Assembly (NCBI GenBank): GCA_005400705.1 | Contig: GCA_005400705.1_4079.1 | DNA: 64,000 nucleotides | Direction: 5' to 3' (one strand) | DNA from: Escherichia coli | GTDB lineage: Bacteria > Pseudomonadota > Gammaproteobacteria > Enterobacterales > Enterobacteriaceae | Part shown: piece by piece, positions 1 to 64,000 of the stretch | How positions within the stretch are numbered: the first letter of the stretch is position 1 | How the letters are laid out: every line of letters begins with the position of its first letter | Made by a program: the position numbers and the translations under genes | Notes under the pieces: generated by a model | What the model saw: the letters and a program-made list of their open reading frames with translations, nothing else | The model's database searches: none | Told to the model about the DNA's origin: nothing

Positions 1-1
1 T

Positions 2-307
2 ACTAAATGGATTGCATATTGGGAGGATTCACCAGTTGCAATTGAAATGACTGTGATTACAACAGTACTTGAAACTGGTTACATCAAAGCCATTATAGTT
101 GATAAGAAAGTCCGTACTCTTGATGAAATTAATCCATATCCAGCCCGAAATTCTAAAGTTTTTGGTGTGTTGGTTGATGGTAAATTTATGATAGAAAAAG
201 ATGCAAAGGAATATGTAATTAATAAACTTCAAACTACATCAGAAAAAAAGGAAGTATTGGATCAAAACTCTGTTGATGCAATCAAAAAAGCATGGGGACT
301 AAAGTAA
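2..307 (+). CDS. hypothetical protein (5' end probably outside window)
   Basis: Frame is open from window start to stop at 305-307; first in-window ATG at 47. Confidence 0.45.
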   Translation, partial: TKWIAYWEDSPVAIEMTVITTVLETGYIKAIIVDKKVRTLDEINPYPARNSKVFGVLVDGKFMIEKDAKEYVINKLQTTSEKKEVLDQNSVDAIKKAWGLK

Positions 308-308
308 T

Positions 309-731
309 ATGTTCACACTAAGTAATGCAAAATATCTTTTTCTTATTAGTATTATTGGTTGGGTTATGGCTCCAGTGCTAAATGCACTGGGGTTTTCCGA
401 TGAACATAAACTTTTAAATGTTTCAGGTTTAATTCAGGGTATTTCATGGTATACATTAATTACATTTTCAGTGTGCATCAATACATTTGCCCGTGAACAT
501 CGACGTTTGTTATATCTGAAAGTATTTGGAACTACCCGATATAGTTTTGTTTACACTTTCATTTTAGTACCGTGTATGTTATATGCATTTGTATTTGATT
601 ACTATACATATCTATGGGTATGTGGAACTATGTTTGTTATGTTGGAATACATCAGAACTGTTCAAAACTCATATGCCGATGAATTTCATGATCTAGAAGT
701 TAAACGAAAATTAACGGAGCTAAACAAATGA
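309..731 (+). CDS. hydrophobic membrane protein
   Basis: 140 aa ORF, several hydrophobic segments, tight tiling with neighbours. Confidence 0.5.
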   Translation: MFTLSNAKYLFLISIIGWVMAPVLNALGFSDEHKLLNVSGLIQGISWYTLITFSVCINTFAREHRRLLYLKVFGTTRYSFVYTFILVPCMLYAFVFDYYTYLWVCGTMFVMLEYIRTVQNSYADEFHDLEVKRKLTELNK

Positions 732-1153
732 GAGGTTATAATAAGATTTGTATTTTTGTATTTTTAGTTTGTGCATTCAATTCGTTTGGTTACTACTGTA
801 CAGAAAATAATATTTCATATGGTTTAAATCCTTTGTGGTTTACAATTTCTAATGTAGCACAAATTGGTATTGCTCTTATGTCTGCACTTATGTTCTGTCC
901 AATTGTCACTATGGATACTGATCATGAAAGGCTTGGATTTCTCCGTGATACTGGAGACGAACCTTACAGTAGATTGATTGTGTTGTATCCATTTATTGTT
1001 ATTTTAGGTACTAACATCCAACTTGGGTCATTATCTAATAGTGTTACATCAGCAGCTATTGCTATATTTGCATTCACATTTTTTATGGTACACAAATCAG
1101 TACTTAATTGGTATATCACAAAAATGGCAGAAGAAGGTACTAAAAATACTTGA
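728..1153 (+). CDS. hydrophobic membrane protein
   Basis: 141 aa ORF, start overlaps upstream stop (ATGA). Confidence 0.5.
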   Translation: MRGYNKICIFVFLVCAFNSFGYYCTENNISYGLNPLWFTISNVAQIGIALMSALMFCPIVTMDTDHERLGFLRDTGDEPYSRLIVLYPFIVILGTNIQLGSLSNSVTSAAIAIFAFTFFMVHKSVLNWYITKMAEEGTKNT

Positions 1154-1178
1154 CATAATTTAGTATGTTATATATAAT
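1150..1178 (+). promoter_or_regulatory. sigma70-type promoter TTGACA-17-TATAAT
   Basis: ttgaca at 1150-1155, tataat at 1173-1178. Confidence 0.6.
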
Positions 1179-1212
1179 TATTTTGTTAAAAACAAATTAG
1201 AGTAAGGAACTT

Positions 1213-1464
1213 ATGAACATCGATAAGGTCAAAGAACTTAGTGCTGCACTAATTAAGAATGAAGAAGTTTGTGAAGAACTTCGCAGTACTATCAAAGTTG
1301 AGTACGCACGACTCCAAGGTATGCTTCAAGAATCAGAATGGGTAGTAACTAAATCTATCGAAGCAATCTATAAGGATATCGAATCCCTTTTCAACAAGAA
1401 AAGTAAGATTGAATCTGATTCATATAACAAACGTAAAGAGTTATCTACTGCACTTGGTATCTAA
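1213..1464 (+). CDS. hypothetical protein
   Basis: 83 aa ORF, RBS aaggaac upstream, promoter upstream. Confidence 0.6.
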   Translation: MNIDKVKELSAALIKNEEVCEELRSTIKVEYARLQGMLQESEWVVTKSIEAIYKDIESLFNKKSKIESDSYNKRKELSTALGI

Positions 1465-1470
1465 AAGTAT

Positions 1471-1499
1471 TTGACATAACAAATAATATGGAGTACAAT
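1471..1499 (+). promoter_or_regulatory. sigma70-type promoter TTGACA-17-TACAAT
   Basis: ttgaca 1471-1476, tacaat 1494-1499. Confidence 0.55.
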
Positions 1500-1538
1500 G
1501 TGCTCCTAATTTAATTATCAGCTAAAAAGGAAAACATT

Positions 1539-1799
1539 ATGAAATCTATTCTCGTTGCAGTTAACCTGGTTGCTTCCCCATCTTTCAACTTCAAACAAGT
1601 TGTTGCTGATAATCTGAAGAAGATCTGTCCAAACGCTGAATTAACTTTCTGTGTGTTTGATTCAGAAAAAGTAACTAAAGTTGATCTAAACTATCTTTTG
1701 AACGAAGTAAAAAGCGTTTCTGGTGAAAGTAACTTAAAAGTTCTTCATGATATTGCTGATGATTATGATGATACACTTGTAATTTCGGAGAAATTCTAA
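1539..1799 (+). CDS. hypothetical protein
   Basis: 86 aa ORF, RBS aaaggaaa upstream. Confidence 0.6.
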   Translation: MKSILVAVNLVASPSFNFKQVVADNLKKICPNAELTFCVFDSEKVTKVDLNYLLNEVKSVSGESNLKVLHDIADDYDDTLVISEKF

Positions 1800-1804
1800 A
1801 TAAA

Positions 1805-2224
1805 ATGTTTAGATTTCTTCAGTACTTAATCATTAAGTTCTTTGGTTATCATACGATTGAAGGAAAAGCTACACTTGCACATAAAATCTTTGTAGCATTA
1901 TGTACGGGTGATTATGACGTATTGAATAAGTACTGTAAATCGCAAGCATGTATTGATATAATGGCACTTCGTATCTATGAGTGCCAGTTCAATAGATATA
2001 ATTTTTACCAGTACAGATTTGATAAAGAAGAATTTGATAGCATCAAAATGCTAAAGAATTTATGTAACAATAAAAAGAATATGCATATATCAGAATTTGT
2101 TGCTTTGTATTTTTATTTAAAAAGTTCATTGTATATGAACACGATGCAAAGATTCGATACTAGAATTAATGTATTCACCGATAAAGAATTTTATATATAC
2201 GATAAATTCTTAGATAAGGTTTAA
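1805..2224 (+). CDS. hypothetical protein
   Basis: 139 aa ORF, co-directional tiling. Confidence 0.5.
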   Translation: MFRFLQYLIIKFFGYHTIEGKATLAHKIFVALCTGDYDVLNKYCKSQACIDIMALRIYECQFNRYNFYQYRFDKEEFDSIKMLKNLCNNKKNMHISEFVALYFYLKSSLYMNTMQRFDTRINVFTDKEFYIYDKFLDKV

Positions 2225-2225
2225 T

Positions 2226-2723
2226 ATGACAACTGTTTATATTGATAAACGATTAAATTTATTGATTACCGATTCTAGAGTTACGTCAACTATACCACGA
2301 AACTTATTTGGTTTTTTTCCACTAAGACCAAAATATCAATATGGAGTTGTTAATCAAAAAACTTTATATGTACATGACCGTTTATTCAGTGCTAGTGGGG
2401 CAGTAAGTGAAATTGATAAAGTACTGGATTGGTTAATTAATAAAGTACCAGTTATACCTGACAGAAAGTTAAGTTGCCATTGTGTGCTTCTTTCTAAAGA
2501 TTATGTTATTCATATGATTTTAACTAAAGGAAAGTTTATTAAAAAACTTGAATATCTACATGAAGACTACACTTTCTTTATGGGAAGTGGTGGAGAATAC
2601 ATGGTAGATGCTGCTATTCATGAAGAACATACAACTTTATATGATAAAGTGTTTAGTACTTTCATGGATGTGCATAACCATGATTGCTTCACAGATGATA
2701 ATATTAATGTATATCGATTTTGA
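2226..2723 (+). CDS. hypothetical protein
   Basis: 165 aa ORF, co-directional tiling. Confidence 0.5.
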   Translation: MTTVYIDKRLNLLITDSRVTSTIPRNLFGFFPLRPKYQYGVVNQKTLYVHDRLFSASGAVSEIDKVLDWLINKVPVIPDRKLSCHCVLLSKDYVIHMILTKGKFIKKLEYLHEDYTFFMGSGGEYMVDAAIHEEHTTLYDKVFSTFMDVHNHDCFTDDNINVYRF

Positions 2724-2744
2724 TTTCGTCATTAGGAGATGTAA

Positions 2745-3710
2745 GTGAAAAAGCTTGATTTAAATACAATTGCCGAAGAAGTTCTGGATGAATGTTTTGC
2801 TAATGAAGAAGTCAACACACTAGAAGCCTTAGATTTCGTTGAAGATAAAGATGAAAATGAAGGTAAAGTACAAAGCAGTTTCAAATATAATATTACACTT
2901 AAGCGACCACCAAATGTTTCCAATGAAGATCTAATTCGTGATATTCAAGCTGGTATCAATGTAAAGAAAAACACTGAACTGTTAGTTCGTTACAATTATG
3001 GACTGATTATTGATGTAGCAAGTAAATGTACTTGTTATATCCCATTTGAAGATAAGATTTCATATGGTGTTGAGGGGTTCATGAGAGCACTAAAAACCTT
3101 TGATCTTAATAAGAATGTGAAGTTCATTACCTATGCTTCTTCTAGTATTTACATGACAGTTTATAACGAAAGTTCTGACGCTAACTATATGGTACACTTC
3201 CCACGTTATATGAGTGTTCATAAGATCAAAGTAAAAAGATTCTGCCAGGAATATATGCGTAAACATGGTGTTCGCCCAACTCCTGAAATAATCTCAGAGG
3301 GTACTGGGATTGAGATTCAGCATGTTAATAATTGTTTGTTATTTCAAAGCGAATACACTTCACTGGATGCACCATTAGACGGTGTTACAGATGGTACACT
3401 AGGTGACATTATTCATTCACCTGCTTCTGATTTTAACCTCAATGTTGATAGTATTCGTGCACCTTTACGTTATGCTATCAATGAACTGACTAACGAATTG
3501 AGTACTAAAGAACGTGAGATTATCCAGCGTGTTCATGGTCTAGGTGAATATGAACCTGAAACGCTTCGTGAGATTGCTGATAATGGTTTTGTTGATGATA
3601 ATGGAAAATATGTTAAATCCCGTTCATCAATACACCGAAAGTACAGTGAAGCTATGCAAAAGCTTAAGAAGCTAGTACTTGCAAAAGGGTACGAATACGA
3701 AGATTTCTAA
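2745..3710 (+). CDS. sigma-70 family RNA polymerase sigma factor-like protein
   Basis: 321 aa, GTG start with RBS aggaga; region-2-like YGVEGFMRALKTFDLNKNVKFITYASSSIY and region-4-like LSTKEREIIQRVHGLGEYEPETLREIADN...VKSRSSIHRKYSEAMQKLKKL. Confidence 0.65.
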   Translation: MKKLDLNTIAEEVLDECFANEEVNTLEALDFVEDKDENEGKVQSSFKYNITLKRPPNVSNEDLIRDIQAGINVKKNTELLVRYNYGLIIDVASKCTCYIPFEDKISYGVEGFMRALKTFDLNKNVKFITYASSSIYMTVYNESSDANYMVHFPRYMSVHKIKVKRFCQEYMRKHGVRPTPEIISEGTGIEIQHVNNCLLFQSEYTSLDAPLDGVTDGTLGDIIHSPASDFNLNVDSIRAPLRYAINELTNELSTKEREIIQRVHGLGEYEPETLREIADNGFVDDNGKYVKSRSSIHRKYSEAMQKLKKLVLAKGYEYEDF

Positions 3711-3717
3711 AGAAAAA

Positions 3718-3744
3718 GGGTTGGCTTATGCCAACCTTTTTTTA
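3718..3744 (+). terminator. intrinsic terminator
   Basis: gggttggc-ttat-gccaacc hairpin followed by T7 run. Confidence 0.7.
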
Positions 3745-4268
3745 TGGGATGAAGTAAAAGTTTGTGATATAATTATCTTGTACAATTCTGTTGGCATGAT
3801 ATTCATGTACCTGATCCACTCGAAAACGTAGAGGGCAGTTGAGCAGTCCGACAGTGCGAACAGCAAAAGAAACCCGTTAGATGTGGGCATAGTTTGAACC
3901 CCTCACGGCAATGCGGCTGTATAAAGAACCACGTTAGGATAGCTGGTGGTTCCTTGATAGACATATAAGGATAACACCTTACGAATTATCTAAGGGAGAG
4001 TTATCAAATTTTGTACAGGAAAGTTGCGTCCAGAATTTGAGTACTCACATTAAGTATTTGATTGCATAGATACTTAATGAAGATACACTATGTTTAAAAG
4101 TGTAGACCGTCATATGAAACTGAAGTAGAGAGAAACAGGATGACCCGCTTTCGCACTCGTTATGAGTAATCTTCAATGCAATAGCTCTGATACCATCAGC
4201 GTCAAATTTCCCTCCTTGTGGGGGGGAAGAAAAATCCCTTCCTCAAATCCCGTCAATATTAAAAGTCC
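3745..4268 (+). ncRNA. candidate structured non-coding RNA (unclassified)
   Basis: About 520 nt without ORF, locally GC-richer, nested helices e.g. gataac-a-cctta-cgaattatc-taagg-gaga-gttatc and gaaccac...gtggttc. Confidence 0.25.
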
Positions 4269-4297
4269 TTGACAGTTATTAATCATTCGCGTAGAAT
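4269..4297 (+). promoter_or_regulatory. sigma70-type promoter TTGACA-17-TAGAAT
   Basis: ttgaca 4269-4274, tagaat 4292-4297. Confidence 0.5.
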
Positions 4298-4361
4298 ACG
4301 TAGTATTAGAAGCGAACAGACATCTCTTCGAGATGGATGATTAACCATTAAGGAATATCAA

Positions 4362-4571
4362 ATGAATTCAGTAATCTTTTTAGTAGTCGCTTTCTCTGTT
4401 AATTCCGGTGTACAAATTACCCCAATGAACTCAATGAACCAATGTTTTTCTGTACGTGACAGTACTTATGATCAAGTAAACCACATGTCACTTATGACAG
4501 TTAGTAAAGAAAGTATGTGGTGTTACAATAGTAATACTAACACAAAGCTTATTGTAGGACAAACTCAATGA
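4362..4571 (+). CDS. hypothetical protein
   Basis: 69 aa ORF, RBS aagga upstream, hydrophobic N-terminus. Confidence 0.45.
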   Translation: MNSVIFLVVAFSVNSGVQITPMNSMNQCFSVRDSTYDQVNHMSLMTVSKESMWCYNSNTNTKLIVGQTQ

Positions 4572-4798
4572 GTTATGGTGTTCGTTTTGAGATTCGTTCT
4601 ATTGTCATCAATGCAGAGAAACAAGTATCGTTGGATGGTGATATACGTGAAATTTATCTATCATGTATCCGTGCGAAATCTGAAGCAGATGCCTTAGTAC
4701 AAATGTATAGTTTTAACTTTTCAAATGGATTCTATTTGGTACGAGTTGTTGAAGTTAAAAAAGTAATTCTTGGTTGTTGCATAGAAGGAATAATGTAA
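4568..4798 (+). CDS. hypothetical protein
   Basis: 76 aa ORF, ATGA overlap with upstream gene. Confidence 0.45.
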   Translation: MSYGVRFEIRSIVINAEKQVSLDGDIREIYLSCIRAKSEADALVQMYSFNFSNGFYLVRVVEVKKVILGCCIEGIM

Positions 4799-5587
4799 AT
4801 GAGCACTATCGATGAACTGATTCAACGGAATTCAAAATATTACCAACCATCAGAAATTGTGGATAACATTACTAAATCTGAGTTTGGACCGAACACACGC
4901 AAACTCATTCATGTAATGTCACGTGATGGCTTTAAATGTGATTGTTGTGGTGAATCAAATGTAGTATTCACTTTACACAAGCACAGTACTAAAGAACGTT
5001 ATAAATTCAGACCTTATGTACTTAAAGGGAAACGTCTTGTACGCATGACGTTAGACCATAACGTACTGGACTGTCTTCAGGGCGGTAATGATAAAGAGAA
5101 CATGACTGCACTGTGTGAAGATTGTAACGCATTACGCCAGCATAAGTTTGCTGAATACAGTGAGTTTAAACACTGGTATCATAACGCGGATCGTTCAATC
5201 GAGCCTGACGTTAACTACTGCTTCATTGAGTACATTAAGAATGCAAAAGATACATACATTCTTAAATCAATGTCACCTATTACCGTGTTTCCTGAGAACC
5301 TATTCACTACATTAAAGAATAGTTTTATTGTAGGTGATATTGATGCATTCAAGTATTTTGACAAAGGTGCAAAACATTTTGAAATTCAATGTCTTAGTAC
5401 TGCACTATGTGAACTCATTAAAATTTACATAAAAGAGTGTTTGGGTATTGACAATGTACGTGTACCAGAGTATACTTTTTCTATTGAATTCGATTGTGAA
5501 TCAATCAAAGAGTTTGGAATTCTTTTCAATAAACAAATAGAACTTGCAATTCAAAACGAAATCAAGTACTATACTACTAACATTTAA
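4799..5587 (+). CDS. HNH-family endonuclease (homing endonuclease-like)
   Basis: 262 aa; CDCCG ... TLDHNVLDCLQGGNDKENMTALCEDCNALRQHK matches the HNH CxxC/H-N/CxxC/H pattern. Confidence 0.65.
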   Translation: MSTIDELIQRNSKYYQPSEIVDNITKSEFGPNTRKLIHVMSRDGFKCDCCGESNVVFTLHKHSTKERYKFRPYVLKGKRLVRMTLDHNVLDCLQGGNDKENMTALCEDCNALRQHKFAEYSEFKHWYHNADRSIEPDVNYCFIEYIKNAKDTYILKSMSPITVFPENLFTTLKNSFIVGDIDAFKYFDKGAKHFEIQCLSTALCELIKIYIKECLGIDNVRVPEYTFSIEFDCESIKEFGILFNKQIELAIQNEIKYYTTNI

Positions 5588-5602
5588 TCAGAGGAAATTA
5601 TC

Positions 5603-5785
5603 ATGCAAATCATCATTCTTATCGTTGGTATCATGTTAGGTGTTTATGGTCACTCATGGATGAACGAGAAGTTTCCTAATACGCGTCCTGAATATTGCAG
5701 TACTAATGTATTCCAGAATGGTGAGAAACCAAAGGAAAGTATTGGTAAAAAGCTGGACAAAGTACTTGATGTAATCAACGAATAA
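5603..5785 (+). CDS. hypothetical small protein
   Basis: 60 aa ORF, hydrophobic N-terminus. Confidence 0.45.
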   Translation: MQIIILIVGIMLGVYGHSWMNEKFPNTRPEYCSTNVFQNGEKPKESIGKKLDKVLDVINE

Positions 5786-5794
5786 GGGGAAAGT

Positions 5795-5995
5795 ATGTTT
5801 AAATCAAATTCGAATGTTGGTAAGAAGGTTCAATTACTTGAGGATGTATCCACTCTGAGTGGGATTTTCCCAAGAGGTCACATCATGACTATTATTGCCG
5901 AAACATCCCGTGGTTGGGACTTGGAAGATGCTGATGGTAATCGCATCCTTGAGGCTGGCTTCTATGGTCATCGTGAATATAAAATTATCGATTAA
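5795..5995 (+). CDS. hypothetical protein
   Basis: 66 aa ORF. Confidence 0.45.
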   Translation: MFKSNSNVGKKVQLLEDVSTLSGIFPRGHIMTIIAETSRGWDLEDADGNRILEAGFYGHREYKIID

Positions 5996-6092
5996 GGATA
6001 TAAAATGATGTTAGAGGCTATCATTGGTATTGTTAGTTTTAGTCATCTGTGTTGCTTGCTTTGGGTATATGATGATTTTTGGTGATTAATAC

Positions 6093-6120
6093 TTGACAGA
6101 AGATATCAGTACTGTATAAT
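6093..6120 (+). promoter_or_regulatory. sigma70-type promoter TTGACA-16-TATAAT
   Basis: ttgaca 6093-6098, tataat 6115-6120, AGTACTG in spacer. Confidence 0.6.
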
Positions 6121-6150
6121 GTTTATATCAAACGAAATCCACTTTAACAA

Positions 6151-6444
6151 ATGATAGGAAATATTATGTCTTTTTCTAAAGAAGAACGTGACCTTATTAA
6201 AAAAGCAATTTGGTTTTATGCTAATGAAGGGAAGTGCGATGAAGAAAAAGCACGTGAACTGTGTAATATCCTTGAGAAGAAACAAGAACTGAAAGTGTTT
6301 CGTATCCGTGATTTGGATGAAGGGGATCGTATTGTCCTAGCTGAAACAAAAGAAGAAGCAGAACAAATCTTCACTGATAAAAACGAAAATCCACATTGGA
6401 TGGAAGAAGTCTGTGATGTTAAAAAAGGTACTTATATCGATTGA
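6151..6444 (+). CDS. hypothetical protein
   Basis: 97 aa ORF; alternative start at 6166. Confidence 0.5.
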   Translation: MIGNIMSFSKEERDLIKKAIWFYANEGKCDEEKARELCNILEKKQELKVFRIRDLDEGDRIVLAETKEEAEQIFTDKNENPHWMEEVCDVKKGTYID

Positions 6445-6532
6445 CAGTACTGAATAATAGCAGTATAATGTTTATATCAAAGGGAATGCAGTGAAAGGAA
6501 AGACAGCATAATCGTACTCGTCACTGCGTTCC
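6441..6532 (+). promoter_or_regulatory. promoter (TTGACA-17-TATAAT) followed by long 5' stem-loop
   Basis: ttgaca 6441-6446, tataat 6464-6469, stem gggaatgcagtga (6482-6494) pairing tcactgcgttccc (6520-6532). Confidence 0.55.
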
Positions 6533-6562
6533 CGCCCTTTTAAATTAAATGAGGAATTAACT

Positions 6563-6871
6563 ATGTTTCAAACTAACACTCAAGGTTTTGTAATCATCGA
6601 TTTGAATCAAAACAGCGGTTATTGGATGAAACCTACTGACGCATGTATGCAGTTTGATTTCTTAGGTTACAGAATTAGTGTAAGTACTGGTGCTTCTGTA
6701 CTGAGAGGTGGTTGTATCGTTGAACATCTGGTAACTGATCCAGAAGGTCGTGAGTATGAAATCGCAGGTTCAGTACAAGATGCCATTATGTTTGTATGTC
6801 AGCGTGAAATGAATGGTTCGAATTCAAATGCACTGACTCATGCTCTTTCTCAAGAAGTGGAGGTTCGTTAA
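6563..6871 (+). CDS. hypothetical protein
   Basis: 102 aa ORF, RBS gaggaa upstream. Confidence 0.55.
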   Translation: MFQTNTQGFVIIDLNQNSGYWMKPTDACMQFDFLGYRISVSTGASVLRGGCIVEHLVTDPEGREYEIAGSVQDAIMFVCQREMNGSNSNALTHALSQEVEVR

Positions 6872-7116
6872 TGAAATATATTGTAGCAGTACTAATCGCT
6901 TTTCTACTCACTGCATGTGATGCTTCTACCAAAGAACGTACAAGTGATTTTGTTCTACCTGCTGAATTAAAAGAAGCAGGGTGTAAGATTTATCGTATGC
7001 AACAAGATGGTGCTGGTGCGACTTTGTACACTGTGTACTGTCCTAATGCAAACACTTCTACGTCGCATACGAGTGGGAAAATTCGTATGAATACATCAGT
7101 GGTTCATGGAGAATAA
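6871..7116 (+). CDS. putative lipoprotein
   Basis: 81 aa; signal peptide with lipobox LTAC. Confidence 0.5.
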   Translation: MKYIVAVLIAFLLTACDASTKERTSDFVLPAELKEAGCKIYRMQQDGAGATLYTVYCPNANTSTSHTSGKIRMNTSVVHGE

Positions 7117-7118
7117 CA

Positions 7119-7487
7119 ATGAGTCTTGATACAACTCGTGCAGCAAATATCTTAGAACGTTTGAATGATGAAGAATATCTTGCTAATGCAAAATATCAGC
7201 TTGAAAAACTCATTCGAAATGTAAAATATGTTGATATCACTACACAGCTTCCACTAGATGAATATCATAAGCTAAACGAAAATATTGTATATCACCCAAA
7301 TGAAATTTGGATTGAGTGGGAATCATGGACCCATTCGGTTCTCCGTATCGAGGGCTATTGTGTGAAATATGAAAGTTCACCAGGTGATTTTACAAAAAAA
7401 CTGTCGATATTGTGCACTGACACACATGAAATAGTTGAGGTGAATTTGAATCATATGAAGGGTTGCCGTTGGGGAGATCTTAAATGA
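7119..7487 (+). CDS. hypothetical protein
   Basis: 122 aa ORF. Confidence 0.5.
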   Translation: MSLDTTRAANILERLNDEEYLANAKYQLEKLIRNVKYVDITTQLPLDEYHKLNENIVYHPNEIWIEWESWTHSVLRIEGYCVKYESSPGDFTKKLSILCTDTHEIVEVNLNHMKGCRWGDLK

Positions 7488-7759
7488 TTAAAAAACTATT
7501 GACTGTGTTTGTTGTATTCTGTACAATGTTTCTTACAGCATGTAATGATGACGGCAGGTTTAGTGCAAAAGACTTAGTTCGTCAGGATTGTACATTCACA
7601 GGCAAGTCTTTTATTAACGAGTATGAAATATGTACACAATCAGGTCGTATCTGTGGTGGTTGGGAAAAACGTCAGGAGCGATTGTATGTATATGAATGCC
7701 CTGGACATCACAACAAAGTACTAAGCACACACAAACTTGTTTATGATAAGGTTGAATAA
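7484..7759 (+). CDS. putative lipoprotein
   Basis: 91 aa; signal peptide with lipobox LTAC, Cys-rich. Confidence 0.5.
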   Translation: MIKKLLTVFVVFCTMFLTACNDDGRFSAKDLVRQDCTFTGKSFINEYEICTQSGRICGGWEKRQERLYVYECPGHHNKVLSTHKLVYDKVE

Positions 7760-7974
7760 TGACTACCAATGAAATGATGCAGGTTATTTGGGATAAAGGT
7801 TGTGATATTAAAATCACTAGTACTGATGTTCGTGTATTCAAAACTGAATATATGGAGTACTTGGATCTTGATACTTATAATAATATTGTATCAATCGAAC
7901 ACAAAGGTGCAGTACTGGAAACGATTGATGTAGTACTCAAGAAAGCTACCGACCTATTAGGAGTGGCAGTGTGA
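7759..7974 (+). CDS. hypothetical protein
   Basis: 71 aa ORF. Confidence 0.45.
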   Translation: MTTNEMMQVIWDKGCDIKITSTDVRVFKTEYMEYLDLDTYNNIVSIEHKGAVLETIDVVLKKATDLLGVAV

Positions 7975-8117
7975 ATAACAAAGAGTGGGAAGATTACCGC
8001 AAGAAGTGCCGAGAGTTTGATAAAGAACTCACAGGTGCAGTGAACGCGGTAATGTGGGTATCTGCAATTATTGCAGTACTTGGTTTGGGTGCTATTATTA
8101 TTAATAAATTATTGTAA
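7971..8117 (+). CDS. small membrane protein (GTG start)
   Basis: 48 aa ORF below the ORF-track cutoff, GTGA overlap with upstream stop, C-terminal TM segment. Confidence 0.3.
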   Translation: MNNKEWEDYRKKCREFDKELTGAVNAVMWVSAIIAVLGLGAIIINKLL

Positions 8118-8125
8118 GGACTAAT

Positions 8126-8326
8126 ATGTTTACTTTATATCTTGCAGTAGTACTAACTAATGGTGAAATCACTCGCACCGTTGGTGAAGGTGTATATAAA
8201 ACACCTGAGCAGTGTTACTCTGCAACTCATTGGCCTCGTGATGCTGGTGATGAATCTCGCACTGAATACAAATGTATGAAGGTTAAAGGTGATTTTGTAA
8301 ATCTAAAGGTTATTGAGACTAAGTAA
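8126..8326 (+). CDS. hypothetical protein
   Basis: 66 aa ORF. Confidence 0.45.
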   Translation: MFTLYLAVVLTNGEITRTVGEGVYKTPEQCYSATHWPRDAGDESRTEYKCMKVKGDFVNLKVIETK

Positions 8327-8844
8327 TGGATATTAATGAGTTGTTGAAATTAGTGTTTAATCGTGAACGCCGCGATACAAGACCAATTGAATATCAAGAT
8401 GTGATACGCATTGAAACTGATTTCTGTTATGGTAAAACAACTCATGACCTTTTGAATCTCTCTGGAAAACGCTATGCTGATGTTTGTTTTTCAGAGAGAA
8501 GTGATGGTTCAGAAATAACGAGTACTGATATTGTTTGTTACGCACGCAGTGCTGATAAATCTTATGAAATAGAACTTATATATTCCCCTAGTTCTAAAAC
8601 AAATCATCACCGCCATATTTTATATGATGTTTACACACCACCTGGTATTGCTGAATATTTTGTTATTGATTATAGTACTGAAGAAAATGTGTTTCAACAA
8701 AGTTTGATTCATAACTTTGAGGTGAATGATCCATTAGTACCAAAGTTGTTCAAACTACTTGACACCATAGATGTTGATTTTGAATTTGTTATGTGCATTA
8801 GAACTTCTTTATTCAATGAATTCATGGAACTTTTTAATATATGA
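8326..8844 (+). CDS. hypothetical protein
   Basis: 172 aa ORF. Confidence 0.55.
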   Translation: MDINELLKLVFNRERRDTRPIEYQDVIRIETDFCYGKTTHDLLNLSGKRYADVCFSERSDGSEITSTDIVCYARSADKSYEIELIYSPSSKTNHHRHILYDVYTPPGIAEYFVIDYSTEENVFQQSLIHNFEVNDPLVPKLFKLLDTIDVDFEFVMCIRTSLFNEFMELFNI

Positions 8845-9062
8845 ATAGATACTATGTTGTGTATGAACACGTCTCTGAATTTAATAACATACGCGGGTTT
8901 TCCAGAGTAGTCACCAAGATGGATGTATTCATTCGTGCTCTTAGTGAAGTAGATGCACTGTTTAAATTGTTTGATGAAATTACAAAGTATAACACACCTA
9001 AAACACACCGCTATGTGGAAACTGTACATAGCATTATGCTAACTGAAAGTGATGAGGAATGA
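8841..9062 (+). CDS. hypothetical protein
   Basis: 73 aa ORF, ATGA overlap. Confidence 0.45.
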   Translation: MNRYYVVYEHVSEFNNIRGFSRVVTKMDVFIRALSEVDALFKLFDEITKYNTPKTHRYVETVHSIMLTESDEE

Positions 9063-9065
9063 TAA

Positions 9066-9284
9066 ATGAATTTATATCTAGTTGAAGGTTTAGTACAAGT
9101 CTATAAACCAGAAGGTGAAGGTCAACGTTTTTCACACGTAGAAGAATTTAAGTACGTTGTACAGGCTGATGGTCAGTACGATGCGGAAATTCAAGTAGAT
9201 GAATCATTCCGTAAGAAAAATGAAATTGGTAAATTTCAATACCAGAACTTACAATATAAAGTATGGCCTAGTATAAATGACTAA
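9066..9284 (+). CDS. hypothetical protein
   Basis: 72 aa ORF. Confidence 0.45.
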   Translation: MNLYLVEGLVQVYKPEGEGQRFSHVEEFKYVVQADGQYDAEIQVDESFRKKNEIGKFQYQNLQYKVWPSIND

Positions 9285-9492
9285 GATGTGGTGGTGTCAT
9301 GGTGTATATAACGTGTATGTAAATGGTAGATATAAAATGTCTAGTACCTATACAAGACGTGTTAATGCGAACAACCAAGTTGATGCTGCTTGTGAGATCA
9401 TTGAGTGGTATGCTGAGTTCAATGCACCTGACTATATGTACGAAATAGTTACAATAAATGTTGTACAAATCGATACATCTTTGATACAATAA
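9277..9492 (+). CDS. hypothetical protein
   Basis: 71 aa ORF. Confidence 0.4.
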   Translation: MTKMWWCHGVYNVYVNGRYKMSSTYTRRVNANNQVDAACEIIEWYAEFNAPDYMYEIVTINVVQIDTSLIQ

Positions 9493-9524
9493 CCACATCA
9501 AAAAAATTGCATCTGAGGATACTT

Positions 9525-10187
9525 ATGTTAGTTAATCTTAATTTCATCACTTCACCTGACTGGGCATTACGTGGAGTTTCTTTAAACTTCAAGGAAACTA
9601 TGTTTGATTACATTGGTGAGTGTACATTGGTAAATGCAACTTTTGACCCAAATCATCCGTTCTGGGCTGAAATTCATGATCCAACTGTAAACAACAATAC
9701 ATCTGTTATGACTATTGTCCAGACTAAACATGCAGGTATCCTTGCAGGTTATCGACCTGGACATGCAATTGAACACTTCACTGATTACGATGTAGTGGAT
9801 GAATACCCAATGATCCATGAAGATGGAAGTCTATACACATCTGAGGACTTCCGTGCTATCTTTAATAGTACTGATGATATTCTACCAAGTGGACGTCCAC
9901 GTCCTGAGTCTTATCTTATGCATCCATCTTATGGTGTAGCAGATACGCTTGAACAGATTATGAATAAGTACAAGAACCTAATTGAAGGTCCAGAAGAAAT
10001 TGTCCTGTGCTATCACCCAGTACTGAAGTCTGAACAACCAAAGGATGGTGGATGGCGTTGGCATAAGAATGGTGAGTATATCGGTACTAAACGAAGTAAA
10101 GAACGTTTTGAGTACTTGTATGATGAGCCAGATGTTGATGTGGTTTTGTGTTATAATTTTATTAAGGTGAAAAAGAAATGTATCTAG
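9525..10187 (+). CDS. hypothetical protein
   Basis: 220 aa from ATG 9525 (RBS gagga); ORF-track start 9507 lacks an RBS. Confidence 0.55.
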   Translation: MLVNLNFITSPDWALRGVSLNFKETMFDYIGECTLVNATFDPNHPFWAEIHDPTVNNNTSVMTIVQTKHAGILAGYRPGHAIEHFTDYDVVDEYPMIHEDGSLYTSEDFRAIFNSTDDILPSGRPRPESYLMHPSYGVADTLEQIMNKYKNLIEGPEEIVLCYHPVLKSEQPKDGGWRWHKNGEYIGTKRSKERFEYLYDEPDVDVVLCYNFIKVKKKCI

Positions 10188-10417
10188 TACTAAGTTTTGT
10201 TGTTGCACTATTGTTTATGTTTTATCCTACACTAGTAGCATTAGCCACTAAACGACCGATTGTAGATATCACTACTGTATTCTTGCTAAACGTGGCATTA
10301 GTACTGGTTTCTATTATCATTCCCGTGAGCTTTACTGTTATTGATATTGTGTCGGTATTACTCTTCGTAATCAGTTATCTTATGCTTATTGAAGAAAAAC
10401 CAGTTGACAACCATTAG
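10178..10417 (+). CDS. small membrane protein
   Basis: 79 aa, two hydrophobic helices. Confidence 0.45.
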   Translation: MYLVLSFVVALLFMFYPTLVALATKRPIVDITTVFLLNVALVLVSIIIPVSFTVIDIVSVLLFVISYLMLIEEKPVDNH

Positions 10418-10431
10418 TAGTACTGTATAAT
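10404..10431 (+). promoter_or_regulatory. sigma70-type promoter TTGACA-16-TATAAT
   Basis: ttgaca 10404-10409, tataat 10426-10431, AGTACTG in spacer. Confidence 0.55.
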
Positions 10432-10477
10432 GGTTCCTGTAGTCTGAAACTTAACACTTAAACTTGAGGTAAAAAAT

Positions 10478-10804
10478 ATGCTATCAGTACTAATTTCAAT
10501 TCCGTCTTTAATTCTGATTTGGCTTCTGGTTTACGAATGCTTTATTACTGATGATAATGATAAAAAAGAGTTCTCTGAGTTGTTTATGCTTGATTCACCG
10601 ATTGTGCGTATTTTCTATACAGTCGTTGTGGTTTCAGTAATTGTATGGGTTTTGAGTTTTATCTTCCCACTCGGTGCAGTAGTTAAAACTTTGGATTTAG
10701 TTGAGAACTTTGTTGCAATTATGTGGCTAATCAAAGCACTATTTGCAGGAAATGTTAAAATTTGGATTGATATTATCAAATTCAAGTTCACGAATAAGAT
10801 GTAA
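10478..10804 (+). CDS. small membrane protein
   Basis: 108 aa, multiple hydrophobic segments. Confidence 0.5.
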   Translation: MLSVLISIPSLILIWLLVYECFITDDNDKKEFSELFMLDSPIVRIFYTVVVVSVIVWVLSFIFPLGAVVKTLDLVENFVAIMWLIKALFAGNVKIWIDIIKFKFTNKM

Positions 10805-10831
10805 CAGTCAAAATACCTCTATAGTATTAAA

Positions 10832-10862
10832 TACTTCTGTACATATATATAGTACAGAAGTA
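10832..10862. promoter_or_regulatory. perfect palindrome (terminator or operator)
   Basis: tacttctgtac-atatatat-gtacagaagta. Confidence 0.4.
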
Positions 10863-10882
10863 TTTCTCGTTAGAGGTTTGTT

Positions 10883-11242
10883 ATGAAAAGTTATATAAAA
10901 TTAATAGCACTTGTGTGTGCATTATTTTCATGTTTTAGTTATGGTGCAGCAGCAGAAACATATTGTCGTAGTACTAAGGGAACGTGGCATGTATTGACTA
11001 ACGACCCTAGAAATGGTAAAAATATAGTTGTTGATGGCGTGATTTATCGTTTTAAAGTAGAAAGTATTATTGGTAATAAAAAAATCTCGACTTATAGAGA
11101 TGATTCTGGTACATTAGCAAACGTAATATTAATTGTAGACCCAAGAACTGGTAATGGTGATATCTATATAGTAATTTACTTGGACTCATCGGTACGCCGT
11201 GACCTAGATATAGATAAATTGAACTTACACTGTGAAATATAG
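10883..11242 (+). CDS. secreted protein (signal peptide)
   Basis: 119 aa, N-terminal signal peptide MKSYIKLIALVCALFSCFSYGAAA. Confidence 0.5.
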   Translation: MKSYIKLIALVCALFSCFSYGAAAETYCRSTKGTWHVLTNDPRNGKNIVVDGVIYRFKVESIIGNKKISTYRDDSGTLANVILIVDPRTGNGDIYIVIYLDSSVRRDLDIDKLNLHCEI

Positions 11243-11253
11243 GACTTAAAAAA

Positions 11254-11631
11254 ATGGTAAACACTATTTTACTTTTGTTGTTGAATATTCCAATTATTCT
11301 GTCTTTTTTAATTTCTATTTTTATGGCAGGATATTGTTTAGTTGCAGTAATTCATTTTATTTTAACAAACAAATATGTCCTAATTTCTAAGCTTGATTCT
11401 ATTTTTGCTTGCGATTCAATGGCTTATAACTTATGGTTAATTTGTTCTTGCATTATGGGAGTAACTTTCCTTCTGCATGTATTTGATGTCCTTGACCAAA
11501 AGTTCGTATACATCAGTACTGGATTGGCTCTTTATCCTGCTACGTGGTACTTGATTTACGTTGGTGATATATGGTATAGTACTTATAAAGAATATCAGTA
11601 CAAGAAATCACTTAACGTTGGAGGAAAATAA
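11254..11631 (+). CDS. membrane protein
   Basis: 125 aa, hydrophobic. Confidence 0.5.
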   Translation: MVNTILLLLLNIPIILSFLISIFMAGYCLVAVIHFILTNKYVLISKLDSIFACDSMAYNLWLICSCIMGVTFLLHVFDVLDQKFVYISTGLALYPATWYLIYVGDIWYSTYKEYQYKKSLNVGGK

Positions 11632-11633
11632 TC

Positions 11634-11984
11634 ATGAAAATTATTTTATTTTTTGTATGTATGTTAATGTGTGGATTGTCATATGCTGAACCATTGGAAG
11701 GTTTAGTTTGTACAGATGGTAATATTAAACATATCTATCAAGGTGATAGTGACGATCGAGATATTGTATATATTGATGGACAATCATATACGTTTGTTAA
11801 AGTGCATACAGTAGGCGACATTAGCTTCACTGAGTTTTCTAACGACACAGACCCTAACTTCTTAGCGTTTATTGAAGTAGATGTATATGAAGATAGTAAT
11901 GGTACACAATATGCTAAATTAGTTATGATGCGTCGTGGTGCTAAAGAAACTAGTTTTGGTGGCTTGTGTAAATATAAGGATTGA
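11634..11984 (+). CDS. secreted protein (signal peptide)
   Basis: 116 aa, signal peptide MKIILFFVCMLMCGLSYA; loosely resembles 10883 product. Confidence 0.5.
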   Translation: MKIILFFVCMLMCGLSYAEPLEGLVCTDGNIKHIYQGDSDDRDIVYIDGQSYTFVKVHTVGDISFTEFSNDTDPNFLAFIEVDVYEDSNGTQYAKLVMMRRGAKETSFGGLCKYKD

Positions 11985-11988
11985 TATT

Positions 11989-12180
11989 ATGTTGATTTAT
12001 CAAAGTGAAAATATTCGTGTTATGCAGCATCCCTACTTACAAATCTTTGATGTGCAGCAGTATATGGAAGGTGATGACCCAAGAACCTATGGTCGTAAGT
12101 ATGATTACTTCACTGTAAAGCAGTGTAAAAATATTAACGAAGTACGACAATTAGTTCAAGAACTTCAAAACAAAGGTTGA
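11989..12180 (+). CDS. hypothetical protein
   Basis: 63 aa from internal ATG with RBS aagga. Confidence 0.4.
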   Translation: MLIYQSENIRVMQHPYLQIFDVQQYMEGDDPRTYGRKYDYFTVKQCKNINEVRQLVQELQNKG

Positions 12181-12206
12181 CTTCGGTCAGCCTTTTTTGT
12201 TATAAT
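12175..12206 (+). terminator. fused terminator-promoter: hairpin GGTTGAC-TTCG-GTCAGCC, T-run, TATAAT
   Basis: Hairpin 12175-12192, T6 run, tataat 12201-12206; TTGACT inside stem lies 18 nt upstream of the -10. Confidence 0.65.
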
Positions 12207-12234
12207 TCTCTTAATAAATTAGAGGATTTTAATT

Positions 12235-12675
12235 ATGTATGTATATCGTTTTGAACTTAAATTTAGTTACATTGAACCTAACTTAGATCCTGCACGAACT
12301 GTAGGTCCGTTTGCACGGTATTCAACCAGATACAGTACTAAAAATGGATTTGACCGTTTGCTCATGACTACACCTTCTCAATTCCAACCTGAACCAACTG
12401 AGGATGGGATCTATTCAATCAAAAGTGGATGGGTATTTGGCTGTCAAAGTTTGAAAGATTTGTTCAGATTCTTCACTATGGACTTAGGTAAATTGCATCG
12501 TGCTGGGTTTGCTATATCTGTATATGAAGTTCCAGACCACCATGTAGACATTGGTCGTAATCAGGTTCAGTACTATTGCGGTAGTGCTAAATTAGTTCGT
12601 ATCATGTCAGTTAAGGAAGCAAAGGATGAGTTCCGACAAAGTAAAAGAGAAACAAATGAGGTAATATATGGATAA
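12235..12675 (+). CDS. hypothetical protein
   Basis: 146 aa ORF, RBS agagga. Confidence 0.55.
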   Translation: MYVYRFELKFSYIEPNLDPARTVGPFARYSTRYSTKNGFDRLLMTTPSQFQPEPTEDGIYSIKSGWVFGCQSLKDLFRFFTMDLGKLHRAGFAISVYEVPDHHVDIGRNQVQYYCGSAKLVRIMSVKEAKDEFRQSKRETNEVIYG

Positions 12676-13012
12676 AACTCAAATAGAATTAAAGAAATTT
12701 GTTTCATTCTATCTTCCTGATGACCCACGTAATTCACAAAAAGATATTGAATATTATAATATCCTATCTAAACAGTTAATGAGAAAGTTTCAACAGTGTT
12801 TAACAATATTCAATACAGATGGAAGACGTAGATACCGAATCGTTTCAATGAATGATGAAAACGCAAATTTCTTTGATTACGATGTAGTCTTTAGGGCATA
12901 TAATGATGATCGTATAAAATTAAATTATGATCAAATTATACTTGACCTGAATGTTATATGTGTTATAATTACTCACATAGCCGAACTTAATGGTTTTAAA
13001 GAATGGTATTGA
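12668..13012 (+). CDS. hypothetical protein
   Basis: 114 aa ORF. Confidence 0.5.
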   Translation: MDKTQIELKKFVSFYLPDDPRNSQKDIEYYNILSKQLMRKFQQCLTIFNTDGRRRYRIVSMNDENANFFDYDVVFRAYNDDRIKLNYDQIILDLNVICVIITHIAELNGFKEWY

Positions 13013-13026
13013 ATATAGGATAACAT

Positions 13027-13293
13027 ATGAAGCTTAAATTACAATATAATGGATTTACTTTACGTAATGATACTGAATTTATTAATCGTTCTCCTGGTGC
13101 TGAACTGTTTTTACGAGAGATGAACATTCCTTTCATCATTACTACAGTGGGCGACCGTGAAGTTCTACAATACGCAGAGCATCCGATCATTGATGTTCCT
13201 TGGTACTCTGAGCATATGTACATGGATATGGCACGTCGCTACAACTGTAAGTTCGTAGTTGAAGGTGATAAAATTACAGTCGAATTTAAATAA
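13027..13293 (+). CDS. hypothetical protein
   Basis: 88 aa ORF. Confidence 0.5.
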   Translation: MKLKLQYNGFTLRNDTEFINRSPGAELFLREMNIPFIITTVGDREVLQYAEHPIIDVPWYSEHMYMDMARRYNCKFVVEGDKITVEFK

Positions 13294-13304
13294 GGTAAAT
13301 TAAA

Positions 13305-13598
13305 ATGATCAGTACTTCAGTTAATGAAAGCATCGTCGCTGACGTAGAAATGGTTAAAGAATGTGCAGATGAAACTCTTCGTGATATGTACATTAATGAT
13401 TTAATTACTGAATACGGTAGTCGTGGTGTACACGAATTTATTCGTTTAAGTGGAGAGTTGATGAAAAATCGAATTCGTATGAAGCTTAACGTACATCCAA
13501 AAGCATGGGCATTTACATTAAAATACGCAGAAGATATTGTGAATTTGCGTCGAACTGAAGTATATGAACGTTTGCACAATGGTATGTTAGATAAATGA
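13305..13598 (+). CDS. hypothetical protein
   Basis: 97 aa ORF. Confidence 0.5.
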   Translation: MISTSVNESIVADVEMVKECADETLRDMYINDLITEYGSRGVHEFIRLSGELMKNRIRMKLNVHPKAWAFTLKYAEDIVNLRRTEVYERLHNGMLDK

Positions 13599-13650
13599 TT
13601 GTAAAATAGGAATTCTTAAATGAATTCCTTTTTGTTTATAAGGTATAGTA

Positions 13651-13872
13651 ATGAAATATATAGTACTTGTACTGATATTATTCAGTACTGTTGTAAGTGC
13701 TAAACAAAAAGAATATGTTAAATGTATAAATTATGAAGAGAAATATGTTGAAACATATAAAAAAAGTATAATTAAAAACGTTTCGATTACTAACAGAGCA
13801 ACAATCATTGTACTTAAAAATGGGTTAATTATGCTATATAAACCACACGTTAAATGTGAAATTATTAATTGA
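13651..13872 (+). CDS. secreted small protein
   Basis: 73 aa, signal peptide. Confidence 0.45.
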   Translation: MKYIVLVLILFSTVVSAKQKEYVKCINYEEKYVETYKKSIIKNVSITNRATIIVLKNGLIMLYKPHVKCEIIN

Positions 13873-13879
13873 GGAAATT

Positions 13880-14452
13880 ATGAATCGTAAAGGTCGTTTT
13901 AAAGTATCAAAAAAGAACAAAAGTTCTAGGTTTAAACCTATTGTTTTAACAGTTAAATCTAACAAAGAATTAACTGCACTTAGTAAAAAGATAATTTCAT
14001 CTAAGATTGAAGTATCATACGTAAATTCATTAAAATATATGAATGTCAAACCACTGGACCAACTCATTTCACTTATATTTGAACGTAATGATTTTGAGAT
14101 ATCAGTAGATGATTATAGAGCCTATAATGCTGGTTTCATTAATGTTACTTGTAATAAAAAACTAACTGAGTTGGAAAATTTGTCATGTATAATAAATCTA
14201 GATAAAGGTGTAGTGAAGTACCATTTTGTACATTTCACTAATATCAATAATGGAATGGGTGTACAATCCAGACCTATAGTGCCTACGTGTGATGTTACTA
14301 AATTAGCAAAGCTCAATGATGAAGAATATTTTCAAGAAAGCATTGTAACTGAGCATTTAGATGATATAATAGCTACTTACAAAGAATGCATATGGGTGTT
14401 GAATGCTATAAAACCTAAATTGTGTTTAATGAATATTGTTCGTGATTTATGA
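13880..14452 (+). CDS. hypothetical protein
   Basis: 190 aa from ATG 13880 (RBS gaggaa). Confidence 0.5.
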   Translation: MNRKGRFKVSKKNKSSRFKPIVLTVKSNKELTALSKKIISSKIEVSYVNSLKYMNVKPLDQLISLIFERNDFEISVDDYRAYNAGFINVTCNKKLTELENLSCIINLDKGVVKYHFVHFTNINNGMGVQSRPIVPTCDVTKLAKLNDEEYFQESIVTEHLDDIIATYKECIWVLNAIKPKLCLMNIVRDL

Positions 14453-14465
14453 ATGGGGAATCGTA

Positions 14466-14909
14466 ATGAGTTGGGTAAATGTTAATAGTATTGAACTTAA
14501 CGAACAAGATATTTTTGCATTTGTAAATTTAACTAATAACACAGTACTAAAAGGGCGTTTGTTCAGTGCGAGTGATGGATATAAATGGATCTCTTTGATG
14601 GATGATAGTGGTGTGATTTATAATGTAATGCAATTACCCCAATGGGTATATAGTAACACTGCCGACGATGTTCTTGCCGCAGTTATGCGTGAGTTTGAAA
14701 AACTCCCAGGTGGTGATATCAAAAACAAAGTTTTTAATGCAGAACGGAAAAATTATACAGCACAGCAGTTGGAATCCCTTGCCATTGCTGCTTATCAAGC
14801 TGCTATTAAGAAGCCAGAGTGCGTTATTCTTAAGTATGTACCAGACTTAAAACTTACGTTGGAAGACATGGATGCATTCATTTTTACATCTGAACTTGAT
14901 CAGTACTAA
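14466..14909 (+). CDS. hypothetical protein
   Basis: 147 aa from ATG 14466. Confidence 0.5.
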   Translation: MSWVNVNSIELNEQDIFAFVNLTNNTVLKGRLFSASDGYKWISLMDDSGVIYNVMQLPQWVYSNTADDVLAAVMREFEKLPGGDIKNKVFNAERKNYTAQQLESLAIAAYQAAIKKPECVILKYVPDLKLTLEDMDAFIFTSELDQY

Positions 14910-15024
14910 TTTAACTTTGGGACAACCATTCTTATTATGATATAATGTTTTATGTCATTCGATATAAATGACAACGGAACTATAAATATTATAGTAAAAT
15001 TTATCTCTTATAGGAGTTATAAAA

Positions 15025-15408
15025 ATGGTTGATAAATGGAATAAGAAAGATCCATCACATGATGTTGATATTTCTGGTCTAGACAATGCACATAAGCACA
15101 AGTATCTAGATTCACTAGGTCTTCTAAAACCGGACCAAAGTCTTGCACATGATCGTCCATCCCGTGAAAAAGCATTTAGCCTAGAATCACTAGGTCATGA
15201 GCTTAATCGTGTGTTTGAGGATCACCCAATCTATGTACGTGATATTATCGAGAAACTTAAAGTAACTCCTAAAGAGCACTTTAAAGCAACAGTACACTCT
15301 GCATTCCGTGCATTGCATGATTCTCTCAAGAAAACTCACAATCTTCGTAAAATTCATGATGAAATCGTGAATGCAATCGAAAGTGAAAAACATAAGTTCA
15401 AGAAGTAA
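15025..15408 (+). CDS. hypothetical protein
   Basis: 127 aa, RBS taggag; shares YLDSLGLL motif with 15655 product. Confidence 0.55.
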   Translation: MVDKWNKKDPSHDVDISGLDNAHKHKYLDSLGLLKPDQSLAHDRPSREKAFSLESLGHELNRVFEDHPIYVRDIIEKLKVTPKEHFKATVHSAFRALHDSLKKTHNLRKIHDEIVNAIESEKHKFKK

Positions 15409-15414
15409 TAAAAA

Positions 15415-15448
15415 GGGGTTGACTAAGGTCAGCCCTTTGTTGTATCAT
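15415..15448 (+). terminator. fused terminator-promoter (GGGTTGAC-TAAG-GTCAGCCC)
   Basis: Hairpin 15415-15436, then TTT; candidate -10 tatcat 18 nt after the stem TTGACT. Confidence 0.55.
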
Positions 15449-15477
15449 AACTTCTCAATATAACTGAGGTATCATAT

Positions 15478-15591
15478 ATGCAAGGTTTGAAATTTGTAGT
15501 TGCTGCACTCATCGCCGCAGTACTGGTTGGTGGTGTATTCTATGTAGTGGATCAAAAAGTAAATCCACCTGCACAAGAACAATCTAAGTAA
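15478..15591 (+). CDS. small membrane peptide
   Basis: 37 aa ORF between two terminator hairpins, RBS gaggt, single TM helix. Confidence 0.35.
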   Translation: MQGLKFVVAALIAAVLVGGVFYVVDQKVNPPAQEQSK

Positions 15592-15599
15592 CAAAATAA

Positions 15600-15630
15600 G
15601 GTTGACTTCGGTCAGCCTTTTCTTTATACT
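15600..15630 (+). terminator. fused terminator-promoter (GGTTGAC-TTCG-GTCAGCC)
   Basis: Hairpin 15600-15617, T-run, tatact 15625-15630 (17 nt spacer from stem TTGACT). Confidence 0.6.
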
Positions 15631-15654
15631 ATAAATATAGTCATAGAGAAAAAA

Positions 15655-16932
15655 ATGAAATCTATGGAGAGAAATCAAATGCCAAGTAATTTTACTGATA
15701 AAAATGGTGGTAACATGGCTGGTCACTCTGATAAATGGAGTGAACGCAACCGCCGTCCAAATAGTTATCAAGCAGGTCAAGGTTCACGTGGGTCACGTAA
15801 TCAAGGAACTGGTCTAGCTGGTAAAGCAAACGCAGAAGCAGGTGAAGTTAAGAGTACTGAGAACATGACTGAGCTAGAAAAGCTACGTTATGTTAATTCA
15901 TTGGGACTTCTTAATGCTACACAAAAACAACGTCTAGCTGATATGGAACGTGAAGAAAAAGAAAAATCTGCTCCTGCTAAAGAAGAACCAAAACAAGAAG
16001 CACCAAAGGCGGTTAACCCTGTCAAAGAACTGTCTGATAAGTTAGGTAAGATTTTTGCTAATAAACCACAACTTATCCAAGGTATTGTGAAAGAATTGCA
16101 ATCTGTACCTAAAGAAGAATTAAAAGTCAAAGCACAAGCTGTACTTGATGCAATGAGTGGAAATACCAGTACTGAACCAACTGAAGTATTCAGTACTATA
16201 ATGCGTGCACTTGAAGGTACGCAACAAGGTGATGTGCCTGCACAAGAGGAAGTAAGTCTTGAAAGCGTACTTAAAACATTTGATAGTATTGGTAAAGAAG
16301 ACCGTGCTAATGCTCAACAAGTTAAGAATGTACTAGCTAAGTTAGAAAACCGTCTGGAAGGTAAAGACGATAAGATTAAATTAGTATCTGATGCAGTTAA
16401 CGATGCACTTAAATCTTACGTACAAGGTGAAAAGAGTCGTTTTGTAACTGCAATGGATGCTGCATTCAATACTATGAAAAAGTATGAAGCTGATCACGGT
16501 GAGAAGGTTACACGAGATGGTTATCTGATGCGTGATGATGAAGAAGGTGCAGTAGAACAGAACGATGTTCATTCAGACGAAGAAATTGATGACATGGAAG
16601 CTGAACTGTCACAAGACCGCCAAATGACTGAAAAATCCCATAACGAACTACAGAAATTAATGCAATGGGTTGCAGATGTTGGTGAAAAAGCTGGTGCTGA
16701 TAAGAAGAGTATAAACCGAAATCTTAGTTGGATTAAAGATAAAGTTGGTAACAACGCTCGTAAACTACAAAAAGCGTGGACTGATGTAGTGAATGGTGCT
16801 GTTGACATTGATGTTGAATCCGGTGAGGCATATGATTATGCATTGACTACACTTGATGACTCTTTCCGTGATTACGAAAATGGAAATGTAACTCCTTGGG
16901 AAAAGGACATCATGAGCAAATACGGTAAATGA
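15655..16932 (+). CDS. hypothetical charged (K/E/D-rich) protein
   Basis: 425 aa, largest plus-strand ORF, predicted coiled-coil-like; N-terminal YVNSLGLL motif. Confidence 0.65.
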   Translation: MKSMERNQMPSNFTDKNGGNMAGHSDKWSERNRRPNSYQAGQGSRGSRNQGTGLAGKANAEAGEVKSTENMTELEKLRYVNSLGLLNATQKQRLADMEREEKEKSAPAKEEPKQEAPKAVNPVKELSDKLGKIFANKPQLIQGIVKELQSVPKEELKVKAQAVLDAMSGNTSTEPTEVFSTIMRALEGTQQGDVPAQEEVSLESVLKTFDSIGKEDRANAQQVKNVLAKLENRLEGKDDKIKLVSDAVNDALKSYVQGEKSRFVTAMDAAFNTMKKYEADHGEKVTRDGYLMRDDEEGAVEQNDVHSDEEIDDMEAELSQDRQMTEKSHNELQKLMQWVADVGEKAGADKKSINRNLSWIKDKVGNNARKLQKAWTDVVNGAVDIDVESGEAYDYALTTLDDSFRDYENGNVTPWEKDIMSKYGK

Positions 16933-16942
16933 TAAAACAAAA

Positions 16943-16974
16943 GGTTGACTTCGGTCAGCCTTTTTTTGTAAATA
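16943..16974 (+). terminator. fused terminator-promoter (GGTTGAC-TTCG-GTCAGCC)
   Basis: Hairpin 16943-16960, T7 run, weak -10 taaata. Confidence 0.6.
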
Positions 16975-17003
16975 CAAAAGAGGAATTAAGAAGAGGGATT
17001 ACA

Positions 17004-17255
17004 ATGAAAAAATATATTATATTTGGAATTGTATTATTTTCCAGTACTACTTATGGTGCAGATTATCATTGCTCCGTAGCAAGGCAGGATTTCAGAAATG
17101 GGGAGTTCTATACTACCTCATACACAAAAGGAATAATACACGACACCGACAGAACTATTGGATTTAATGCGTTTGACAACAAAGATTCATATACTTCAGG
17201 TATACTATCTGAGCGTAAGACGGATGTACTCGGAATAGAAAAAGAGTTTCGGTGA
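17004..17255 (+). CDS. secreted small protein
   Basis: 83 aa from ATG 17004 with RBS; signal peptide; ORF-track start 16929 lies in the terminator. Confidence 0.5.
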   Translation: MKKYIIFGIVLFSSTTYGADYHCSVARQDFRNGEFYTTSYTKGIIHDTDRTIGFNAFDNKDSYTSGILSERKTDVLGIEKEFR

Positions 17256-17259
17256 TTCC

Positions 17260-17589
17260 GTGGCAATGTGTAATGACATTGAAAGTACTAAAAAAATTTA
17301 TTATAATAATGAAATAAATTATCGTTTTCATAATTTAACCACAAATAAAAGTTTACTATTTTACAATTGTAAAGAAGTAAAACTCCCACCAGACAATAGC
17401 TGTACTCCAACTAATCAACCCCCAGCACAATGTAATACTCCCTCTGAACCTGATAAAAATAAAAAAGACAAAGATAAAGATAAAAAAGAAGACAAAAAAC
17501 CTTTAAAAGATAAAAAGAAAGATAAAAAACCTAATCCGTTTAAAAATAATAAACCAGCACAACCCGATATGACGTGTAAAATAAAATAA
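17260..17589 (+). CDS. hypothetical protein with K/D-rich low-complexity tail
   Basis: 109 aa; KDKDKDKKEDKKPLKDKKKDKK. Confidence 0.4.
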   Translation: MAMCNDIESTKKIYYNNEINYRFHNLTTNKSLLFYNCKEVKLPPDNSCTPTNQPPAQCNTPSEPDKNKKDKDKDKKEDKKPLKDKKKDKKPNPFKNNKPAQPDMTCKIK

Positions 17590-17598
17590 GGATATAAA

Positions 17599-18018
17599 AT
17601 GAAAAAGATTTTTTTAAGTATTATTTTAGTACTTTTTAGTTTTAATGTATATGCAGCAGATGCTAAACAGGTTGCTAATACAGTAAAAGATGTTATAGTA
17701 GACAATGCTCCTACCTTAGAGGAAATTGGGGTAAAAACTTGTGATATTGTAATATATAATTTAGTTAATGATGAACGAGTTATGTTGAATACGTATGAAC
17801 AAGTAGTCCCATTGGTTGAATCTGGTGCTGCTTTTAGCTTTACATATAAAGTTAAATTAACAGGAGGGGTTGAAGTTAATCTTGACATTGATACCGCTTC
17901 AGTACTAAAAGATAAACTAGGATATGTGTTCAATCGTATTCGTGAAGAAGGTCATCTTAAGTATGTTTATGAAAGTAAAATACTAAAACGTGCAATAGTT
18001 ATAGAAAACTGTAAATGA
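17599..18018 (+). CDS. secreted protein (signal peptide)
   Basis: 139 aa, signal peptide MKKIFLSIILVLFSFNVYA. Confidence 0.55.
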   Translation: MKKIFLSIILVLFSFNVYAADAKQVANTVKDVIVDNAPTLEEIGVKTCDIVIYNLVNDERVMLNTYEQVVPLVESGAAFSFTYKVKLTGGVEVNLDIDTASVLKDKLGYVFNRIREEGHLKYVYESKILKRAIVIENCK

Positions 18019-18026
18019 TAATAAAA

Positions 18027-18059
18027 GGGTTGACTTCGGTCAGCCTTTTTTGTTATGAT
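18027..18059 (+). terminator. fused terminator-promoter (GGGTTGAC-TTCG-GTCAGCC)
   Basis: Hairpin 18027-18045, T6, tatgat 18054-18059. Confidence 0.65.
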
Positions 18060-18087
18060 GTTGATATTAACTACAGAGGATAAAGTA

Positions 18088-18729
18088 ATGACTAAGCAAG
18101 AAATATTCAAAACTTTAATTGACATTTTGCGTCCATCAAAAACTCGTTGTGCGATGGAGTTTGATATTCCTTATGCTGAACGCGTAATCTTTCCACAAGT
18201 TAAAGCTGCTGGACTTACTTTGCTTGGAATGGGGATGTACTCTGTAGTAGTTGAACATAAAAACTATCCTGGGCGTGCATTTAAAGTAACCACTTCACGC
18301 TGGGATGGTTTTCGTGCTTATGCAATGTACTGCATTGAAAACGCAGGAACCAAGTTTCTTCCAGTGATCTACAGTGCAAACGAACAAGGAAACTTTGGAT
18401 GGTATGAGATGGACAAGTACTATCCTATAATTAAACAAAAAAATAATTATGATGACTTTGTTAGTACTAAAATTGGAGATTTATATTCTTATGCACATGC
18501 TGGTCAGTATGCTACTTCAGTGAATGATATGCGTGGAAATTCTGAAGAGATTGCTATTGCGACGGTCGCTGCTAACATCATGAAAGAGTTTCACGGGTGT
18601 TTTGTACCAGACATTCATTCCAGTAATGTCATGATGGATAAAGATGGCAATGTATTCATTACTGATCCTCTTTCGTGTGATGTACGTAGAGAAATACCAG
18701 TTACTGAAGAAGATCCAGTTTTTTATTGA
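18088..18729 (+). CDS. kinase-like (phosphotransferase-fold) protein
   Basis: 213 aa from ATG 18088 (RBS gagga); DIHSSNVMMDKDGNVFITDP resembles the APH/protein-kinase catalytic loop and metal-binding Asp. Confidence 0.45.
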   Translation: MTKQEIFKTLIDILRPSKTRCAMEFDIPYAERVIFPQVKAAGLTLLGMGMYSVVVEHKNYPGRAFKVTTSRWDGFRAYAMYCIENAGTKFLPVIYSANEQGNFGWYEMDKYYPIIKQKNNYDDFVSTKIGDLYSYAHAGQYATSVNDMRGNSEEIAIATVAANIMKEFHGCFVPDIHSSNVMMDKDGNVFITDPLSCDVRREIPVTEEDPVFY

Positions 18730-18791
18730 CAGAACTGATGTAATGAGGTATTCTTAATAAACCATTAAAAAGTGCGGTAAAGGATAAAATC

Positions 18792-19073
18792 ATGCGTTCA
18801 TTTGAAAACTTAATAGGTAAGAATCTTTTATCTGAAATTGATGCAGACGTTAAAGAATTATCCAAATCAAAAAGTTACATTCATTTGGATGAACTATTTG
18901 TTAAGTACGGTGAGATTGGTTTTAAGTCATTATTTGTTTTTACTATGAAAGTACATAGTTTAAAGTACTTCGATTTGAGTGCTAAAGATGGTGAACCGAA
19001 TCTATATTACATGTATTACCTTAAGAACAAAGATGAAGCTAATACATTACTCTCTGAATATATATTGGGGTAA
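18792..19073 (+). CDS. hypothetical protein
   Basis: 93 aa ORF. Confidence 0.5.
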   Translation: MRSFENLIGKNLLSEIDADVKELSKSKSYIHLDELFVKYGEIGFKSLFVFTMKVHSLKYFDLSAKDGEPNLYYMYYLKNKDEANTLLSEYILG

Positions 19074-19075
19074 AA

Positions 19076-19414
19076 ATGGAACAATATTTTGAATTAATAA
19101 ACAAAGTATCATTTTATGTAGTATCTTTGGTTTGGGTGTATTATATGTTTTGCTACATTATTGCATTCTTCCGATACACTACTTTATATGAACGTATCTA
19201 CTATGATGCCCCAATTTCATTCTTGATGTTTTGTGCATGTACGTGGGGAATATTAGAAGTACTGATATGTGGGTATAGTACTGATGAATTAAATCTGGTA
19301 TCGGTGTTGACTGGGTTTTCATTTGTTGTTATGATAGCTGCCGTTCCAGTATGGTTGTTCTTTGGACTAGTTCATCGCATTGATATATGGCGTTCTAATA
19401 TCCCTGAAAAGTAA
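19076..19414 (+). CDS. small multi-pass membrane protein (paralog family M)
   Basis: 112 aa, 3-4 hydrophobic helices, C-terminal RSNIPEK. Confidence 0.55.
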   Translation: MEQYFELINKVSFYVVSLVWVYYMFCYIIAFFRYTTLYERIYYDAPISFLMFCACTWGILEVLICGYSTDELNLVSVLTGFSFVVMIAAVPVWLFFGLVHRIDIWRSNIPEK

Positions 19415-19417
19415 GGA

Positions 19418-19765
19418 TTGGTAATGATTTATTACACTAACATGTTTGCCTATGCTGTTGCTTGCATTTACATTGTTTACTTCTTATTCGGTGGAGTACT
19501 GTGCTTCTTTAAGTACAAAACGTTGTTCAACCGAATGTACCCAAATCATCCAATTGTAGTTGTACTTTTGATTCTTTCAGTTTCTCAAATAATCGTTGAA
19601 ACTACAATGGGTATCAGTAGTGTACATTATAGTTTTGGTACTATAGTAATTATTACTATGCTTATTGCATACATTTTAGTACTTGGATATGGTATCTTTG
19701 GTAATATTGGTATGAAAATGTATCATCGAATTAAAACATTACGTGATAATCTACCGGAGCGTTGA
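19418..19765 (+). CDS. small multi-pass membrane protein (paralog family M)
   Basis: 115 aa, C-terminal RDNLPER. Confidence 0.55.
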   Translation: MVMIYYTNMFAYAVACIYIVYFLFGGVLCFFKYKTLFNRMYPNHPIVVVLLILSVSQIIVETTMGISSVHYSFGTIVIITMLIAYILVLGYGIFGNIGMKMYHRIKTLRDNLPER

Positions 19766-19766
19766 T

Positions 19767-20111
19767 ATGTATAATTTGAACCTAATCTCATATATTATAA
19801 CAACACTGTTTACATTCTATGCCTTTGTTGGTATAATCCTACTGTACTTTAAATTTTATAAAGTGTTTAACCGTTTCTATCCTTCAATGGAGAATGAGTT
19901 TTTCTTTGTGTTGTACGTATGTTACACATTCATGGCTACATGTTTCACTGTAGTCGATGGTGTCATCGGCATTAAAACTGCTGCACCAAATGGTAGTACG
20001 CTGGTTGCATTTATTCTTACCGGATTCCTTGCAACTTATATTGCCTTCATTGCAACATGGTCAGTGGTTGAATTTCTCTTGCGACTACGAAAGAATATGC
20101 CGAATCGATAG
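19767..20111 (+). CDS. small multi-pass membrane protein (paralog family M)
   Basis: 114 aa from ATG 19767, C-terminal RKNMPNR. Confidence 0.5.
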   Translation: MYNLNLISYIITTLFTFYAFVGIILLYFKFYKVFNRFYPSMENEFFFVLYVCYTFMATCFTVVDGVIGIKTAAPNGSTLVAFILTGFLATYIAFIATWSVVEFLLRLRKNMPNR

Positions 20112-20120
20112 GAGACATAT

Positions 20121-20375
20121 ATGTTTGCATTGCGTAACAAAAACACTAAAGAAATATTATGTTTAGATACCGTATGGGATTGTGCGGGATCAACTACAGT
20201 TCTTGAAGAAGGAACTGGATATTGCGTGTTTGTTGTACATGATAGGAATGAACTCGAATTATTACTTGCTGAGTTCAATGCTGGTGGTAATCCTAACAGT
20301 ACTGAATACCCTGAGATTATCAATCCAGCACCACCAGGCTCTTATGAAATTCTACAACTGTGGGAGTTGAAGTAA
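20121..20375 (+). CDS. hypothetical protein
   Basis: 84 aa ORF, RBS aggaga. Confidence 0.5.
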   Translation: MFALRNKNTKEILCLDTVWDCAGSTTVLEEGTGYCVFVVHDRNELELLLAEFNAGGNPNSTEYPEIINPAPPGSYEILQLWELK

Positions 20376-20755
20376 TGCGTCAAATGCACAAAGTAACCGA
20401 GCTAAACAAGCGTCTGGTTAAACAATCAATGTTCGAGGATAAAGAGTCTTATTATAACTTTAAACGTGCTGTAGAGGCTGCTATCCACATTCAGAAGCTT
20501 AAAGAACGTGGTTGTATTATTCTGGAAAATGGGTCGGAAGTTGTAACGGATGACTTTAGTGTAGCGTTTGATGTTTCACCTGACGGGACGCTATCAATGC
20601 CCCGCTTAGGAACTGGAAACATGACTGTTTGGGTTGGCTTCACTATGGGGAATGTACCTGGTACTGTGTACGTAGATGATGCGGAATTGAAAGACAGTTT
20701 CAAAAACTTATCTTATCTTGAACCACAATACGCACATGAAATGAATTTATTTTGA
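20375..20755 (+). CDS. hypothetical protein
   Basis: 126 aa from ATG overlapping upstream stop (TAATG). Confidence 0.5.
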   Translation: MRQMHKVTELNKRLVKQSMFEDKESYYNFKRAVEAAIHIQKLKERGCIILENGSEVVTDDFSVAFDVSPDGTLSMPRLGTGNMTVWVGFTMGNVPGTVYVDDAELKDSFKNLSYLEPQYAHEMNLF

Positions 20756-20756
20756 G

Positions 20757-20815
20757 TTGACAAACACATTCAGTACTGTATAATGCTTATCAAGGGGATG
20801 AACTTCTCATCCCTA
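20757..20815 (+). promoter_or_regulatory. promoter TTGACA-16-TATAAT plus 5' stem-loop
   Basis: ttgaca 20757-20762, tataat 20779-20784, stem gggatga-acttc-tcatccc. Confidence 0.55.
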
Positions 20816-20831
20816 CAATCGAGGAACTACC

Positions 20832-21386
20832 ATGATTACTTTTAAGAAAACTGCTAACCACATCCATGAAATCTACATTAACGGTCACAAAGCTGGCCTT
20901 CTTCGTTTACTCGCCCATCATCCTGATGTTACCGTATCTGATAATGAACCTAAAGATTGGCGTGTATTTTTCTTTGGAAAGTACAGTGATTTTCAAGTAT
21001 CAAACCTGAAGAACATTCGTTCAGTATGCACGTTAACTGAAATTAAAGAAAAGTTAGAAAAAGCATTGAAAACTAATCCAGATGGTGTTCTTCCACCTGA
21101 TAACTTTGTAGAGAAAGGTTATGCATTAGCTCATTTCAAAGATGGTACTATTCAATCTATCAGTACTGAATATGAATATCAATGGACTGAGTACTTCACT
21201 TATGGATCGCGTAATACATTGATGGCTTCACGTAGTAAATTGGAAGAAGTACTGACTCGTATGAATGAACGCGAACGTCAATTTTATGACAAACCAGAAA
21301 TGTGGAGTTCAACTTACATTGACCGTATTGACTATGTTATTATGACTCCAATCTTTGACACTGCTTACTATGATTCTTTGAAATAA
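20832..21386 (+). CDS. hypothetical protein
   Basis: 184 aa, RBS gaggaa. Confidence 0.6.
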   Translation: MITFKKTANHIHEIYINGHKAGLLRLLAHHPDVTVSDNEPKDWRVFFFGKYSDFQVSNLKNIRSVCTLTEIKEKLEKALKTNPDGVLPPDNFVEKGYALAHFKDGTIQSISTEYEYQWTEYFTYGSRNTLMASRSKLEEVLTRMNERERQFYDKPEMWSSTYIDRIDYVIMTPIFDTAYYDSLK

Positions 21387-21397
21387 GGATAACTTAT

Positions 21398-21574
21398 ATG
21401 AAACTACGTACTCGTAATCGACTGATGGATGCACTGTACCATGAACAGCTTTCACTGAATGAAGTGAAGCGACAGTTAATGTACACATATCTGTTACCCG
21501 CTCGCATTGCAAAACAACGTGCTAAAGAATTGCTGAAAGAAGCAATCGAGTACTGGGAATCTGATTCATACTAA
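21398..21574 (+). CDS. hypothetical small protein
   Basis: 58 aa ORF (below ORF-track cutoff), RBS aagga. Confidence 0.4.
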   Translation: MKLRTRNRLMDALYHEQLSLNEVKRQLMYTYLLPARIAKQRAKELLKEAIEYWESDSY

Positions 21575-21613
21575 TATTACGTGATATGTCACGTTAATTA
21601 AGTGAGGCGATAA

Positions 21614-21865
21614 ATGAAAATATTATTAGTTTTAATACTACTAATAGTTTTACCATTTACTTTAGTATCCCCTGGACTTGCATGGAATGTATTTGTGTAC
21701 TTAGTATGTACTATTGTAGTAAATGGTATCTTGTTCTTAGTTCTATTCATAAATGGAATAGGACACGGTGGAGGATGGACCAGTACTGCTGATATTGTAC
21801 ATAAAACCACTATGTCTTTATTTGTAGTGTGGAATTTATTCTGGACTTGGTTTGTGTTCTTCTAA
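21614..21865 (+). CDS. small membrane protein
   Basis: 83 aa, hydrophobic. Confidence 0.5.
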   Translation: MKILLVLILLIVLPFTLVSPGLAWNVFVYLVCTIVVNGILFLVLFINGIGHGGGWTSTADIVHKTTMSLFVVWNLFWTWFVFF

Positions 21866-21874
21866 TTAAAAAAT

Positions 21875-22246
21875 ATGAATATAGATTTGAAAGGTGCAAC
21901 CCGAACTGTTATCCTCATTGGGGAATACGCTATCAAGATTCCAACCTTTAAAAGTTGGAAGCTATTCTTAACAGGGATGATAGCTAACCTCAATGAACGT
22001 TCGTGGATGCAGTACTCCAAGCGTAGTGATACTGGTATCTGTCCTACTTTGTGGTCATCATGTACTGGACTAGTAACTGTACAGAAACGTTGTAAGCCAG
22101 TGCAACATAGGGGTTTATTTTGGGTGGAGTTGTGTGCTTTAGCATTGAATACAGAGTTAAGTACTGACTTCTTCTATTCAGATGCGAAGCCAGAAAACTT
22201 TGGGTATCTGGGTGGTAAGTTAGTTAAACTTGATTATGGAGATTAA
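21875..22246 (+). CDS. kinase-like small protein
   Basis: 123 aa; EYAIKIP (Lys motif), DAKPENFG (catalytic-loop-like), KLDYGD (DFG-like). Confidence 0.4.
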   Translation: MNIDLKGATRTVILIGEYAIKIPTFKSWKLFLTGMIANLNERSWMQYSKRSDTGICPTLWSSCTGLVTVQKRCKPVQHRGLFWVELCALALNTELSTDFFYSDAKPENFGYLGGKLVKLDYGD

Positions 22247-22247
22247 T

Positions 22248-22517
22248 ATGTACGCACTGTATAATAAAGAAAAGAAACGATTTGCTAAGGTTGAAATTTC
22301 GATTGATACATTTGATATGTTGGAGTACTGTATTGTAACTGACCTATCTGCTAACTTGTATTACGTTCATGATGACGTATCAGTACTGCAACGATTGCTT
22401 GAGAATTCCAAAAGTCAATGCCAGGACATCCATGATGGTTCATCTTATGAAACACCTGAGTGTCCCCACGGGCAACTCGATGGGTATGAGATTGTTAAGT
22501 TGGGAATTGTTGAGTAA
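22248..22517 (+). CDS. hypothetical protein
   Basis: 89 aa from ATG 22248 with RBS ggaga. Confidence 0.5.
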   Translation: MYALYNKEKKRFAKVEISIDTFDMLEYCIVTDLSANLYYVHDDVSVLQRLLENSKSQCQDIHDGSSYETPECPHGQLDGYEIVKLGIVE

Positions 22518-22523
22518 AAGGTA

Positions 22524-22552
22524 TTGACACCGTACTCATTTAACTGTATTAT
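22524..22552 (+). promoter_or_regulatory. sigma70-type promoter TTGACA-17-TATTAT
   Basis: ttgaca 22524-22529, tattat 22547-22552. Confidence 0.5.
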
Positions 22553-22582
22553 GTATGTACACCAACTAATGAGGAATCGGAA

Positions 22583-22942
22583 ATGGCATCTTTATCTGAA
22601 ATCACTGAACTGAATCCACTGGTAATTAGTACTGTTCAACGCACCAAGACGTTTTACTTCCGTCCTGCTGATGGATGGAAACGTGGAATGAATGGTGACT
22701 ATCGAGTACTGGAAGATTCGCTCATCGAGCGTATCAACTCTGAACTACAGAAGTATGAAGGTGTTAAAGTTGTCCGTTCAACTTCTCGTTATTTTGAGTA
22801 CTACATTGAGTCTTCAACTGTAAATGAAAACTCATCATTCTCGGTGGATAACACTGATATTCTTCGCAATGCAGTTGGTTTGCTATGCAACATTGCAGAA
22901 GAAATGGGATTAACTATCACCACAATGAGTGAGTTAGAATAG
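22583..22942 (+). CDS. hypothetical protein
   Basis: 119 aa, RBS gaggaa. Confidence 0.55.
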   Translation: MASLSEITELNPLVISTVQRTKTFYFRPADGWKRGMNGDYRVLEDSLIERINSELQKYEGVKVVRSTSRYFEYYIESSTVNENSSFSVDNTDILRNAVGLLCNIAEEMGLTITTMSELE

Positions 22943-22952
22943 AATAAAAAAA

Positions 22953-22984
22953 GGGTTGACTTAGGTCGGCCCTTTTGCTATTAT
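22953..22984 (+). terminator. fused terminator-promoter (GGGTTGAC-TTAG-GTCGGCCC, G-U wobbles)
   Basis: Hairpin 22953-22972, TTTT, tattat 22979-22984. Confidence 0.55.
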
Positions 22985-23012
22985 ATCTATATCGAAACGA
23001 AGGAGACAAACC

Positions 23013-23786
23013 ATGACCCGTCAAGAGAAAGCAATCCAAATCGAAAAAAACTTCAATAGCATGATGGCTGCACTGGAATGCCTTCTTGATACACAAGCTA
23101 ACTCTATCAACTCTCTGATCGTATCAGGTAAAGGTGGTGTTGGTAAAACTTATAACGTTGACCAACGGTTGCAGAAAGCTGATGATAACTTTGAAATCGA
23201 CTACAAGAAAATCAGTGGTAAAGTAACTACTTTGGGTCTGTACGAAGCACTGTATCGTTCACGTCATGCCGCATCAGTACTGTTACTTGATGACGTTGAT
23301 ATCTTCTCTGACGAGACTAATATTGATTTGCTTAAAGCTGTGTTGGATACGTCAGAGAAGCGTGTAGTTTCTTACGCGACTTCTGCTAAGTACCTGGAAC
23401 AGCAGGGTATCCCTAAGCAGTTTGAATTCCGTGGTAAAGTAATCTTTCTGACTAACAAAAACCTGTCACAGATTGCTAAAGGTAAAAGCAGCTTAGCACC
23501 ACACATCGATGCACTGATCACTCGTAGTATCTTTGTTGACCTGCAACTGTTCACCAACGAAGAAGTGATGATTCACATTGAGAACATCATGAACAAAACT
23601 AACATCCTTGAAAACAATGGTGTTAACAAAAATGGTTGTAAAGCAATCCTGAATTGGATGCTGAACAACGAAGAACGTTTGCGTAGTCCATCACTGCGTA
23701 TGCCAGTACTGATCGCTGGTTTGTATAATAAATTCCCATACGATTGGGAATCAATGGCAGAGAATATGTTCCTTGAGAAAATTTAA
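23013..23786 (+). CDS. P-loop NTPase (AAA-like ATPase)
   Basis: 257 aa; Walker A GKGGVGKT, Walker B VLLLDDVD. Confidence 0.6.
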   Translation: MTRQEKAIQIEKNFNSMMAALECLLDTQANSINSLIVSGKGGVGKTYNVDQRLQKADDNFEIDYKKISGKVTTLGLYEALYRSRHAASVLLLDDVDIFSDETNIDLLKAVLDTSEKRVVSYATSAKYLEQQGIPKQFEFRGKVIFLTNKNLSQIAKGKSSLAPHIDALITRSIFVDLQLFTNEEVMIHIENIMNKTNILENNGVNKNGCKAILNWMLNNEERLRSPSLRMPVLIAGLYNKFPYDWESMAENMFLEKI

Positions 23787-23853
23787 TTACATGTATTGAC
23801 AGTACTACACTATGGTAGTACTATAACTTAATATTCACCACCGGAGATACGAT

Positions 23854-24192
23854 ATGCTTGAGTTTTTTAATTCAGATACAATGCTTAGTATTACTTTGAT
23901 TTATCTGTTTGGTTTTTTCTTTTATCATGCACTAGTTGTAGTACTATGGTATTTTAAAAAGAAAATCGTTTTCAAACTGTATCCTGATGGAAACATTTCA
24001 CTACTTCTTTTCACTATTATCCAAGGTATGTTTGCAATTGTTGGTCTTATCGCACACTTAATTTATTGTGCTAATCCACAGTTGAACTCAATATCACAAT
24101 ATATTGTATTCCTTGGATTACTAATTTGGGTGCTGATATACTTGTTTAATCTCATCATTAATGGAAGAGCAAAAATTCGTGGGGACTTCTAA
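23854..24192 (+). CDS. small multi-pass membrane protein (family M)
   Basis: 112 aa, hydrophobic. Confidence 0.5.
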   Translation: MLEFFNSDTMLSITLIYLFGFFFYHALVVVLWYFKKKIVFKLYPDGNISLLLFTIIQGMFAIVGLIAHLIYCANPQLNSISQYIVFLGLLIWVLIYLFNLIINGRAKIRGDF

Positions 24193-24539
24193 TGTTTGAA
24201 TCTTATCTTGAGTTTTTAAAGAGTAGTTCTGTTGCACATTCAATTGCAGGGATTATTCTAACAGGTTATGTAACATTTTGGGTAGTTATGTTTCTAGGAT
24301 GGTATTTTAAACGACAATTCTATAAGCGTAATGGTGAAGATTTTATGAATTCTTTCATTAATCAATCGTTGTTTGCATCAACATTGATAGCATGTATTGT
24401 AGCAACACTCACAGGAAAGGTACTGCCAGCATTCTCCGCAGTTTACGGTACATTGGGTATGATATGTGTAGTTTTTTACTTGACCATTAAAATTTGTTGT
24501 GTTATGATTGAACTTCGAAATAAGATACCGGAGGAATGA
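24192..24539 (+). CDS. small multi-pass membrane protein (family M)
   Basis: 115 aa, C-terminal LRNKIPEE. Confidence 0.5.
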   Translation: MFESYLEFLKSSSVAHSIAGIILTGYVTFWVVMFLGWYFKRQFYKRNGEDFMNSFINQSLFASTLIACIVATLTGKVLPAFSAVYGTLGMICVVFYLTIKICCVMIELRNKIPEE

Positions 24540-24874
24540 TGGAGTACTTTATTGATTTACTGCCGTGGTATATGAAAGTTAGTACTTTGTACTATATTAT
24601 TAGTGCTGGATTCTACTTTCTGATGTGGTTCTTTAAACGACCAATTTCAGTATTCATCGCTGATAACATGCTGCAATTAAAATTACACGCATGGTTTGGT
24701 ATGGCGATGATTATGCCTATTATTCACTACTCAATGATTAGTAGAGGTTTCCGTTCTAATGGTGAACCAATTGTATTAGTATTCTATTGGGGTTCAACTA
24801 TTGCATATGTAAGTTTGTTGTTGTTCCCAGTCGTTCATAAGTTACGTGCTAAAATTCCTGATGCGAGGTACTAA
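24536..24874 (+). CDS. small multi-pass membrane protein (family M)
   Basis: 112 aa, C-terminal LRAKIPDARY. Confidence 0.5.
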   Translation: MMEYFIDLLPWYMKVSTLYYIISAGFYFLMWFFKRPISVFIADNMLQLKLHAWFGMAMIMPIIHYSMISRGFRSNGEPIVLVFYWGSTIAYVSLLLFPVVHKLRAKIPDARY

Positions 24875-25188
24875 TGGATATAGTAACATTGATTTACACG
24901 TTGTATTCATTCTATTTCATTATGTGTTGGGTTGGATTTTTATTTGTACTCAAGATGTTTGATTATGTTGAAAAACAGATAAAAGAATTTTGTATTCCTT
25001 TTATCGGTTCAACCATTATTAGTGTTTCTTGTGTGTATTTTTTGGTTTTTGATCCACCAGATAACACTGCAATGATTGACTTGATGTTACTACCAACAAC
25101 TGTTACTTTTTTATGTAGTCTGATGCCGCCGATTAGCCGTGGACTAACAGAATTTAGACGCAATCAAAAGCGTAAACGAGGGATGTAA
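24874..25188 (+). CDS. small multi-pass membrane protein (family M)
   Basis: 104 aa, basic C-terminus. Confidence 0.5.
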   Translation: MDIVTLIYTLYSFYFIMCWVGFLFVLKMFDYVEKQIKEFCIPFIGSTIISVSCVYFLVFDPPDNTAMIDLMLLPTTVTFLCSLMPPISRGLTEFRRNQKRKRGM

Positions 25189-25556
25189 TGGAAATTGCTC
25201 TTATTATCTTAACTGCTATGCTGTTTATTAGTACTGTGGTTATAATTGGTAAATTCTTTTGTGTATCATTTTTAGAAACGGTATACGATGAAATTGCTGA
25301 TGATTATGAATTACAAGCCGGATTTTTCATTACGTATTGGCTTAGTTTATTTTGTCTAGTCATTGCTTGGATTTTACATATCTTTAAATGGGGTATGGTA
25401 GACGGTGATCCTATTATGGCAATTATTGTTCTAGTGTTTGGTATCCTTGGTGGTGCAGTGCATAATCTAATGGTTATCTGGCAAACTGTTCAATATGTTT
25501 TGGTTCCCTATTTCGAAAAGATGCACAGTACAATTAAAAAACGTAAACGAGGTTAG
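25188..25556 (+). CDS. small multi-pass membrane protein (family M)
   Basis: 122 aa, basic C-terminus KKRKRG. Confidence 0.5.
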   Translation: MEIALIILTAMLFISTVVIIGKFFCVSFLETVYDEIADDYELQAGFFITYWLSLFCLVIAWILHIFKWGMVDGDPIMAIIVLVFGILGGAVHNLMVIWQTVQYVLVPYFEKMHSTIKKRKRG

Positions 25557-25557
25557 T

Positions 25558-25920
25558 ATGAACGGGATAGAATTATCTTTCGTTGGTCAATTACTAGTAA
25601 TGGCGTATACATTTATCTTCTCACTGAATGCATTCGTGTGCATTGGGAAGTACTTCCATAAGCGACCATTATCAAATATATATGATGTAATCCAAAAGAG
25701 ATATAGTCCAGCATATACTGTGTTGGGTACAGTATTCAATTTTGGTTTTATTGTATTAATAATTGGACTGTTCACATCCTCTTTGAATACAATAACCTTC
25801 GGTCTTATGATATGTTCATTGGTATTAGCCGTAATTATATGTTGTTTAGTACTACACCTTGTGATACTATTATATATAAAGATCTCTGAAATCCACCAAC
25901 GTTTGGGTATGAGGAAATAA
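25558..25920 (+). CDS. small multi-pass membrane protein (family M)
   Basis: 120 aa from ATG 25558. Confidence 0.45.
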   Translation: MNGIELSFVGQLLVMAYTFIFSLNAFVCIGKYFHKRPLSNIYDVIQKRYSPAYTVLGTVFNFGFIVLIIGLFTSSLNTITFGLMICSLVLAVIICCLVLHLVILLYIKISEIHQRLGMRK

Positions 25921-25921
25921 T

Positions 25922-26293
25922 ATGAGTTACCGTGAGATATTTTCCATTATTTCAATTATTATGTTCAGTACTGGAACACTGGTATGGTTATTATATTTCT
26001 TCTGTATTAATCCAGTGTATAATATGTTATGTAATATTAAATCAAGTGCCGGATATATCACTTTTATGGTCTTTATGGGATATTATTGTCTAAGCATTTT
26101 AGGTGTTGTTTTGGTTGTTATATTTGATGTGGGGCCAAATAGTGATGGTATGGAAATACATGAATTAATAACCATGTTTGGATGTATGATACCAACAGCA
26201 CTACTGTTTGTAGCTACTGGTAGTGGATTGATAAAATTATATAATTATTTAAAATCCATTCATAATTCCATTCATAATAAGCGTATGTCATAA
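25922..26293 (+). CDS. small multi-pass membrane protein (family M)
   Basis: 123 aa, hydrophobic. Confidence 0.5.
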   Translation: MSYREIFSIISIIMFSTGTLVWLLYFFCINPVYNMLCNIKSSAGYITFMVFMGYYCLSILGVVLVVIFDVGPNSDGMEIHELITMFGCMIPTALLFVATGSGLIKLYNYLKSIHNSIHNKRMS

Positions 26294-26335
26294 TAAAAAA
26301 TCCAGTACTATTAAGTACTGGATGTATAAGGAGTT

Positions 26336-26998
26336 ATGATGAAATCAAAATTAGGTTTGTTTTATAAAAACTATTTTGTTAAACAACGTAAATTTATAAA
26401 AAAATATTTCTCTGGTGAGAAGTCTAGTCCTATAATTTTTAAAAGACCAAGTTATAATACTTACTTAGCTTGTGCTAAACAGTCTAAGAAATTTATTACT
26501 CTTTTAAATAAAAACAAAATTAAAGCTTCTTATGTTGAAACGAGAAGAAACTCATCAATAACTCCTGGTGATTTTATTGAGTACGGATGTTTCAATATTA
26601 AGTATAATGATAATACATACTTTATGGATATTGATTGTAATACATCCAATCTTTTTAACATTGTAGTAAATCCATTAAAACAATATAATGTTTATGGTGA
26701 TTCTATTATCAAATTAATCAAAAACAAAGATGGCTTTGATTTTGAAATAAATGTTTTAGATGATAATTTTGACGAAGTACCCGTAAACCCTGAAATCTGT
26801 GATATTTTAAACAGTTTAAAAGGTAGTACCTACAATATATCATCTGATTTAATGTTTCAGTACTCATTAATCCATAAAGATATTGAAAAGTATATTGAAT
26901 GCTCCAGAATTTTGAATTTTCTCTATGATGAATTTAAAAAGAGTTCTAAAATAACTGCATACACTTTGTACAATATTCCTAAAATGGTGAATCTTTAA
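26336..26998 (+). CDS. hypothetical protein
   Basis: 220 aa, RBS aaggag; 3' end converges on the minus-strand array. Confidence 0.55.
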   Translation: MMKSKLGLFYKNYFVKQRKFIKKYFSGEKSSPIIFKRPSYNTYLACAKQSKKFITLLNKNKIKASYVETRRNSSITPGDFIEYGCFNIKYNDNTYFMDIDCNTSNLFNIVVNPLKQYNVYGDSIIKLIKNKDGFDFEINVLDDNFDEVPVNPEICDILNSLKGSTYNISSDLMFQYSLIHKDIEKYIECSRILNFLYDEFKKSSKITAYTLYNIPKMVNL

Positions 26999-27604
26999 CA
27001 AATACAGTACTGGCAACTCCACCGTCTGTAATATATTGTCCAGTACTGTAAATTTGTATACCATCGGTTAAGTAAGTTCTGTATAAAGTTGCTGTAACAT
27101 ATACGTTATTCATATTCATCTCTATTGGTAGTACACATTTGGTATAGGCCGACACATCTGTTTGTGTACCTATACCCAATTGACCTGCGTTATCGCCTGT
27201 GTTATTACCAGTTGCGTAAACACCCAATGAAGTTATAATATGATTAGAAAAATATGAATAACCCAAACTCTTGAGATTCTCTACTGTACAACGTACCATC
27301 TGACATAAGGGCAAAAACTGTTGTATCAGATGAAGCTATTTTTGTTACAGAAGGTTGTATGTTCTGTTTTGATGATGTGATAATTCTTCGAAAGGGTAGC
27401 ATTGTATCCTCCAAATGTAAATCATTATTATATTTAGGACAAAAAAATGCCAGTACAAGGCACTGGCATAAAATCTAAGCAGAAGGCATATCCTTCATCT
27501 TAATAAATGAAAATTGTGTACCAGTATTTGTGGTTCCAATTTCTTTATTTCAGGAAGAGTTGGTTTAATATTTCCGTACTTGACCATTCTTGCAAAAGGT
27601 AACA
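26979..27604 (-). pseudogene. decayed ninth copy of the RCC1-like leader-peptide family
   Basis: Intact start MLPFARMVKYGNI near 27604 hits a stop after about 35 codons; C-terminal fragment ORF 26979-27314 still has GQLGIG. Confidence 0.5.
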
Positions 27605-27678
27605 TAATTCCCTCCTTTTATTTGTTATACTATATTTAATACAAATAAGAAAGCCAGTATCAAGTACTGGCTTTTACA
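27605..27678 (-). promoter_or_regulatory. family cassette: hairpin GCCAGTA-CTTGA-TACTGGC, TATAAT-like element, AAGGAGG RBS
   Basis: Conserved block preceding each RCC1-like paralog. Confidence 0.5.
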
Positions 27679-28869
27679 TTACAATTGTCTAGGTGTATCC
27701 AGTACATATCTATTTGTACGAGGACCACCATCATCATCAGTTCCGGTTGAATATATATTTTTCATATCAGCAGTTAGGAAAGTACGATACGAACCGCGAT
27801 ATATTTTTATTTTATCATACATAGAATATGTTATTTCTGACGGCAATGGACATGCAGTAAATTTACCAATGGTAACATCAGAACCAACACCCAATGTGCC
27901 AGCATAACTACTCGCATTTAAACCAGTTGCATATACACCTGCACTCGTAACTAGTATACTAGATTGTGTTGGGTATCCAGTATGAATTGAATACAAAGTA
28001 CCGGGTGGTAAGGTTGTACTATTGTTTCCTAAAACTCCATTAACAGTGCTAGATGTAGTTTTATTTCCCCATGCTCCATTATTAGCTAATCCACCAACTA
28101 GAAACTGACGTGCTCCTGTATTTGGATTCTCCACTAAAGCACTGACTGAACCCATTGAGCATACAGTGTATTGTAACGTTTTTGTGTATGTTGTACTTGG
28201 CTGATATAAAGTATATTCATTATATAAAGTCCATGTAGTGCTGGAACTTATACCGGATGTACCACCACCAATATATAAATTATTTTGTGTATCAAAAAAC
28301 ATTGCACAGCTATTTGTTGACATTATTTGTGCAATATCAACATCTGGTGTTACAGCTTTAACAAATGAACCATCGGTTATTTGTTGAGTTTTTCCAGTAC
28401 CATCAGCGAATTGTTTAGCCCCACTCCAACCAGTACTCCATATTGTATTATTATCCATTAAGAAAGTAAACCACGTAGTACCTGCATACATCTGTTTAAT
28501 TGAAGTACTTGAACTTTGTGTGAACAAATTTTCAATATATTGGTTATAACTTAAAAATGATGTAGTACTAGTTTCTAAACCAATATGACTACCATATCCA
28601 CAATAAAAATAATTTAAGTCATTATCTTGTACTAACAAAGTTCCTTCTGACATCCAACAATCGTTAACGTTTTCTCTAATTAATGTCCATGTTCTTAATG
28701 CAGTGTTGTTTCCTCTCCCAAACTTCCCAAAACTATTATTGCCTCGTGCGTATAGTTGACCATCAGTATAAAGTACAACAACATCACTATTGATTGGTAT
28801 TATTTTCTTAATTTGAAGAGGCTCAGGTGTAATATTTCCATAATCAAACATTCTAACAAAAGGTAACAT
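27679..28869 (-). CDS. RCC1-like repeat (beta-propeller) protein with MLPFVRMFDYGN leader, paralog 1
   Basis: 396 aa from ATG with RBS aaggagg; G-x-F/L-G-x-G repeats; ORF-track extension MPVLDTG... reads through the upstream hairpin. Confidence 0.7.
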   Translation of the reverse strand: MLPFVRMFDYGNITPEPLQIKKIIPINSDVVVLYTDGQLYARGNNSFGKFGRGNNTALRTWTLIRENVNDCWMSEGTLLVQDNDLNYFYCGYGSHIGLETSTTSFLSYNQYIENLFTQSSSTSIKQMYAGTTWFTFLMDNNTIWSTGWSGAKQFADGTGKTQQITDGSFVKAVTPDVDIAQIMSTNSCAMFFDTQNNLYIGGGTSGISSSTTWTLYNEYTLYQPSTTYTKTLQYTVCSMGSVSALVENPNTGARQFLVGGLANNGAWGNKTTSSTVNGVLGNNSTTLPPGTLYSIHTGYPTQSSILVTSAGVYATGLNASSYAGTLGVGSDVTIGKFTACPLPSEITYSMYDKIKIYRGSYRTFLTADMKNIYSTGTDDDGGPRTNRYVLDTPRQL

Positions 28870-28939
28870 ATTTCCTCCTTTATTCATTATACTATATTTA
28901 ATACAAAAAGAAATGCCAGTATCAAGTACTGGCATAATA
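28870..28939 (-). promoter_or_regulatory. family cassette (hairpin, TATAAT, AAGGAGG)
   Basis: Near-identical to the other inter-paralog blocks. Confidence 0.5.
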
Positions 28940-30118
28940 TTATCGGTTAAATTTAAAATCTGTTATGTGTGTCCATGTATGATTTAATGGTGTACTCATT
29001 GGTGTAAAGCCAGCAGGGTCTGACAAAGCTGTACCACGTGCGTACATAAATTGATTGCCAGTACAATCCATTATAGCATAAGAACGTGTTGCTGTGCCAC
29101 ATTTGAACCCAACTGCACTACTTGGGGTCGGTAATACTTCAAATGTAGGTGCATTTGAACTACCACCCCCATCTTTTGTTCCAGCTATGTACAGAACTCC
29201 ATTAGTATCAATGATTAAGTTAGTCCAATATGCTTGTTCTCGACCAGCATAAAAATATGTTAAATCACCGGGTACAAATGGTAACGTTCCTTTATATATT
29301 GTGGTATTAACATTCACTGGTGCACCAGCTACACCCCATGAACTCATATAGTTTCTCCCACTTGCGTAGAATGTAGTTCCTTTACCGTAAAGTATTAATG
29401 TTGCTTGACTTGTTCGCATTGCATTATATTCAAACTCAGGATCATCAGTAGCGTCCTTAAAAATCTGTGTCCATGTTGTTATATTGCCAGTAGTTGTAAC
29501 ACCCATTTGATAATAATAATTATCACCAGTAGCATAGAATTCTTTAGGGCCAGTTTGTACAATTGCATTCCCATTAGTTAACCAAAAATCTAATGTATTA
29601 GTCTTGATCTTGGTTGGTGTGTAATTCGCCACGGTATTTCCTTTTCCGAAATAACCATTAGCGTTATTTCCATGACCCCATAAATCACCATTAGTTGTGC
29701 GTAGGAATAATGTACCAGTATTGAATCCAACTTTTTCTATAGTACTTATGTCAATACCAACAGCAGTGTACTTCGTTGTAAAATCTTGAAAAGTACTCCA
29801 ATAATTTGATGAACCATTAAACATGGTTTGTCTGCCAGTGTACTTCACTTTATTATCGTTAGTGATAAGTAATGTCCCCCACACTGACGCGAACATTAAC
29901 TTAACATTTTCCATAACAAAGTATGGCTTACCGTATGCTGACGCGGTAGTGTTTAAACCTAATAGTTGTCCATCATTACTACAACCCCATACTTCGCCGT
30001 TATCCAAAAGCATCAACATAGTAGGTTTGCCAGATGATACATCCAAAAAGAAATCTTTTGGTGTTGGTACACCAGGTGTGATATTCCCATAATCAAACAA
30101 TCTTACAAAAGGTAACAT
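28940..30118 (-). CDS. RCC1-like repeat protein with MLPFVRLFDYGN leader, paralog 2
   Basis: 392 aa; conserved leader and RBS. Confidence 0.7.
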   Translation of the reverse strand: MLPFVRLFDYGNITPGVPTPKDFFLDVSSGKPTMLMLLDNGEVWGCSNDGQLLGLNTTASAYGKPYFVMENVKLMFASVWGTLLITNDNKVKYTGRQTMFNGSSNYWSTFQDFTTKYTAVGIDISTIEKVGFNTGTLFLRTTNGDLWGHGNNANGYFGKGNTVANYTPTKIKTNTLDFWLTNGNAIVQTGPKEFYATGDNYYYQMGVTTTGNITTWTQIFKDATDDPEFEYNAMRTSQATLILYGKGTTFYASGRNYMSSWGVAGAPVNVNTTIYKGTLPFVPGDLTYFYAGREQAYWTNLIIDTNGVLYIAGTKDGGGSSNAPTFEVLPTPSSAVGFKCGTATRSYAIMDCTGNQFMYARGTALSDPAGFTPMSTPLNHTWTHITDFKFNR

Positions 30119-30189
30119 ATTTCCCTCCTTTATTCATTATACTATATTTAATACAAATAAGAATGCCAGTATCAAGTACTGGCATTATG
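30119..30189 (-). promoter_or_regulatory. family cassette (hairpin, TATAAT, AAGGAGG)
   Basis: gccagtacttgatactggc hairpin and tatagtataatgaataaaggaggg. Confidence 0.5.
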
Positions 30190-31299
30190 TTATTTTGGTA
30201 AATCAATTTTAGTAAAGACTGCAACATCTTCACTTGCTCCTGGTATTGCGTAATAAGAACCAGTACTATACACATCTCCATTTTTGGTTAATATCGATGT
30301 CAAACCATCACTAAAAAGAACATCCCTAATCTCACTAACTTCAACTGGTAATTGTAAATTGGTAGCACTATATATAGCACCAGTTTGAGAATTGTTTAAT
30401 CCCAAACCACGGTTCGCCCCAACACCCTTCTGATATGTACTAGTAATTACCATTTGTGTAGCAGTATTTAAGGCAGGTGAATTCGTCATAAACAACGGAG
30501 AACTATTAGGCAAAGTACTTACAGGAACGGCACGGAATGTAGTCGTACCTGAACTAAGAAAGTTTGGAGTTTGACCACATACGAAATATGATGTACCATT
30601 ATAGTAATTGAATGCATTACCACCAATGGCTGCATCGATTACACCAGAACTACGCAATCCCCAAGTGTTAATTTGTGTTTGGTTCCCCGTACCATGCTGT
30701 CCACTACTATTCCATCCAGAACTATATAGCTTATTATCTAATGTAAGATACATACTATCATTCGCATTGGTCATTACTTTACGAACGTTCGTAGCACATT
30801 GAGTTAATGTGTAAATTGATGAGGAACCAATACCCAAAGAACCACGATATCCATTATCTCCTGCACCATAGAGTACTGAATTAGTGCTAAGTACAAATAT
30901 TAAACCATTTGTACATACAATATTAGCAATTTCACTTACTGGTATAGCATTGGTAAACCAATTAGTCCTTTCAACTAATACAGTACTGTAAGAAGTAGTT
31001 GTAGAAGATGAGAACCAGTACGTTTGACCTGATGTCCATATCGTATTATCATTTTTAATAATAACAAGTGTACGATCACCCACGAAAAAATTAGAAACAT
31101 CTGTACTTACTAATATCCATGAAGATACCGTGTTGGTATTACCATTTCCAGATTCACCACCTTGATTTCTACCTATGTAATATAAATCATGTGAATCAGT
31201 CAATAAGAATTGACCTTGTGTAGAAGCACCAACTTTAATTATATTTTTAGGACCAGGTACAATATTTCCGTACTTAACCATTCTTGCAAAAGGTAACAT
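30190..31299 (-). CDS. RCC1-like repeat protein with MLPFARMVKYGN leader, paralog 3
   Basis: 369 aa; GSLGIG, GQHGTG motifs; only 10 nt downstream of paralog 4 (likely co-transcribed). Confidence 0.7.
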   Translation of the reverse strand: MLPFARMVKYGNIVPGPKNIIKVGASTQGQFLLTDSHDLYYIGRNQGGESGNGNTNTVSSWILVSTDVSNFFVGDRTLVIIKNDNTIWTSGQTYWFSSSTTTSYSTVLVERTNWFTNAIPVSEIANIVCTNGLIFVLSTNSVLYGAGDNGYRGSLGIGSSSIYTLTQCATNVRKVMTNANDSMYLTLDNKLYSSGWNSSGQHGTGNQTQINTWGLRSSGVIDAAIGGNAFNYYNGTSYFVCGQTPNFLSSGTTTFRAVPVSTLPNSSPLFMTNSPALNTATQMVITSTYQKGVGANRGLGLNNSQTGAIYSATNLQLPVEVSEIRDVLFSDGLTSILTKNGDVYSTGSYYAIPGASEDVAVFTKIDLPK

Positions 31300-31309
31300 A
31301 ATTCTCTCC

Positions 31310-32440
31310 TTAATTTAATAATGCCCCTGGCAAATCCACTTTGACGAATTGTGCATATGCTGAGGAATTTTGATCAAAGTTTGGTCCCAATCCATAAAAT
31401 GAGCTAATGCCGTCTTCATTTGTGTATATGATATAAACGTTCTTTACATCATTTCCGCATATAAATCGAATGTCTTTCGTTTGTGTTCCCGCTGGAACAT
31501 TACGAAGGTTCACAACGCCATTACTTGCATTGTTATCAGCCGACGCAATTGGTAATTGATTTTGACCATATTGACCACGCATATTTTTTGCATCTAAACC
31601 AAACACAGTATTTGATACCGCACCAACTTTCAAAAATGAACCAAAACTATTATTGAATGACTTTGGAAATGTACCACTATAAACACTTCTCCCATCTGAT
31701 AATACCGCTGAACTGAATTTCCCGTTATTCGATATGGCAAATTCATTGTAAGGAAGTGTACCCATTTTGGTATATACAGAATATGAATTAGTGGAAGTAT
31801 TATCAATAATCTTATTACCATTATATCCAATACCATACTGGTATCCGTCTGCATCTTGAACTATACACAAAGGACCACTTGGGGTTTGTGTCAACGAAAC
31901 AACACGTTCAACTTGTATATCACCAAATGTATTTCTTCGCCATGTTCTATCTATTATAGTACTAGTATTACCCAAAGATAATTCCACACTATATAATAGA
32001 TTGTTTTCAGTAAAAATGGCAACATAATATGCGTGGTTAATAACTTGCTTCATCCCAGCATCAATAACTTCCTGTGGAATATGATCAGTAACATCCAACC
32101 AATCAAGGTTAGATGATGCAATATCTGGAGTACTGAATTTGTCAAATCTAGTTGAGCCACAAACTAGCACTCTATCATCATTTGTCAAAGCCACTGTGCT
32201 AGTCTGCATATTAGAACTGAATGATTTAACATTACTAATGTTAGACTTGTACCAACCCTTATCAGCAGCACCCACCGTGAATCCGGTTCCCATTGATCCA
32301 CTTGTACTTGTACCATAAGCCCACATCTCACCACTATATGTTAGTGCCATACAGTGGCTTCCATTTGCTTGGAAATCCTTTATACCAGTGGGAGCAACCA
32401 CTGTATTCCCATAATCAAACATTCTAACAAAAGGTAACAT
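31310..32440 (-). CDS. RCC1-like repeat protein with MLPFVRMFDYGN leader, paralog 4
   Basis: 376 aa from ATG 32440 (RBS ggag); ORF-track start 32455 adds 5 codons without an RBS. Confidence 0.65.
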   Translation of the reverse strand: MLPFVRMFDYGNTVVAPTGIKDFQANGSHCMALTYSGEMWAYGTSTSGSMGTGFTVGAADKGWYKSNISNVKSFSSNMQTSTVALTNDDRVLVCGSTRFDKFSTPDIASSNLDWLDVTDHIPQEVIDAGMKQVINHAYYVAIFTENNLLYSVELSLGNTSTIIDRTWRRNTFGDIQVERVVSLTQTPSGPLCIVQDADGYQYGIGYNGNKIIDNTSTNSYSVYTKMGTLPYNEFAISNNGKFSSAVLSDGRSVYSGTFPKSFNNSFGSFLKVGAVSNTVFGLDAKNMRGQYGQNQLPIASADNNASNGVVNLRNVPAGTQTKDIRFICGNDVKNVYIIYTNEDGISSFYGLGPNFDQNSSAYAQFVKVDLPGALLN

Positions 32441-32515
32441 AACTAAAATCTCCATATAATAATTATAATGTATTTACAAAAAAATACCAGTACATATTTC
32501 AGTACTGGTATAATG
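32441..32515 (-). promoter_or_regulatory. family cassette variant (hairpin ACCAGTACTGAAATATGTACTGGT, TATAAT)
   Basis: Palindromic hairpin plus tataat. Confidence 0.45.
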
Positions 32516-33688
32516 TTATGGTAAAATAATAGCTTGTAACGAACTCATACCCAATGTTGGGACACTCGCCTGTGGTGCTGGTGCATTCACTTTTGGTGAT
32601 GAAACCGCATAAGTCATTCCTGTACCCAAATCTGGATCAAAAACTACAGAACAATAATCCCCATTGTATATAAGTCCATTAGTATATCCTTGTGCACTTT
32701 GAATGCATTTCGTGAACGTACCAATGTCAGTAGTGGCATTTATTAAGTTCCTCCCACGGTAGCCACAGGTGTATATGAAATTATCAACACCTATGTACAT
32801 ACTCGCAGAACCAGAAGAACTACATAGATAAGACATATAAGCACGCATGTTTTTAGGAGCAACTGACAATGTACCAGCATAGAATTTATTATTCATACTC
32901 GAAATATCACCATCACCCAAAGCACCAAAACTCCCCCAACCAGTACCATAATATCTCTTATCACTCAAGAATATAATACAGTTGTTATTACACATCTTGA
33001 CTTGATATATCAATGAAGGATCAACCCCAGGGAATGATTCAGTGTATGTTAGAACAGCCAGATCAGTACTAGCATTACATTGATGATATGTATTAGTACC
33101 AGCGGACAATATTGTACCATCAACTAATAGAATCCTCGAAGTGCCAGTACCAGCAATACAAGCAACAGCATTACCTGTATATATTTGTCTGAAAGTAAAG
33201 AAACCAACAGTCTTACTCCCCTGTCCACTCCAACCAGTATTATCAACACCACATGCCCATACTGAACCATCTTGCATGATCATCATTACACCATAGCGTT
33301 CTATCGAAATATAGACAATCTTCGTAGTATCAACTGCACTAAATCTAGAAGTTATATCAGTCCAAACCTTTACACTCACCGCCGTCGCACCGAAAGTAGG
33401 ATCTTCCCCTGCTATCATTATCCTACCATTGTTAGTCAGATACATTGTCTGACTATAACCAGTACTACAAAACTTAACACTATCAGTCTCTGGAACTTTT
33501 AACCACTCGTTGTAACGTGTTACGTTAGTGTTATTACCTAACTGATAATAGTTATTCATCCCAGATACATATAACACACCATCCTTTATTAAACTATAAG
33601 TCGCACTATAGTCACTACAGGTATAACGTGTACCCACAGGTCGCTCAACGACGTTCCCATAATCAAACATTCTAACAAAAGGTAACAT
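32516..33688 (-). CDS. RCC1-like repeat protein with MLPFVRMFDYGN leader, paralog 5
   Basis: 390 aa; GALGDG motif. Confidence 0.7.
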   Translation of the reverse strand: MLPFVRMFDYGNVVERPVGTRYTCSDYSATYSLIKDGVLYVSGMNNYYQLGNNTNVTRYNEWLKVPETDSVKFCSTGYSQTMYLTNNGRIMIAGEDPTFGATAVSVKVWTDITSRFSAVDTTKIVYISIERYGVMMIMQDGSVWACGVDNTGWSGQGSKTVGFFTFRQIYTGNAVACIAGTGTSRILLVDGTILSAGTNTYHQCNASTDLAVLTYTESFPGVDPSLIYQVKMCNNNCIIFLSDKRYYGTGWGSFGALGDGDISSMNNKFYAGTLSVAPKNMRAYMSYLCSSSGSASMYIGVDNFIYTCGYRGRNLINATTDIGTFTKCIQSAQGYTNGLIYNGDYCSVVFDPDLGTGMTYAVSSPKVNAPAPQASVPTLGMSSLQAIILP

Positions 33689-33768
33689 AATTAAATCTCC
33701 AAAATTAAAATAATTAGATAGTATTTACAAAAAATACCAGTACATATTTCAGTACTGGTATCGTAGCG
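33689..33768 (-). promoter_or_regulatory. family cassette variant
   Basis: Same hairpin type as 32441-32515. Confidence 0.45.
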
Positions 33769-34911
33769 TTAAAATGGCATCTTAACCTCTTTATATACTA
33801 ATATATCACCGGATAAACCAGGAAACGCAGAACCATTACCACATGCATATATAGTACTATCATTCCACACTGCTTGATGGTAATTGCCTATAGTACATTT
33901 ATAATTCGATAAATCAGTCACACCAGGTGTTAGTACATAATATACTGGTCCACTAGGTAAATTAAAATCAAATCTACCAAAGTAGTTCAAACCAGATGAA
34001 TAGGACTTGTCATTAGCAAATATTACAGTACCATCTTCTGTAAAAGAACTGTGAGAAATGTCTTTGAGATTGTTCACAACACCAGACGGTATTGATGTAT
34101 TCAACGTAAAGGACGTCAATGGTGCTGCACTTGGTGTGTTGTTCGCCGTGTAACCATAATATGCATAACCAGCTACATATACACTCGAATCTGAACAAAA
34201 TAAAAATGCACTCCTATAACCCAACCTAATACTCTCTATAGTCTTACTAAAAGTAACTTTAGTAAAGGTAGGAACTAAACCACTATATCCTACCCCACAT
34301 GTACCAAAATCATTCTTCCCAGTACTGTACAATTCGTTATTATTTGTAAGGTAAAATGACGCAGCAGCACCGCTATCTAAAGTACTGTAAACGTCTTTTA
34401 CATTACTCGCAATCAATTTAAATGCACTCAATACGGTAGCCGAACCATTGTTAGACAGCGTTGTTGAATCCGTGCCTTGTCCTATTGTATATAAATCTCC
34501 AGTACTAGTCAAAACAAATATACCATTAGTCGCCATAACAATTCTGTCATTCTTTAAATTAAATGAACTAAAAAGTGTACTTATATCAGTAAAGGTAGTA
34601 TAACGCCCACTCTGCCCTATACTCGATAAATTCCCACTCAAATAAACCTTATTATCATTACCAACAGCTACATAACAACCCCACCCAGCATATATCTGAT
34701 CAATGCCTTGTATCGGTATTTGTAACCATTCACTACCAGTTACCGAAGCAGTACTTCCAGTTCCAAGTTCACCAGAGTTATTAGCTCCGAATACATATAA
34801 ATTCCCACTATCCGATAAAACAACTGTATTACCAACTCCAGTTTTTATATCCTTGATACCATTCTTAGGAGCAACATTCCCATAATCAAACATTCTAACA
34901 AAAGGTAACAT
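33769..34911 (-). CDS. RCC1-like repeat protein with MLPFVRMFDYGN leader, paralog 6
   Basis: 380 aa; GELGTG motif. Confidence 0.7.
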   Translation of the reverse strand: MLPFVRMFDYGNVAPKNGIKDIKTGVGNTVVLSDSGNLYVFGANNSGELGTGSTASVTGSEWLQIPIQGIDQIYAGWGCYVAVGNDNKVYLSGNLSSIGQSGRYTTFTDISTLFSSFNLKNDRIVMATNGIFVLTSTGDLYTIGQGTDSTTLSNNGSATVLSAFKLIASNVKDVYSTLDSGAAASFYLTNNNELYSTGKNDFGTCGVGYSGLVPTFTKVTFSKTIESIRLGYRSAFLFCSDSSVYVAGYAYYGYTANNTPSAAPLTSFTLNTSIPSGVVNNLKDISHSSFTEDGTVIFANDKSYSSGLNYFGRFDFNLPSGPVYYVLTPGVTDLSNYKCTIGNYHQAVWNDSTIYACGNGSAFPGLSGDILVYKEVKMPF

Positions 34912-34983
34912 ATTTCCCTCCTTTATTCATTATACTATATTTAATCAAAAAGAAAAGCCAGTACTTGAGTACTGGCATAGTTT
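34912..34983 (-). promoter_or_regulatory. family cassette (hairpin, TATAAT, AAGGAGG)
   Basis: gccagtactcaagtactggc hairpin, tatagtataatgaataaaggagg. Confidence 0.5.
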
Positions 34984-36111
34984 TCAAAAAGGTAAATCAA
35001 TTTGCTTAGTAATAATAGTATCTAACGGTATTGAACACAATGAGAAATTCTTTCCACCCGTATTTTCAGGATTATATCCATTCATCCATACATTATTACC
35101 TTCGTAAAATGTATTCCAGTATAAAGCCCCACTATATCGTGTATTCGAATTGAACGATGGAAAGTTGAATTCTTGGAATGATGTAAAATATGGAATGGAA
35201 CTTGAACTACTTCCCGTAAATGGGGTATACCCAGTTGCTATTAGTTTGTTTGTATCTGCATTAATTAAAAATACAACACTAGTCGAATAGTCCAACGAAT
35301 CAGGATGATATATATTACTCATATCACCTATAGTAAAACCAACATCAAAAACTTTACTATGTGCACCACTACCAGCAAAAGTAGTTCCAGTTGCATATAT
35401 TTTATTATCAGATGTTATCATTACAAAACCAGCACCAGAAACAAAACTGCATTTTATATCATAAGATATATCATCAAACAACGGAACAAATGTGGTTGCA
35501 TCACCCGATGTTGCTTTAACTTGAAAGCTGTTATTTGAACCTGAACCATATACAGTTCCATCGTTTTTAATCTTAAACAATGTATCGCCAAGGTAACCGC
35601 CAAATATATTATCCACATTAGTGTCAAGTACAGTCCACGCTGAAACATAATTTTTATGTCCTAAACCTAATGCACCACTTCGATTCCATCCTCTTCCATA
35701 AAGTGTTCCGTCTTTCATTAATATAAATGCTGTATAACCACATAACATTTTTTTAATTTGGGTAACATCTATACCAGTGAAATACACACCCCAGTCAGTA
35801 TATCCTTGTTGGAAAGTATCAGAATTCGTGAATGCATATGTTGAACCTGAACCATATATTTTATCACCTTTAATAACAACGGAAAACAATCCTAACCATA
35901 AGTCATCAACTTCAGTTGTGATTTGTTGAACTGCTCCTAACGATACAAACTGTGTACTTAAACCCGCATTATAGTTTGAATCTTCACCGTGTGCATATAC
36001 AGTGCCATCTTGCATTAGAAACATTTCAAGAGTGTAACTAACAACACTTTTCTTTATATTATTAACTTCGATTATATTCCCATAATCAAACATTCTAACA
36101 AAAGGTAACAT
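34984..36111 (-). CDS. RCC1-like repeat protein with MLPFVRMFDYGN leader, paralog 7
   Basis: 375 aa; GALGLG motif. Confidence 0.7.
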   Translation of the reverse strand: MLPFVRMFDYGNIIEVNNIKKSVVSYTLEMFLMQDGTVYAHGEDSNYNAGLSTQFVSLGAVQQITTEVDDLWLGLFSVVIKGDKIYGSGSTYAFTNSDTFQQGYTDWGVYFTGIDVTQIKKMLCGYTAFILMKDGTLYGRGWNRSGALGLGHKNYVSAWTVLDTNVDNIFGGYLGDTLFKIKNDGTVYGSGSNNSFQVKATSGDATTFVPLFDDISYDIKCSFVSGAGFVMITSDNKIYATGTTFAGSGAHSKVFDVGFTIGDMSNIYHPDSLDYSTSVVFLINADTNKLIATGYTPFTGSSSSSIPYFTSFQEFNFPSFNSNTRYSGALYWNTFYEGNNVWMNGYNPENTGGKNFSLCSIPLDTIITKQIDLPF

Positions 36112-36183
36112 AATTCCCTCCTTTATTCATTATACTTTATTTAATACAAATAAGAATTCCTGTATCGAGTACTGGCATTCAAT
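36112..36183 (-). promoter_or_regulatory. family cassette (hairpin, TATAAT, AAGGAGG)
   Basis: gccagtactcgatacagg hairpin-like, tataatgaataaaggagg. Confidence 0.45.
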
Positions 36184-37332
36184 TTATTGTAAAAAGGACA
36201 TATCTACTTCTGTATAACTAAGAATGTTTTGACCAGCAATTCCACCCATTACTACTATTGCATACCCACAATAATATAATTTCCCAGTGTCCGTAAGTAT
36301 AAGTGAACCAGAAGGTGTTCTTACCAAATTACACGAACTATTAAAAGAAGTATACGAAGGAGTATAGGAGTACTGATCAATATTATTACCAACACCTAAT
36401 TGACCACCCCTATTCGAACCAGATGCATAAAGTACTTCATCTGCTTTGACAATATGTGATGCCATGTTACCAACACATGCATATACACCATATACCCCTG
36501 TACTCAATAATGTAGGAGTCTTGTATTGAATATCAGTACTAGTAGATGTTCCACCTGTGCCAAATTCATTACCATATTGTGCTCCGTACTGCTTCCCACA
36601 TGCGTACAAATTATTATCGGACTTAATAAAAAATGTACTCTGATAACTTACATCAAAATCTATAACATCCGAAGAAATCATCGTTACCCCAGTAATCGAA
36701 GTTTGATTACCAGTACCCAACTGGTAGTAATAGTTAAAACCACAACCCCATAAAGTATTATCTTCTCGCAAATAAATGTTACCAACAGCCTTTTTAACAG
36801 ATGTTATAGTACTGACCTTCTTGAAGGTATTAAATGAATCAATGTTAGTACCATCTCCAAAGGAGGATATGTTCGATGCGTTATTAGCACCACAACAATA
36901 TAATGTCCCATCCTTCAGTACTAAATTTACCTTCATATCATTAAAACTGCTCATATACTCAATATCAGATACACTAATACCACCTGATGTTATCCACGTA
37001 GTACAGTCCGTCCATAACGTCTTCCTATCAGTTACCCCAGTAAATGCCTCCGTGTTACCAGTGATAAACACTTTACCAGTACCCTTTTCTTCATACAATT
37101 GACAATCACTACTGTTATCTTCCAATAAAACCCTCTGTACATTCTCTGCACAAAGAATAAATTTACTCGATGCTACACCTGTTCCAGTACCCCAATTCGT
37201 CGCAGAAGATGCATACAACTTATGTGTTAGTGTATCATGCAAATACATAGAACCACTAGAATATATTTTAAAACGCCCAGAGTTGGTAGGTGCTTCATTC
37301 CCATAATCAAACATTCTAACAAAAGGTAACAT
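36184..37332 (-). CDS. RCC1-like repeat protein with MLPFVRMFDYGN leader, paralog 8
   Basis: 382 aa; GQLGVGNN motif; first gene of the minus-strand block. Confidence 0.7.
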   Translation of the reverse strand: MLPFVRMFDYGNEAPTNSGRFKIYSSGSMYLHDTLTHKLYASSATNWGTGTGVASSKFILCAENVQRVLLEDNSSDCQLYEEKGTGKVFITGNTEAFTGVTDRKTLWTDCTTWITSGGISVSDIEYMSSFNDMKVNLVLKDGTLYCCGANNASNISSFGDGTNIDSFNTFKKVSTITSVKKAVGNIYLREDNTLWGCGFNYYYQLGTGNQTSITGVTMISSDVIDFDVSYQSTFFIKSDNNLYACGKQYGAQYGNEFGTGGTSTSTDIQYKTPTLLSTGVYGVYACVGNMASHIVKADEVLYASGSNRGGQLGVGNNIDQYSYTPSYTSFNSSCNLVRTPSGSLILTDTGKLYYCGYAIVVMGGIAGQNILSYTEVDMSFLQ

Positions 37333-37375
37333 AATTCCCTCCTTTATTCATTATATCATATTTACCCCATAACCC

Positions 37376-37404
37376 TTGACATCCTTTCAGTACTGGTGTA
37401 CTAT
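37376..37404 (+). promoter_or_regulatory. candidate promoter TTGACA-17-TACTAT in divergent region
   Basis: ttgaca 37376-37381, AGTACTG in spacer. Confidence 0.4.
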
Positions 37405-37429
37405 AGAAGGAATATAAGGAGAACTACAC

Positions 37430-37657
37430 ATGACAGCTACACTTAAGTACTACATTAATACTCTAAATGAACTAGAGTACGCGAAGTTTCTCGCGGATTG
37501 TTCGTGGCTAATAGAGCTAAAAACACATAACAGTACTGGATGTAACCTTATGCTGAACAGTGCACTTGATACCCTTGTAGTGAGTATTTTACACAGCAAC
37601 ATCTGCGTGGATAGCAATAAACAATTATCAAAAATCTTAGTACTGGTAGCTATATGA
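37430..37657 (+). CDS. small protein, tandem family A
   Basis: 75 aa, RBS aaggag. Confidence 0.5.
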   Translation: MTATLKYYINTLNELEYAKFLADCSWLIELKTHNSTGCNLMLNSALDTLVVSILHSNICVDSNKQLSKILVLVAI

Positions 37658-37866
37658 ACACTATGAACATTAAACAGTACTACATCGATGCACTACCAAC
37701 AAAAGGTCTACGAGAAAGCCTACTGTATACACAAAATAATTTTATACACTACAAACGTTATCCTAAACTCCTGAACTCGTACAGGAATAATAACATAAGA
37801 AATGCTTTACAAGGGGTAGAAAGTATGCAATACTATTACATCCTTACCCTTTTAATCGAGTACTAA
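37654..37866 (+). CDS. small protein, tandem family A
   Basis: 70 aa; QYYIDALP N-terminus, C-terminal LTLLIEY. Confidence 0.5.
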   Translation: MNTMNIKQYYIDALPTKGLRESLLYTQNNFIHYKRYPKLLNSYRNNNIRNALQGVESMQYYYILTLLIEY

Positions 37867-37867
37867 T

Positions 37868-38053
37868 ATGTATAAAGAATTCTACTGTAGTAAGCTGCAC
37901 AAACAATACAGAGATTCATTTCCCAATGAACCTATGGACATGAATAGTCCCTTTTATAATTTTGACTTCAGACTGGAGACACGTTATGCAATAGAACATC
38001 AATTTCCTGAAACTAAGTACTTAGCTATCATGAACCTCATCTTTAAGTTCTAA
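37868..38053 (+). CDS. small protein, tandem family A
   Basis: 61 aa. Confidence 0.45.
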   Translation: MYKEFYCSKLHKQYRDSFPNEPMDMNSPFYNFDFRLETRYAIEHQFPETKYLAIMNLIFKF

Positions 38054-38274
38054 AAGAGTACTATATGAAAACTATGAACATTCATCAGTACTACTTAGAT
38101 ATTCTCCCTAAAGATGTGCAGAACATCCTTAAACAAGAATTCAGTACTTTAAAAAAACCTTAAAAGATCCGCACCGAATGTACTCATCCTGCACCAAATA
38201 AATGTAGTTGATAATATTCTACAAGGTGTACCAGGAACCGAGTACTTTAATATAGTAAGGCTAATTACATTACA

Positions 38275-38460
38275 ATGAATCATATAAGCTACTATTACCA
38301 AAAACTATCCGACCGAGACAAGTACAGCCACAACTCCCATGTATGGTACTACAAACGCGGTAGTATAAGGGACAAACAACATTACTTCTGTACTGCTATA
38401 AAAGAAACACTAACAACTAAGTACACGTACAGAGCAGTACTGAAACTTATTGATATGTAA
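38275..38460 (+). CDS. small protein, tandem family A
   Basis: 61 aa; C-terminal YTYRAVLKLIDM. Confidence 0.45.
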   Translation: MNHISYYYQKLSDRDKYSHNSHVWYYKRGSIRDKQHYFCTAIKETLTTKYTYRAVLKLIDM

Positions 38461-38470
38461 AGAGAATACT

Positions 38471-38656
38471 ATGAATACATTTGAGTACTATACAAATAAA
38501 CTATCTATGCCAGAAAGATCTCATCTCTATGTGTGGAGAAATGCGTATAAAAGCGGCAATAAACTTATACAAAGAAATTCCCTTACAGTGTGTACAAATT
38601 TAATTAAAGCAGAGTACCGCACATATATTGAAGTACTGAAACTAATCTCTATCTAA
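38471..38656 (+). CDS. small protein, tandem family A
   Basis: 61 aa from ATG 38471; C-terminal EVLKLISI. Confidence 0.45.
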   Translation: MNTFEYYTNKLSMPERSHLYVWRNAYKSGNKLIQRNSLTVCTNLIKAEYRTYIEVLKLISI

Positions 38657-38664
38657 GGTACTCT

Positions 38665-38844
38665 ATGCAAGAATTCTATATCTATAAACTTCAGCACAAA
38701 GATAGATACAACTATAATAAATTCCAAAGGTACTACACAGTCGGGAACAAAAGAGATAAAAAACGATACTTTCTATCATGTACAGTAGAAGCACAAAACG
38801 AAAAGTACACGTACAGAGAAGTACTGAAACTCATCTCAATCTAA
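38665..38844 (+). CDS. small protein, tandem family A
   Basis: 59 aa (below ORF-track cutoff); C-terminal YTYREVLKLISI. Confidence 0.4.
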   Translation: MQEFYIYKLQHKDRYNYNKFQRYYTVGNKRDKKRYFLSCTVEAQNEKYTYREVLKLISI

Positions 38845-38852
38845 GGAATAAT

Positions 38853-39032
38853 ATGCAAGAATACTATATAGAACACATAAGCATTAAAGACCGTTTCATG
38901 TACGACACCTTCGTGAAGTACTACAACCTGGCAACTAACAGTACTAAAAATATTAATCTCAATAGCTGCATTCATCACGCACTAACAAAAGATAATCCCT
39001 TCAGGGAAATCCTCGCACTAGCATCTGTATAA
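38853..39032 (+). CDS. small protein, tandem family A
   Basis: 59 aa from ATG 38853 with RBS aagga. Confidence 0.45.
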   Translation: MQEYYIEHISIKDRFMYDTFVKYYNLATNSTKNINLNSCIHHALTKDNPFREILALASV

Positions 39033-39042
39033 AGGAAACCAA

Positions 39043-39702
39043 ATGAAACTTAATGCACACAGCAAACAATACCTTAAGCACTTTAAGTACCTCAACAGTA
39101 TTCAAGCAGAATCTATTACATCTGCATATACGTATCACCCTAATGTACTAAAGAAACGAAATAAAAAGAAAAAATCCAGAAATGTTCTCGTATCTAAGAA
39201 CCTCAAATCGTACTTGAAGAAAAATAATATAGCTCTTGCTTTTATTAATATCTATAATACTGATTTAAAAGTATTGAGTACTAATACCAGCACAAAAGCA
39301 CTAAAGAATGCATCTATCTATATACACATGGATAATATCCCGTGCACTATAATTCTATCTTTCGGGAATGTATACTTCTTCGGGAATTGTAATAGCACCC
39401 ATGATATCAGTACTGCACAATTCCAAATCGGCGATATGTACTGCATGGGTTCAGAAAAAATACACGATAACATGCACTTCTTCCAAAAGCAACGTACTAA
39501 CGAAACTGATACAGTACTGCAATTCCTCAAAGAATTACAAAACAAAGAATTATCCGAGGAAGAAGAATTCATGTACAGTACTGTAATCGATAATCCAGAA
39601 CTCTATAAAAACGCGTACAATCTAACAAAACATGTACAGGAACTTATCAGTACTGATAAGAAATTTCATCACCTCATTACGTATATTTCAAACTATGTAT
39701 AA
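39043..39702 (+). CDS. hypothetical protein
   Basis: 219 aa, RBS aaggaaa; interrupts family A array. Confidence 0.55.
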   Translation: MKLNAHSKQYLKHFKYLNSIQAESITSAYTYHPNVLKKRNKKKKSRNVLVSKNLKSYLKKNNIALAFINIYNTDLKVLSTNTSTKALKNASIYIHMDNIPCTIILSFGNVYFFGNCNSTHDISTAQFQIGDMYCMGSEKIHDNMHFFQKQRTNETDTVLQFLKELQNKELSEEEEFMYSTVIDNPELYKNAYNLTKHVQELISTDKKFHHLITYISNYV

Positions 39703-39877
39703 AGAATACTACAAAGATAAAATCCCAATGCATCTACAACACCATATACCAAACGTTGCATTGGGTATCAAAGATCACGCAAAGATAATGTTCCAACAAT
39801 GTACTAAGTACACGCTCATATACGATGATAATCCATATATGCTGTACTACGTAGTAATGCTAACATTCAGGTACTAA
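39695..39877 (+). CDS. small protein, tandem family A
   Basis: 60 aa from ATG 39695; MYKEYYKDKIP ... LTFRY. Confidence 0.45.
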   Translation: MYKEYYKDKIPMHLQHHIPNVALGIKDHAKIMFQQCTKYTLIYDDNPYMLYYVVMLTFRY

Positions 39878-39878
39878 T

Positions 39879-40058
39879 ATGAATACTTATAAAGAATTCT
39901 ACCTCTCGTACCTTAATTCCGATATAGTAACATCCAATACATTCAGTACTAAAATTATCTATAATGAATTAATGAAAGAATGTATTAAAGGTGCTATTAA
40001 CCCTAAAGATACGTATGACTTGTACTATGCAGTACTAACCCTTGTTTTCACGAAATAA
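39879..40058 (+). CDS. small protein, tandem family A
   Basis: 59 aa (below cutoff); TAATATG overlap. Confidence 0.4.
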   Translation: MNTYKEFYLSYLNSDIVTSNTFSTKIIYNELMKECIKGAINPKDTYDLYYAVLTLVFTK

Positions 40059-40066
40059 CACATAAT

Positions 40067-40258
40067 ATGAATAACCACAAAGAATACTACATAGAGAAAC
40101 TCCCAATGTATCTCCAACACCTTGTACCAACAGAACCATTGGGTATAGAAAAAAACTACGAAAAAGACTACTTCATTCAGTGCACTAAATCCTCGATATA
40201 TATTGAAGACTATAATCGAGTACTGTATCACATCCTTTTACTAATATATAGGTACTAA
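40067..40258 (+). CDS. small protein, tandem family A
   Basis: 63 aa; C-terminal LLLIYRY. Confidence 0.5.
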   Translation: MNNHKEYYIEKLPMYLQHLVPTEPLGIEKNYEKDYFIQCTKSSIYIEDYNRVLYHILLLIYRY

Positions 40259-40259
40259 T

Positions 40260-40442
40260 ATGCACAAAGAATACTACACACAATTTCTCCCCAGCATTTT
40301 TGAACACTACGCCAGATACAAAGTCCCTATGGATAACGATTTGGCAGTACTGGGATTCAATAACTGCATAGAACGAAGTATAGAAAATAGTAGTAGTTAT
40401 GACCAGCTATATAACACTATCCTACTTATATTCAGGTACTAA
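40260..40442 (+). CDS. small protein, tandem family A
   Basis: 60 aa; C-terminal ILLIFRY. Confidence 0.5.
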   Translation: MHKEYYTQFLPSIFEHYARYKVPMDNDLAVLGFNNCIERSIENSSSYDQLYNTILLIFRY

Positions 40443-40443
40443 T

Positions 40444-40629
40444 ATGCATAAAGAATACTACACACAATTTGTTAAAGGGAACTACAAACATGCCGTACCC
40501 AGAACCCCTTTAAATTCTCATGACCCAAGTACTATATTCTTGTTTAATGACGCAATACGTACAGTACTCAATACTAAAGATGAAGATGTGCAGTACGTAT
40601 TCTTACTATTACTTATATACAGACACTAA
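40444..40629 (+). CDS. small protein, tandem family A
   Basis: 61 aa from ATG 40444; C-terminal LLLLIYRH. Confidence 0.45.
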   Translation: MHKEYYTQFVKGNYKHAVPRTPLNSHDPSTIFLFNDAIRTVLNTKDEDVQYVFLLLLIYRH

Positions 40630-40634
40630 CTAAT

Positions 40635-40844
40635 ATGAATAAAGAACATAAAGAATTCTACTCCAAATACATAAGCCCCTCAGAACAAATGTTTCTAAGG
40701 ACTACTCCACCTTTAAGTACTAATACATTTTTCGGCAGAGTATGCTACAATAATTGTATTCAAATGACTTTAAACGCAAACGAAGATGGTAACAGTACTA
40801 ACCTGTACTCAGGTATCATAGGTATACTATTCCTGTATGAATAA
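40635..40844 (+). CDS. small protein, tandem family A
   Basis: 69 aa. Confidence 0.45.
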   Translation: MNKEHKEFYSKYISPSEQMFLRTTPPLSTNTFFGRVCYNNCIQMTLNANEDGNSTNLYSGIIGILFLYE

Positions 40845-41025
40845 TTACAAAGACTTCTATTTGAATACACTACCTACTGTACTTTCTCTAAGTGCTCAAT
40901 GTAAAATCCCGCTGGATAATGCTTACGCCAGATATAGCTATTCCATAACTGTTAATCGATGTATAGAGAATCATTGCAGTACTAACCAGTACTATAACAT
41001 AATCCTACTTATATTCAGGTACTAA
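40837..41025 (+). CDS. small protein, tandem family A
   Basis: 62 aa; C-terminal ILLIFRY. Confidence 0.5.
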   Translation: MNNYKDFYLNTLPTVLSLSAQCKIPLDNAYARYSYSITVNRCIENHCSTNQYYNIILLIFRY

Positions 41026-41026
41026 T

Positions 41027-41209
41027 ATGAATAAAGAACATAAAGAATTCTATATACGAAAACTAACATTCGTCCCCGTAAGAATATATAAAGAATGCGA
41101 CCCAAGATTATACCTATGGCACTTCAATGAGTGCATAAAAGATTCTATATACCATAAGAACTATAAAGAACAATTGTGCTCAGTACTAACACTAGTACTA
41201 TCATATTAA
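41027..41209 (+). CDS. small protein, tandem family A
   Basis: 60 aa. Confidence 0.45.
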   Translation: MNKEHKEFYIRKLTFVPVRIYKECDPRLYLWHFNECIKDSIYHKNYKEQLCSVLTLVLSY

Positions 41210-41224
41210 TTAATAGAGAATACT

Positions 41225-41416
41225 ATGTATAAAAACTTCTATATAAGTAAACTAAAAGAAAATGAACAAGTATGGATTAGATCTATAATTCCACTGGCAT
41301 TTAATAGATATGCATTTAACAGATGTACCGAGATTGCTATAGACCCTTATAATATTAAAGAGAATGTACAGTATAATCAGTACTACTATATCTTAATGCT
41401 TATATATAGAAAGTAA
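41225..41416 (+). CDS. small protein, tandem family A
   Basis: 63 aa; C-terminal ILMLIYRK. Confidence 0.45.
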   Translation: MYKNFYISKLKENEQVWIRSIIPLAFNRYAFNRCTEIAIDPYNIKENVQYNQYYYILMLIYRK

Positions 41417-42054
41417 TTAAACACAAGTAGACAGGGGAAGCTCCTAGTGAACAACCTTTATGTACAGGCGAATTGTTAAAATTCAGCCTGGACAAATGCG
41501 ATCACTAGGATTCTCCCCAGGCTAAACCCCGTAATCATAGGTAGTCATAAGTAATCATATATAAACATTTATATGAGCACCGTAGAATCACAGAATGATT
41601 ATATATGATTCAGTACTGATTAGTATAGACAAGATTGCTCAAGAATGCACGGAAATGTGTGTGAATGATTCAGTACTGATATCCCACTAAGTAGGCAGAG
41701 GAAGTCTGCCGTACTTTTTAGTTTCCAAGCTCCTTTTCCATTTTTCAAATTACATCAAATGTAATCAAAAGTAATCACGCAATGATTAGTACTGAATTAT
41801 TACTTTCACCTTAATTACAATTACCCTTTTACCCTTCGGGGTAAAATTCCATTACCCCTTGAGGCTCCAGCAAAAAGTTGGTTAGTACTCCATCCTAAAT
41901 CTCGATCCTAAAAATTTTGGAGTACCTATGAAATAAAAGTTGGATCTTCGAAAGTTGAAATTTACGTTGGGACGTTTATGATTTGTGGGATATAATGATG
42001 TTTGTAGTCGGGTAGTTCTCAAGAATATCAGTACTGAATGATGAAAGAAAGCTA

Positions 42055-42082
42055 TTGACTTTATGATTCAGTACTGTATAAT
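42055..42082 (+). promoter_or_regulatory. orphan promoter TTGACT-16-TATAAT with no ORF downstream
   Basis: ttgact 42055-42060, tataat 42077-42082, followed by gttttacat as in the PeSL-type promoters. Confidence 0.5.
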
Positions 42083-42088
42083 GTTTTA

Positions 42089-42200
42089 CATAGAGAGATG
42101 AGTTGCCGCAAACAATTCATTCACTCTACTTCCTGTCGTGAGACAGTACAGAAAGATAGTTCCTCCTATGGGTGGTACATCTTTTAGAACCTCTTTTTTC
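42089..42200 (+). ncRNA. candidate small RNA
   Basis: About 110 nt from the orphan promoter to the T-run ctcttttttc at 42191-42200, no ORF. Confidence 0.25.
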
Positions 42201-42410
42201 GTAATATGAACAGTACTGATATTAACAGAATGGTGTCAGTACTGATTTTAATTTAATGCATTATGCCACCAGCACAAGCTGGTGGATTCCCTCTAACAGT
42301 ATTCAGTACTACATGATGGTCTTCATCCTCCTAGGGTAACATAGTGAGGGCTATGATGGCAGTACTGAATACTCCCTTTCAAAAGATAGATCTATGGTAT
42401 AGTACTGACG

Positions 42411-42600
42411 GATTTTGGGCGTAGTTACCCTGGATGGATTTTGGACGTAGATATGTCTAGCCCTCCAGAAGTCTGGAAGTAAAGATGGCTATCCATCTAG
42501 ACGGCTAAACGGCTAGATTTCTGGATGGCTGGATGGCTAGACGTTTGGACGGCTAAACGGCTAGATGGTTACACGTCTGGAAGTATAGACGGCTAAATCA
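42411..42600. repeat. iteron-like direct repeats
   Basis: gacggctaaacggctagat twice (42500-42518, 42548-42566); ggatggct three times; gtctggaagta twice; gattttgg(g/a)cgtag twice. Confidence 0.6.
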
Positions 42601-43337
42601 AAATTTTATTTTGTTTTTTCCAATAGTTCCCCTACCGCGTGGGGATAGTTTCCCCGCAGTATCTGGAGTTAGATTTTTCTGAATCTGGAATCATTATCTT
42701 ATAAACTGGGGGCAATGTCAACCGCCTGGACGGATATTTTTAAAAATTTTTTCAGTACTGAATTTTGGGCGTAACTATGCACCCGGTGGGCTTGAGTCTT
42801 TCTCGACTTGATGGAACTATTATACAGTACTGGAAAAATAAAGCAATACCCTGGAAGCAAAAAAGTTTTAATTAATTTGCTTGCTATCCTGGGCCGGACT
42901 ATGGTACTATATTTCAGTACTGAGAAAGTGCGTTTACCTGCTAGGGTGCGGGAGTGTATCCTTTTTTTATATCTTGAATTTTGGGCGTAATTCCGCACCC
43001 TCTGGGGTTTCCGCTTTCTCGCGTCTATGTAGTAATTATACGCTTTTTCAGGATCAAGTCAATACCTAAAAACAAAATAATTGAAAATAATTTAACGCGT
43101 TTAAACGGCCCGTAAAGCCCTGGAATGATTGGAATGGTGCAAATGTATAGCTTAGGTGTATTAATGCGTTAGAATGCGTCTGAGGCCGTTTTACGGGGTA
43201 TAGGGATGATTTGGTGGATTGATTCAGTACTGAATGATAGTACTACTATATAGAAAGATAGTTCCCCTGAATGGTTGCAGTACTGAATGATAGTTCCCCT
43301 ATATAGAAAGAAAACTATTTTAAAAGTATTTGTAGAA

Positions 43338-43402
43338 AGTACTTGCAAACTAAGTTTAACGGCGTATAATGTTTTACATCGAGAGCGGGAACACTTCCCG
43401 CT
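43338..43402 (+). promoter_or_regulatory. PeSL-like cassette (promoter AGTACTTGCAAAC..TATAAT, stem-loop GCGGGAA-CAC-TTCCCGC)
   Basis: tataat 43365-43370 within gtataatgttttacatc; hairpin 43385-43401. Confidence 0.6.
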
Positions 43403-43425
43403 ACATATTACGAGAGATTAAAACG

Positions 43426-43788
43426 ATGGCGACTCAAATCACTAAAATTATTGCTAACCTGGTTAACTTTCGCGACGAGATGAAAGATCTTCCGGCAGAA
43501 ACGGTAAAAATTCACATTTCAGCTTATCGGGAACTTATTGCAATGTTACCGCTTAAGCGTGAACAATACGCCGCGACCGTGATGCTTGATGCGATGATCC
43601 ATAAGATGATCGCCAGTGATTTAACGATGGTTTATCAGTATATGGGCGAAAATTTCGCGGTGTATAGTAAACCAGTACCAGGAATGGAAAGTACAGAAGT
43701 ATTACACGGTTTAAATTTAAAACAAGATGCATGGGATAATATGCCTCGTTTCCTGGTATGGGCTGACAGTGGCAAGATTTACGAATAA
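43426..43788 (+). CDS. hypothetical protein
   Basis: 120 aa from ATG 43426 downstream of the cassette hairpin; ORF-track start 43369 is the ATG inside tataATGtttt. Confidence 0.55.
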   Translation: MATQITKIIANLVNFRDEMKDLPAETVKIHISAYRELIAMLPLKREQYAATVMLDAMIHKMIASDLTMVYQYMGENFAVYSKPVPGMESTEVLHGLNLKQDAWDNMPRFLVWADSGKIYE

Positions 43789-43797
43789 GTTTTAGAA

Positions 43798-43860
43798 AGT
43801 ACTTGCAAACTAAGTTTAAAAGCGTATAATGTTTTACATCAGGTGGGGAATAGTTCCCCA
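43798..43860 (+). promoter_or_regulatory. PeSL-like cassette
   Basis: agtacttgcaaactaagtttaaaagcgtataat then hairpin tggggaa-tag-ttcccca 43844-43860. Confidence 0.6.
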
Positions 43861-43881
43861 CTATATAAGAGGATTAAAAAA

Positions 43882-44121
43882 ATGGCTAAATCAAAAATGT
43901 TCTTAGGTCACAAAAACAAAACTCATTGGAATGTAAGCCTTTGGATTAATAACGATGAGTCATTGTACCGGTTGGCCCAGGACTTTATTAACGATAGCAC
44001 TAATCGCAATGATGCGGCCCGTCATATGATGTTATTTTTAGAACAGACTGGACAAGATAAAACACCGGACGGATTCAAATATAGCACTACTGCGATCCGT
44101 GCGGCGATGGTTGGAATGTAA
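43882..44121 (+). CDS. hypothetical protein
   Basis: 79 aa from ATG 43882, RBS gagga. Confidence 0.55.
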   Translation: MAKSKMFLGHKNKTHWNVSLWINNDESLYRLAQDFINDSTNRNDAARHMMLFLEQTGQDKTPDGFKYSTTAIRAAMVGM

Positions 44122-44136
44122 TAGAATATATTTAAA

Positions 44137-44170
44137 GTACTATCGCAAAAAATGATAGTACTTTATAATA
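44137..44170 (+). promoter_or_regulatory. promoter with upstream palindrome AGTACTATC...GATAGTACT
   Basis: Palindrome 44137-44163, tataat 44165-44170; same design at 55759-55794. Confidence 0.5.
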
Positions 44171-44206
44171 GTGTTTTATTCATACACAAACGATAAGGGC
44201 AACAGC

Positions 44207-44473
44207 ATGAATATTAAGTATTTTGCGACGCGTGAACAAGCTCGGATCGCCGCACGCCAGGACGGGGCAACGTTTAAAGATATGGGCGTACAATCGGAAC
44301 GTGGTAAACGTTGGGCCATTATAAAGCGTAGTACCGCCAGATCATTACAGTACTGGTTAGCGGCGTTAAAAAGTCCTGATAGTGTATCGCGTCGAGTGGT
44401 AGAAATAAAGCTCGACCGAAAGGGCAACCGCGTGACCGTGTACCGTACTAAAAAGATAGCAGTACTTGAATAA
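44207..44473 (+). CDS. hypothetical protein (paralog of 55839 product)
   Basis: 88 aa; FATREQARIAARQDGATFKDMG ... DRKGNRVTVY shared with the 55839-56234 product. Confidence 0.55.
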   Translation: MNIKYFATREQARIAARQDGATFKDMGVQSERGKRWAIIKRSTARSLQYWLAALKSPDSVSRRVVEIKLDRKGNRVTVYRTKKIAVLE

Positions 44474-44474
44474 A

Positions 44475-44538
44475 AGTACTTGCATACTATGTTTAAAGGC
44501 GTATAATGTTTTACATCGAGAGCGGGAACACTTCCCGC
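44475..44538 (+). promoter_or_regulatory. PeSL-like cassette
   Basis: aaagtacttgcatactatgtttaaaggcgtataat, hairpin gcgggaacacttcccgc 44522-44538. Confidence 0.6.
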
Positions 44539-44559
44539 CTATAACCTGGAGTAATAAAA

Positions 44560-44790
44560 ATGACTAATATGTATATGACTGAAGTTAAAACTGTAAAAGA
44601 TACTACCACGAATAAAACTACTTACTTACAGCGGATCTGTGGTGTCTGGCAACGTATCAGCAAAATAAAGTACTATAAATTGACATCACATGCTAACCGT
44701 TCGGATTCATTCAGTACTGAAATAAAAGGTAATAAAGTACACCAATACGGCACTTATTATTATTATAGCCTGGATGCGATTGCAGTATAA
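44560..44790 (+). CDS. hypothetical protein
   Basis: 76 aa, RBS ggag. Confidence 0.55.
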   Translation: MTNMYMTEVKTVKDTTTNKTTYLQRICGVWQRISKIKYYKLTSHANRSDSFSTEIKGNKVHQYGTYYYYSLDAIAV

Positions 44791-44820
44791 GCAGTTTACA
44801 AATCTTTACAATTGCCGGTA

Positions 44821-44849
44821 TTGACTTATTTTGTCAGTACTGGCATAAT
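44821..44849 (+). promoter_or_regulatory. promoter TTGACT-17-CATAAT (AGTACTGG class)
   Basis: ttgact 44821-44826, agtactggcataat. Confidence 0.45.
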
Positions 44850-45032
44850 GTATTCATTGGCAGATAAGCCGTAGCCCATAGGGTGCGGGAGTGTATCTAT
44901 AGAAAAAGTAGTTTATTACAGTTACAATTGTGCACCCGGTGGGTTAGCTGTTGTCATGGGGTATATTATACCAGTACTGGATAGTGCTGTCAATACCTTT
45001 TTACTATTCAGTACTGAAAACTATTTTTAAAA

Positions 45033-45065
45033 AGTACTTGCAAACTATGTTTAAAGGCGTATAAT
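45033..45065 (+). promoter_or_regulatory. PeSL-type promoter driving the structured element
   Basis: agtacttgcaaactatgtttaaaggcgtataat. Confidence 0.55.
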
Positions 45066-45150
45066 GTTTTACATCAGGACGGGGAACGAAATAAGTAACT
45101 TCCCGTTAAGTAGCCCAGGAGTAAGGCACACGAAAAACTCCCCTGATAAA
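45066..45150 (+). ncRNA. candidate structured small RNA, copy A (identical copy at 54907-54990)
   Basis: No ORF; closing helix atcagg...cctgat and inner hairpin acgggga...ttcccgt; about 100 nt identical in both copies. Confidence 0.35.
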
Positions 45151-45155
45151 ATAGT

Positions 45156-45183
45156 TTGACAAATGTTTTTAAAAGCGTATAAT
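45156..45183 (+). promoter_or_regulatory. sigma70-type promoter TTGACA-16-TATAAT
   Basis: ttgaca 45156-45161, tataat 45178-45183. Confidence 0.55.
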
Positions 45184-45215
45184 ACTTACATCAACTACTG
45201 AATGAGGGTTACAAA

Positions 45216-45827
45216 ATGAAAACTATCACTACTACTACTTTCGTTATGGCTTTTTCTGAATTGAACGCAGAACAACAAACGTCAGCTATCGAACTGGTTC
45301 GGGATCGGGAACGTTCAAGCGGTGATGATTTCTTTTCTGAGTCAGTGATCGAGTACTATAAAGAAACAGTACTACCAGAATATGGAATTGATGACGCTGA
45401 TTTGCAATTCAGTGGTTTTTGGTCGCAGGGTGACGGTGCATCAATCAGTACTGACCACGTTGACGCTGTGAAGTTTTTACGCAAGATTAAAGCATTAACT
45501 AAGTATCGTTCTATCCGTCACCTGCTGAATGAAGATGATTTGGCGATGAGTGTAAAGCGTTCTCACTCCCACTACTCGCATGAAAACACTGTAAGCGGGT
45601 ACATTGAATCGGGGTACACTGATTTAACCGCAAAACAAGAAACGTTAGTTAATGAGCTTGAGGAACTACTCACTGAAACTATTCGTGAATTATCCCGCAA
45701 GTTGTACCGTGATTTAGAGAATGCATATGAGGATCAATTCACTACTGAAAACATTACGGCACTGATTGAGGGTAACGAATATCAATTCAATGTTATTGAT
45801 GGCGTAGTAGAATCTATCGAATATTAA
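45216..45827 (+). CDS. hypothetical acidic protein
   Basis: 203 aa, RBS gagggt. Confidence 0.6.
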   Translation: MKTITTTTFVMAFSELNAEQQTSAIELVRDRERSSGDDFFSESVIEYYKETVLPEYGIDDADLQFSGFWSQGDGASISTDHVDAVKFLRKIKALTKYRSIRHLLNEDDLAMSVKRSHSHYSHENTVSGYIESGYTDLTAKQETLVNELEELLTETIRELSRKLYRDLENAYEDQFTTENITALIEGNEYQFNVIDGVVESIEY

Positions 45828-45883
45828 TTCAGTACTGAATCAATGGCGGGAGTGGTTCCCGCCTATAACCAGGAGTAAGCATC

Positions 45884-46117
45884 ATGATCGAACAAATTCA
45901 AACGACCACAAGCCGGAGCGGAACGAAAGTACATTACATCGCTGATACTGATAAAGGTGTACCCTATTGTGCTGTACACGTAAATACTGACGGTGACTAT
46001 TGGTTAACTGTATACGGGCGTTACTCGTTTGCTTTTAGTGCACATTGTAAGATCCTGGAAGTAGTGAAGCCTACCGGTAAGAATATCACGCCGGGAAAAT
46101 GTTTTACTAAGCACTAA
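45884..46117 (+). CDS. hypothetical protein (paralog of 47039 product)
   Basis: 77 aa; GVPYCAVHVNT.G.YW.TVYG.YSF ... PTGKNIT shared with 47039. Confidence 0.6.
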   Translation: MIEQIQTTTSRSGTKVHYIADTDKGVPYCAVHVNTDGDYWLTVYGRYSFAFSAHCKILEVVKPTGKNITPGKCFTKH

Positions 46118-46118
46118 A

Positions 46119-46185
46119 AAGTACTTGCATACTAAGTTTAAAAGCGTATAATACTTTATATCGAGGCGGGGGAATGGTTCCCGCC
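46119..46185 (+). promoter_or_regulatory. PeSL-like cassette
   Basis: aaagtacttgcatactaagtttaaaagcgtataat, hairpin ggcggggg-aatgg-ttcccgcc. Confidence 0.6.
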
Positions 46186-46203
46186 TTTACTGAGGATTAT
46201 CTA

Positions 46204-46491
46204 ATGAGCAAAGTAATTAACTATACAGTACTAAGCAAGTCATTATCTATTAGCCAGTGCACCGATGGTTTTTGGCTGTACGATGAAACGCGTGGCATGA
46301 ATTTAGCTATGCGGGAGAAAACTGCTGAGGCGGCGTATTTACAAGCCCTGGAATACTACCAGGAACGTTTAAAGGAAGTAGAAAACAATTATCAAAATTT
46401 AAAAGAGAAAGTAGATAATTTCGTTTGTCAATTCGTTGACGATGACGAGGAAGACGGGCACTACTGCAACCGTTGCGGATCTTACAATTAA
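46204..46491 (+). CDS. hypothetical protein
   Basis: 95 aa from ATG 46204; C-terminal CNRCGSYN. Confidence 0.5.
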   Translation: MSKVINYTVLSKSLSISQCTDGFWLYDETRGMNLAMREKTAEAAYLQALEYYQERLKEVENNYQNLKEKVDNFVCQFVDDDEEDGHYCNRCGSYN

Positions 46492-46554
46492 GTACTTGCA
46501 ATTAGTTTTCAGTACTGTATAATGGTTTACATCAAAGGGAGAAATGGTTCTCCC
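46491..46554 (+). promoter_or_regulatory. PeSL-like cassette
   Basis: agtacttgcaattagttttcagtactgtataat, hairpin gggaga-aatggt-tctccc. Confidence 0.6.
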
Positions 46555-46573
46555 TGGTAATGAGGAAAATAAA

Positions 46574-46795
46574 ATGGCTAATATCACTACTCTTTCCCAA
46601 CTGGAAGCACTGGTTAAATCTATGCGGGAACATGCCGACAAAATCGGCGTACAAGATCCAGCCGTTTGCTTCTGCGACGAATTGAATGATGATACCCTGG
46701 TAATAGCAGAAGTCCAGGACGTTTCTAACTATTCCTCGCGTTACACTGGCGGCGTAGCAAATAAAGGTGACTTCTGTTTATACCTTACAAAATAA
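46574..46795 (+). CDS. hypothetical protein
   Basis: 73 aa from ATG 46574, RBS gagga. Confidence 0.55.
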   Translation: MANITTLSQLEALVKSMREHADKIGVQDPAVCFCDELNDDTLVIAEVQDVSNYSSRYTGGVANKGDFCLYLTK

Positions 46796-46798
46796 CAA

Positions 46799-46836
46799 CG
46801 CGGGGAGATAATAACTCCCCGTTACTTTTTCAGTAC
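46799..46836 (+). terminator. intrinsic terminator
   Basis: cgcggggag-ataataa-ctccccg then ttacttttt. Confidence 0.6.
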
Positions 46837-46958
46837 TGAATCATTTAATAGACGGATCTCGGCACCCGGTGGGTTAGTGACTGTTTCGTCTTGATGTAGT
46901 AATTATGCCAGTACTGGATGCACTTGTCAACAATTATTTTTCAAATACTTTTTATTAA

Positions 46959-47017
46959 AATACTTGCAATTAGTTTTTAAACGCGTATAATGTTTTGCAT
47001 AGGGGGAGCGGTTCCCC
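46959..47017 (+). promoter_or_regulatory. PeSL-like cassette
   Basis: tacttgcaattagtttttaaacgcgtataat, hairpin gggga-gcggt-tcccc. Confidence 0.55.
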
Positions 47018-47038
47018 TGGTAACTAAGGAATAATAAA

Positions 47039-47275
47039 ATGCTTGAACAAATCAAATCAACGTCTTCGAATGTAACGGGAACGGTAGCACACTTTACTAG
47101 TGATGAATCGCGGGGCGTTCCCTATTGTGCTGTACATGTAAACACTGAGGGTAACTACTGGTTTACGGTTTACGGTTCATATTCATTTGGACGGCCAGGG
47201 CATCAAAAAATTCTGGATAAAGTACAGCCAACGGGTAAAAATATCACTGCTGAAATGTTTTATAAAAAATCATAA
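47039..47275 (+). CDS. hypothetical protein (paralog of 45884 product)
   Basis: 78 aa, RBS aagga. Confidence 0.6.
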   Translation: MLEQIKSTSSNVTGTVAHFTSDESRGVPYCAVHVNTEGNYWFTVYGSYSFGRPGHQKILDKVQPTGKNITAEMFYKKS

Positions 47276-47276
47276 A

Positions 47277-47339
47277 GTACTTGCAATTAGTTTTTAGTAC
47301 TGTATAATATTTTACATCGCAAGGGGGAGCGGTTCCCCC
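47277..47339 (+). promoter_or_regulatory. PeSL-like cassette
   Basis: aagtacttgcaattagtttttagtactgtataat, hairpin ggggga-gcggt-tccccc. Confidence 0.6.
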
Positions 47340-47359
47340 TGGTAACTAAGGATAATCAA

Positions 47360-47659
47360 ATGAAAATTGCAATCATCGCCCTGGCTTTATCTGTTTCCTC
47401 TTTCGCTGTTAATGCGTCATTAGATGTAAGTAGTGAAAAATTCATTCAGTGCACTGTTGCAATGACCGATGAAAGTACTGGCGAGATTGTTTTAAAGGAT
47501 TTAGAGATCCAGCCCGAAGCATTTAAAAACGGGCCGTTCCATGAAGAAGACGAAAAAGGTAGCACGACAATTTATTACGATGCAAGTACTAAACGCGGTT
47601 CGGTCACTGTTATGGATACTGAGAAAGTAACTCATACTGGCGTTATTAATTGCCGTTGA
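47360..47659 (+). CDS. secreted protein (signal peptide)
   Basis: 99 aa, signal peptide MKIAIIALALSVSSFAVNA. Confidence 0.55.
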   Translation: MKIAIIALALSVSSFAVNASLDVSSEKFIQCTVAMTDESTGEIVLKDLEIQPEAFKNGPFHEEDEKGSTTIYYDASTKRGSVTVMDTEKVTHTGVINCR

Positions 47660-47680
47660 TAGATACTACGGGGTAACATC

Positions 47681-47911
47681 ATGACTAAGCGAATTGTTTT
47701 ACTTAACGAAAGCAGTACTACACAACTACTTAACGCCGTGCATTATGATATTGAAACGAGCGTTAATCTTATCAGTACTGTAGTACTGTTGGACACTGGA
47801 AAGGTCGCCAATGATAAAGCGATTGCAGGTATACTAACGGATCTTGAGCCTGGTAGCAGTGCACCAATAACGTTAAATGGTAAAGTGTTTAATATTTTAC
47901 TCACTGATTAA
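47681..47911 (+). CDS. hypothetical protein
   Basis: 76 aa. Confidence 0.5.
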   Translation: MTKRIVLLNESSTTQLLNAVHYDIETSVNLISTVVLLDTGKVANDKAIAGILTDLEPGSSAPITLNGKVFNILLTD

Positions 47912-47917
47912 GTACAT

Positions 47918-47941
47918 AGCCCACCTGGTGGGCTTTTTTGT
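47918..47941 (+). terminator. intrinsic terminator
   Basis: agcccacc-t-ggtgggct then T6. Confidence 0.7.
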
Positions 47942-47992
47942 TTTTGTAGTATCGTAGTACTGAGATACTTTGAAAATAGTTTTAAAAAATAG

Positions 47993-48020
47993 TTGACATT
48001 ACCGCAGAAAAGCGTAGAAT
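47993..48020 (+). promoter_or_regulatory. sigma70-type promoter TTGACA-16-TAGAAT
   Basis: ttgaca 47993-47998, tagaat 48015-48020. Confidence 0.5.
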
Positions 48021-48143
48021 GTATTACATCAAGACGGGGAGCACTAAGTAGACCGCCAGTAAGTCGAACGAAAAACTGGACACGTCGAGAAAACTTTGAT
48101 ACACTAATAAACGTAAACTAAACTTTAATTGAGGATTTATAAA

Positions 48144-48626
48144 ATGGCTAATGTAAAATCATTCATCAAAGCACTGGTAGCAAATGAAACTAACGTCGCG
48201 GCAGAGATCCTGGCTGATCTGGATAACGATACCATGAAAGCGGTACGCAATAATTTTAACATCGCTTATAGTACTGCGAAAGAACTACAAGCAAATAAAG
48301 CGGCAGAAATTGAAGCGGCAAAGGCGGCCCGTGAAGCAGAACTACAAGCAACAATTGAAAGTATCCAGGCGGCAGTAGTTGGATTGGATCTGGAAGTAGT
48401 TACAGAGATGGCACAAAAAGCCCTGGCGGTTAAGTATGGGGAAGATAAGCCGGAATCTAAGCCTAAAAAATGGATTCAAAAACGTGTAGCGGTAGTACTG
48501 GACAACGGGGAAGAATATCTGATTCCGGTGCGTGGTAACTGCATTGCGGTAGTACTGGATGCGATTAACTCCAGTGGTATGACTCGCGAGGAATGGATCG
48601 AAGCTCATCGCAAAGTTGAAGCATAA
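48144..48626 (+). CDS. hypothetical protein
   Basis: 160 aa from ATG 48144 (RBS gagga); alternative start 48129. Confidence 0.55.
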   Translation: MANVKSFIKALVANETNVAAEILADLDNDTMKAVRNNFNIAYSTAKELQANKAAEIEAAKAAREAELQATIESIQAAVVGLDLEVVTEMAQKALAVKYGEDKPESKPKKWIQKRVAVVLDNGEEYLIPVRGNCIAVVLDAINSSGMTREEWIEAHRKVEA

Positions 48627-48647
48627 CAATTAAAGTACTGAATCACT

Positions 48648-48675
48648 AGCCCACCTTAAACGGTGGGCTTTTTTG
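48648..48675 (+). terminator. intrinsic terminator
   Basis: agcccacc-ttaaac-ggtgggct then T6. Confidence 0.7.
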
Positions 48676-48823
48676 TGTTTATCGTTTACCAGGCCACCAG
48701 CACCGCCTAGAAACGATTCTAACGCATTAAACTGATTATCTGATGCATTGCCCTAGCTGGTGGCGTTAAGGCTGTAAGAACGCGATTGAGAGCGTTTAAA
48801 GTATTTTGCAAAAAGTAATAAAA

Positions 48824-48888
48824 AGTACTTGCACGATTAAGAGATTAGCGTATAATGTTTTACATCGAGAGGGGGAAACGGTTCTCCT
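48824..48888 (+). promoter_or_regulatory. PeSL-like cassette
   Basis: aaagtacttgcacgattaagagattagcgtataat, hairpin ggggaa-acgg-ttctcc. Confidence 0.55.
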
Positions 48889-48911
48889 TCCAAATCAAAG
48901 GAATTAAAACA

Positions 48912-49139
48912 ATGGCTATCGTAATCACTCGCGTAACTGGTACTACTGGCAATTCTTCTACTGTTGCTGTAATTACTAATAAGAAAGGTGCGGAATTGCA
49001 TTTTGCAATGGATAAATGGGCCGTTAATGAGTTCGGTCAGTGGGCAAGTGTAGCATACATTGAAACCTATCAAGTGCCGTCGATTAGTTTAACTGATTTG
49101 GGCGTTGAGCGTATCCTTTGCCTGGATGAATTAAATTAA
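48912..49139 (+). CDS. hypothetical protein
   Basis: 75 aa from ATG 48912, RBS aaggaa. Confidence 0.55.
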   Translation: MAIVITRVTGTTGNSSTVAVITNKKGAELHFAMDKWAVNEFGQWASVAYIETYQVPSISLTDLGVERILCLDELN

Positions 49140-49140
49140 A

Positions 49141-49206
49141 AAAGTACTTGCAAAGTAAATCAGATAAAGTATAATACATTACATCAAGGGGAGAAATGGT
49201 TCTCCC
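49141..49206 (+). promoter_or_regulatory. PeSL-like cassette
   Basis: aaagtacttgcaaagtaaatcagataaagtataat, hairpin gggaga-aatggt-tctccc. Confidence 0.6.
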
Positions 49207-49225
49207 TGATAATGAGGAAACTAAT

Positions 49226-49369
49226 ATGAAAACTTGTCAATGTGGTAAAAAATCTATTACTGGTTTAAAGCGGGGCGTTGCACTTTGCCAGTACCATTAT
49301 AATTTACAAGTATGGGGTAAAGAATGGGCCGACCAGGTGGAAGCAGCAAAGAAAGCAAAAAGTAAGTAA
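49226..49369 (+). CDS. small Cys-containing protein
   Basis: 47 aa (below cutoff), RBS gagga; CQCG...C..H. Confidence 0.45.
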   Translation: MKTCQCGKKSITGLKRGVALCQYHYNLQVWGKEWADQVEAAKKAKSK

Positions 49370-49388
49370 AAATATTATCACAGTACTA

Positions 49389-49417
49389 TTGACATAGTTT
49401 GATAGTACTGGCATAAT
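49389..49417 (+). promoter_or_regulatory. promoter TTGACA-17-CATAAT (AGTACTGG class)
   Basis: ttgaca 49389-49394, gatagtactggcataat. Confidence 0.5.
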
Positions 49418-49450
49418 AGATTTTATCAAGACAACTAAGAGGAAATTAAA

Positions 49451-49795
49451 ATGGCTAATATCAACACTATCGCAAAACAAAATATCAACCTGTCTTCTGT
49501 TGAAGTTGTACATATTGCCGCTCGGCGTTGGTTCCAGGCTTCATATGGTAACACTTATTTCTCTTTAAGTGTAGACGTAGAAATTGATGGTAATTTTATT
49601 GAAGTAGTAAACGTGCCGTTCCAATATGGATACGGGGATCACTTTGACACTGTAGCAATGGAAGAATTTAGCAAGGTTATTAATATGGAAGATAAGGAGT
49701 TTACACGCGGATCGTACCTTTCACGTTTTTGCCGTGATAATAATATCACTGTTTACAGTTCGGTAACTGATGTTAAACGCAAAAAAGATCTTTAA
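49451..49795 (+). CDS. hypothetical protein (paralog of 55420 product)
   Basis: 114 aa; shared features incl. C-terminal DVKRKKD. Confidence 0.55.
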   Translation: MANINTIAKQNINLSSVEVVHIAARRWFQASYGNTYFSLSVDVEIDGNFIEVVNVPFQYGYGDHFDTVAMEEFSKVINMEDKEFTRGSYLSRFCRDNNITVYSSVTDVKRKKDL

Positions 49796-49875
49796 TTCGC
49801 TTTACTTTATGCAGATACTTTGATATAGTGTCTGCATAGGGGAAAGAAATTAAATTAACTTAAGAGGAACGTATA

Positions 49876-50145
49876 ATGAAAAATATCAGTACTTTAATCG
49901 ATGCAGGTACACATGTTCGGCGGTCAATGGTTGCAACCAGTACTACAAAACAAGTAGCGAGCGGTTATCTTGTATTTGTGCACGATGGTAAACTCCTGGA
50001 ACGTTCAATCAATTTTGATGTTAAAAACAATTGCCGTTTTATTATCTTTCGCCGTGAACAATATAAGATCGACATTCCAGCGAAGCCCATTAGCGGTGCG
50101 TACAACGTGCAATCATTGTTTGAGCGTCAACCATACACCTATTAA
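49876..50145 (+). CDS. hypothetical protein
   Basis: 89 aa, RBS agagga. Confidence 0.5.
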   Translation: MKNISTLIDAGTHVRRSMVATSTTKQVASGYLVFVHDGKLLERSINFDVKNNCRFIIFRREQYKIDIPAKPISGAYNVQSLFERQPYTY

Positions 50146-50196
50146 TCAAAACATCGTTAGCGGTTGATTTAGGCCGCTTATATTGAGGATTATACC

Positions 50197-50469
50197 ATGA
50201 ACGTTAATCAAGTACTGAATGAGATCGAAAGCATCATTAAACCGATGAAGCGTACTGATGCTATGTTAACACCGGAAGAATGCCGCCTATATGAGCGTTA
50301 TAGCGTCGAACAAGTCCAGGCAATGGCTATGGCTACCACAGCCGTTAAACCGCCTGAGAATGCGTTACAGGACGTTACAGGGGATTATATCATCAATCCA
50401 GTACTAGGGAAGATGGCTGCAATCACCGAAGATCAACAAGACTACTTAAGCCAGTACTTAAAAGGTTAA
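50197..50469 (+). CDS. hypothetical protein
   Basis: 90 aa, RBS gagga. Confidence 0.5.
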   Translation: MNVNQVLNEIESIIKPMKRTDAMLTPEECRLYERYSVEQVQAMAMATTAVKPPENALQDVTGDYIINPVLGKMAAITEDQQDYLSQYLKG

Positions 50470-50474
50470 TTAAT

Positions 50475-50684
50475 ATGCTTACTGTACAGGATAAGATCGA
50501 CATCTTAAAGGTTAATATGTATGTGATTGATGCCGTACCTGGTAAAGTATTTGCATACGATGATAGTACTGTAAGCGATTTCTACTATAGCCAGGACGTG
50601 GGGGATCTTTCTGTACAGTCGGTTATTGAAAACGTAGTTAATGCAGCGTATGAGCATTTACTTTCAAATAGTACTTGCAATTAG
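50475..50684 (+). CDS. hypothetical protein
   Basis: 69 aa. Confidence 0.45.
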   Translation: MLTVQDKIDILKVNMYVIDAVPGKVFAYDDSTVSDFYYSQDVGDLSVQSVIENVVNAAYEHLLSNSTCN

Positions 50685-50734
50685 TTTTTAAACGCGTATA
50701 ATGTTTTACATGAAGGGGAGAAATGATTCTCCCC
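50670..50734 (+). promoter_or_regulatory. PeSL-like cassette
   Basis: agtacttgcaattagtttttaaacgcgtataat, hairpin ggggagaa-atga-ttctcccc. Confidence 0.6.
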
Positions 50735-50753
50735 ACTAATTAAGGAATATGAA

Positions 50754-50900
50754 ATGAAAGCATCAAAAAAGAGTAATACCAAGAAAGCATGTTCACCTTT
50801 CGCTGGGGTATTCCCTTTACGTTTCGTTGATGAAGTGGTTTCCTACCCGCCGGGCCTTACTCCTGAGATGGTAGAAAGTTTGCGTAAATCTAAAAAATAG
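50754..50900 (+). CDS. small basic protein
   Basis: 48 aa (below cutoff), RBS aagga. Confidence 0.4.
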   Translation: MKASKKSNTKKACSPFAGVFPLRFVDEVVSYPPGLTPEMVESLRKSKK

Positions 50901-50963
50901 TACTTGCAATTAGTTTTCAGTACTGTATAATGTTTTACATGAAGGGGAGAAATGATTCTCCCC
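50899..50963 (+). promoter_or_regulatory. PeSL-like cassette
   Basis: agtacttgcaattagttttcagtactgtataat, hairpin ggggagaa-atga-ttctcccc. Confidence 0.6.
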
Positions 50964-50981
50964 AATAACAGGAGAAACAAA

Positions 50982-51134
50982 ATGAAACAATACAACGCTC
51001 GGTTTGATGTTACTATCGGTAACGGCAAAGGTCAATTCTCTTTCAGTACTCGCAAAAGTTATACAGAAAACTTCCTGCGTAATTGTGCACTGACCGCCGC
51101 TCAAATTAAACATTACTTTCAGGCTAAAAAATGA
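50982..51134 (+). CDS. small protein
   Basis: 50 aa from ATG 50982, RBS aggaga. Confidence 0.45.
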   Translation: MKQYNARFDVTIGNGKGQFSFSTRKSYTENFLRNCALTAAQIKHYFQAKK

Positions 51135-51220
51135 AATCATTAGCTTACTATAGTTCGGCCCTGGTCGGTACATTGATCGCGGCATTGTTAGTAACCTATC
51201 TATTCTTTATGGTGATTTAA
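51131..51220 (+). CDS. small hydrophobic peptide
   Basis: 29 aa, ATGA overlap, single TM helix. Confidence 0.25.
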   Translation: MKSLAYYSSALVGTLIAALLVTYLFFMVI

Positions 51221-51364
51221 ATGAATCCAACAGGTTTAAATTATAAAAGTTGTTCGGCGTTTACGAAAGCAAATAAAGCGAATGCACGTAAAGCGAAAGT
51301 ACAGGAATACATCAAGCAAGGCATGACGCGAAAGGCGGCGATTCTAAAAGCTAAAAATAAATGA
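51221..51364 (+). CDS. small basic protein
   Basis: 47 aa, start abuts upstream stop. Confidence 0.35.
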   Translation: MNPTGLNYKSCSAFTKANKANARKAKVQEYIKQGMTRKAAILKAKNK

Positions 51365-51371
51365 AAAAAGT

Positions 51372-51402
51372 GGTTGACTCCGGTCAGCCATTTTGCTATT
51401 AT
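51372..51402 (+). terminator. fused terminator-promoter (GGTTGAC-TCCG-GTCAGCC)
   Basis: Hairpin 51372-51389, TTTT, tattat 51397-51402. Confidence 0.6.
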
Positions 51403-51488
51403 ATATTCATTGAGAGATAGCTCACTAGCCCACAGGGTGCATAAGTGTATCTATTATATAAGTATTGAGTACTGAAAACTATTTTTAA

Positions 51489-51554
51489 AAAGTACTTGCA
51501 AACTATCTCAATTGGCGTATAATGTTTTACATCGCAAGGGGAAACGGTTTCCCC
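51489..51554 (+). promoter_or_regulatory. PeSL-like cassette
   Basis: aaagtacttgcaaactatctcaattggcgtataat, palindromic stem ggggaaac-g-gtttcccc. Confidence 0.6.
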
Positions 51555-51574
51555 TGGTAATAAGGAAACGAATC

Positions 51575-51916
51575 ATGACTATCTCAATTGCTCAATCTAA
51601 CTTTGAAAACGAAATCATCGCCCAGGCACTGCGTTTAAATGATGGTCGGGCCGAAATTAATTACGGTTTCAATTCAGGCGGTTGCGAAAAATATCAGTAC
51701 TTTGTAACGGCTGATGGCGGTGTCCTGGGGATCAATACAGTTATTGTAAACATTCAGAAAATTAATTTCAATGATCCAGAAGATAGCCAGTTTTACATCA
51801 CGGGCGTGAACGTGAACTATGAGGATGATTATCTAACTGATGATCACACTGGCGAGAAGTTAGAAAGTGCATACGGTGAAGATGATTATCAGTCCGGTCC
51901 AGAAGATTTTGAATAA
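51575..51916 (+). CDS. hypothetical acidic protein
   Basis: 113 aa from ATG 51575, RBS aagga. Confidence 0.55.
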   Translation: MTISIAQSNFENEIIAQALRLNDGRAEINYGFNSGGCEKYQYFVTADGGVLGINTVIVNIQKINFNDPEDSQFYITGVNVNYEDDYLTDDHTGEKLESAYGEDDYQSGPEDFE

Positions 51917-51930
51917 TATTAAAAAATAGT

Positions 51931-51990
51931 TTGACAATAGATTATAGTACTGTATAATAAGTTACATCAAGGGGAGAAATGATTCTCCCC
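51931..51990 (+). promoter_or_regulatory. PeSL-like cassette (TTGACA-16-TATAAT)
   Basis: ttgaca 51931-51936, tataat 51953-51958, hairpin ggggagaaatgattctcccc 51971-51990. Confidence 0.6.
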
Positions 51991-52010
51991 ACTAACAAAG
52001 AGAAAACAAA

Positions 52011-52223
52011 ATGGCTAATATCTGCACTGTACTGAAAAATGCAAAACAAGTTTTATTTTCTGATCATGAAAATTTCAACAAGGATATTACGGGCGTTCGG
52101 AATATCAAAGATGTAAAAAGTGTTATGGGTATCTATTGCAATATGAAACGTGTTGGTACGTTCGGCGACAAAGTACTATACCAGGCAGGGGATTATAACT
52201 TTACATTAACCATTATCAATTAA
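52011..52223 (+). CDS. hypothetical protein
   Basis: 70 aa. Confidence 0.55.
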   Translation: MANICTVLKNAKQVLFSDHENFNKDITGVRNIKDVKSVMGIYCNMKRVGTFGDKVLYQAGDYNFTLTIIN

Positions 52224-52241
52224 AATATATTACCAGTACTA

Positions 52242-52270
52242 TTAACAATGATTGATAGTACTGGCATAAT
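52242..52270 (+). promoter_or_regulatory. promoter TTAACA-17-CATAAT (AGTACTGG class)
   Basis: gatagtactggcataat. Confidence 0.45.
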
Positions 52271-52314
52271 AACTTTTATCAACAGTAGTTAACTTAACAA
52301 AAGAGAGAAACAAA

Positions 52315-52458
52315 ATGATCGCACTAGATTCATTCATCGACGCAGTACTGGCAAAAACTGGCGAGGATCTGACCGCAGAACAATACGCGATGATCGAACA
52401 ATGTCAGCAAAACGGTAAATCGGTGAAAGATACTGTTAAGATTATCCGCAAGATGTAA
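52315..52458 (+). CDS. small protein
   Basis: 47 aa (below cutoff), RBS agagag. Confidence 0.4.
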   Translation: MIALDSFIDAVLAKTGEDLTAEQYAMIEQCQQNGKSVKDTVKIIRKM

Positions 52459-52563
52459 GATTATAGCCCACTGGTTAACGCTGGTGGGCTATAATTCATT
52501 ACCCTATACAATGCCAGTACTCAACCGTTTATCTCGTTAGAATGCGTTACAGGACGTTTACCA

Positions 52564-52761
52564 ATGATTAGCATGAAATCAGTACAAAAACAAATAGAAA
52601 CATTATCAAAAATTAAACGTAAACAGTACTCGTTAGAATATACAATCAATGGTAACTATCATCTAATGAAAGAGAATAATTTTATCGTCATTGATGAATC
52701 ATTGCAAGTTATTAGTATAGTACTGAAAGCATTAATCAATGACAGAAAAAAATTAAAATAA
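52564..52761 (+). CDS. hypothetical protein
   Basis: 65 aa. Confidence 0.45.
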   Translation: MISMKSVQKQIETLSKIKRKQYSLEYTINGNYHLMKENNFIVIDESLQVISIVLKALINDRKKLK

Positions 52762-52765
52762 TCTA

Positions 52766-52794
52766 TTGACAATATCCTCCAGTACTGGCATAAT
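52766..52794 (+). promoter_or_regulatory. promoter TTGACA-17-CATAAT (AGTACTGG class)
   Basis: ttgaca 52766-52771, agtactggcataat. Confidence 0.5.
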
Positions 52795-52856
52795 ACTTAC
52801 ATCAAGACGAGAACGTCACCAACCCATAGGGTGCACAAATGTAACTATATAATATC

Positions 52857-52929
52857 GATCAATAAATGATCAAAAAAGTACTGGATCAATTTAGCATAAG
52901 GCGTATAATTCTGATCAATTCTTGATCAA
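52857..52929. repeat. cluster of five (T)GATCAA repeats (GATC sites)
   Basis: gatcaa at 52857, 52868, 52884, 52913, 52924, flanking a tataat at 52903-52908. Confidence 0.5.
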
Positions 52930-53090
52930 AGGCAATATACGCAGTTGAATTTATATAGACAGTACAAAGGCGTTACTATCCGTGGTAATGCTGGTGGATA
53001 TGTAGTATCATATGGTTTGAATAAGATAAACACTAGTAGTATTATTGTAGCATTACAGTACTATAGTATTTTTATAATGAGGTTAAAATA

Positions 53091-53348
53091 ATGGCAGTAG
53101 GATACGCGAAAGACGGGGCCGAACAAGACGAGATTCATGCAGTGATTCAGGCCGCCGTTAACCACGCTAGAAAGCAAATTAACGCACAAAGAGAATCACT
53201 GGTACATTGCCTCGACTGCGGCGATAAAATTCCTGAGAATCGACGCCAGGCCGTTATAGGGTGCATGTATTGTATTACTTGCCAGGAGGATCATGATAGT
53301 ACTTTTAAAAGAGATCCGCGTAATTGTTGGCATAGATCTATGAGATAA
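53091..53348 (+). CDS. TraR/DksA-family C4 zinc-finger protein
   Basis: 85 aa; CLDCGDKIPENRRQAVIGCMYCITCQ gives CxxC-x17-CxxC as in TraR/DksA. Confidence 0.65.
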   Translation: MAVGYAKDGAEQDEIHAVIQAAVNHARKQINAQRESLVHCLDCGDKIPENRRQAVIGCMYCITCQEDHDSTFKRDPRNCWHRSMR

Positions 53349-53354
53349 AAAGTA

Positions 53355-53383
53355 ATTGACAGTACTGAAAGATAGTGTATAAT
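53355..53383 (+). promoter_or_regulatory. sigma70-type promoter TTGACA-17-TATAAT
   Basis: ttgaca 53355-53360, tataat 53378-53383. Confidence 0.55.
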
Positions 53384-53412
53384 GTTTTATATCTTAACTG
53401 AGGATAGAAATC

Positions 53413-53769
53413 ATGGGAATACAACATATCACGCGTACTACTGACAATGGCGAGATCACTGGTTATCAAGTACAGGGCAAAGTAGCACAATTGCAGTACT
53501 GGTTTGTTAAACGTGGAATCATTGCACCGGATCTTGATTATGACCGTGTAGCGTTTATTGATTCTCTTTATGTTGATCCTGATAGTCGGGGCAATGGTGA
53601 AGGTAACGAATTAATGAATGCCTTTATCGATGCCGCCGATGATTCAGATTGTATCATCTTAGAATGCGATACGGGAGAAGATAACGCCTTTAATCTTAAA
53701 GAATGGTACGAAGGTTTCGGATTCGAGGTATTGATAGATAGTGAATATCCTATCATGATTTTATCATAG
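53413..53769 (+). CDS. hypothetical protein, possibly GNAT-like acetyltransferase
   Basis: 118 aa; IDSLYVDPDSRGNGEGNELMNAFIDAA loosely resembles GNAT motif A. Confidence 0.5.
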   Translation: MGIQHITRTTDNGEITGYQVQGKVAQLQYWFVKRGIIAPDLDYDRVAFIDSLYVDPDSRGNGEGNELMNAFIDAADDSDCIILECDTGEDNAFNLKEWYEGFGFEVLIDSEYPIMILS

Positions 53770-53830
53770 TACTTGCATTTAGTTTTCAGTACTGTTATAG
53801 TACTTGCATCAAGGGGAAACATCTTCCCCT
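53768..53830 (+). promoter_or_regulatory. PeSL-like cassette (degenerate -10)
   Basis: agtacttgcatttagttttcagtactgttatag, hairpin aggggaa-acatc-ttcccct. Confidence 0.45.
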
Positions 53831-53847
53831 ACTAAGAGGAAATAAAA

Positions 53848-54036
53848 ATGGAAAACTTATCAAGTATTTTAGTACAAGATGATTTCGGTAATCCTGGAAG
53901 TGCTATCATTGTTCGGGGTAATAAAGCAACGTTTGTTATTGCTGGTGGACCCGTACAGCGTAGCATTAAAAATAATGCTGTTACCATTAATAATGTACGC
54001 TATCGCTTAGATAAAGAATTGATTCATAAACTGTAA
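53848..54036 (+). CDS. hypothetical protein
   Basis: 62 aa, RBS agagga. Confidence 0.5.
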   Translation: MENLSSILVQDDFGNPGSAIIVRGNKATFVIAGGPVQRSIKNNAVTINNVRYRLDKELIHKL

Positions 54037-54044
54037 AAAAGTAC

Positions 54045-54104
54045 TGGACAATAGATTATAGTACTGTATAATAAGTTACATGAAGGGGAGAAATGATTCT
54101 CCCC
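54045..54104 (+). promoter_or_regulatory. PeSL-like cassette
   Basis: tggaca-16-tataat (54067-54072), hairpin ggggagaaatgattctcccc. Confidence 0.55.
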
Positions 54105-54122
54105 AGTACTGAGGAAAGAAAA

Positions 54123-54335
54123 ATGCAAGGTCAACTAATCGTTCGTAAATGGTCTGATACTAACGCTAAACCGTGGGATGTACAATACATCGGCCCCAAT
54201 GGTGAATCCAGATATCAACCAGGTGTAACGCATAGTACTGAGCAATTCGCCGCCGCTCATCGTGAACGTCTGTTACAATCAATGCAGCAAGGTTCCGGTG
54301 AAAAATTCATTCAGGATCATTGGCTGAAAGATTAA
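54123..54335 (+). CDS. hypothetical protein
   Basis: 70 aa from ATG 54123, RBS gagga. Confidence 0.55.
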   Translation: MQGQLIVRKWSDTNAKPWDVQYIGPNGESRYQPGVTHSTEQFAAAHRERLLQSMQQGSGEKFIQDHWLKD

Positions 54336-54336
54336 A

Positions 54337-54400
54337 AAGTACTTGCACAGTACTGAATAAAGTGTATAATGTTTTATATCGAGAGGGGAATAGTTCCCCT
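54337..54400 (+). promoter_or_regulatory. PeSL-like cassette
   Basis: aaagtacttgcacagtactgaataaagtgtataat, hairpin gaggggaa-tag-ttcccctc. Confidence 0.6.
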
Positions 54401-54421
54401 CCTAACAAAAAGGAAAGTATA

Positions 54422-54595
54422 ATGATCCAAGTAGAATTATCAGTACTGAAAGATCTATTTTATCGGTTAGGTACTAATGGCGAGTATCCTAAAAGTGATA
54501 CCGCAAAACTTTTTGTATCACTCGACTTATGGCAACGCGAACAATTAGTAATGTCGTGGCGTAAAGGTAAAGCAGATCGCGAGGTGAAAGCATGA
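54422..54595 (+). CDS. small protein
   Basis: 57 aa from ATG 54422, RBS aaggaaag. Confidence 0.45.
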   Translation: MIQVELSVLKDLFYRLGTNGEYPKSDTAKLFVSLDLWQREQLVMSWRKGKADREVKA

Positions 54596-54741
54596 AAGAA
54601 TTCTTATTTGAAGTAGTGTTTCAAGGTGTCGGTAATAACCAACTGATTCGATCAAGTGGTTATAATGTTAACCAGGCATGGAATAACATTAAACAAATGT
54701 ACCCTAACGCTATCACCTATCGCAACCCGAAAGAAGTTTAA
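54592..54741 (+). CDS. small protein
   Basis: 49 aa, ATGA overlap. Confidence 0.35.
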   Translation: MKEFLFEVVFQGVGNNQLIRSSGYNVNQAWNNIKQMYPNAITYRNPKEV

Positions 54742-54755
54742 AAATAATTGAAAAA

Positions 54756-54789
54756 GGGATTGACTCCGGTCAGTCCCTTTGCTATTATA
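54756..54789 (+). terminator. fused terminator-promoter (GGGATTGAC-TCCG-GTCAGTCCC)
   Basis: Hairpin 54756-54777, TTT, tattat 54784-54789. Confidence 0.6.
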
Positions 54790-54873
54790 TACGCATAGAA
54801 ACAAATCAGCCCACCGGGTGCATAAATGTATCTATTGTTTGCTGGTGGCTAGTACTGAAAACTATTTTTAAAA

Positions 54874-54906
54874 AGTACTTGCATTGTACTTAGAATCAAG
54901 TATAAT
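54874..54906 (+). promoter_or_regulatory. PeSL-type promoter driving the structured element
   Basis: aaagtacttgcattgtacttagaatcaagtataat. Confidence 0.55.
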
Positions 54907-54990
54907 GTTTTACATCAGGACGGGGAACGAAATAAGTAACTTCCCGTTAAGTAGCCCAGGAGTAAGGCACACGAAAAACTCCCCTGATAA
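54907..54990 (+). ncRNA. candidate structured small RNA, copy B
   Basis: Sequence identical to 45066-45150. Confidence 0.35.
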
Positions 54991-54996
54991 AATAGT

Positions 54997-55024
54997 TTGA
55001 CAATAGAAAGTAAACGAGTATAAT
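54997..55024 (+). promoter_or_regulatory. sigma70-type promoter TTGACA-16-TATAAT
   Basis: ttgaca 54997-55002, tataat 55019-55024. Confidence 0.55.
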
Positions 55025-55057
55025 ACTTACATCAACCACTGATAAGGAAACATTAAA

Positions 55058-55333
55058 ATGCGGATTCTACTGACAGCTAACGAAATCGAACAAGTACTGA
55101 CTACTAACCTGGAACAATGGAAACGTGATGCAGATATCCAGGCGGTTCAATGGCTTAACGATAAGTTAACGCCGGATGACTTAAGCAAGATTGTAGATCC
55201 TCAATTCTACGAAGATATCCACGACACCGCGTTAAGCGTCGAGGATGTACTTGATAAGCACTACATTGATACTGATTTACAGGTTTACGGTCGTAAAAAC
55301 TTTATCACTATCCACGACATTTACAATAATTAA
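55058..55333 (+). CDS. hypothetical acidic protein
   Basis: 91 aa, RBS aaggaaa. Confidence 0.55.
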   Translation: MRILLTANEIEQVLTTNLEQWKRDADIQAVQWLNDKLTPDDLSKIVDPQFYEDIHDTALSVEDVLDKHYIDTDLQVYGRKNFITIHDIYNN

Positions 55334-55336
55334 GTA

Positions 55337-55398
55337 TTGACAAAGTATCTTAGTACTGTATAATAGTTTACATCAAGTGAGGGGAAACGGTTCCCCTC
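55337..55398 (+). promoter_or_regulatory. PeSL-like cassette
   Basis: ttgaca-16-tataat (55359-55364), hairpin gaggggaaacggttcccctc. Confidence 0.6.
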
Positions 55399-55419
55399 CT
55401 AACAAAGAGAGAAATAAAA

Positions 55420-55743
55420 ATGGCTATGATCCTTACCCAGAAAGTAGAACTGAAAATTGTAACCTCCTTTGACATTAAAGTTAATCGCTGGACTGATCGG
55501 AACGGCAATACTTACCACTCTTGCTACGTGTCTGCATTGATTGGTGATCGTTGGGAAGACCTGGGACACGAAACTTTTACATACGGTTACGGTACGCAAG
55601 GCGAATACACGGGCTTGGAGATCATTAAAGAAACCGTTATAGGTTTCAACCCGAAAGAAAAAGTTATTCACCGCATCGAAAAAGAGATTAACAAAGAAAT
55701 AACAGTTCGCTACTACGATGTAAAACGTAAGAAAGACATGTAA
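55420..55743 (+). CDS. hypothetical protein (paralog of 49451 product)
   Basis: 107 aa, RBS agagag. Confidence 0.55.
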   Translation: MAMILTQKVELKIVTSFDIKVNRWTDRNGNTYHSCYVSALIGDRWEDLGHETFTYGYGTQGEYTGLEIIKETVIGFNPKEKVIHRIEKEINKEITVRYYDVKRKKDM

Positions 55744-55758
55744 TAGAATCCATTTAAA

Positions 55759-55794
55759 GTACTATTTGACATTACACAGATAGTACTTTATAAT
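55759..55794 (+). promoter_or_regulatory. promoter with palindrome AGTACTAT...ATAGTACT
   Basis: ttgaca 55766-55771 inside the palindrome, tataat 55789-55794. Confidence 0.5.
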
Positions 55795-55838
55795 AGACTC
55801 TAGCTTGTAGTACTAACTTAACTAATAGGATGTATACC

Positions 55839-56234
55839 ATGATTACTAAATTCTACGCTACCCGTGAAGCTGCCCGTATTGTTGCACGCGAGGAAGGAGC
55901 AGCATTTAAAGACATGGGCAAAGATGCACCGAAAGGCCAACGCTGGGCCGTACAGTTCAAAGAGATCTCTGATATTGTGAATTCACCGGAGCCAGTACTG
56001 ACAGCAGCAGAACAGAAGAAAGCTGATGAACTGTCAGCAGTTCTTAACGCTCAAGATGACTTTATCGCGGGTTCTGATATTAAAGTTTCCGTAAATTCGA
56101 ATGCATGGACTCACGCGGATCATCTGGCTAACTTGAAGCGTCCAAGTGTACTGATTCGCAACCAACGAGAGATCCGCCACGACCGCAAGGGAAACAGTGT
56201 TACTGTATTCAGTAAACGCCGCCAGGTTATCTAA
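55839..56234 (+). CDS. hypothetical protein (paralog of 44207 product)
   Basis: 131 aa from ATG 55839, RBS agga. Confidence 0.55.
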   Translation: MITKFYATREAARIVAREEGAAFKDMGKDAPKGQRWAVQFKEISDIVNSPEPVLTAAEQKKADELSAVLNAQDDFIAGSDIKVSVNSNAWTHADHLANLKRPSVLIRNQREIRHDRKGNSVTVFSKRRQVI

Positions 56235-56255
56235 TAACTTGCAGTACTAACAACA

Positions 56256-56290
56256 CGGCGGGTTCAGTTCCCGCCTTTTTTTTATAGGAT
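56256..56290 (+). terminator. intrinsic terminator
   Basis: ggcggg-ttcagtt-cccgcc then T9. Confidence 0.7.
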
Positions 56291-56298
56291 AAACTAAA

Positions 56299-56553
56299 AT
56301 GATGAAGGTACAACTATCTAAAGATAATATCTTGCGGGTACACTATAAAGCACCACAGAGAATCATCACAAAGGCCGTACAGCTTGCTAATGAGTTTATT
56401 AATGGTAGTCTATTACCCAGGAAGTTAAGCAACGGGAAACTACGTGTTATCGATGTAGACACTAACAATAGAATAGTAATTGAGAGTACTGGAAAAATTA
56501 ATCTATATGAACACCAACAATACAATAAAAAAATAAAACTAATATCACGTTGA
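56299..56553 (+). CDS. hypothetical protein
   Basis: 84 aa. Confidence 0.5.
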   Translation: MMKVQLSKDNILRVHYKAPQRIITKAVQLANEFINGSLLPRKLSNGKLRVIDVDTNNRIVIESTGKINLYEHQQYNKKIKLISR

Positions 56554-56578
56554 CAGTACTCAATTGTTTTAGTATTAT
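56550..56578 (+). promoter_or_regulatory. promoter TTGACA-17-TATTAT
   Basis: Near-identical to the 56826 promoter and leader. Confidence 0.5.
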
Positions 56579-56606
56579 GTACACATACCAACACGGGAGA
56601 AACAAA

Positions 56607-56825
56607 ATGAAATTATCTAAAATCGAAAAGAAAACTATTGATGAAGCAGTTAAGCACGGTTATACCTTTCGTAATGATTCACATTTTACCAATTTTCAAC
56701 AAGGGTATCGTACTATTAAAAAACTAATTGACAAAGGTTTATTAGTTGAAGTCAATAACGGCAATGGCATTGAGTATCAACCAACACAGGACGCATTTTA
56801 TTTTAAGAAATATAATATTATCTAA
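56607..56825 (+). CDS. hypothetical protein
   Basis: 72 aa from ATG 56607, RBS gggaga. Confidence 0.5.
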   Translation: MKLSKIEKKTIDEAVKHGYTFRNDSHFTNFQQGYRTIKKLIDKGLLVEVNNGNGIEYQPTQDAFYFKKYNII

Positions 56826-56854
56826 TTGACAGTACTCAAATGTTTTAGTACTAT
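56826..56854 (+). promoter_or_regulatory. promoter TTGACA-17-TACTAT
   Basis: Duplicate of the 56550 cassette. Confidence 0.5.
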
Positions 56855-56883
56855 ATGTACATACCAACACGGGGAAAAACAAA

Positions 56884-57126
56884 ATGATTACTTTAGAAAA
56901 ACGTATCAAAGAAACTACATCGCTGGTGGAACTGTTAACAGTACTGAAATGTAAAACAACACCATTCAGCACGCCGGACTTTATTAATATGGTTGATGTT
57001 AATGGTCGCTATCGCATCACGGTCGAACAAGGAGCGGCGAAAGTATTCAGTACTAAAAACACCAAGGAAGTGATCCACGCCGTTAATGTTAAAAAAGTAG
57101 TTGCCATTGATAGTAAAGTACTGTAA
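56884..57126 (+). CDS. hypothetical protein
   Basis: 80 aa. Confidence 0.5.
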   Translation: MITLEKRIKETTSLVELLTVLKCKTTPFSTPDFINMVDVNGRYRITVEQGAAKVFSTKNTKEVIHAVNVKKVVAIDSKVL

Positions 57127-57157
57127 TATAGTTTCATTAACTCAAGGAGAACATGCA

Positions 57158-57742
57158 ATGCGTAATTATACTAAATTCATCCGTACACTGTCAGAAATGG
57201 AAACCAACAAAGAGATCCTTTCAGCTTGTCGGTTAGCTGGCCTGGAGATCATCGGTGCTGGTTCTTCCCGTATAGTATTCGCTTTAAATGATCGGTTAGT
57301 GATTAAGGTCGCGAATTGTGATGCGGGTGTAGAACAAAATGAAACTGAATGTAAGGTATGGAATTTTTTAGACTATGACCGCCCTCAGTTGAAACAGTAC
57401 TTTGCAAAGGTGCATATGCATTTATGCGATCCTGATAATATGTTTATCGTTATGGATCGGTTGAGTACTGCAAGCAAAGGCAGTGTGAAGCACGTTAACG
57501 CGTGCAATGAATTAAAGTACAATATTAAACGTAATGCCATTGAACGCCAGCACCGCTTTGCTGATGCACTACAACACGTTGATGATACCTTATCAACACT
57601 AACTATAAGAGATATCAGAAAACAGAATATCGGCCAGGATCGCAACGGCTTGATTAAAGTACTTGATTACGGTTTAACCCGCAATATCTGGAATCAGTAC
57701 TATAAAAAGCGTGATGTAAAAGCCGTAACTATAACACGATAA
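57158..57742 (+). CDS. protein kinase-like protein
   Basis: 194 aa from ATG 57158 (RBS aaggaga); Gly-rich IGAGSSRIVF, Lys in VIKVA, RDIRKQNIG (HRD-like), VLDYGL (DFG-like). Confidence 0.5.
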   Translation: MRNYTKFIRTLSEMETNKEILSACRLAGLEIIGAGSSRIVFALNDRLVIKVANCDAGVEQNETECKVWNFLDYDRPQLKQYFAKVHMHLCDPDNMFIVMDRLSTASKGSVKHVNACNELKYNIKRNAIERQHRFADALQHVDDTLSTLTIRDIRKQNIGQDRNGLIKVLDYGLTRNIWNQYYKKRDVKAVTITR

Positions 57743-57756
57743 AAAAGATTAAAAAA

Positions 57757-57790
57757 GGGATTGACTCCGGTCAGTCCCTTTGCTATTATA
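57757..57790 (+). terminator. fused terminator-promoter (GGGATTGAC-TCCG-GTCAGTCCC)
   Basis: Hairpin 57757-57778, TTT, tattat 57785-57790. Confidence 0.6.
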
Positions 57791-57871
57791 TATGCATGAA
57801 AACAATCTAACCCACCGGGTGCATAAATGTATCTATTATATAAGTATTCAGTACTGAAAACTATTTTTAAA

Positions 57872-57937
57872 AAGTACTTGCATACTATCTCAATTCGCGT
57901 ATAATGTTTTATATCGAGAGGGGGAAATGGTTCTCCC
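57872..57937 (+). promoter_or_regulatory. PeSL-like cassette
   Basis: aaagtacttgcatactatctcaattcgcgtataat, hairpin ggggaa-atgg-ttctcc. Confidence 0.6.
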
Positions 57938-57959
57938 TGGTACATTAAGGAATAAAATC

Positions 57960-58367
57960 ATGACTACTACCAATCAAGCTCGGAACATCACCAACGATAA
58001 AAATCATGCTGCAATGGTCGCTGGATACATTGAAGCTATGCAATTCAGTACTGTATACAATGAGAACGGCGATTACCTGGAAGATTATGAATTATCAGAG
58101 CAAGCCCATCAAGCGGCAGTGATTGCATGTTCACGTTTCCTTGCTGTACATGGTGAAGATATGGAAACAGTACAAAAACACCATAATCCTGATTATACTT
58201 ATAATCATGCAGGTCATGATCTCTTTCTTACTCGCGAAGGTCACGGCACTGGCTTTTGGGATCGTGATATCGGTCACTATGACGATGTATTCACTAAGTA
58301 CTGCGAAGAAATCAACGTTTGCGATCCCTATGTAGGCGATGATAATCTAATCTATATGGGCGAATAA
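57960..58367 (+). CDS. hypothetical His-rich protein
   Basis: 135 aa from ATG 57960, RBS aaggaa. Confidence 0.55.
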   Translation: MTTTNQARNITNDKNHAAMVAGYIEAMQFSTVYNENGDYLEDYELSEQAHQAAVIACSRFLAVHGEDMETVQKHHNPDYTYNHAGHDLFLTREGHGTGFWDRDIGHYDDVFTKYCEEINVCDPYVGDDNLIYMGE

Positions 58368-58373
58368 AAGTAT

Positions 58374-58432
58374 TTGACAAAGTATATCAGTACTGTATAA
58401 TAGTTTACATCAAGGGGAGAATAGTTCTCCCC
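58374..58432 (+). promoter_or_regulatory. PeSL-like cassette
   Basis: ttgaca-16-tataat (58396-58401), hairpin ggggagaa-tag-ttctcccc. Confidence 0.6.
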
Positions 58433-58456
58433 ACACCAATAAAAGGAAACAAAATT

Positions 58457-58729
58457 ATGTCCAGCTACTCCGCTACTATGATCATTAAAGATATGAACGG
58501 TAATCCTACTTCTGCTGGTGGATCATTTGGAAATATTAACTTAGATGGGCGGTTATCCATGCAATCAGCCATTGATGCAGCGAAAGAAGTTTTTAAGAAT
58601 GAATGTACTGTAAGTAAGCTGGATTATATGGGATTCGCTATCGAGAAAACTAATCGTTTTGTGAACTACAAAAATCCACTGATGATCGATACTAACCTGA
58701 AAGCAAACGAAGTGGAATACTTATTATGA
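58457..58729 (+). CDS. hypothetical protein
   Basis: 90 aa, RBS aaaggaaa. Confidence 0.55.
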   Translation: MSSYSATMIIKDMNGNPTSAGGSFGNINLDGRLSMQSAIDAAKEVFKNECTVSKLDYMGFAIEKTNRFVNYKNPLMIDTNLKANEVEYLL

Positions 58730-58917
58730 CAGTTGAAGAAGTTAAAAAAGTACTGGCAGTACTACGCTATCATAATCATTGTAAGGTGAAGAATGATCCT
58801 GATTATGTTGATTCATCCCTGGAGGAAGACACCTTAAACGCGATAAGCCATATGCAAACATTAGCAAAGCGTATGACCGAAAAGAATAGGCCGGACTATA
58901 TCGGAAATAAAATTTAA
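58726..58917 (+). CDS. hypothetical protein
   Basis: 63 aa, ATGA overlap. Confidence 0.45.
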   Translation: MTVEEVKKVLAVLRYHNHCKVKNDPDYVDSSLEEDTLNAISHMQTLAKRMTEKNRPDYIGNKI

Positions 58918-58986
58918 AAAGTACTTGCATTGTAGTTAGATTAACGTATAATGTTTTATATCGAGAGGGGGAAATGGTTTCCCCTC
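58918..58986 (+). promoter_or_regulatory. PeSL-like cassette
   Basis: aaagtacttgcattgtagttagattaacgtataat, hairpin gagggggaaa-tgg-tttcccctc. Confidence 0.6.
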
Positions 58987-59004
58987 AAGTCCAGGAGATA
59001 CACC

Positions 59005-59268
59005 ATGAACGCTATTGAAATCACTATCAATGCACACGTATACGACAACGTAGTACTGCAAACTACTATGACCGCTAACGATACCAGTACTTTGCGGAAT
59101 ACTGTTATTAGTGCTGTATGTGCCGCTATCGGTGATGTCGCCCTGGAAAATGCAAAACACGTAAACGATGGTTTCACTATGTGCAAACGTGATAACGCAA
59201 AACATATCATCGTAGAAGGTTACGGCGGTGTAGAATATAATGTTTATATGAAAAAAGTACTTGCATAG
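59005..59268 (+). CDS. hypothetical protein
   Basis: 87 aa from ATG 59005, RBS aggaga. Confidence 0.55.
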   Translation: MNAIEITINAHVYDNVVLQTTMTANDTSTLRNTVISAVCAAIGDVALENAKHVNDGFTMCKRDNAKHIIVEGYGGVEYNVYMKKVLA

Positions 59269-59318
59269 TACTGAATAAAGCGTATAATGTTTTGCATAGG
59301 GGGAGATATCCTCCCCCA
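59265..59318 (+). promoter_or_regulatory. PeSL-like cassette
   Basis: aaagtacttgcatagtactgaataaagcgtataat, hairpin gggggag-atatc-ctccccc. Confidence 0.6.
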
Positions 59319-59335
59319 CTAAAAGGAGTATTAAA

Positions 59336-59560
59336 ATGGCTAACTTTGATGAACTGATGCGGGAAGTAGCTAACCTGGCAGAAGAGAAGAAATCATTCGA
59401 TTCTATCTATAACACCGCTCACCGTGATTCAGTACTGGCATGTAACCAGGATCAAAAAGATGAACTAATCGCCACATATCATGAAGCATGGAAGTACTAC
59501 CGACAATGGGAGAAAGAAGAAAGCGAGTCTACCATCGAAGGTATCAATAATCTAATCTAA
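59336..59560 (+). CDS. hypothetical protein
   Basis: 74 aa, RBS aaggag. Confidence 0.55.
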   Translation: MANFDELMREVANLAEEKKSFDSIYNTAHRDSVLACNQDQKDELIATYHEAWKYYRQWEKEESESTIEGINNLI

Positions 59561-59579
59561 AAGTTTTATTTCAGTACTA

Positions 59580-59608
59580 TTGACATAGCTTGATAGTACT
59601 GATATGAT
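59580..59608 (+). promoter_or_regulatory. promoter TTGACA-17-TATGAT (AGTACTG class)
   Basis: ttgaca 59580-59585. Confidence 0.45.
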
Positions 59609-59635
59609 AACTTTACTAACTAAAGGGGAAACATA

Positions 59636-59893
59636 ATGGAACAGTTCACACAATATCGGGTAAATCCAATTGCTACAGCCTACGTAGAAGACCATAAAAC
59701 GTTACCAGTACTGCAACCAGTTAAAGGCCGTATCTATCGTGGCCTTGCCTGGGATACGGCCCAGGATGGATATAAAACCGTCGCCGTGGGGATGTATTGC
59801 GGGAATGGTGAATGGTTTGATCCTAACAATCCGATTGCACTTGACAGTACTGAAAAAATGAAATGGTCCGACTACATCGAAGATATTTCATAA
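59636..59893 (+). CDS. hypothetical protein
   Basis: 85 aa, RBS aagggga. Confidence 0.55.
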   Translation: MEQFTQYRVNPIATAYVEDHKTLPVLQPVKGRIYRGLAWDTAQDGYKTVAVGMYCGNGEWFDPNNPIALDSTEKMKWSDYIEDIS

Positions 59894-59900
59894 AAACTAT

Positions 59901-59961
59901 TTGACAGTACTAACCAGTAATGTATAATGTTTTACATAGAGCGGGGGAATAGTTCTCCCGC
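59901..59961 (+). promoter_or_regulatory. PeSL-like cassette
   Basis: ttgaca-16-tataat (59923-59928), hairpin gcgggggaa-tag-ttctcccgc. Confidence 0.6.
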
Positions 59962-59983
59962 CAATAGTTTGGAGTAAAACATT

Positions 59984-60184
59984 ATGTCTATCGCTATCGC
60001 CCTGGTTGAAGTACTGAAAGAAGCTAAAGCCAACCTTATCGATGTACAGATTAAGGAATTGCAAAACGGCTTAATCGGCTGTACTTGTACCGCTGGTGGA
60101 GCGGCAGACTATCGAGAACACGAATCACTCGAATCACTGGTTCGGTATCTTACCATGATCGTTGATGATTGGAGAATCATCTAA
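59984..60184 (+). CDS. hypothetical protein
   Basis: 66 aa, RBS ggag. Confidence 0.5.
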   Translation: MSIAIALVEVLKEAKANLIDVQIKELQNGLIGCTCTAGGAADYREHESLESLVRYLTMIVDDWRII

Positions 60185-60201
60185 CAAAAAAGAATAAAAA
60201 A

Positions 60202-60234
60202 GGGATTGACTCAGGTCAGTCCCTTTGCTATTAT
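60202..60234 (+). terminator. fused terminator-promoter (GGGATTGAC-TCAG-GTCAGTCCC)
   Basis: Hairpin 60202-60223, TTT, tattat 60229-60234. Confidence 0.6.
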
Positions 60235-60347
60235 ATACGCATAGACAAAAACTAGCCCACAGGGTGCATAAGTGTATCCAAAATATATAGTTAATAACGG
60301 TGAGTAACTATCTGCTGGTGGAGTGAAAACTATTAATAAAAAAAGTA

Positions 60348-60376
60348 TTGACAAAGTATATCAGTACTGCGATAAT
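60348..60376 (+). promoter_or_regulatory. promoter TTGACA-17-GATAAT
   Basis: ttgaca 60348-60353, AGTACTG in spacer. Confidence 0.5.
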
Positions 60377-60429
60377 GTATCTCGTAGGGCGGCAATGGTG
60401 CGACGGCCCACAAAGTTAGGAGATTCAAA

Positions 60430-60762
60430 ATGACTACTTCAATCGCTATCGTTAAAGCTTTCATCCGTACTAATGTTTCCTCTGTATTCATCGACGGCCT
60501 CGACCGTAACGTAGAATACTCAATCATTATCGCACAAACGGCAAACGGTTCTCGGTACATCCTGAATGATAGTGAAGCAAATCACTACTACTTCACTAAA
60601 GCCACTGGCTTTAAACGCATCGATGCTGATGTAGTATACGCTAAGATGAATAAGCTGGTAGACAAGATTAACGCGAAAGGTACTATCGATTTACAGTACT
60701 GGACCGAAACCGATCCAGAATATGGATCACACCGCTACCTGAATCCAGGTATCAAAATGTAA
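60430..60762 (+). CDS. hypothetical protein
   Basis: 110 aa, RBS aggaga. Confidence 0.55.
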   Translation: MTTSIAIVKAFIRTNVSSVFIDGLDRNVEYSIIIAQTANGSRYILNDSEANHYYFTKATGFKRIDADVVYAKMNKLVDKINAKGTIDLQYWTETDPEYGSHRYLNPGIKM

Positions 60763-60763
60763 A

Positions 60764-60830
60764 AAGTACTTGCATAGTACTTAGATTCATGTATAATGTT
60801 TTACATAGAGAGGGGGAAATGGTTCTCCCT
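60764..60830 (+). promoter_or_regulatory. PeSL-like cassette
   Basis: aaagtacttgcatagtacttagattcatgtataat, hairpin gagaggggg-aaatgg-ttctccctc. Confidence 0.6.
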
Positions 60831-60851
60831 CCTAAATTAAGGAGTTTTATC

Positions 60852-61253
60852 ATGACCTTCTCAATCACTTCCTTCGCTGACGTTTTAGTACTGGCTCGGA
60901 CTTTTGGTAAAGATGCACTGGAGTACGCTGTAAGTAATGGCACTATCCAACCGGAACAGTGCCGCATCATTGGAAACTGCAAACGTTGGGCGGTATCCAA
61001 TACTATTGCACTGGAAAACTTCAACGATGGCAACAATGAATATTCTGTTGATGCAGTATTCGAAGCCGTAGACCTGGGCGGTATCTATAACACTAACCTG
61101 AATGATGTGCGTATCGTTCGCACTGGCTTCGGTGCTTATGATGTATCTATCCGTGAAGCTATGGACAAGGGATACATTAGCAAGGACCAGTTAGCTTACA
61201 TCATGCAGCAAACTAAGGAGCGTAACGAAGCCCGTACTATCTTAGGGTTGTAA
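60852..61253 (+). CDS. hypothetical protein
   Basis: 133 aa from ATG 60852, RBS aaggag. Confidence 0.55.
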   Translation: MTFSITSFADVLVLARTFGKDALEYAVSNGTIQPEQCRIIGNCKRWAVSNTIALENFNDGNNEYSVDAVFEAVDLGGIYNTNLNDVRIVRTGFGAYDVSIREAMDKGYISKDQLAYIMQQTKERNEARTILGL

Positions 61254-61321
61254 GCGTTACACATCACCAAACATCATAGGCCGCCTTGTAGCGGCCTTAA
61301 CTATATCAGGAGTACATACAC

Positions 61322-61531
61322 ATGATCTATACAGTATATAGCGTTCTAGGTACTATTGCAGGCGTACACGATAACGTCGATAGTGCTATGCGTACAGTAC
61401 TGCAACAGGTTCCACTAAAGCCTAAGACCATTAAGCAGATGACAGCACGACTAACCAGGGCGACGGCTGGCGTGGAAGTATGGCAGGACTATGGGGATAC
61501 ACAGATAATCGTAAGCGTAACGAAGGATTAA
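61322..61531 (+). CDS. hypothetical protein
   Basis: 69 aa, RBS aggag. Confidence 0.5.
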   Translation: MIYTVYSVLGTIAGVHDNVDSAMRTVLQQVPLKPKTIKQMTARLTRATAGVEVWQDYGDTQIIVSVTKD

Positions 61532-61564
61532 TGCGTAAAAGGATTTAGTACTGATTCAGAAAAA

Positions 61565-61640
61565 AGTCAAGGCGTTTTTAAAATTATGCGTTAAAAAAAT
61601 GCATAGGTAATCCCTTGACTTTTTTGAAATAAAAGGGATT
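61565..61640. promoter_or_regulatory. long inverted repeat at block boundary
   Basis: aaaaaagtcaagg ... ccttgactttttt flanking an internal palindrome atgcgttaaaaaaatgcat. Confidence 0.4.
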
Positions 61641-61750
61641 GGACTATGGCAAAATGCGTAGGGGGGCTAAAGTGCGGGTAACTTAGCGACTTCGATAAAA
61701 GGGTATTACGAATAAAATGTTATTGACTTTTTATATAAATCGTATAAAAT

Positions 61751-61978
61751 ATGATTGATAATAATTTTAAGGGAGTCCCTGTGCGTATTTTAACTCAAGC
61801 AGAACACCACGAAAGACTTATCAATAACATGGCTATGATAATGTATAAGTCCCATGAACGTGGTATTGCCTATAAGCGTGAATTAGTACTGGAACTATTC
61901 ATTGGAACTAACTTTCAGGAAAGGTATGTCAACGATTGGATTTGGTATTTAATTGAAGATATAACGAGTAAACTATGA
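61751..61978 (+). CDS. small protein, tandem family B
   Basis: 75 aa; GTNFQERYV core motif. Confidence 0.5.
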   Translation: MIDNNFKGVPVRILTQAEHHERLINNMAMIMYKSHERGIAYKRELVLELFIGTNFQERYVNDWIWYLIEDITSKL

Positions 61979-62169
61979 TAATTTTAACTAAAAAAGAATA
62001 TCAAGAACTGTTACGTAAAAACTACGTAAAGATTTACAATACAGACACACACGTAGAACGAATGGAGTTATACCTTTTGATTACATTGGGAACTAACTAT
62101 CAGGAAAGATGGGTGATTCAATATATGGATACATTGAAAAATAAAATATTGTCCACGAGGAAACAATGA
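61975..62169 (+). CDS. small protein, tandem family B
   Basis: 64 aa; ATGA overlap; GTNYQERWV. Confidence 0.5.
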   Translation: MIILTKKEYQELLRKNYVKIYNTDTHVERMELYLLITLGTNYQERWVIQYMDTLKNKILSTRKQ

Positions 62170-62375
62170 AAATCATAACACACAGACAAGCATTGGGTCG
62201 TATGGTGAAGTATCTTGAATTGATGGTGTCTATACCAAAGAGCTTACCAAAAACTGAAAGAGCGATACATTCAGCAGAGTATCGTCTGTTAGCAGTACTG
62301 AATACTAACTACCAAGATGAATATGTTGACGATTGGATTCTATCATTAATAGAAGATATAAAGAGTAAACTATGA
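62166..62375 (+). CDS. small protein, tandem family B
   Basis: 69 aa; ATGA overlap; NTNYQDEYV. Confidence 0.5.
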   Translation: MKIITHRQALGRMVKYLELMVSIPKSLPKTERAIHSAEYRLLAVLNTNYQDEYVDDWILSLIEDIKSKL

Positions 62376-62584
62376 TTTTTTTAACACCAGAAGAATATAA
62401 GATACGTTTTGTTTCTGTCCAGAATAAAATCTTAATTATATACAATTCAAATGCAGACCTTAACTTATCAAGGGTATTAGAAAAAGATTTACTTATGGGT
62501 GCATTTTTGGATACAGACTTTCAGGAGTATTATGTAGGGGAATACTTAATTGCACTCAAGAATTATATTAAGAGTAAACTATGA
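62372..62584 (+). CDS. small protein, tandem family B
   Basis: 70 aa; ATGA overlap; DTDFQEYYV. Confidence 0.5.
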   Translation: MIFLTPEEYKIRFVSVQNKILIIYNSNADLNLSRVLEKDLLMGAFLDTDFQEYYVGEYLIALKNYIKSKL

Positions 62585-62796
62585 ATATCATTGCAAACTC
62601 AAATCAATATACCGAACGCGTCGCTGCAAGACAACTTGAAATTCTCATAGTATACGAAGAGACTTCTGATTTAAACTTAGCCGAGGTATTGGAAAATGAT
62701 ATACTATTGGGTGCATTCCTCGGCACAGACTATCAGGAGCACTTCTTGAATGAGTATATAATTGCACTCCAGAAATACATTAAGAGCAAACTATGA
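62581..62796 (+). CDS. small protein, tandem family B
   Basis: 71 aa; ATGA overlap; GTDYQEHFL. Confidence 0.5.
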   Translation: MNIIANSNQYTERVAARQLEILIVYEETSDLNLAEVLENDILLGAFLGTDYQEHFLNEYIIALQKYIKSKL

Positions 62797-63029
62797 AACA
62801 TTTAAGTAATTCCGAGAAGAATAAAATTATCGTTGCTGCAATAAACAAATATTTTACACTTCCTCACACAGAAGGTTTATGTGTAAGAGAACACAGGATA
62901 AACACCACCGATATACGCATGATGGCTGTACTGGGGACTAACTTTCAGAAGGAGTATGTTGATGCACACATTACCGCACTGATGAACTTTATAATGGGAA
63001 AGGTAAATGAAACACTTAACACTAGATGA
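62793..63029 (+). CDS. small protein, tandem family B
   Basis: 78 aa; ATGA overlap; GTNFQKEYV. Confidence 0.5.
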   Translation: MKHLSNSEKNKIIVAAINKYFTLPHTEGLCVREHRINTTDIRMMAVLGTNFQKEYVDAHITALMNFIMGKVNETLNTR

Positions 63030-63264
63030 ATATGAAACTATAGTCCGTAAACTAACCCCTATAGCAAGGATAGTCTACGATGACCCCAGCCTTACATGGA
63101 ACCAAATGCGAGCTAAAGTTAATGAGCTATGGTTGCTGTACTTTATGGGAACGCAATATCAAGATAAGTTTTGCACAGAATATGTCGAACAATTAATGAA
63201 TGTTATACAGGATAAACTAGATGATTATTGGCTCGCAAAACATGAAGACTTTATCAGGAGTTGA
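63007..63264 (+). CDS. small protein, tandem family B
   Basis: 85 aa; GTQYQDKF. Confidence 0.5.
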   Translation: MKHLTLDEYETIVRKLTPIARIVYDDPSLTWNQMRAKVNELWLLYFMGTQYQDKFCTEYVEQLMNVIQDKLDDYWLAKHEDFIRS

Positions 63265-63493
63265 GTATCAAACTGCCCTATTCTCTTTAATCCATACCCT
63301 TAGAAAAAACAATGCCTTACATGGTGCACCTGAAGTGGATGTTATCAACGGTGAACTTTATCTGATGAAATTCATTGGAACAAACTATCAAGATCTGTTC
63401 ATTCAACGATACCTATCAGCATTAAGAAACCAAATCCAATATAAAACCATCAAGGCCAAAAAAGAATGGAATAAACAATGCGACACAGACTAA
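63242..63493 (+). CDS. small protein, tandem family B
   Basis: 83 aa from ATG 63242; GTNYQDLF. Confidence 0.45.
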   Translation: MKTLSGVEYQTALFSLIHTLRKNNALHGAPEVDVINGELYLMKFIGTNYQDLFIQRYLSALRNQIQYKTIKAKKEWNKQCDTD

Positions 63494-63729
63494 ATCACAA
63501 AATGTATTGTAAACTATTGCAGACACTGGCACAGAAACACTATGACACGGTATCTGAAATATTACCCTATGATATCATGCGTTTACTTCACTGTGAGGCC
63601 GAGATGCTTGTACTGATGACAGGCACAGATAAAAAAGCAATTGCCAAATCAATAGATATGTTCATCGAAGCACAATGTCAACACATTAGAACCGAGATAT
63701 GGAGGCGAGAGAATGATAACCCTAAATGA
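63478..63729 (+). CDS. small protein, tandem family B (divergent)
   Basis: 83 aa; overlaps upstream gene. Confidence 0.45.
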   Translation: MRHRLNHKMYCKLLQTLAQKHYDTVSEILPYDIMRLLHCEAEMLVLMTGTDKKAIAKSIDMFIEAQCQHIRTEIWRRENDNPK

Positions 63730-63928
63730 GTATCAGTATCATTGGAGGTTACAAGCTATAAGAAGGAAAGTTGTTAGTATTTCTTTAGACAAGTCTATTG
63801 CACAAGAGGACAAATGTGTTATAATAGCTGAAATGAAGTTGGGTGTTTTCGTAGGGACAAACTATCAAAACATCTACACTGACGTATTGTTAAGTGTCTT
63901 ACGTAACAAGGTGATATCAAAAGAATGA
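63713..63928 (+). CDS. small protein, tandem family B
   Basis: 71 aa; GTNYQNIYT. Confidence 0.5.
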   Translation: MITLNEYQYHWRLQAIRRKVVSISLDKSIAQEDKCVIIAEMKLGVFVGTNYQNIYTDVLLSVLRNKVISKE

Positions 63929-64000
63929 GAAAATTACAAGGCTTTGAATACATCAGGCTCCTGAAAACATGTGGCAGCAGAAGGAGAATGATATCAAGCG
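63925..64000 (+). CDS. small protein, tandem family B (3' end outside window)
   Basis: ATGA overlap start; open to window end. Confidence 0.35.
   Translation, partial: MRKLQGFEYIRLLKTCGSRRRMISS

Follow-up and report, generated by a model that had tools for sequence, protein, structure and literature searches.

RCC1-like proteins encoded in tandem are a described family of jumbo phages. The family is cataloged as phrog_4219, dozens of genome annotations include it, and at least two papers discuss it (PMC7247149, PMC5259590). In 121Q/phAPEC6-like phages, such paralogs have been published as multi-copy, virion-associated “DNA condensation proteins.” The window analyzed here, a 64,000-nt stretch of DNA, comes from a 121Q/phAPEC6-like Asteriusvirus, a jumbo coliphage, and its array belongs to the “DNA condensation/regulator of chromosome condensation” paralogs of Rak2-like jumbo phages (phAPEC6 gp549 to gp551 and gp001 to gp010, 121Q_234 to 121Q_248, PBECO4, and GAP32 gp001), with orthologs at up to 99% and no difference in kind. 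The first-pass annotation, which did not recognize the module, was therefore wrong on this point. We did not find the shared leader peptide, its use on non-RCC1 folds, its retention in virions, or the cassette boundaries described below in the searchable literature.

Several other systems share parts of this layout. The internal proteins IPI, IPII, and IPIII of T4 and other T-even phages are encoded in a locus that undergoes reshuffling through recombination at conserved sequences (PMC3012670). Like the array proteins, they are unrelated, hypervariable virion proteins with a constant N terminus of ~10 to 12 residues; however, T-even internal proteins are small and basic or compact, whereas the array bodies are large propellers or lectin-like domains, and the array leader is uncleaved in phage CBB and differs in sequence from the T4 capsid-targeting sequence. 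In the PeSL cassettes of T4-type hyperplastic regions, repeats consisting of a stem-loop terminator and a promoter flank noncore genes and serve as recombination sites (PMC2839356). The hairpin-promoter units of the array also bound cassettes and coincide with breakpoints, but their promoter is late-like, with a TAAATA core, rather than of the sigma-70-like early type; the repeat unit runs 36 nt into the coding sequence, and related genera retain the leader in the absence of hairpin and promoter.

Receptor-binding proteins, such as phage tail fibers and spikes, combine a conserved N-terminal virion anchor with a variable distal domain, and the tail peptide of the adenovirus fiber docks on the penton base; in the known phage examples, the anchor is a folded domain of at least 100 residues on a trimeric fiber. 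By analogy with this general knowledge, the array proteins are alike in joining a constant N terminus to a variable C-terminal domain. Unlike receptor-binding proteins, they have a 12-residue peptide fused directly to what appears to be a single globular domain, and they are encoded far from the tail fiber module. Finally, eukaryotic RCC1, UVR8, RPGR, and the RCC1-like domains of HERC2 have the same seven-bladed fold (TM, 0.7 to 0.8) and the same Pfam repeats, but the array proteins are only 14 to 20% identical to them, are acidic, lack a basic tail, and act in a host that has neither Ran nor chromatin. The public names “GTPase regulator,” “HERC1,” and “DNA condensation” were rejected as transfers by fold only.

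Gene content and fold of the array

The array consists of eight intact open reading frames (ORFs) of 369 to 396 amino acids (aa) and two decayed copies, all on the minus strand. Percentages are amino acid identities.

36184..37332, minus strand: cassette 1, RCC1-like propeller gene, 382 aa; leader MLPFVRMFDYGN at 37297-37332; Pfam RCC1_2, 1.8e-11, and RLD, 9e-25; phrog_4219, 1e-106; 121Q_248, 89%, and EJP2_507, 82%
34984..36111, minus strand: cassette 2, RCC1-like propeller gene, 375 aa; leader at 36076-36111; Pfam RCC1 and phrog_4219; closest sequenced relative EJP2_497, 63%
33769..34911, minus strand: cassette 3, RCC1-like propeller gene, 380 aa; leader at 34876-34911; the copy modeled with AlphaFold2
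32516..33688, minus strand: cassette 4, RCC1-like propeller gene, 390 aa; leader at 33653-33688; Pfam RCC1 and phrog_4219; EJP2_505, 97%
31310..32440, minus strand: cassette 5, RCC1-like propeller gene, 376 aa; leader at 32405-32440; Pfam RCC1 and phrog_4219; EJP2_510, 98%
30190..31299, minus strand: cassette 6, RCC1-like propeller gene, 369 aa; 121Q-type leader MLPFARMVKYGN at 31264-31299; 121Q_246 and the phAPEC6 ortholog, 99%
28940..30118, minus strand: cassette 7, RCC1-like propeller gene, 392 aa; leader MLPFVRLFDYGN at 30083-30118; Pfam RCC1 and phrog_4219; EJP2_498, 88%
27679..28869, minus strand: cassette 8, RCC1-like propeller gene, 396 aa; leader at 28834-28869; Pfam RCC1 and phrog_4219; 121Q_244, 87%
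27495..27605, minus strand: remnant 1, decayed cassette; promoter, leader MLPFARMVKYGN, and 24 more codons before a stop (36-aa stub)
26979..27402, minus strand: remnant 2, decayed cassette; divergent leader MLPFRRIITSSK, frameshift, and internal deletion of ~720 bp

For cassette 3, no Asteriusvirus ortholog above 27% was found; its top match (34.5%) is in the Salmonella Munch group, and it matches metagenome protein P0001 at 97%. The starts of copies 5 and 8 were set at the leader-opening ATG (32440 and 28869, respectively) because the longer ORFs extend into the Shine-Dalgarno (SD) sequence and the promoter. Remnant 1 is the ortholog of phAPEC6 gp010 and aligns to its start and end, with ~1,040 bp of the body deleted. 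Remnant 2 retains an ORF for the last blade (26979-27314) and is found in an identical decayed form in phAPEC6, while its 121Q counterpart is a longer split form (121Q_235 plus 121Q_234). The count of eight paralogs given in the first-pass annotation is thus correct, whereas the decayed copies number two rather than one. Its description of the array as the only minus-strand block holds for real genes, since the remaining minus-strand ORFs of the window are short and overlap plus-strand genes.

All eight copies match the Pfam RCC1, RCC1_2, or RCC1-like domain as well as phrog_4219, and the G-x-L-G-x-G-type motifs quoted earlier as diagnostic (GQLGVG, GALGLG, GELGTG, GSLGIG, and GALGDG) are all present. 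The AlphaFold2 model of copy 3 (pLDDT, 82; pTM, 0.85) retrieves UVR8, RPGR, and RCC1 in Foldseek at E values of ~1e-20 and a TM score of about 0.8. The bodies are seven-bladed RCC1-type propellers, as originally proposed, and also as divergent as had been claimed, with 19 to 27% identity among the eight copies. Bacterial homologs of these propellers carry T9SS, SLH, Big, and FN3 domains, and RCC1 propellers occur within phage tail fiber proteins, such as Littlefix, PollyC, and P0003. Together with the pI of the array proteins (4.6 to 6.7, with no basic tail), these sequence features suggest bodies of a surface type.

A constant leader on unrelated folds

The array proteins share a 12-residue leader, MLPF(V/A)R(M/L)(F/V)(D/K)YGN. 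It shows conservation at the protein level: MLPFVRMFDYGN is found in six of the eight copies, with variants MLPFVRLFDYGN in copy 7 and MLPFARMVKYGN in copy 6. In at least 7 related jumbo phage groups, the leader follows the pattern M-[LI]-P-F-x-R-hydrophobic-hydrophobic-x-Y-G-N and precedes RCC1 propellers, Kelch propellers, LamG/ConA-like jelly rolls, or unclassified bodies. EJP2_508 combines it with a Kelch propeller (Pfam, 2.7e-22), CBB_548 to CBB_554 with Kelch and LamG bodies, and 121Q_243 and EJP2_500 with bodies that have no Pfam match; the leader also precedes the LamG_3 family (best E value, 9e-12), and XbC2, Munch, and Hallingskeid encode leader arrays of mixed folds. In the case of CBB_247 and 121Q_243, the leader is the sole shared part. 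Since related phages carry it on Kelch, LamG-like, and unclassified bodies, the leader is a portable element and not a part of the fold.

Its distribution is narrow. The leader is present in 43 of 131 homologs, all of them ~380-aa jumbo phage proteins, and in none of the bacterial RCC1 proteins in that set. A tblastn search with the leader returned 58 records, all from phage genomes of 310 to 386 kb, and a DNA scan of IMG/VR returned only 7 contigs, six of 348 to 378 kb and one 109-kb fragment.

In RCC1-type propellers, the N- and C-terminal strands close the ring within one blade, and the C termini of the eight copies are semiconserved (..DLPF), as might be expected if the leader were the N-terminal closure (“velcro”) strand. 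We consider this highly improbable: residues 1 to 18 of the copy 3 model have no secondary structure, with a pLDDT of 51 for residues 1 to 10, the leader also precedes non-RCC1 bodies, and it is missing from bacterial and other viral RCC1 proteins.

In an alignment of 81 proteins, P3 and F4 are conserved in 100% and R6, Y10, G11, and N12 in 85 to 93%, with several synonymous codons. Two features of the leader sit uneasily with a role in docking: at 12 residues, it is far shorter than the known anchor domains of receptor-binding proteins, and its position 9 varies freely (K, N, Q, E, D, or T), charge reversal included.

Virion proteins and the probable role of the leader

Leader-bearing proteins of every fold class have been detected in virions: eight paralogs in phAPEC6 (with low mass spectrometry coverage, 1 to 5 peptides), gp001 in GAP32, CBB_247, CBB_548, CBB_549, CBB_551, CBB_552, and CBB_553 in CBB, and two 41.5-kDa leader proteins in Erwinia Eneladusviruses. 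This finding recurs in four independent studies, copurifying contaminants being formally possible. The virion peptides of CBB include LLQYGNK (residues 7 to 13 of CBB_553) and YANVIVEYATK (residues 10 to 20 of CBB_548), both of which take in the leader core, so the leader is not removed in the manner of the T4 capsid-targeting sequence. These peptides start at residue 7 or later and do not include MLPFxR, so that earlier trimming is possible, and the retention applies to that phage and to its non-RCC1 members, with LamG-like bodies.

Because related phages place it on unrelated folds that are found in virions, the leader is probably a universal virion attachment tag. Our preferred interpretation, to which we assign a probability of roughly 55%, is that it serves as an uncleaved, fold-independent docking tag on exchangeable ligand-binding modules of the virion. 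The flexible leader would dock any body that follows it onto a common virion site, and the particle would thereby carry a mixed, exchangeable repertoire of such modules, most likely on its surface and possibly on the hair-like fibers of the capsid and tail. The first-pass proposal of a targeting or anchoring peptide in front of variable bodies gains from the portability of the leader and from the detection of its homologs in virions, but the cleavage after the leader that it envisaged is contradicted by the CBB peptides.

The 121Q/phAPEC6 virion contains a radiation-sensitive inner body that has no assigned proteins, which makes an internal location conceivable. It is possible, if doubtful, that the leader is an uncleaved capsid-targeting signal and that the propellers and lectin-like proteins are loaded into the prohead and ejected with the DNA, to bind host factors as, e.g., a diversified antidefense repertoire analogous to the T4 internal proteins. 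Besides their presence in virions, the array proteins have the layout of those proteins (short constant N terminus, unrelated bodies, hypervariable locus), these phages possess a T4-like prohead core and protease in addition to the inner body, and the array sits in the early, host takeover part of the genome. However, the prohead protease cleaves off the T4 sequence, whereas the leader is kept in mature CBB virions, shows no similarity to that sequence, and has no conserved Glu or (L/I)xE site. Furthermore, the bodies are acidic in the array and are rigid 25- to 42-kDa propellers or jelly rolls, extracellular in bacteria and found in tail fibers in other phages.

The published guess that the RCC1-like proteins organize packaged DNA or make up the inner body appears quite unlikely. 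It relies on nucleosome binding, a property of eukaryotic RCC1 but not of the fold; protein-binding propellers (UVR8, RPGR, and HERC2 RCC1-like domains) head the structural matches, and the low pI and missing basic tail argue against it as well. CBB has no RCC1 member and yet encodes a leader array with Kelch and LamG bodies. Cassette content differs wildly among near-identical phages, which is unexpected for a core packaging component, and the inner body has a better candidate in a charged 425-aa virion protein (15655-16932).

Cassette boundaries and exchange

Each gene forms a promoter-SD-leader-body-terminator cassette; the 10-nt gap between cassettes 5 and 6 contains neither promoter nor terminator. 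The boundary elements are as follows.

27624..37365, minus strand: 8 promoter-like motifs KTAAATAYNNTATAAT, each ~20 nt upstream of a cassette ATG (37350-37365, 36129-36144, 34929-34944, 33713-33728, 32462-32477, 30136-30151, 28886-28901, and 27624-27639)
27447..34976, minus strand: conserved, G+C-rich hairpins followed by a T-run, 3' of cassettes, with core CCAGTACT...TACTGG (from the alignment, 34957-34976, 33733-33762, 32484-32511, 30162-30186, 28913-28935, 27650-27674, and 27447-27469)
27567..27674, minus strand: example of the ~105-nt repeated cassette boundary, with hairpin, promoter, SD, and 36-nt leader

All 8 matches to KTAAATAYNNTATAAT in the window are on the minus strand and within the array, against 0.94 expected, and 15 terminator-like sites were found against 4.0 ± 2.1 expected. 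The promoter has a TAAATA core similar to ATAAATA, a late motif described in CBB and GAP32, and to the T4 late promoter TATAAATA; it differs from the sigma-70-like plus-strand promoters of the window, and the array may be expressed late. The boundary at 27567..27674 matches at least 10 places in the phAPEC6 array and in the 121Q array, with 87 to 95% identity.

In the genome analyzed here, the copies of the leader DNA are near-identical, synonymous sites included, and directly adjoin the conserved promoter and SD. Breakpoints coincide with the leader, and the leader variant tracks the genome rather than the body. All this would fit a leader that has no function as a peptide and hitchhikes as the coding end of an expression or recombination cassette (an initiation region or a homology arm), which we nevertheless regard as unlikely. 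Across genera, the codons vary synonymously (four for P, four for G, three for R, and two for Y) while the amino acids are kept, indicating that selection acts on the peptide. Most array genes of Munch, XbC2, Hallingskeid, and BF lie directly next to one another, with an SD only and no promoter or hairpin, yet the leader is kept in all; CBB_247 has it at a different locus; and no significant RNA structure was detected in the 5' untranslated region plus leader (z, -1.2 to +1.4).

In the proposed mechanism, the ~105-nt boundary that includes the leader would double as a homologous recombination site, through which cassettes would be duplicated, deleted, and homogenized within a genome and swapped between phages. 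Sequence comparisons indicate that such swaps occur, and the cassette variation among related phages anticipated by the first-pass annotation is evident against EJP2, 121Q, and phAPEC6. Cassette 4 is 96 to 100% identical to EJP2 DNA from +30 to +1230, with flanks at about 50%. Cassette 6 is about 100% identical to its 121Q/phAPEC6 orthologs from the ATG to about +1200, its upstream DNA is 100% EJP2-like, and identity falls exactly at the ATG, which places the recombination junction at the leader. More generally, 5' breakpoints coincide with the leader and 3' breakpoints with the hairpins, delimiting a hypervariable island in an otherwise 96 to 97% conserved genome. No database record covers at least 80% of the array; 31 records cover at least 80% of the 25-kb flank, with identity up to 96 to 97%. 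Measured against the best ortholog, dS varies from 0 to 0.7 among adjacent cassettes versus 0.03 to 0.06 in the flanking genes, and dN/dS in the array is 0.06 to 0.28. The locus is the same as in relatives, with syntenic flanks, and the set and order of cassettes are unique to the present phage.

The RCC1-like array and its decayed copies

The ORF listing and the alignment recover eight consecutive minus-strand ORFs of 369-396 aa each, the cassettes of the array, together with two remnants.

Array genes (coordinates from the ORF listing) and remnants
36184-37332, minus strand, cassette 1
34984-36111, minus strand, cassette 2
33769-34911, minus strand, cassette 3
32516-33688, minus strand, cassette 4
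31310-32440, minus strand, cassette 5
30190-31299, minus strand, cassette 6
28940-30118, minus strand, cassette 7
27679-28869, minus strand, cassette 8
27605-27495, minus strand, remnant 1, stub of 36 codons that retains a promoter and a leader; ortholog of phAPEC6 gp010 from which ~1 kb is missing
27402-26979, minus strand, remnant 2, the terminal copy, frameshifted and internally deleted; in the same decayed state in phAPEC6

The first-pass annotation was thus right about eight intact tandem RCC1-like genes with a constant leader, and the G-x-L-G-x-G motifs that it quoted are present in the cassette proteins; it counted one decayed copy, however, whereas there are two. Six of the eight proteins open with MLPFVRMFDYGN, copy 7 has the M7L variant of this 12-residue leader, and copy 6 starts with MLPFARMVKYGN. 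The bodies, i.e., the protein parts that follow the leader, share just 19-27% identity among the eight paralogs.

RCC1_2 and/or RCC1 score above the curated Pfam cutoffs in all eight paralogs, with RLD E values from 7e-8 to 3e-30, and the phage "regulator of chromosome condensation" family, phrog_4219, matches each of them over the full length (E values of 7e-23 to 3e-110), beginning at residue 1 in every case. AlphaFold2 (AF2), applied to copy 3 only with an input alignment of 50 sequences, gave a seven-bladed propeller (pLDDT 82, pTM 0.85) that Foldseek matches over the full length to UVR8, RPGR, RCC1, and the HERC2 RCC1-like domains (E values of 1e-20 to 1e-15, TM 0.7-0.8). The anticipated propeller fold is therefore backed by Pfam RCC1 models for all eight proteins and by structure prediction and search for copy 3.

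The array as such is an already known family and not new. The multiplicity of RCC1-like proteins, the detection of eight copies in virions of phAPEC6, and the guess at a role in DNA condensation or in an inner body have all been published (PMC7247149; PMC5259590). The DNA condensation role, whose basis is the family name, looks weak: the cassette proteins are acidic (pI 4.6-6.7), and the related jumbo phage CBB, which has the leader, encodes no RCC1 member at all. Furthermore, eukaryotic RCC1 is a Ran GEF and chromatin binder with a basic DNA- or histone-binding N-terminal tail, which is absent from the cassette proteins, where the hydrophobic MLPF leader is found instead. Their host, Escherichia coli, has neither Ran nor nucleosomes. 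In public records, array members go under such diverse names as S-layer protein, Ig domain, BNR repeat, HERC1, and X-linked retinitis pigmentosa GTPase regulator. A 244-aa leader-bearing non-RCC1 ORF in the phAPEC6 locus (L003, positions 7325-8059), an ortholog of 121Q_243, is unannotated in the phAPEC6 record, which lists instead gp004 (7716-8018), a 100-aa ORF in another frame.

In megablast searches, the window matches the Asteriusvirus group of ~350-kb coliphages, including 121Q, PBECO4, phAPEC6, and EJP2, and the array occupies the locus of phAPEC6 gp549-551 plus gp001-010 and of 121Q_234-248. No sequenced Asteriusvirus has an ortholog of cassette 3 with more than 27% identity; the nearest relatives among sequenced phages, at 34.5%, come from Salmonella phages Munch, 7t3, and SE_PL and Klebsiella aerogenes phage fENko-Kae01, and cassette 3 has a 97% match on a short metagenome contig.

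Distribution and conservation of the leader peptide

In a large protein database, the leader is present in 43 of 131 homologs, all of them jumbo-phage proteins of ~380 aa, and in none of the bacterial RCC1 proteins. A tblastn search with the leader as the query returned 58 records, all phage, of 310-386 kb, from phages of Escherichia, Salmonella, Cronobacter, Erwinia, Serratia, Yersinia, Klebsiella aerogenes, Pectobacterium, and Xanthomonas; RaK2-type Klebsiella phages gave no leader match and no RCC1-family match. The back-translated leader motif was found in only 7 IMG/VR contigs, six of 348-378 kb and one 109-kb fragment. The leader also heads proteins with other bodies.

Leader-bearing proteins with bodies other than RCC1
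EJP2_508: Kelch propeller (Pfam, 2.7e-22)
Family of ~210-235 aa in GAP32 (gp002), BF (gp372), Munch, Hallingskeid, and XbC2: LamG/ConA-like body (best LamG_3 E value, 9e-12)
121Q_243 (245 aa) and EJP2_500 (460 aa): body without a Pfam match
CBB_548-554: seven-gene leader array with three Kelch, two LamG, and two GAP32_002-like members and no RCC1 members
CBB_247: leader at another locus, weak LamG_3 match (E value, 0.001)

CBB_247 and 121Q_243 show no similarity in their bodies and have only the first ~23 residues in common. The profile of the ~210-aa family gave only a marginal match among PDB sequences (E value, 0.067), its Pfam LamG_3 match being clearer. A second class of leader, MLPFPIIS(N/K)T, without YGN, is found in the loci of Serratia phage BF (L002) and Xanthomonas phage XbC2 (L008) and in one further locus (L012); several RCC1 proteins and smaller proteins begin with it there, in arrays that also contain the canonical class.

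In the copy 3 model, residues 1 to 18 are predicted with low confidence and without secondary structure, which argues that the leader is not simply a blade strand. A velcro strand of the propeller is ruled out by this low confidence together with the presence of the leader on other folds. By all these comparisons, the leader is a portable, fold-independent peptide. The earlier suggestion of a constant anchoring or targeting peptide joined to a variable binding body is substantially borne out, and it extends beyond RCC1 to Kelch, LamG-like, and unclassified bodies. Searches of the accessible literature with the leader strings found nothing relevant, and in the literature searched the leader system itself appears to be undescribed.

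Conservation of the leader was assessed in 81 leader-bearing ORFs from ten genomes.

Residues and codons of the leader
Position 1: M, invariant (ATG)
Position 2: always L or I
Position 3: P, invariant (CCT 53, CCA 23, CCG 4, CCC 1)
Position 4: F, invariant (TTT 75, TTC 6)
Position 6: R, 85% (AGA 51, AGG 16, CGT 2)
Positions 7 and 8: hydrophobic
Position 9: freely polar (K, N, Q, E, D, or T)
Position 10: Y, 93% (TAT 32, TAC 43)
Position 11: G, 90% (four codons)
Position 12: N, 90% (AAT 68, AAC 5)

The amino acids are kept while the codons vary, so that the leader is conserved at the protein level, as had been claimed. Most of the array genes of Munch, XbC2, Hallingskeid, and BF adjoin with a Shine-Dalgarno (SD) sequence alone, and the leader is kept in all of them; the predicted RNA folding of the 5' untranslated region plus leader was unremarkable in five cassettes (z scores of -1.2 to +1.4). 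For these reasons, a purely nucleic acid- or RNA-level cause of its conservation is ruled out, and the codon pattern shows selection on the leader peptide.

Cassette boundaries and exchange

The start of a cassette shows a fixed order of elements: a hairpin, a promoter-like motif, a strong SD sequence (AAAGGAGG or GGAG), and the ATG. The hairpin is conserved and has a T run, ATGCCAGTACT...TACTGGCAT-T(n); a scan found 15 terminator-like sites (4.0 expected), and the promoter-like motif, KTAAATAYNNTATAAT, occurs 8 times in the window (0.94 expected), each time upstream of a cassette. Both precede every cassette gene except copy 6, which begins 10 nt after copy 5. In the 121Q and phAPEC6 arrays, a boundary unit of ~105 nt is repeated at least 10 times with 87-95% identity. 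The TAAATA core of the motif resembles the late motif of CBB and GAP32 and the T4 late promoter, and its form differs from that of the sigma-70-like plus-strand promoters of the window; no -35 element was found at 16-18 nt, and a sigma-70 promoter scan of the array gave no enrichment (54 versus 54.2 expected). We infer that the cassettes may be transcribed late, from putative TAAATA promoters.

Pairwise DNA comparisons of cassettes 4, 5, and 6 show identity jumping from 35-60% to 96-100% at the ATG/leader and falling again at the hairpin. Cassette 6 is ~100% identical to 121Q_246 from the ATG to approximately +1200, with flanks at 35-60%, and the DNA upstream of it matches EJP2 at 100% until the ATG is reached. 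In cassette 4, an EJP2-like stretch (96-100%) extends from +30 to +1230, between flanks at ~50%. Neighboring cassettes have their best orthologs in different phages, in shuffled order. This behavior parallels, by analogy, the modular shuffling mediated by the promoter-early stem-loop (PeSL) cassettes of T4-type phages, where repeats of a stem-loop terminator and a promoter likewise flank non-core genes and recombination breakpoints coincide with the units. However, the PeSL promoter is of a strong sigma-70-like early type, whereas the array has the TAAATA core of a putative promoter of another type, and the array boundary, unlike PeSL units, runs into the coding sequence.

Values of dS range from 0 to 0.7 for cassettes (1.36 for cassette 2 and EJP2_497, which are 63% identical), compared with 0.03-0.06 for flanking genes. 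Gene-wide dN/dS between orthologous cassettes is 0.06-0.28, indicative of purifying selection, and gene-wide positive selection was not detected in this comparison; the ratio of 0.86 for cassette 4 and EJP2_505 comes with a dS of 0.016 and, at such near-zero divergence, is uninformative. These values suggest that cassette diversity is a product of old divergence and exchange, not of detectable gene-wide positive selection. The leader variant tends to be specific to the genome rather than to the body (MFD in the phage of the window; MVK in most 121Q and phAPEC6 copies; MLE, ILE, or IMT mainly in EJP2), which indicates homogenization of the leader within a genome. No sequenced phage covers at least 80% of the array, compared with 31 that cover at least 80% of the adjacent 25 kb, with up to 96-97% identity. 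In an independent genome paper, "chromosome condensation regulators" belong to the small set of proteins that diverge strongly between phages of the same species. Therapeutic coliphages that are nearly identical elsewhere differ mainly at the array locus, and exchange would account for this; the cassette boundaries would be natural swap sites for binding modules.

The array is embedded in a region of early, host takeover type, with two more tandem families next to it.

Other features of the window
2745-3710, plus strand, RpoD-like sigma factor
4799-5587, plus strand, HNH endonuclease
15655-16932, plus strand, highly charged protein of 425 aa whose N terminus is basic and rich in Gly, Ser, and Arg (phrog_20398, "virion structural protein")
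18055-18729, plus strand, T7 gp0.7-like protein kinase
23854-26293, plus strand, third tandem family, directly downstream of the array: seven consecutive hydrophobic membrane-like paralogs of ~105-140 aa with basic tails (..KRKRG)
37654-41416, plus strand, second tandem family: ~15 consecutive genes of ~60 aa (e.g., MNKEHKEFYIRKL...VLTLVLSY), equivalent to 121Q_249-265
41400-43400, ~2 kb free of ORFs, with ~12 copies of the 12-nt palindrome TTCAGTACTGAA
42467-42594, 8-nt periodic repeat GGATGGCT / AGACGGCT

The first gene of the ~60-aa family has a sigma-70-like promoter, divergent from cassette 1. The ORF-free stretch corresponds to an unannotated gap in 121Q and had no match in Rfam and tRNA scans. 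From 36000 to 42000, GC skew is negative throughout (-0.13 to -0.24), with a strongly positive AT skew to ~42 kb; these signs persist although the genes at 37.4-41.4 kb are on the plus strand. The palindromic octamer CAGTACTG, the most common 8-mer in the window, is found 74 times (0.88 expected; e.g., at 6107, 20771, 42069, 46510, 50918, and 58388), and AGTACT is found 299 times (4.7 per kb), in coding and noncoding DNA alike. Approximately 11 of the octamers lie in the spacers of sigma-70-like promoters (TTGACA-N8-9-CAGTACTG-TATAAT). The fetched loci of 121Q, EJP2, GAP32, CBB, BF, XbC2, Munch, and Hallingskeid have a comparable density of AGTACT, at 3-7 per kb. A literature search for the octamer found nothing relevant; these sites may act as promoter elements, be bound by a protein, or be targets of modification or nicking.

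The leader and its cargo in the virion

Published mass spectrometry, which for phAPEC6 and CBB was of whole virions only, detected eight RCC1 paralogs in phAPEC6 (PMC7247149), gp001 in GAP32 (PMC5259590), CBB_247, 548, 549, 551, 552, and 553 in CBB, with Kelch, LamG, and GAP32_002-like bodies and coverage of up to 51%, and two 41.5-kDa "DNA condensation" proteins in the Erwinia Eneladusviruses. In the Erwinia data, peptide counts are 9-25 for leader-type proteins, compared with 834-1337 for the major capsid protein, which is of similar size; by a rough estimate, this puts array-type proteins at ~1-2% of capsid protein abundance. If the approximately 1,620 copies of the major capsid protein reported for phAPEC6 (PMC7247149) hold there too, this would very roughly amount to tens of copies per paralog per particle.

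The first-pass annotation expected cleavage after the leader, which is contradicted by virion peptides of the CBB homologs. The CBB peptide table includes two peptides of CBB_553, LLQYGNK (residues 7-13, preceded by R) and VVSNEYEINLDFSR (residues 15-28), and one of CBB_548, YANVIVEYATK (residues 10-20). The single peptide of CBB_247 is C-terminal and uninformative on the leader. Given the leader-internal peptides, the leader is present in the mature CBB particle at least from residue 7. Like the N terminus of the T4 capsid-targeting internal proteins, the leader is a short constant sequence on unrelated virion proteins, in this case with RCC1, Kelch, LamG-like, and unclassified bodies. However, the T4 peptide is cut by the prohead protease at (L/I)-x-E, whereas position 9 of the leader is K, N, Q, E, D, or T, with no conserved Glu, and the leader is retained in the CBB homologs. 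A T4-type cleavable capsid-targeting sequence is thereby contradicted, and T4-like cleavage is ruled out by the variable position 9 and by peptides observed in homologs of another phage. By analogy, the leader would be best classed with short N-terminal virion incorporation tags on diversified cargo.

In the best-supported reading, the leader would be an uncleaved docking tag by which whatever globular binding module follows it enters the virion, and the array would be an exchangeable repertoire of such modules. A location on the virion surface is favored by four observations. Bodies of these types are extracellular in bacteria, whose homologs are combined with T9SS, SLH, Big, and FN3 partners; RCC1 propellers sit within tail fibre proteins of other phages; the cassette proteins are acidic; and particles of 121Q, phAPEC6, and CBB bear hair-like fibres on capsid hexamers and the tail. 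More specifically, and with a probability of only about 0.35, the leader may be a universal uncleaved "plug" in the 121Q/GAP32/CBB/BF clade, by which any globular binding domain, be it an RCC1 propeller, a Kelch propeller, or a LamG lectin, would fit a common virion surface socket, most plausibly the hair-like fibres, giving each particle a mixed repertoire of adhesins open to swapping by recombination. This would be a natural phage display system without a known sequence relative.

The main rival, which we regard as unlikely, takes the leader for an uncleaved capsid-loading signal and the bodies for ejected binders, a functional analog of the T4 internal proteins; it draws on the inner body of 121Q and phAPEC6, to which no proteins have been assigned. 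The docking tag reading would give hundreds of jumbo-phage genes a testable role, the old labels "DNA condensation protein," "GTPase regulator," and "HERC1" being misleading. For the "hairy" virions of 121Q, phAPEC6, and CBB, the array proteins become candidates for the hair-like fibres or for an uncleaved capsid-loading route. If the 12-residue tag is sufficient for incorporation, it could be used for loading or displaying foreign proteins on a very large particle, as with the T4 capsid-targeting sequence.

The charged protein encoded at 15655-16932 is probably the phAPEC6 "chromosome segregation protein" gp035c (46.4 kDa, 8 virion peptides), an assignment made by matching region. It looks like a better candidate for an inner-body or internal protein than the RCC1 paralogs.

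What the first reader, a model, noticed from the sequence alone, without database searches (positions are those of the whole stretch)
26979..27604. Ninth family member is a pseudogene remnant
An intact start and leader (MLPFARMVKYGNI) near 27604 runs into a stop after about 35 codons. A separate frame (26979-27314) still encodes a C-terminal propeller fragment containing GQLGIG. This indicates ongoing birth and death of copies in the array.
Basis: seen in the sequence. Interest (0 to 1): 0.4.

Follow-up and report, generated by a model that had tools for sequence, protein, structure and literature searches.

The report
Two dead RCC1-like gene remnants
The flagged stretch of this giant E. coli phage genome holds the leftovers of two different genes, not one, each gutted by its own internal deletion; this is ordinary gene decay at the end of a fast-changing array of related virion-protein genes.

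Summary
The window comes from an Asteriusvirus jumbo coliphage; its flanks are 98% identical to phAPEC6. The minus strand carries eight intact RCC1-like seven-bladed propeller genes (37332..27679).

- **Remnant A (27605..27475).** This is the phAPEC6 gp010 ortholog with 1039 bp removed. It keeps the ribosome-binding site, the start, 23 native codons, the last 61 nt and the terminator. It reads as a 36-codon ORF.
- **Remnant T (27402..26979).** It is the 121Q gene 235+234 homolog with 729 bp removed at a TGGG microhomology.
- **Both deletions are real.** The T junction recurs in seven isolate genomes. Both junctions recur in two metagenome contigs.
- **Remnant T looks neutral.** After the deletion it shows 11 nonsynonymous against 5 synonymous private changes, and phage G17 has added stops.

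"Birth and death" of copies is supported: relatives carry 8 to 14 or more copies in shuffled order.

One unexpected result lies outside the window. The frame offset between T's two halves predates the deletion. Full-length T copies in relatives share a one-base insertion that has been kept through saturating synonymous divergence under purifying selection. That suggests recoding or a two-piece protein, not a dead gene.

The parts
27606..27674 (-). 5' module of remnant A. It holds the terminator hairpin of upstream gene g8 (27674..27650), a promoter-like box TTAAATATAGTATAAC, and a Shine-Dalgarno AAAAGGAGGG.
   Evidence: It is the same module as in front of the intact array genes, but slightly degraded: TATAAT has become TATAAC and there is a 1-nt insertion, relative to L024, L025 and phAPEC6.
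27536..27605 (-). Remnant A, native 5' part: ATG plus 23 codons and 1 nt of the phAPEC6 gp010 ortholog (MLPFARMVKYGNIKPTLPEIKKL).
   Evidence: 67/70 nt identical to phAPEC6 gp010 (L002 5345..5276). The three differences fall in leader codons 5 and 8.
27535..27536 (-). Deletion junction A. 1039 bp are missing relative to phAPEC6 gp010 (L002 4237..5275), with 1-nt microhomology. 1039 mod 3 = 1, so the downstream part is read out of frame.
   Evidence: Global alignment. The identical junction string occurs in metagenome contigs L024 and L025. It is absent as a contiguous stretch from 50,697 phage records and from IMG/VR.
27475..27535 (-). Remnant A, native 3' end: the last 61 nt of the gp010 ortholog including its TAG (27477..27475). 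In the remnant's frame it reads EPQILVHNFHLLR and stops at TGA 27497..27495.
27447..27469 (-). Intrinsic-terminator-like hairpin ATGCCAGTGCCTTGTACTGGCAT followed by a T-run. This is the native terminator of the gp010 ortholog.
   Evidence: 10-bp stem, 5 GC pairs; identical in phAPEC6.
27270..27402 (-). Remnant T, native 5' part: a second leader ATG at 27402 plus 44 codons (MLPFRRIITSSKQNIQPSVTKIASSDTTVFALMSDGTLYSRESQE). A degenerate module and the GGAGG Shine-Dalgarno lie just upstream, at 27412..27408.
   Evidence: It is homologous to 121Q gene 235 (T positions 1-133).
27262..27269 (-). Deletion junction T. 729 bp are missing relative to 121Q (T positions 134-862). There is an exact TGGG microhomology at 27265..27262 and an imperfect 8-nt AGTnTGGG. 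The ORF opened at 27402 then runs out of frame to a stop at 27246..27244.
   Evidence: The same junction occurs in phAPEC6, SP27, ECO103 4-12-1, EC22.5-2, JP4, G17 and Sharanji and in L024 and L025.
26979..27261 (-). Remnant T, native 3' part: the last 93 codons plus stop, covering roughly the last one to two propeller blades (..YSYFSNHIITSLGVYATGNNTGDNAGQLGIG..VFVKDSPF*). It lies in the +1 frame relative to the T leader and has no start of its own.
   Evidence: No Pfam hit on its own. The last 20 nt overlap the convergent + strand gene 26336..26998.
27679..37332 (-). The eight intact array members. Starts are at 37332, 36111, 34911, 33688, 32440, 31299, 30118 and 28869; lengths are 369-396 aa. 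They are RCC1-like seven-bladed propellers with an N-terminal MLPF(V/A)RMxxYGN leader.

Best explanation
The stretch 26979-27674 is the decayed downstream end of a tandem array of RCC1-like propeller genes in an Asteriusvirus jumbo phage. It contains two independent gene remnants.

Remnant A was the ortholog of phAPEC6 gp010, a 389-aa protein detected in virions. An illegitimate, almost homology-free deletion removed 1039 bp of its interior. What is left is the expression module, 23 native codons, the last 61 nt and the terminator. If it is still expressed, the product is a 36-residue leader-only peptide.

Remnant T was the terminal array gene, homologous to 121Q genes 235+234. A 729-bp deletion between TGGG microhomologies removed 243 codons. 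The removed stretch included the site where the parent gene changes reading frame, so the surviving N- and C-terminal pieces sit in different frames. Neither piece can make a propeller.

Shown: the homology, the junctions, their recurrence in independent sequences, and relaxed selection on T after the deletion.

Inferred: the deletion mechanism (replication slippage or illegitimate recombination), and that the two parent genes were dispensable in this lineage.
For: Identity of the locus.
- The flanks are 97-98% identical to phAPEC6, SP27 and 121Q.
- The intact paralogs match Pfam RCC1, RCC1_2 and RLD, and PHROG 4219.
- An AlphaFold2 model of g6 has pTM 0.81 and matches UVR8 and RCC1-like domains at TM 0.78.

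Remnant A.
- blastn and a global alignment show that the window lacks L002 4237..5275, which lies inside intact gp010.
- All 14 phage records that match the junction query carry its two halves in two separate places rather than joined.
- The identical junction occurs in two metagenome contigs from different assemblies.

Remnant T.
- The 729-bp gap relative to 121Q has the same junction in seven isolate genomes.
- The Salmonella phages SD-1, SD-2, SD-6 and SD-15 carry other, independent deletions in the same gene.

Selection.
- Full-length T copies show 41 synonymous and 10 nonsynonymous variable sites.
- The deleted lineage shows 5 synonymous and 11 nonsynonymous private changes. Two of these are stop codons in G17, which has also gained 12-nt and 6-nt deletions. 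Fisher's exact test gives p=0.0005.

Two separate genes.
- There are two leaders, two Shine-Dalgarno sites, and a native stop plus terminator between them.
Against: Selection on remnant A could not be measured, because the window, L024 and L025 differ too little. A residual role for the 36-aa leader peptide is therefore not excluded. Its module, start codon and terminator are all still present.

The count of private changes for remnant T is small (16 sites) and counts sites, not inferred events on a tree.

No reads were available, so heterogeneity within the source phage population is unknown.
Confidence: 0.9

Rival explanations
1. One ninth gene has a start at 27605 and a C-terminus at 26979-27314, and is broken by a single frameshift or deletion.
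For: Both pieces are family-like, lie on the same strand and are adjacent.
Against: The 27605 ORF is followed by its own native 3' end, a TAG stop and a terminator. A second ribosome-binding site and leader sit at 27402. The two pieces map to two different genes in phAPEC6, SP27 and slurp01, where the gp010 ortholog is intact and lies upstream of the T gene.
Confidence: 0.03
2. Assembly or sequencing artefact. The two deletions are collapses or errors, and the real phage has intact genes.
For: No reads were available. Junction A is absent from all isolate genomes in the phage collection. One metagenome assembly (OEQX) breaks exactly at the T junction.
Against: The T junction is identical in seven independently sequenced isolates. 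Both junction strings occur in two metagenome contigs from different assemblies that are only 97.5-98.6% identical to the window. The junctions lie in non-repeated sequence with only 1-4 nt of homology, which is not what a repeat collapse produces.
Confidence: 0.03
3. The remnants are retained because they still do something. One possibility is that remnant A makes a 36-aa leader-only peptide that competes for, or regulates, whatever the shared MLPF leader binds. Another is that the module acts only as a transcription unit or terminator.
For: Remnant A keeps the promoter-like box, a strong Shine-Dalgarno, the ATG and the terminator. The 36-codon ORF is unbroken in the window, L024 and L025.
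Against: The window's copy of the module is degraded relative to L024 and L025: TATAAT has become TATAAC and there is an insertion before the Shine-Dalgarno. The out-of-frame tail is an accident of the deletion. Remnant T evolves as if neutral. The three sequences are too similar for ORF preservation to carry weight.
Confidence: 0.07

Closest known systems
phAPEC6 gp010 (QDF13641.1, 389 aa) and its orthologs in SP27, slurp01, ELP-22, G17 and JP4
   Same: It is the parent of remnant A. It shares the 5' module, the first 23 codons (67/70 nt), the last 61 nt and the terminator. gp010 was detected in phAPEC6 virions by mass spectrometry (PMC7247149, Table 1).
   Different: The window lacks the central 1039 bp, which is about 346 codons and the whole propeller. 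Leader codons 5 and 8 read ARMVKY, like window paralog g6, instead of GRMLKY.
121Q genes 235+234 (YP_009101822/821), with the same layout in slurp01, ELP-22, PBECO4, UB and SHEFM2K
   Same: It is the full-length form of remnant T: 95-97% nucleotide identity over the retained parts, and the same convergent overlap with the downstream + strand gene.
   Different: These copies are 1153 nt with a one-base insertion separating a 74-codon ORF from a 298-codon ORF. The window has lost positions 134-862, including that site.
SP27 EO157G_2130, annotated 'putative DNA condensation protein' (321 nt), and JP4_CDS0214
   Same: They are the same remnant T with the same junction, 99.8% identical over 636 nt. 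Public records therefore already contain this remnant, annotated as a small CDS.
   Different: In those phages the neighbouring gp010 ortholog is intact. The annotations do not flag a pseudogene.
RCC1-like domain proteins (RCC1, UVR8, HERC1/2 RLDs, RPGR); PHROG 4219 'regulator of chromosome condensation'
   Same: The intact array members share the seven-bladed propeller fold and the sequence repeats.
   Different: Identity is only 11-18%. The phage proteins carry a short unstructured N-terminal leader. Nothing supports Ran-GEF or chromatin functions, so 'DNA condensation' is only a name carried over by annotation (PMC7247149, PMC5259590). The remnants themselves no longer have the fold.
T4 internal proteins with a shared N-terminal capsid-targeting sequence. 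This is an analogy from my own knowledge and was not tested.
   Same: The idea is shared: a short conserved N-terminal tag on otherwise divergent, low-copy virion proteins encoded in a locus that varies between close relatives.
   Different: There is no sequence similarity. Cleavage, capsid location and injection are untested here. The leader could equally anchor the propellers to tail whiskers.

Membership tests
RCC1-like domain (seven-bladed propeller; Pfam PF00415, PF13540, PF25390) | Seven tandem repeats of about 50-60 aa folding into a closed propeller | tested here: not met
   The intact paralogs meet it: RCC1_2 scores 32.8-43.9 bits against a cut-off of 22, and the model matches UVR8 at TM 0.78. 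The remnants do not. A keeps 23 native residues. T keeps 44 N-terminal and 93 C-terminal residues in different frames. The C fragment alone has no Pfam hit.
Asteriusvirus MLPF-leader RCC1-like array gene (PHROG 4219) | N-terminal leader MLPFxRMxxYGN preceded by the array's own terminator, promoter-like box and Shine-Dalgarno | tested here: met
   Remnant A has MLPFARMVKYGN and a near-consensus module. Remnant T has MLPFRRIITSSK, the divergent leader typical of its ortholog group, and a degenerate module.
Asteriusvirus MLPF-leader RCC1-like array gene (PHROG 4219) | Uninterrupted ORF of about 370-400 codons | tested here: not met
   The ORFs opened by the two leaders are 36 and 52 codons, against 369-396 for the eight intact members.
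Pseudogene or gene remnant | Clear homology to a gene that is intact elsewhere, plus a disabling lesion | tested here: met
   For A, the two halves of the junction query lie in two separate places in all 14 matching phage records, and the intervening gp010 ortholog was confirmed intact at 1170 nt in six phages. A's lesion is a 1039-bp deletion. For T, an intact ortholog P0001 exists (382 aa, 76% identity). T's lesion is a 729-bp deletion.
Pseudogene or gene remnant | Relaxed (neutral) evolution after the lesion | tested here: inconclusive
   For T, 11 nonsynonymous and 5 synonymous private changes do not differ from the neutral expectation (binomial p=0.39) and differ from full-length copies (Fisher p=0.0005). 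G17 adds two stops and two small deletions. The numbers are small. For A, there are too few differences to test.
Programmed +1 ribosomal frameshift (considered for the full-length parent of remnant T, not for the window itself) | Frame change conserved in position across diverged homologs, with purifying selection in the 0 frame upstream and the +1 frame downstream | tested here: met
   121Q and metagenome copy L017 are both 1153 nt with the same inserted base and the same 0-frame TGA. The N part has dS 1.31 and dN/dS 0.18. The C part has dS 1.78 and dN/dS 0.06. Wrong-frame controls give 0.7-2.6. Within Asteriusvirus, 5/5 variable sites upstream are synonymous in frame 0, and 36/46 downstream are synonymous in frame +1.
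Programmed +1 ribosomal frameshift (considered for the full-length parent of remnant T, not for the window itself) | Recognisable shift site (slippery P-site codon plus a slow A-site codon or stop) and a trans-frame protein product | tested here: inconclusive
   The site is A UGG GUK CGG SUW UGA. It contains the rare CGG codon (1.4 per 1000 codons) and an in-frame UGA. L017 has a prfB-like CUU UGA but 121Q has GUA UGA, so no common slippery codon exists. The protein product cannot be tested with these tools. A two-piece protein is not excluded.

The most novel reading that the evidence does not exclude
The "frameshifted" full-length form of the terminal array gene in relatives (121Q 235+234, PBECO4, slurp01 and others, plus a metagenome copy at 82% protein identity) is not a pseudogene. 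It would be a recoded gene, read through a conserved programmed +1 frameshift at A-UGG-GUK-CGG-SUW-UGA, or alternatively an obligate two-piece propeller.

A linked idea is that the MLPF leader, which is unstructured in the model and homogenised within each genome, is a shared virion-incorporation tag for an exchangeable set of propellers.
Probability: 0.5. Interest if true: 0.55.

Novelty: new member of a known kind. Interest (0 to 1): 0.3.

Why it matters
For the finding itself, the main value is practical. These remnants are annotated in public records as small "DNA condensation protein" CDSs. They should be marked as gene remnants, and the array end should be read as two dead copies.

They also give a clean, dated example of how a phage paralog array loses members. 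The losses here are small-homology internal deletions, not only whole-cassette recombination.

The wider interest lies in two by-products.
- A one-base frame offset in the parent gene has been maintained through saturating synonymous divergence. This is a testable candidate for +1 recoding in a jumbo phage.
- There is evidence that a 12-residue leader and its 5' module evolve in concert across otherwise 19%-identical virion propellers. That points to a common docking or packaging partner.

Tried and rejected
Only the leader and 5' module match (51 nt at 96%). The bodies are too diverged, about 19% protein identity. Orthologs from relatives were used instead.
- **Pfam on the C fragment.** No hit.
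- **IMG/VR scan for junction A.** Nothing found. An IMG/VR scan with the T protein returned only 121Q itself.
- **Sigma-70 promoter scan of the array.** No enrichment: 57 sites found against 57.9 expected. The conserved box is therefore called promoter-like only by position. Terminator-like hairpins are enriched, 15 against 4.0 expected.
- **Rfam and tRNA scans of the whole window.** Nothing found.
- **"Junction A is private to this phage."** I first concluded this. I withdrew it when two metagenome contigs showed the same junction.
- **Leader as the N-terminal "velcro" strand that closes the propeller.** Rejected. Residues 1-19 are low-confidence and unstructured in the model.
- **Alternative starts for the downstream T ORF.** There is no conserved ATG, GTG or TTG between the +1-frame stop and the annotated ATG. 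The ATGA overlap in 121Q is in the wrong frame.
- **A short recombination patch spreading the frameshift.** Rejected, because 121Q and L017 differ at many positions immediately around the inserted base.
- **Literature.** No paper was found linking 121Q-type phages to a frameshift in these genes.

Full report
**What the window is**

The first 20 kb of the window are 97-98% identical to the jumbo coliphages phAPEC6, SHEFM2K, SP27, JP4 and 121Q, all genus Asteriusvirus. The region around the finding matches the same phages.

On the minus strand, eight intact genes run from 37332 down to 27679. Their starts are at 37332, 36111, 34911, 33688, 32440, 31299, 30118 and 28869.

These genes match Pfam RCC1, RCC1_2 and the RCC1-like domain, and PHROG 4219. 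An AlphaFold2 model of the 369-aa member at 30190-31299 has pLDDT 79 and pTM 0.81. It is a seven-bladed propeller whose best PDB matches are UVR8 (TM 0.78), the HERC1/2 RCC1-like domains, RPGR and RCC1.

The array is already known in the literature:
- phAPEC6 is reported to encode eleven RCC1-like proteins. Six of them (gp003, 005, 006, 007, 009, 010) were detected in virions by mass spectrometry (PMC7247149, text and Table 1).
- The CBB paper lists the multi-copy homologs in 121Q and PBECO4, and the virion protein GAP32 gp001 (PMC5259590).
- Their function is unknown. "DNA condensation" is a name carried over from eukaryotic RCC1.

**Checking the observation**

An ATG at 27605 opens a 36-codon ORF, MLPFARMVKYGNIKPTLPEIKKLEPQILVHNFHLLR*. 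An ORF in another frame (27314..26979) encodes a propeller C-terminus containing GQLGIG.

- a native stop codon at 27477..27475;
- a terminator-like hairpin at 27469..27447;
- a second Shine-Dalgarno and a second leader ATG at 27402, MLPFRRIITSSKQNIQPSVTKIASSDTTVFALMSDGTLYSRESQEFGLFIFF*.

**Remnant A (27605..27475)**

A global alignment to phAPEC6 shows the following:
- The window matches the first 70 nt of gp010 (389 aa; L002 5345..4176) at 67 of 70 positions.
- It then jumps to the last 61 nt of gp010. L002 4237..5275, which is 1039 bp, is absent.
- The junction is at 27536|27535 and has 1 nt of microhomology.
- 1039 is not a multiple of three. The native tail is therefore read out of frame and stops at a TGA 18 nt upstream of the native TAG.
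- The native terminator follows unchanged.

No isolate genome has this junction. In all 14 phage records that match a 91-nt query spanning the junction, the two halves lie in two separate places. In the six of these phages examined directly, an intact 1170-nt gp010 ortholog lies between them. IMG/VR has no match.

However, two metagenome contigs from different assemblies, OERM01000102.1 and OERV01002943.1, carry the exact junction string. They are 97.5-98.6% identical to the window over the region. The deletion is therefore real and circulates in nature.

In those contigs the leader reads MLPFGRMLKYGN, as in gp010. In the window it reads MLPFARMVKYGN, as in the window's own paralog at 31299. 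This suggests a short leader conversion. The window's copy of the promoter-like box is also slightly degraded.

**Remnant T (27402..26979)**

Relative to 121Q, the window lacks 729 bp, which are T positions 134-862. The junction lies in a TGGG microhomology at 27265..27262.

The same junction is present in phAPEC6, SP27, ECO103 4-12-1, EC22.5-2 and JP4 at 99-100% identity, and in G17 and Sharanji at 94%. It is also present in the two metagenome contigs.

Other phages carry different deletions in the same gene:

| Phage | Deletions in T |
|---|---|
| SD-15 | 68 nt |
| SD-2 | 27 + 192 nt |
| SD-6 | 223 + 149 nt |
| SD-1 | 445 + 72 nt |

The retained C-terminal 93 codons match residues 289-380 of an intact 382-aa metagenomic ortholog, P0001, at 76% identity.

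**Is T really dead here?**

Among full-length copies, variable sites are overwhelmingly synonymous: 41 synonymous against 10 nonsynonymous.

In the lineage with the 729-bp deletion, private changes are 5 synonymous against 11 nonsynonymous. Two of the eleven are stop codons in G17, which has also gained 12-nt and 6-nt deletions.

The two patterns differ (Fisher p=0.0005). The second does not differ from the neutral expectation (binomial p=0.39). The counts are small, but they point to neutral decay after the deletion.

**An unexpected point about the parent of T**

Every full-length T copy in isolate phages is 1153 nt, which is 384 codons plus one base. These include 121Q, slurp01, ELP-22, PBECO4, UB, SHEFM2K, CRJP21 and E9.1. 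Each is annotated as a 74-codon ORF plus a 298-codon ORF.

I expected an old pseudogene. The data say otherwise:
- 121Q against PBECO4 gives dN/dS of 0.06, with 28 synonymous and 6 nonsynonymous differences. That is the same range as the intact gp010 orthologs, 0.00-0.14.
- The protected frame switches between positions 216 and 232. This is at the 0-frame TGA and upstream of the annotated ATG of the second ORF.
- A metagenome copy at 82% protein identity (L017) has the same length, the same inserted base and the same TGA. Compared with 121Q:

| Region | dS | dN/dS |
|---|---|---|
| N part, frame 0 | 1.31 | 0.18 |
| 33-nt gap between the TGA and the annotated ATG, +1 frame | 0.75 | 0.11 (3 synonymous, 2 nonsynonymous) |
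| C ORF, +1 frame | 1.78 | 0.06 |
| Wrong-frame controls | – | 0.7-2.6 |

- A more distant ortholog (P0001; L019-L021) is intact and reads ..IWCGYETTLIKK.. at this point.

The +1 offset has therefore been maintained under selection. This indicates recoding or a two-piece protein.

I could not find a slippery site common to the copies. The site is A UGG GUK CGG SUW UGA. CGG is the rarest arginine codon in the window, at 1.4 per 1000 codons. L017 has a prfB-like CUU UGA, but 121Q has GUA UGA.

This site is not in the window, because the 729-bp deletion removed it. It does explain why the window's N- and C-terminal pieces are in different frames even though the deletion is a multiple of three.

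**The array as a whole**

- The bodies of the window's paralogs are on average 19% identical. Their first 12 residues are 92% identical, with identical codons even at synonymous sites.
- Six of the eight intact genes are preceded by the same kind of module: a terminator hairpin, a TTAAATATAGTATAAT-type box and a strong Shine-Dalgarno. The first gene has the box and Shine-Dalgarno only, and the gene at 31299 has no module.
- Within the 64-kb window, this module occurs only in the array.
- Leaders track the genome, not the ortholog. The window has VRMFDY, phAPEC6 has [GA]RMVKY, and EJP2 has [VA]RMLEY. This holds even between orthologs that are 97-99% identical elsewhere.
- In the model, the leader (residues 1-19) is unstructured.
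- Gene content and order differ between phages. EJP2 has 14 copies. The window's genes find their best orthologs in EJP2 or phAPEC6 in a shuffled order. No record covers more than 49% of the array, although the flanks are 98% identical.

One inference from these facts, not tested, is that the leader is a shared tag for incorporation into the virion.

**Verdict**

The finding itself is ordinary gene decay in a known phage gene family. The conserved frame offset in the parent gene and the concerted evolution of the leader are the parts worth following up.

Noticed in passing
Not in the window (site deleted). L003 (121Q) 4608..4832 + 3680..4576; L017 1309..2461; L007; L004; L005: Full-length copies of the terminal array gene share a one-base insertion (..TGG G TKC GG..) followed by a 0-frame TGA. 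Both halves, and the 33-nt stretch between the TGA and the annotated ATG, are under purifying selection in their respective frames, even between copies with dS above 1. This is a candidate programmed +1 frameshift or a two-piece protein.
   Followed up: yes
window 27605, 28869, 30118, 31299, 32440, 33688, 34911, 36111, 37332 (minus strand); L010, L011: The 12-residue leader and its codons are homogenised within each phage genome (window VRMFDY, phAPEC6 [GA]RMVKY, EJP2 [VA]RMLEY). Meanwhile the propeller bodies are about 19% identical. Orthologs that are 97-99% identical between phages still carry their own genome's leader. This is concerted evolution or co-evolution with a shared partner.
   Followed up: partly
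window 27650-27674, 28913-28935, 30162-30186, 32484-32511, 33733-33762, 34957-34976, 36158-36176: Six of the eight intact array genes, and both remnants, are preceded by their own terminator hairpin plus promoter-like box plus strong Shine-Dalgarno. The first gene (37332) has the box and Shine-Dalgarno but no upstream hairpin. The consensus module occurs nowhere else in the 64-kb window. The gene at 31299 is the exception: it follows 32440's gene after a 10-nt spacer with no module, and this adjacency is conserved in EJP2.
   Followed up: partly
window 27679-28935: The mechanical ORF for the last intact gene (418 aa) starts at an upstream ATG inside the terminator and promoter module. By homology to the other leaders and the position of the Shine-Dalgarno, the real start is at 28869 (396 aa).
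   Followed up: yes
window 26000-38000 versus the phage collection: The array is a mosaic. No record covers more than 49% of it at megablast level, while the flanks are 98% identical to several phages. The best orthologs of the eight genes are split between EJP2 and phAPEC6 and are in a different order. One gene (33769-34911) has no close ortholog in the loci examined.
   Followed up: partly
window 26979-26998: The 3' end of remnant T overlaps the 3' end of the convergent + strand gene 26336..26998 by 20 nt. That gene is 220 aa, PHROG 34359, function unknown. The overlap is conserved in relatives and may constrain the last codons of the remnant.
   Followed up: no
L026 (OEQX01000005.1, start of a 178-kb contig) and L023 (OEQX01001432.1): In one metagenome assembly, a long contig begins exactly at the equivalent of the T deletion junction (window 27265). 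A short contig from the same assembly carries the full-length T. This would fit both alleles co-occurring in that sample.
   Followed up: partly
L013, L014, L015, L008 (Salmonella phages SD-2, SD-6, SD-1, SD-15): Four closely related Salmonella-propagated Asteriusviruses each carry a different set of deletions in the T gene (68; 27+192; 223+149; 445+72 nt). This suggests either rapid loss of the gene in that host or problems with those assemblies.
   Followed up: partly
L018 2704..3862 (Logan SRR30543657 contig): A T ortholog at 69% identity has a different one-base insertion (GAC C GGG ACG, around codon 36), again directly before GGG. It rests on a single contig, so a sequencing error cannot be excluded.
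   Followed up: no
L010 10640..11670 (phAPEC6 gp007 + gp008); 121Q genes 238, 237, 239+240: Other array members in relatives are also short or split. gp007 is 269 aa, is followed by a small ORF, and was nevertheless detected in virions with 17.5% coverage. 121Q genes 239 and 240 overlap. These may be further remnants or further recoded genes. None has a counterpart in the window.
   Followed up: no
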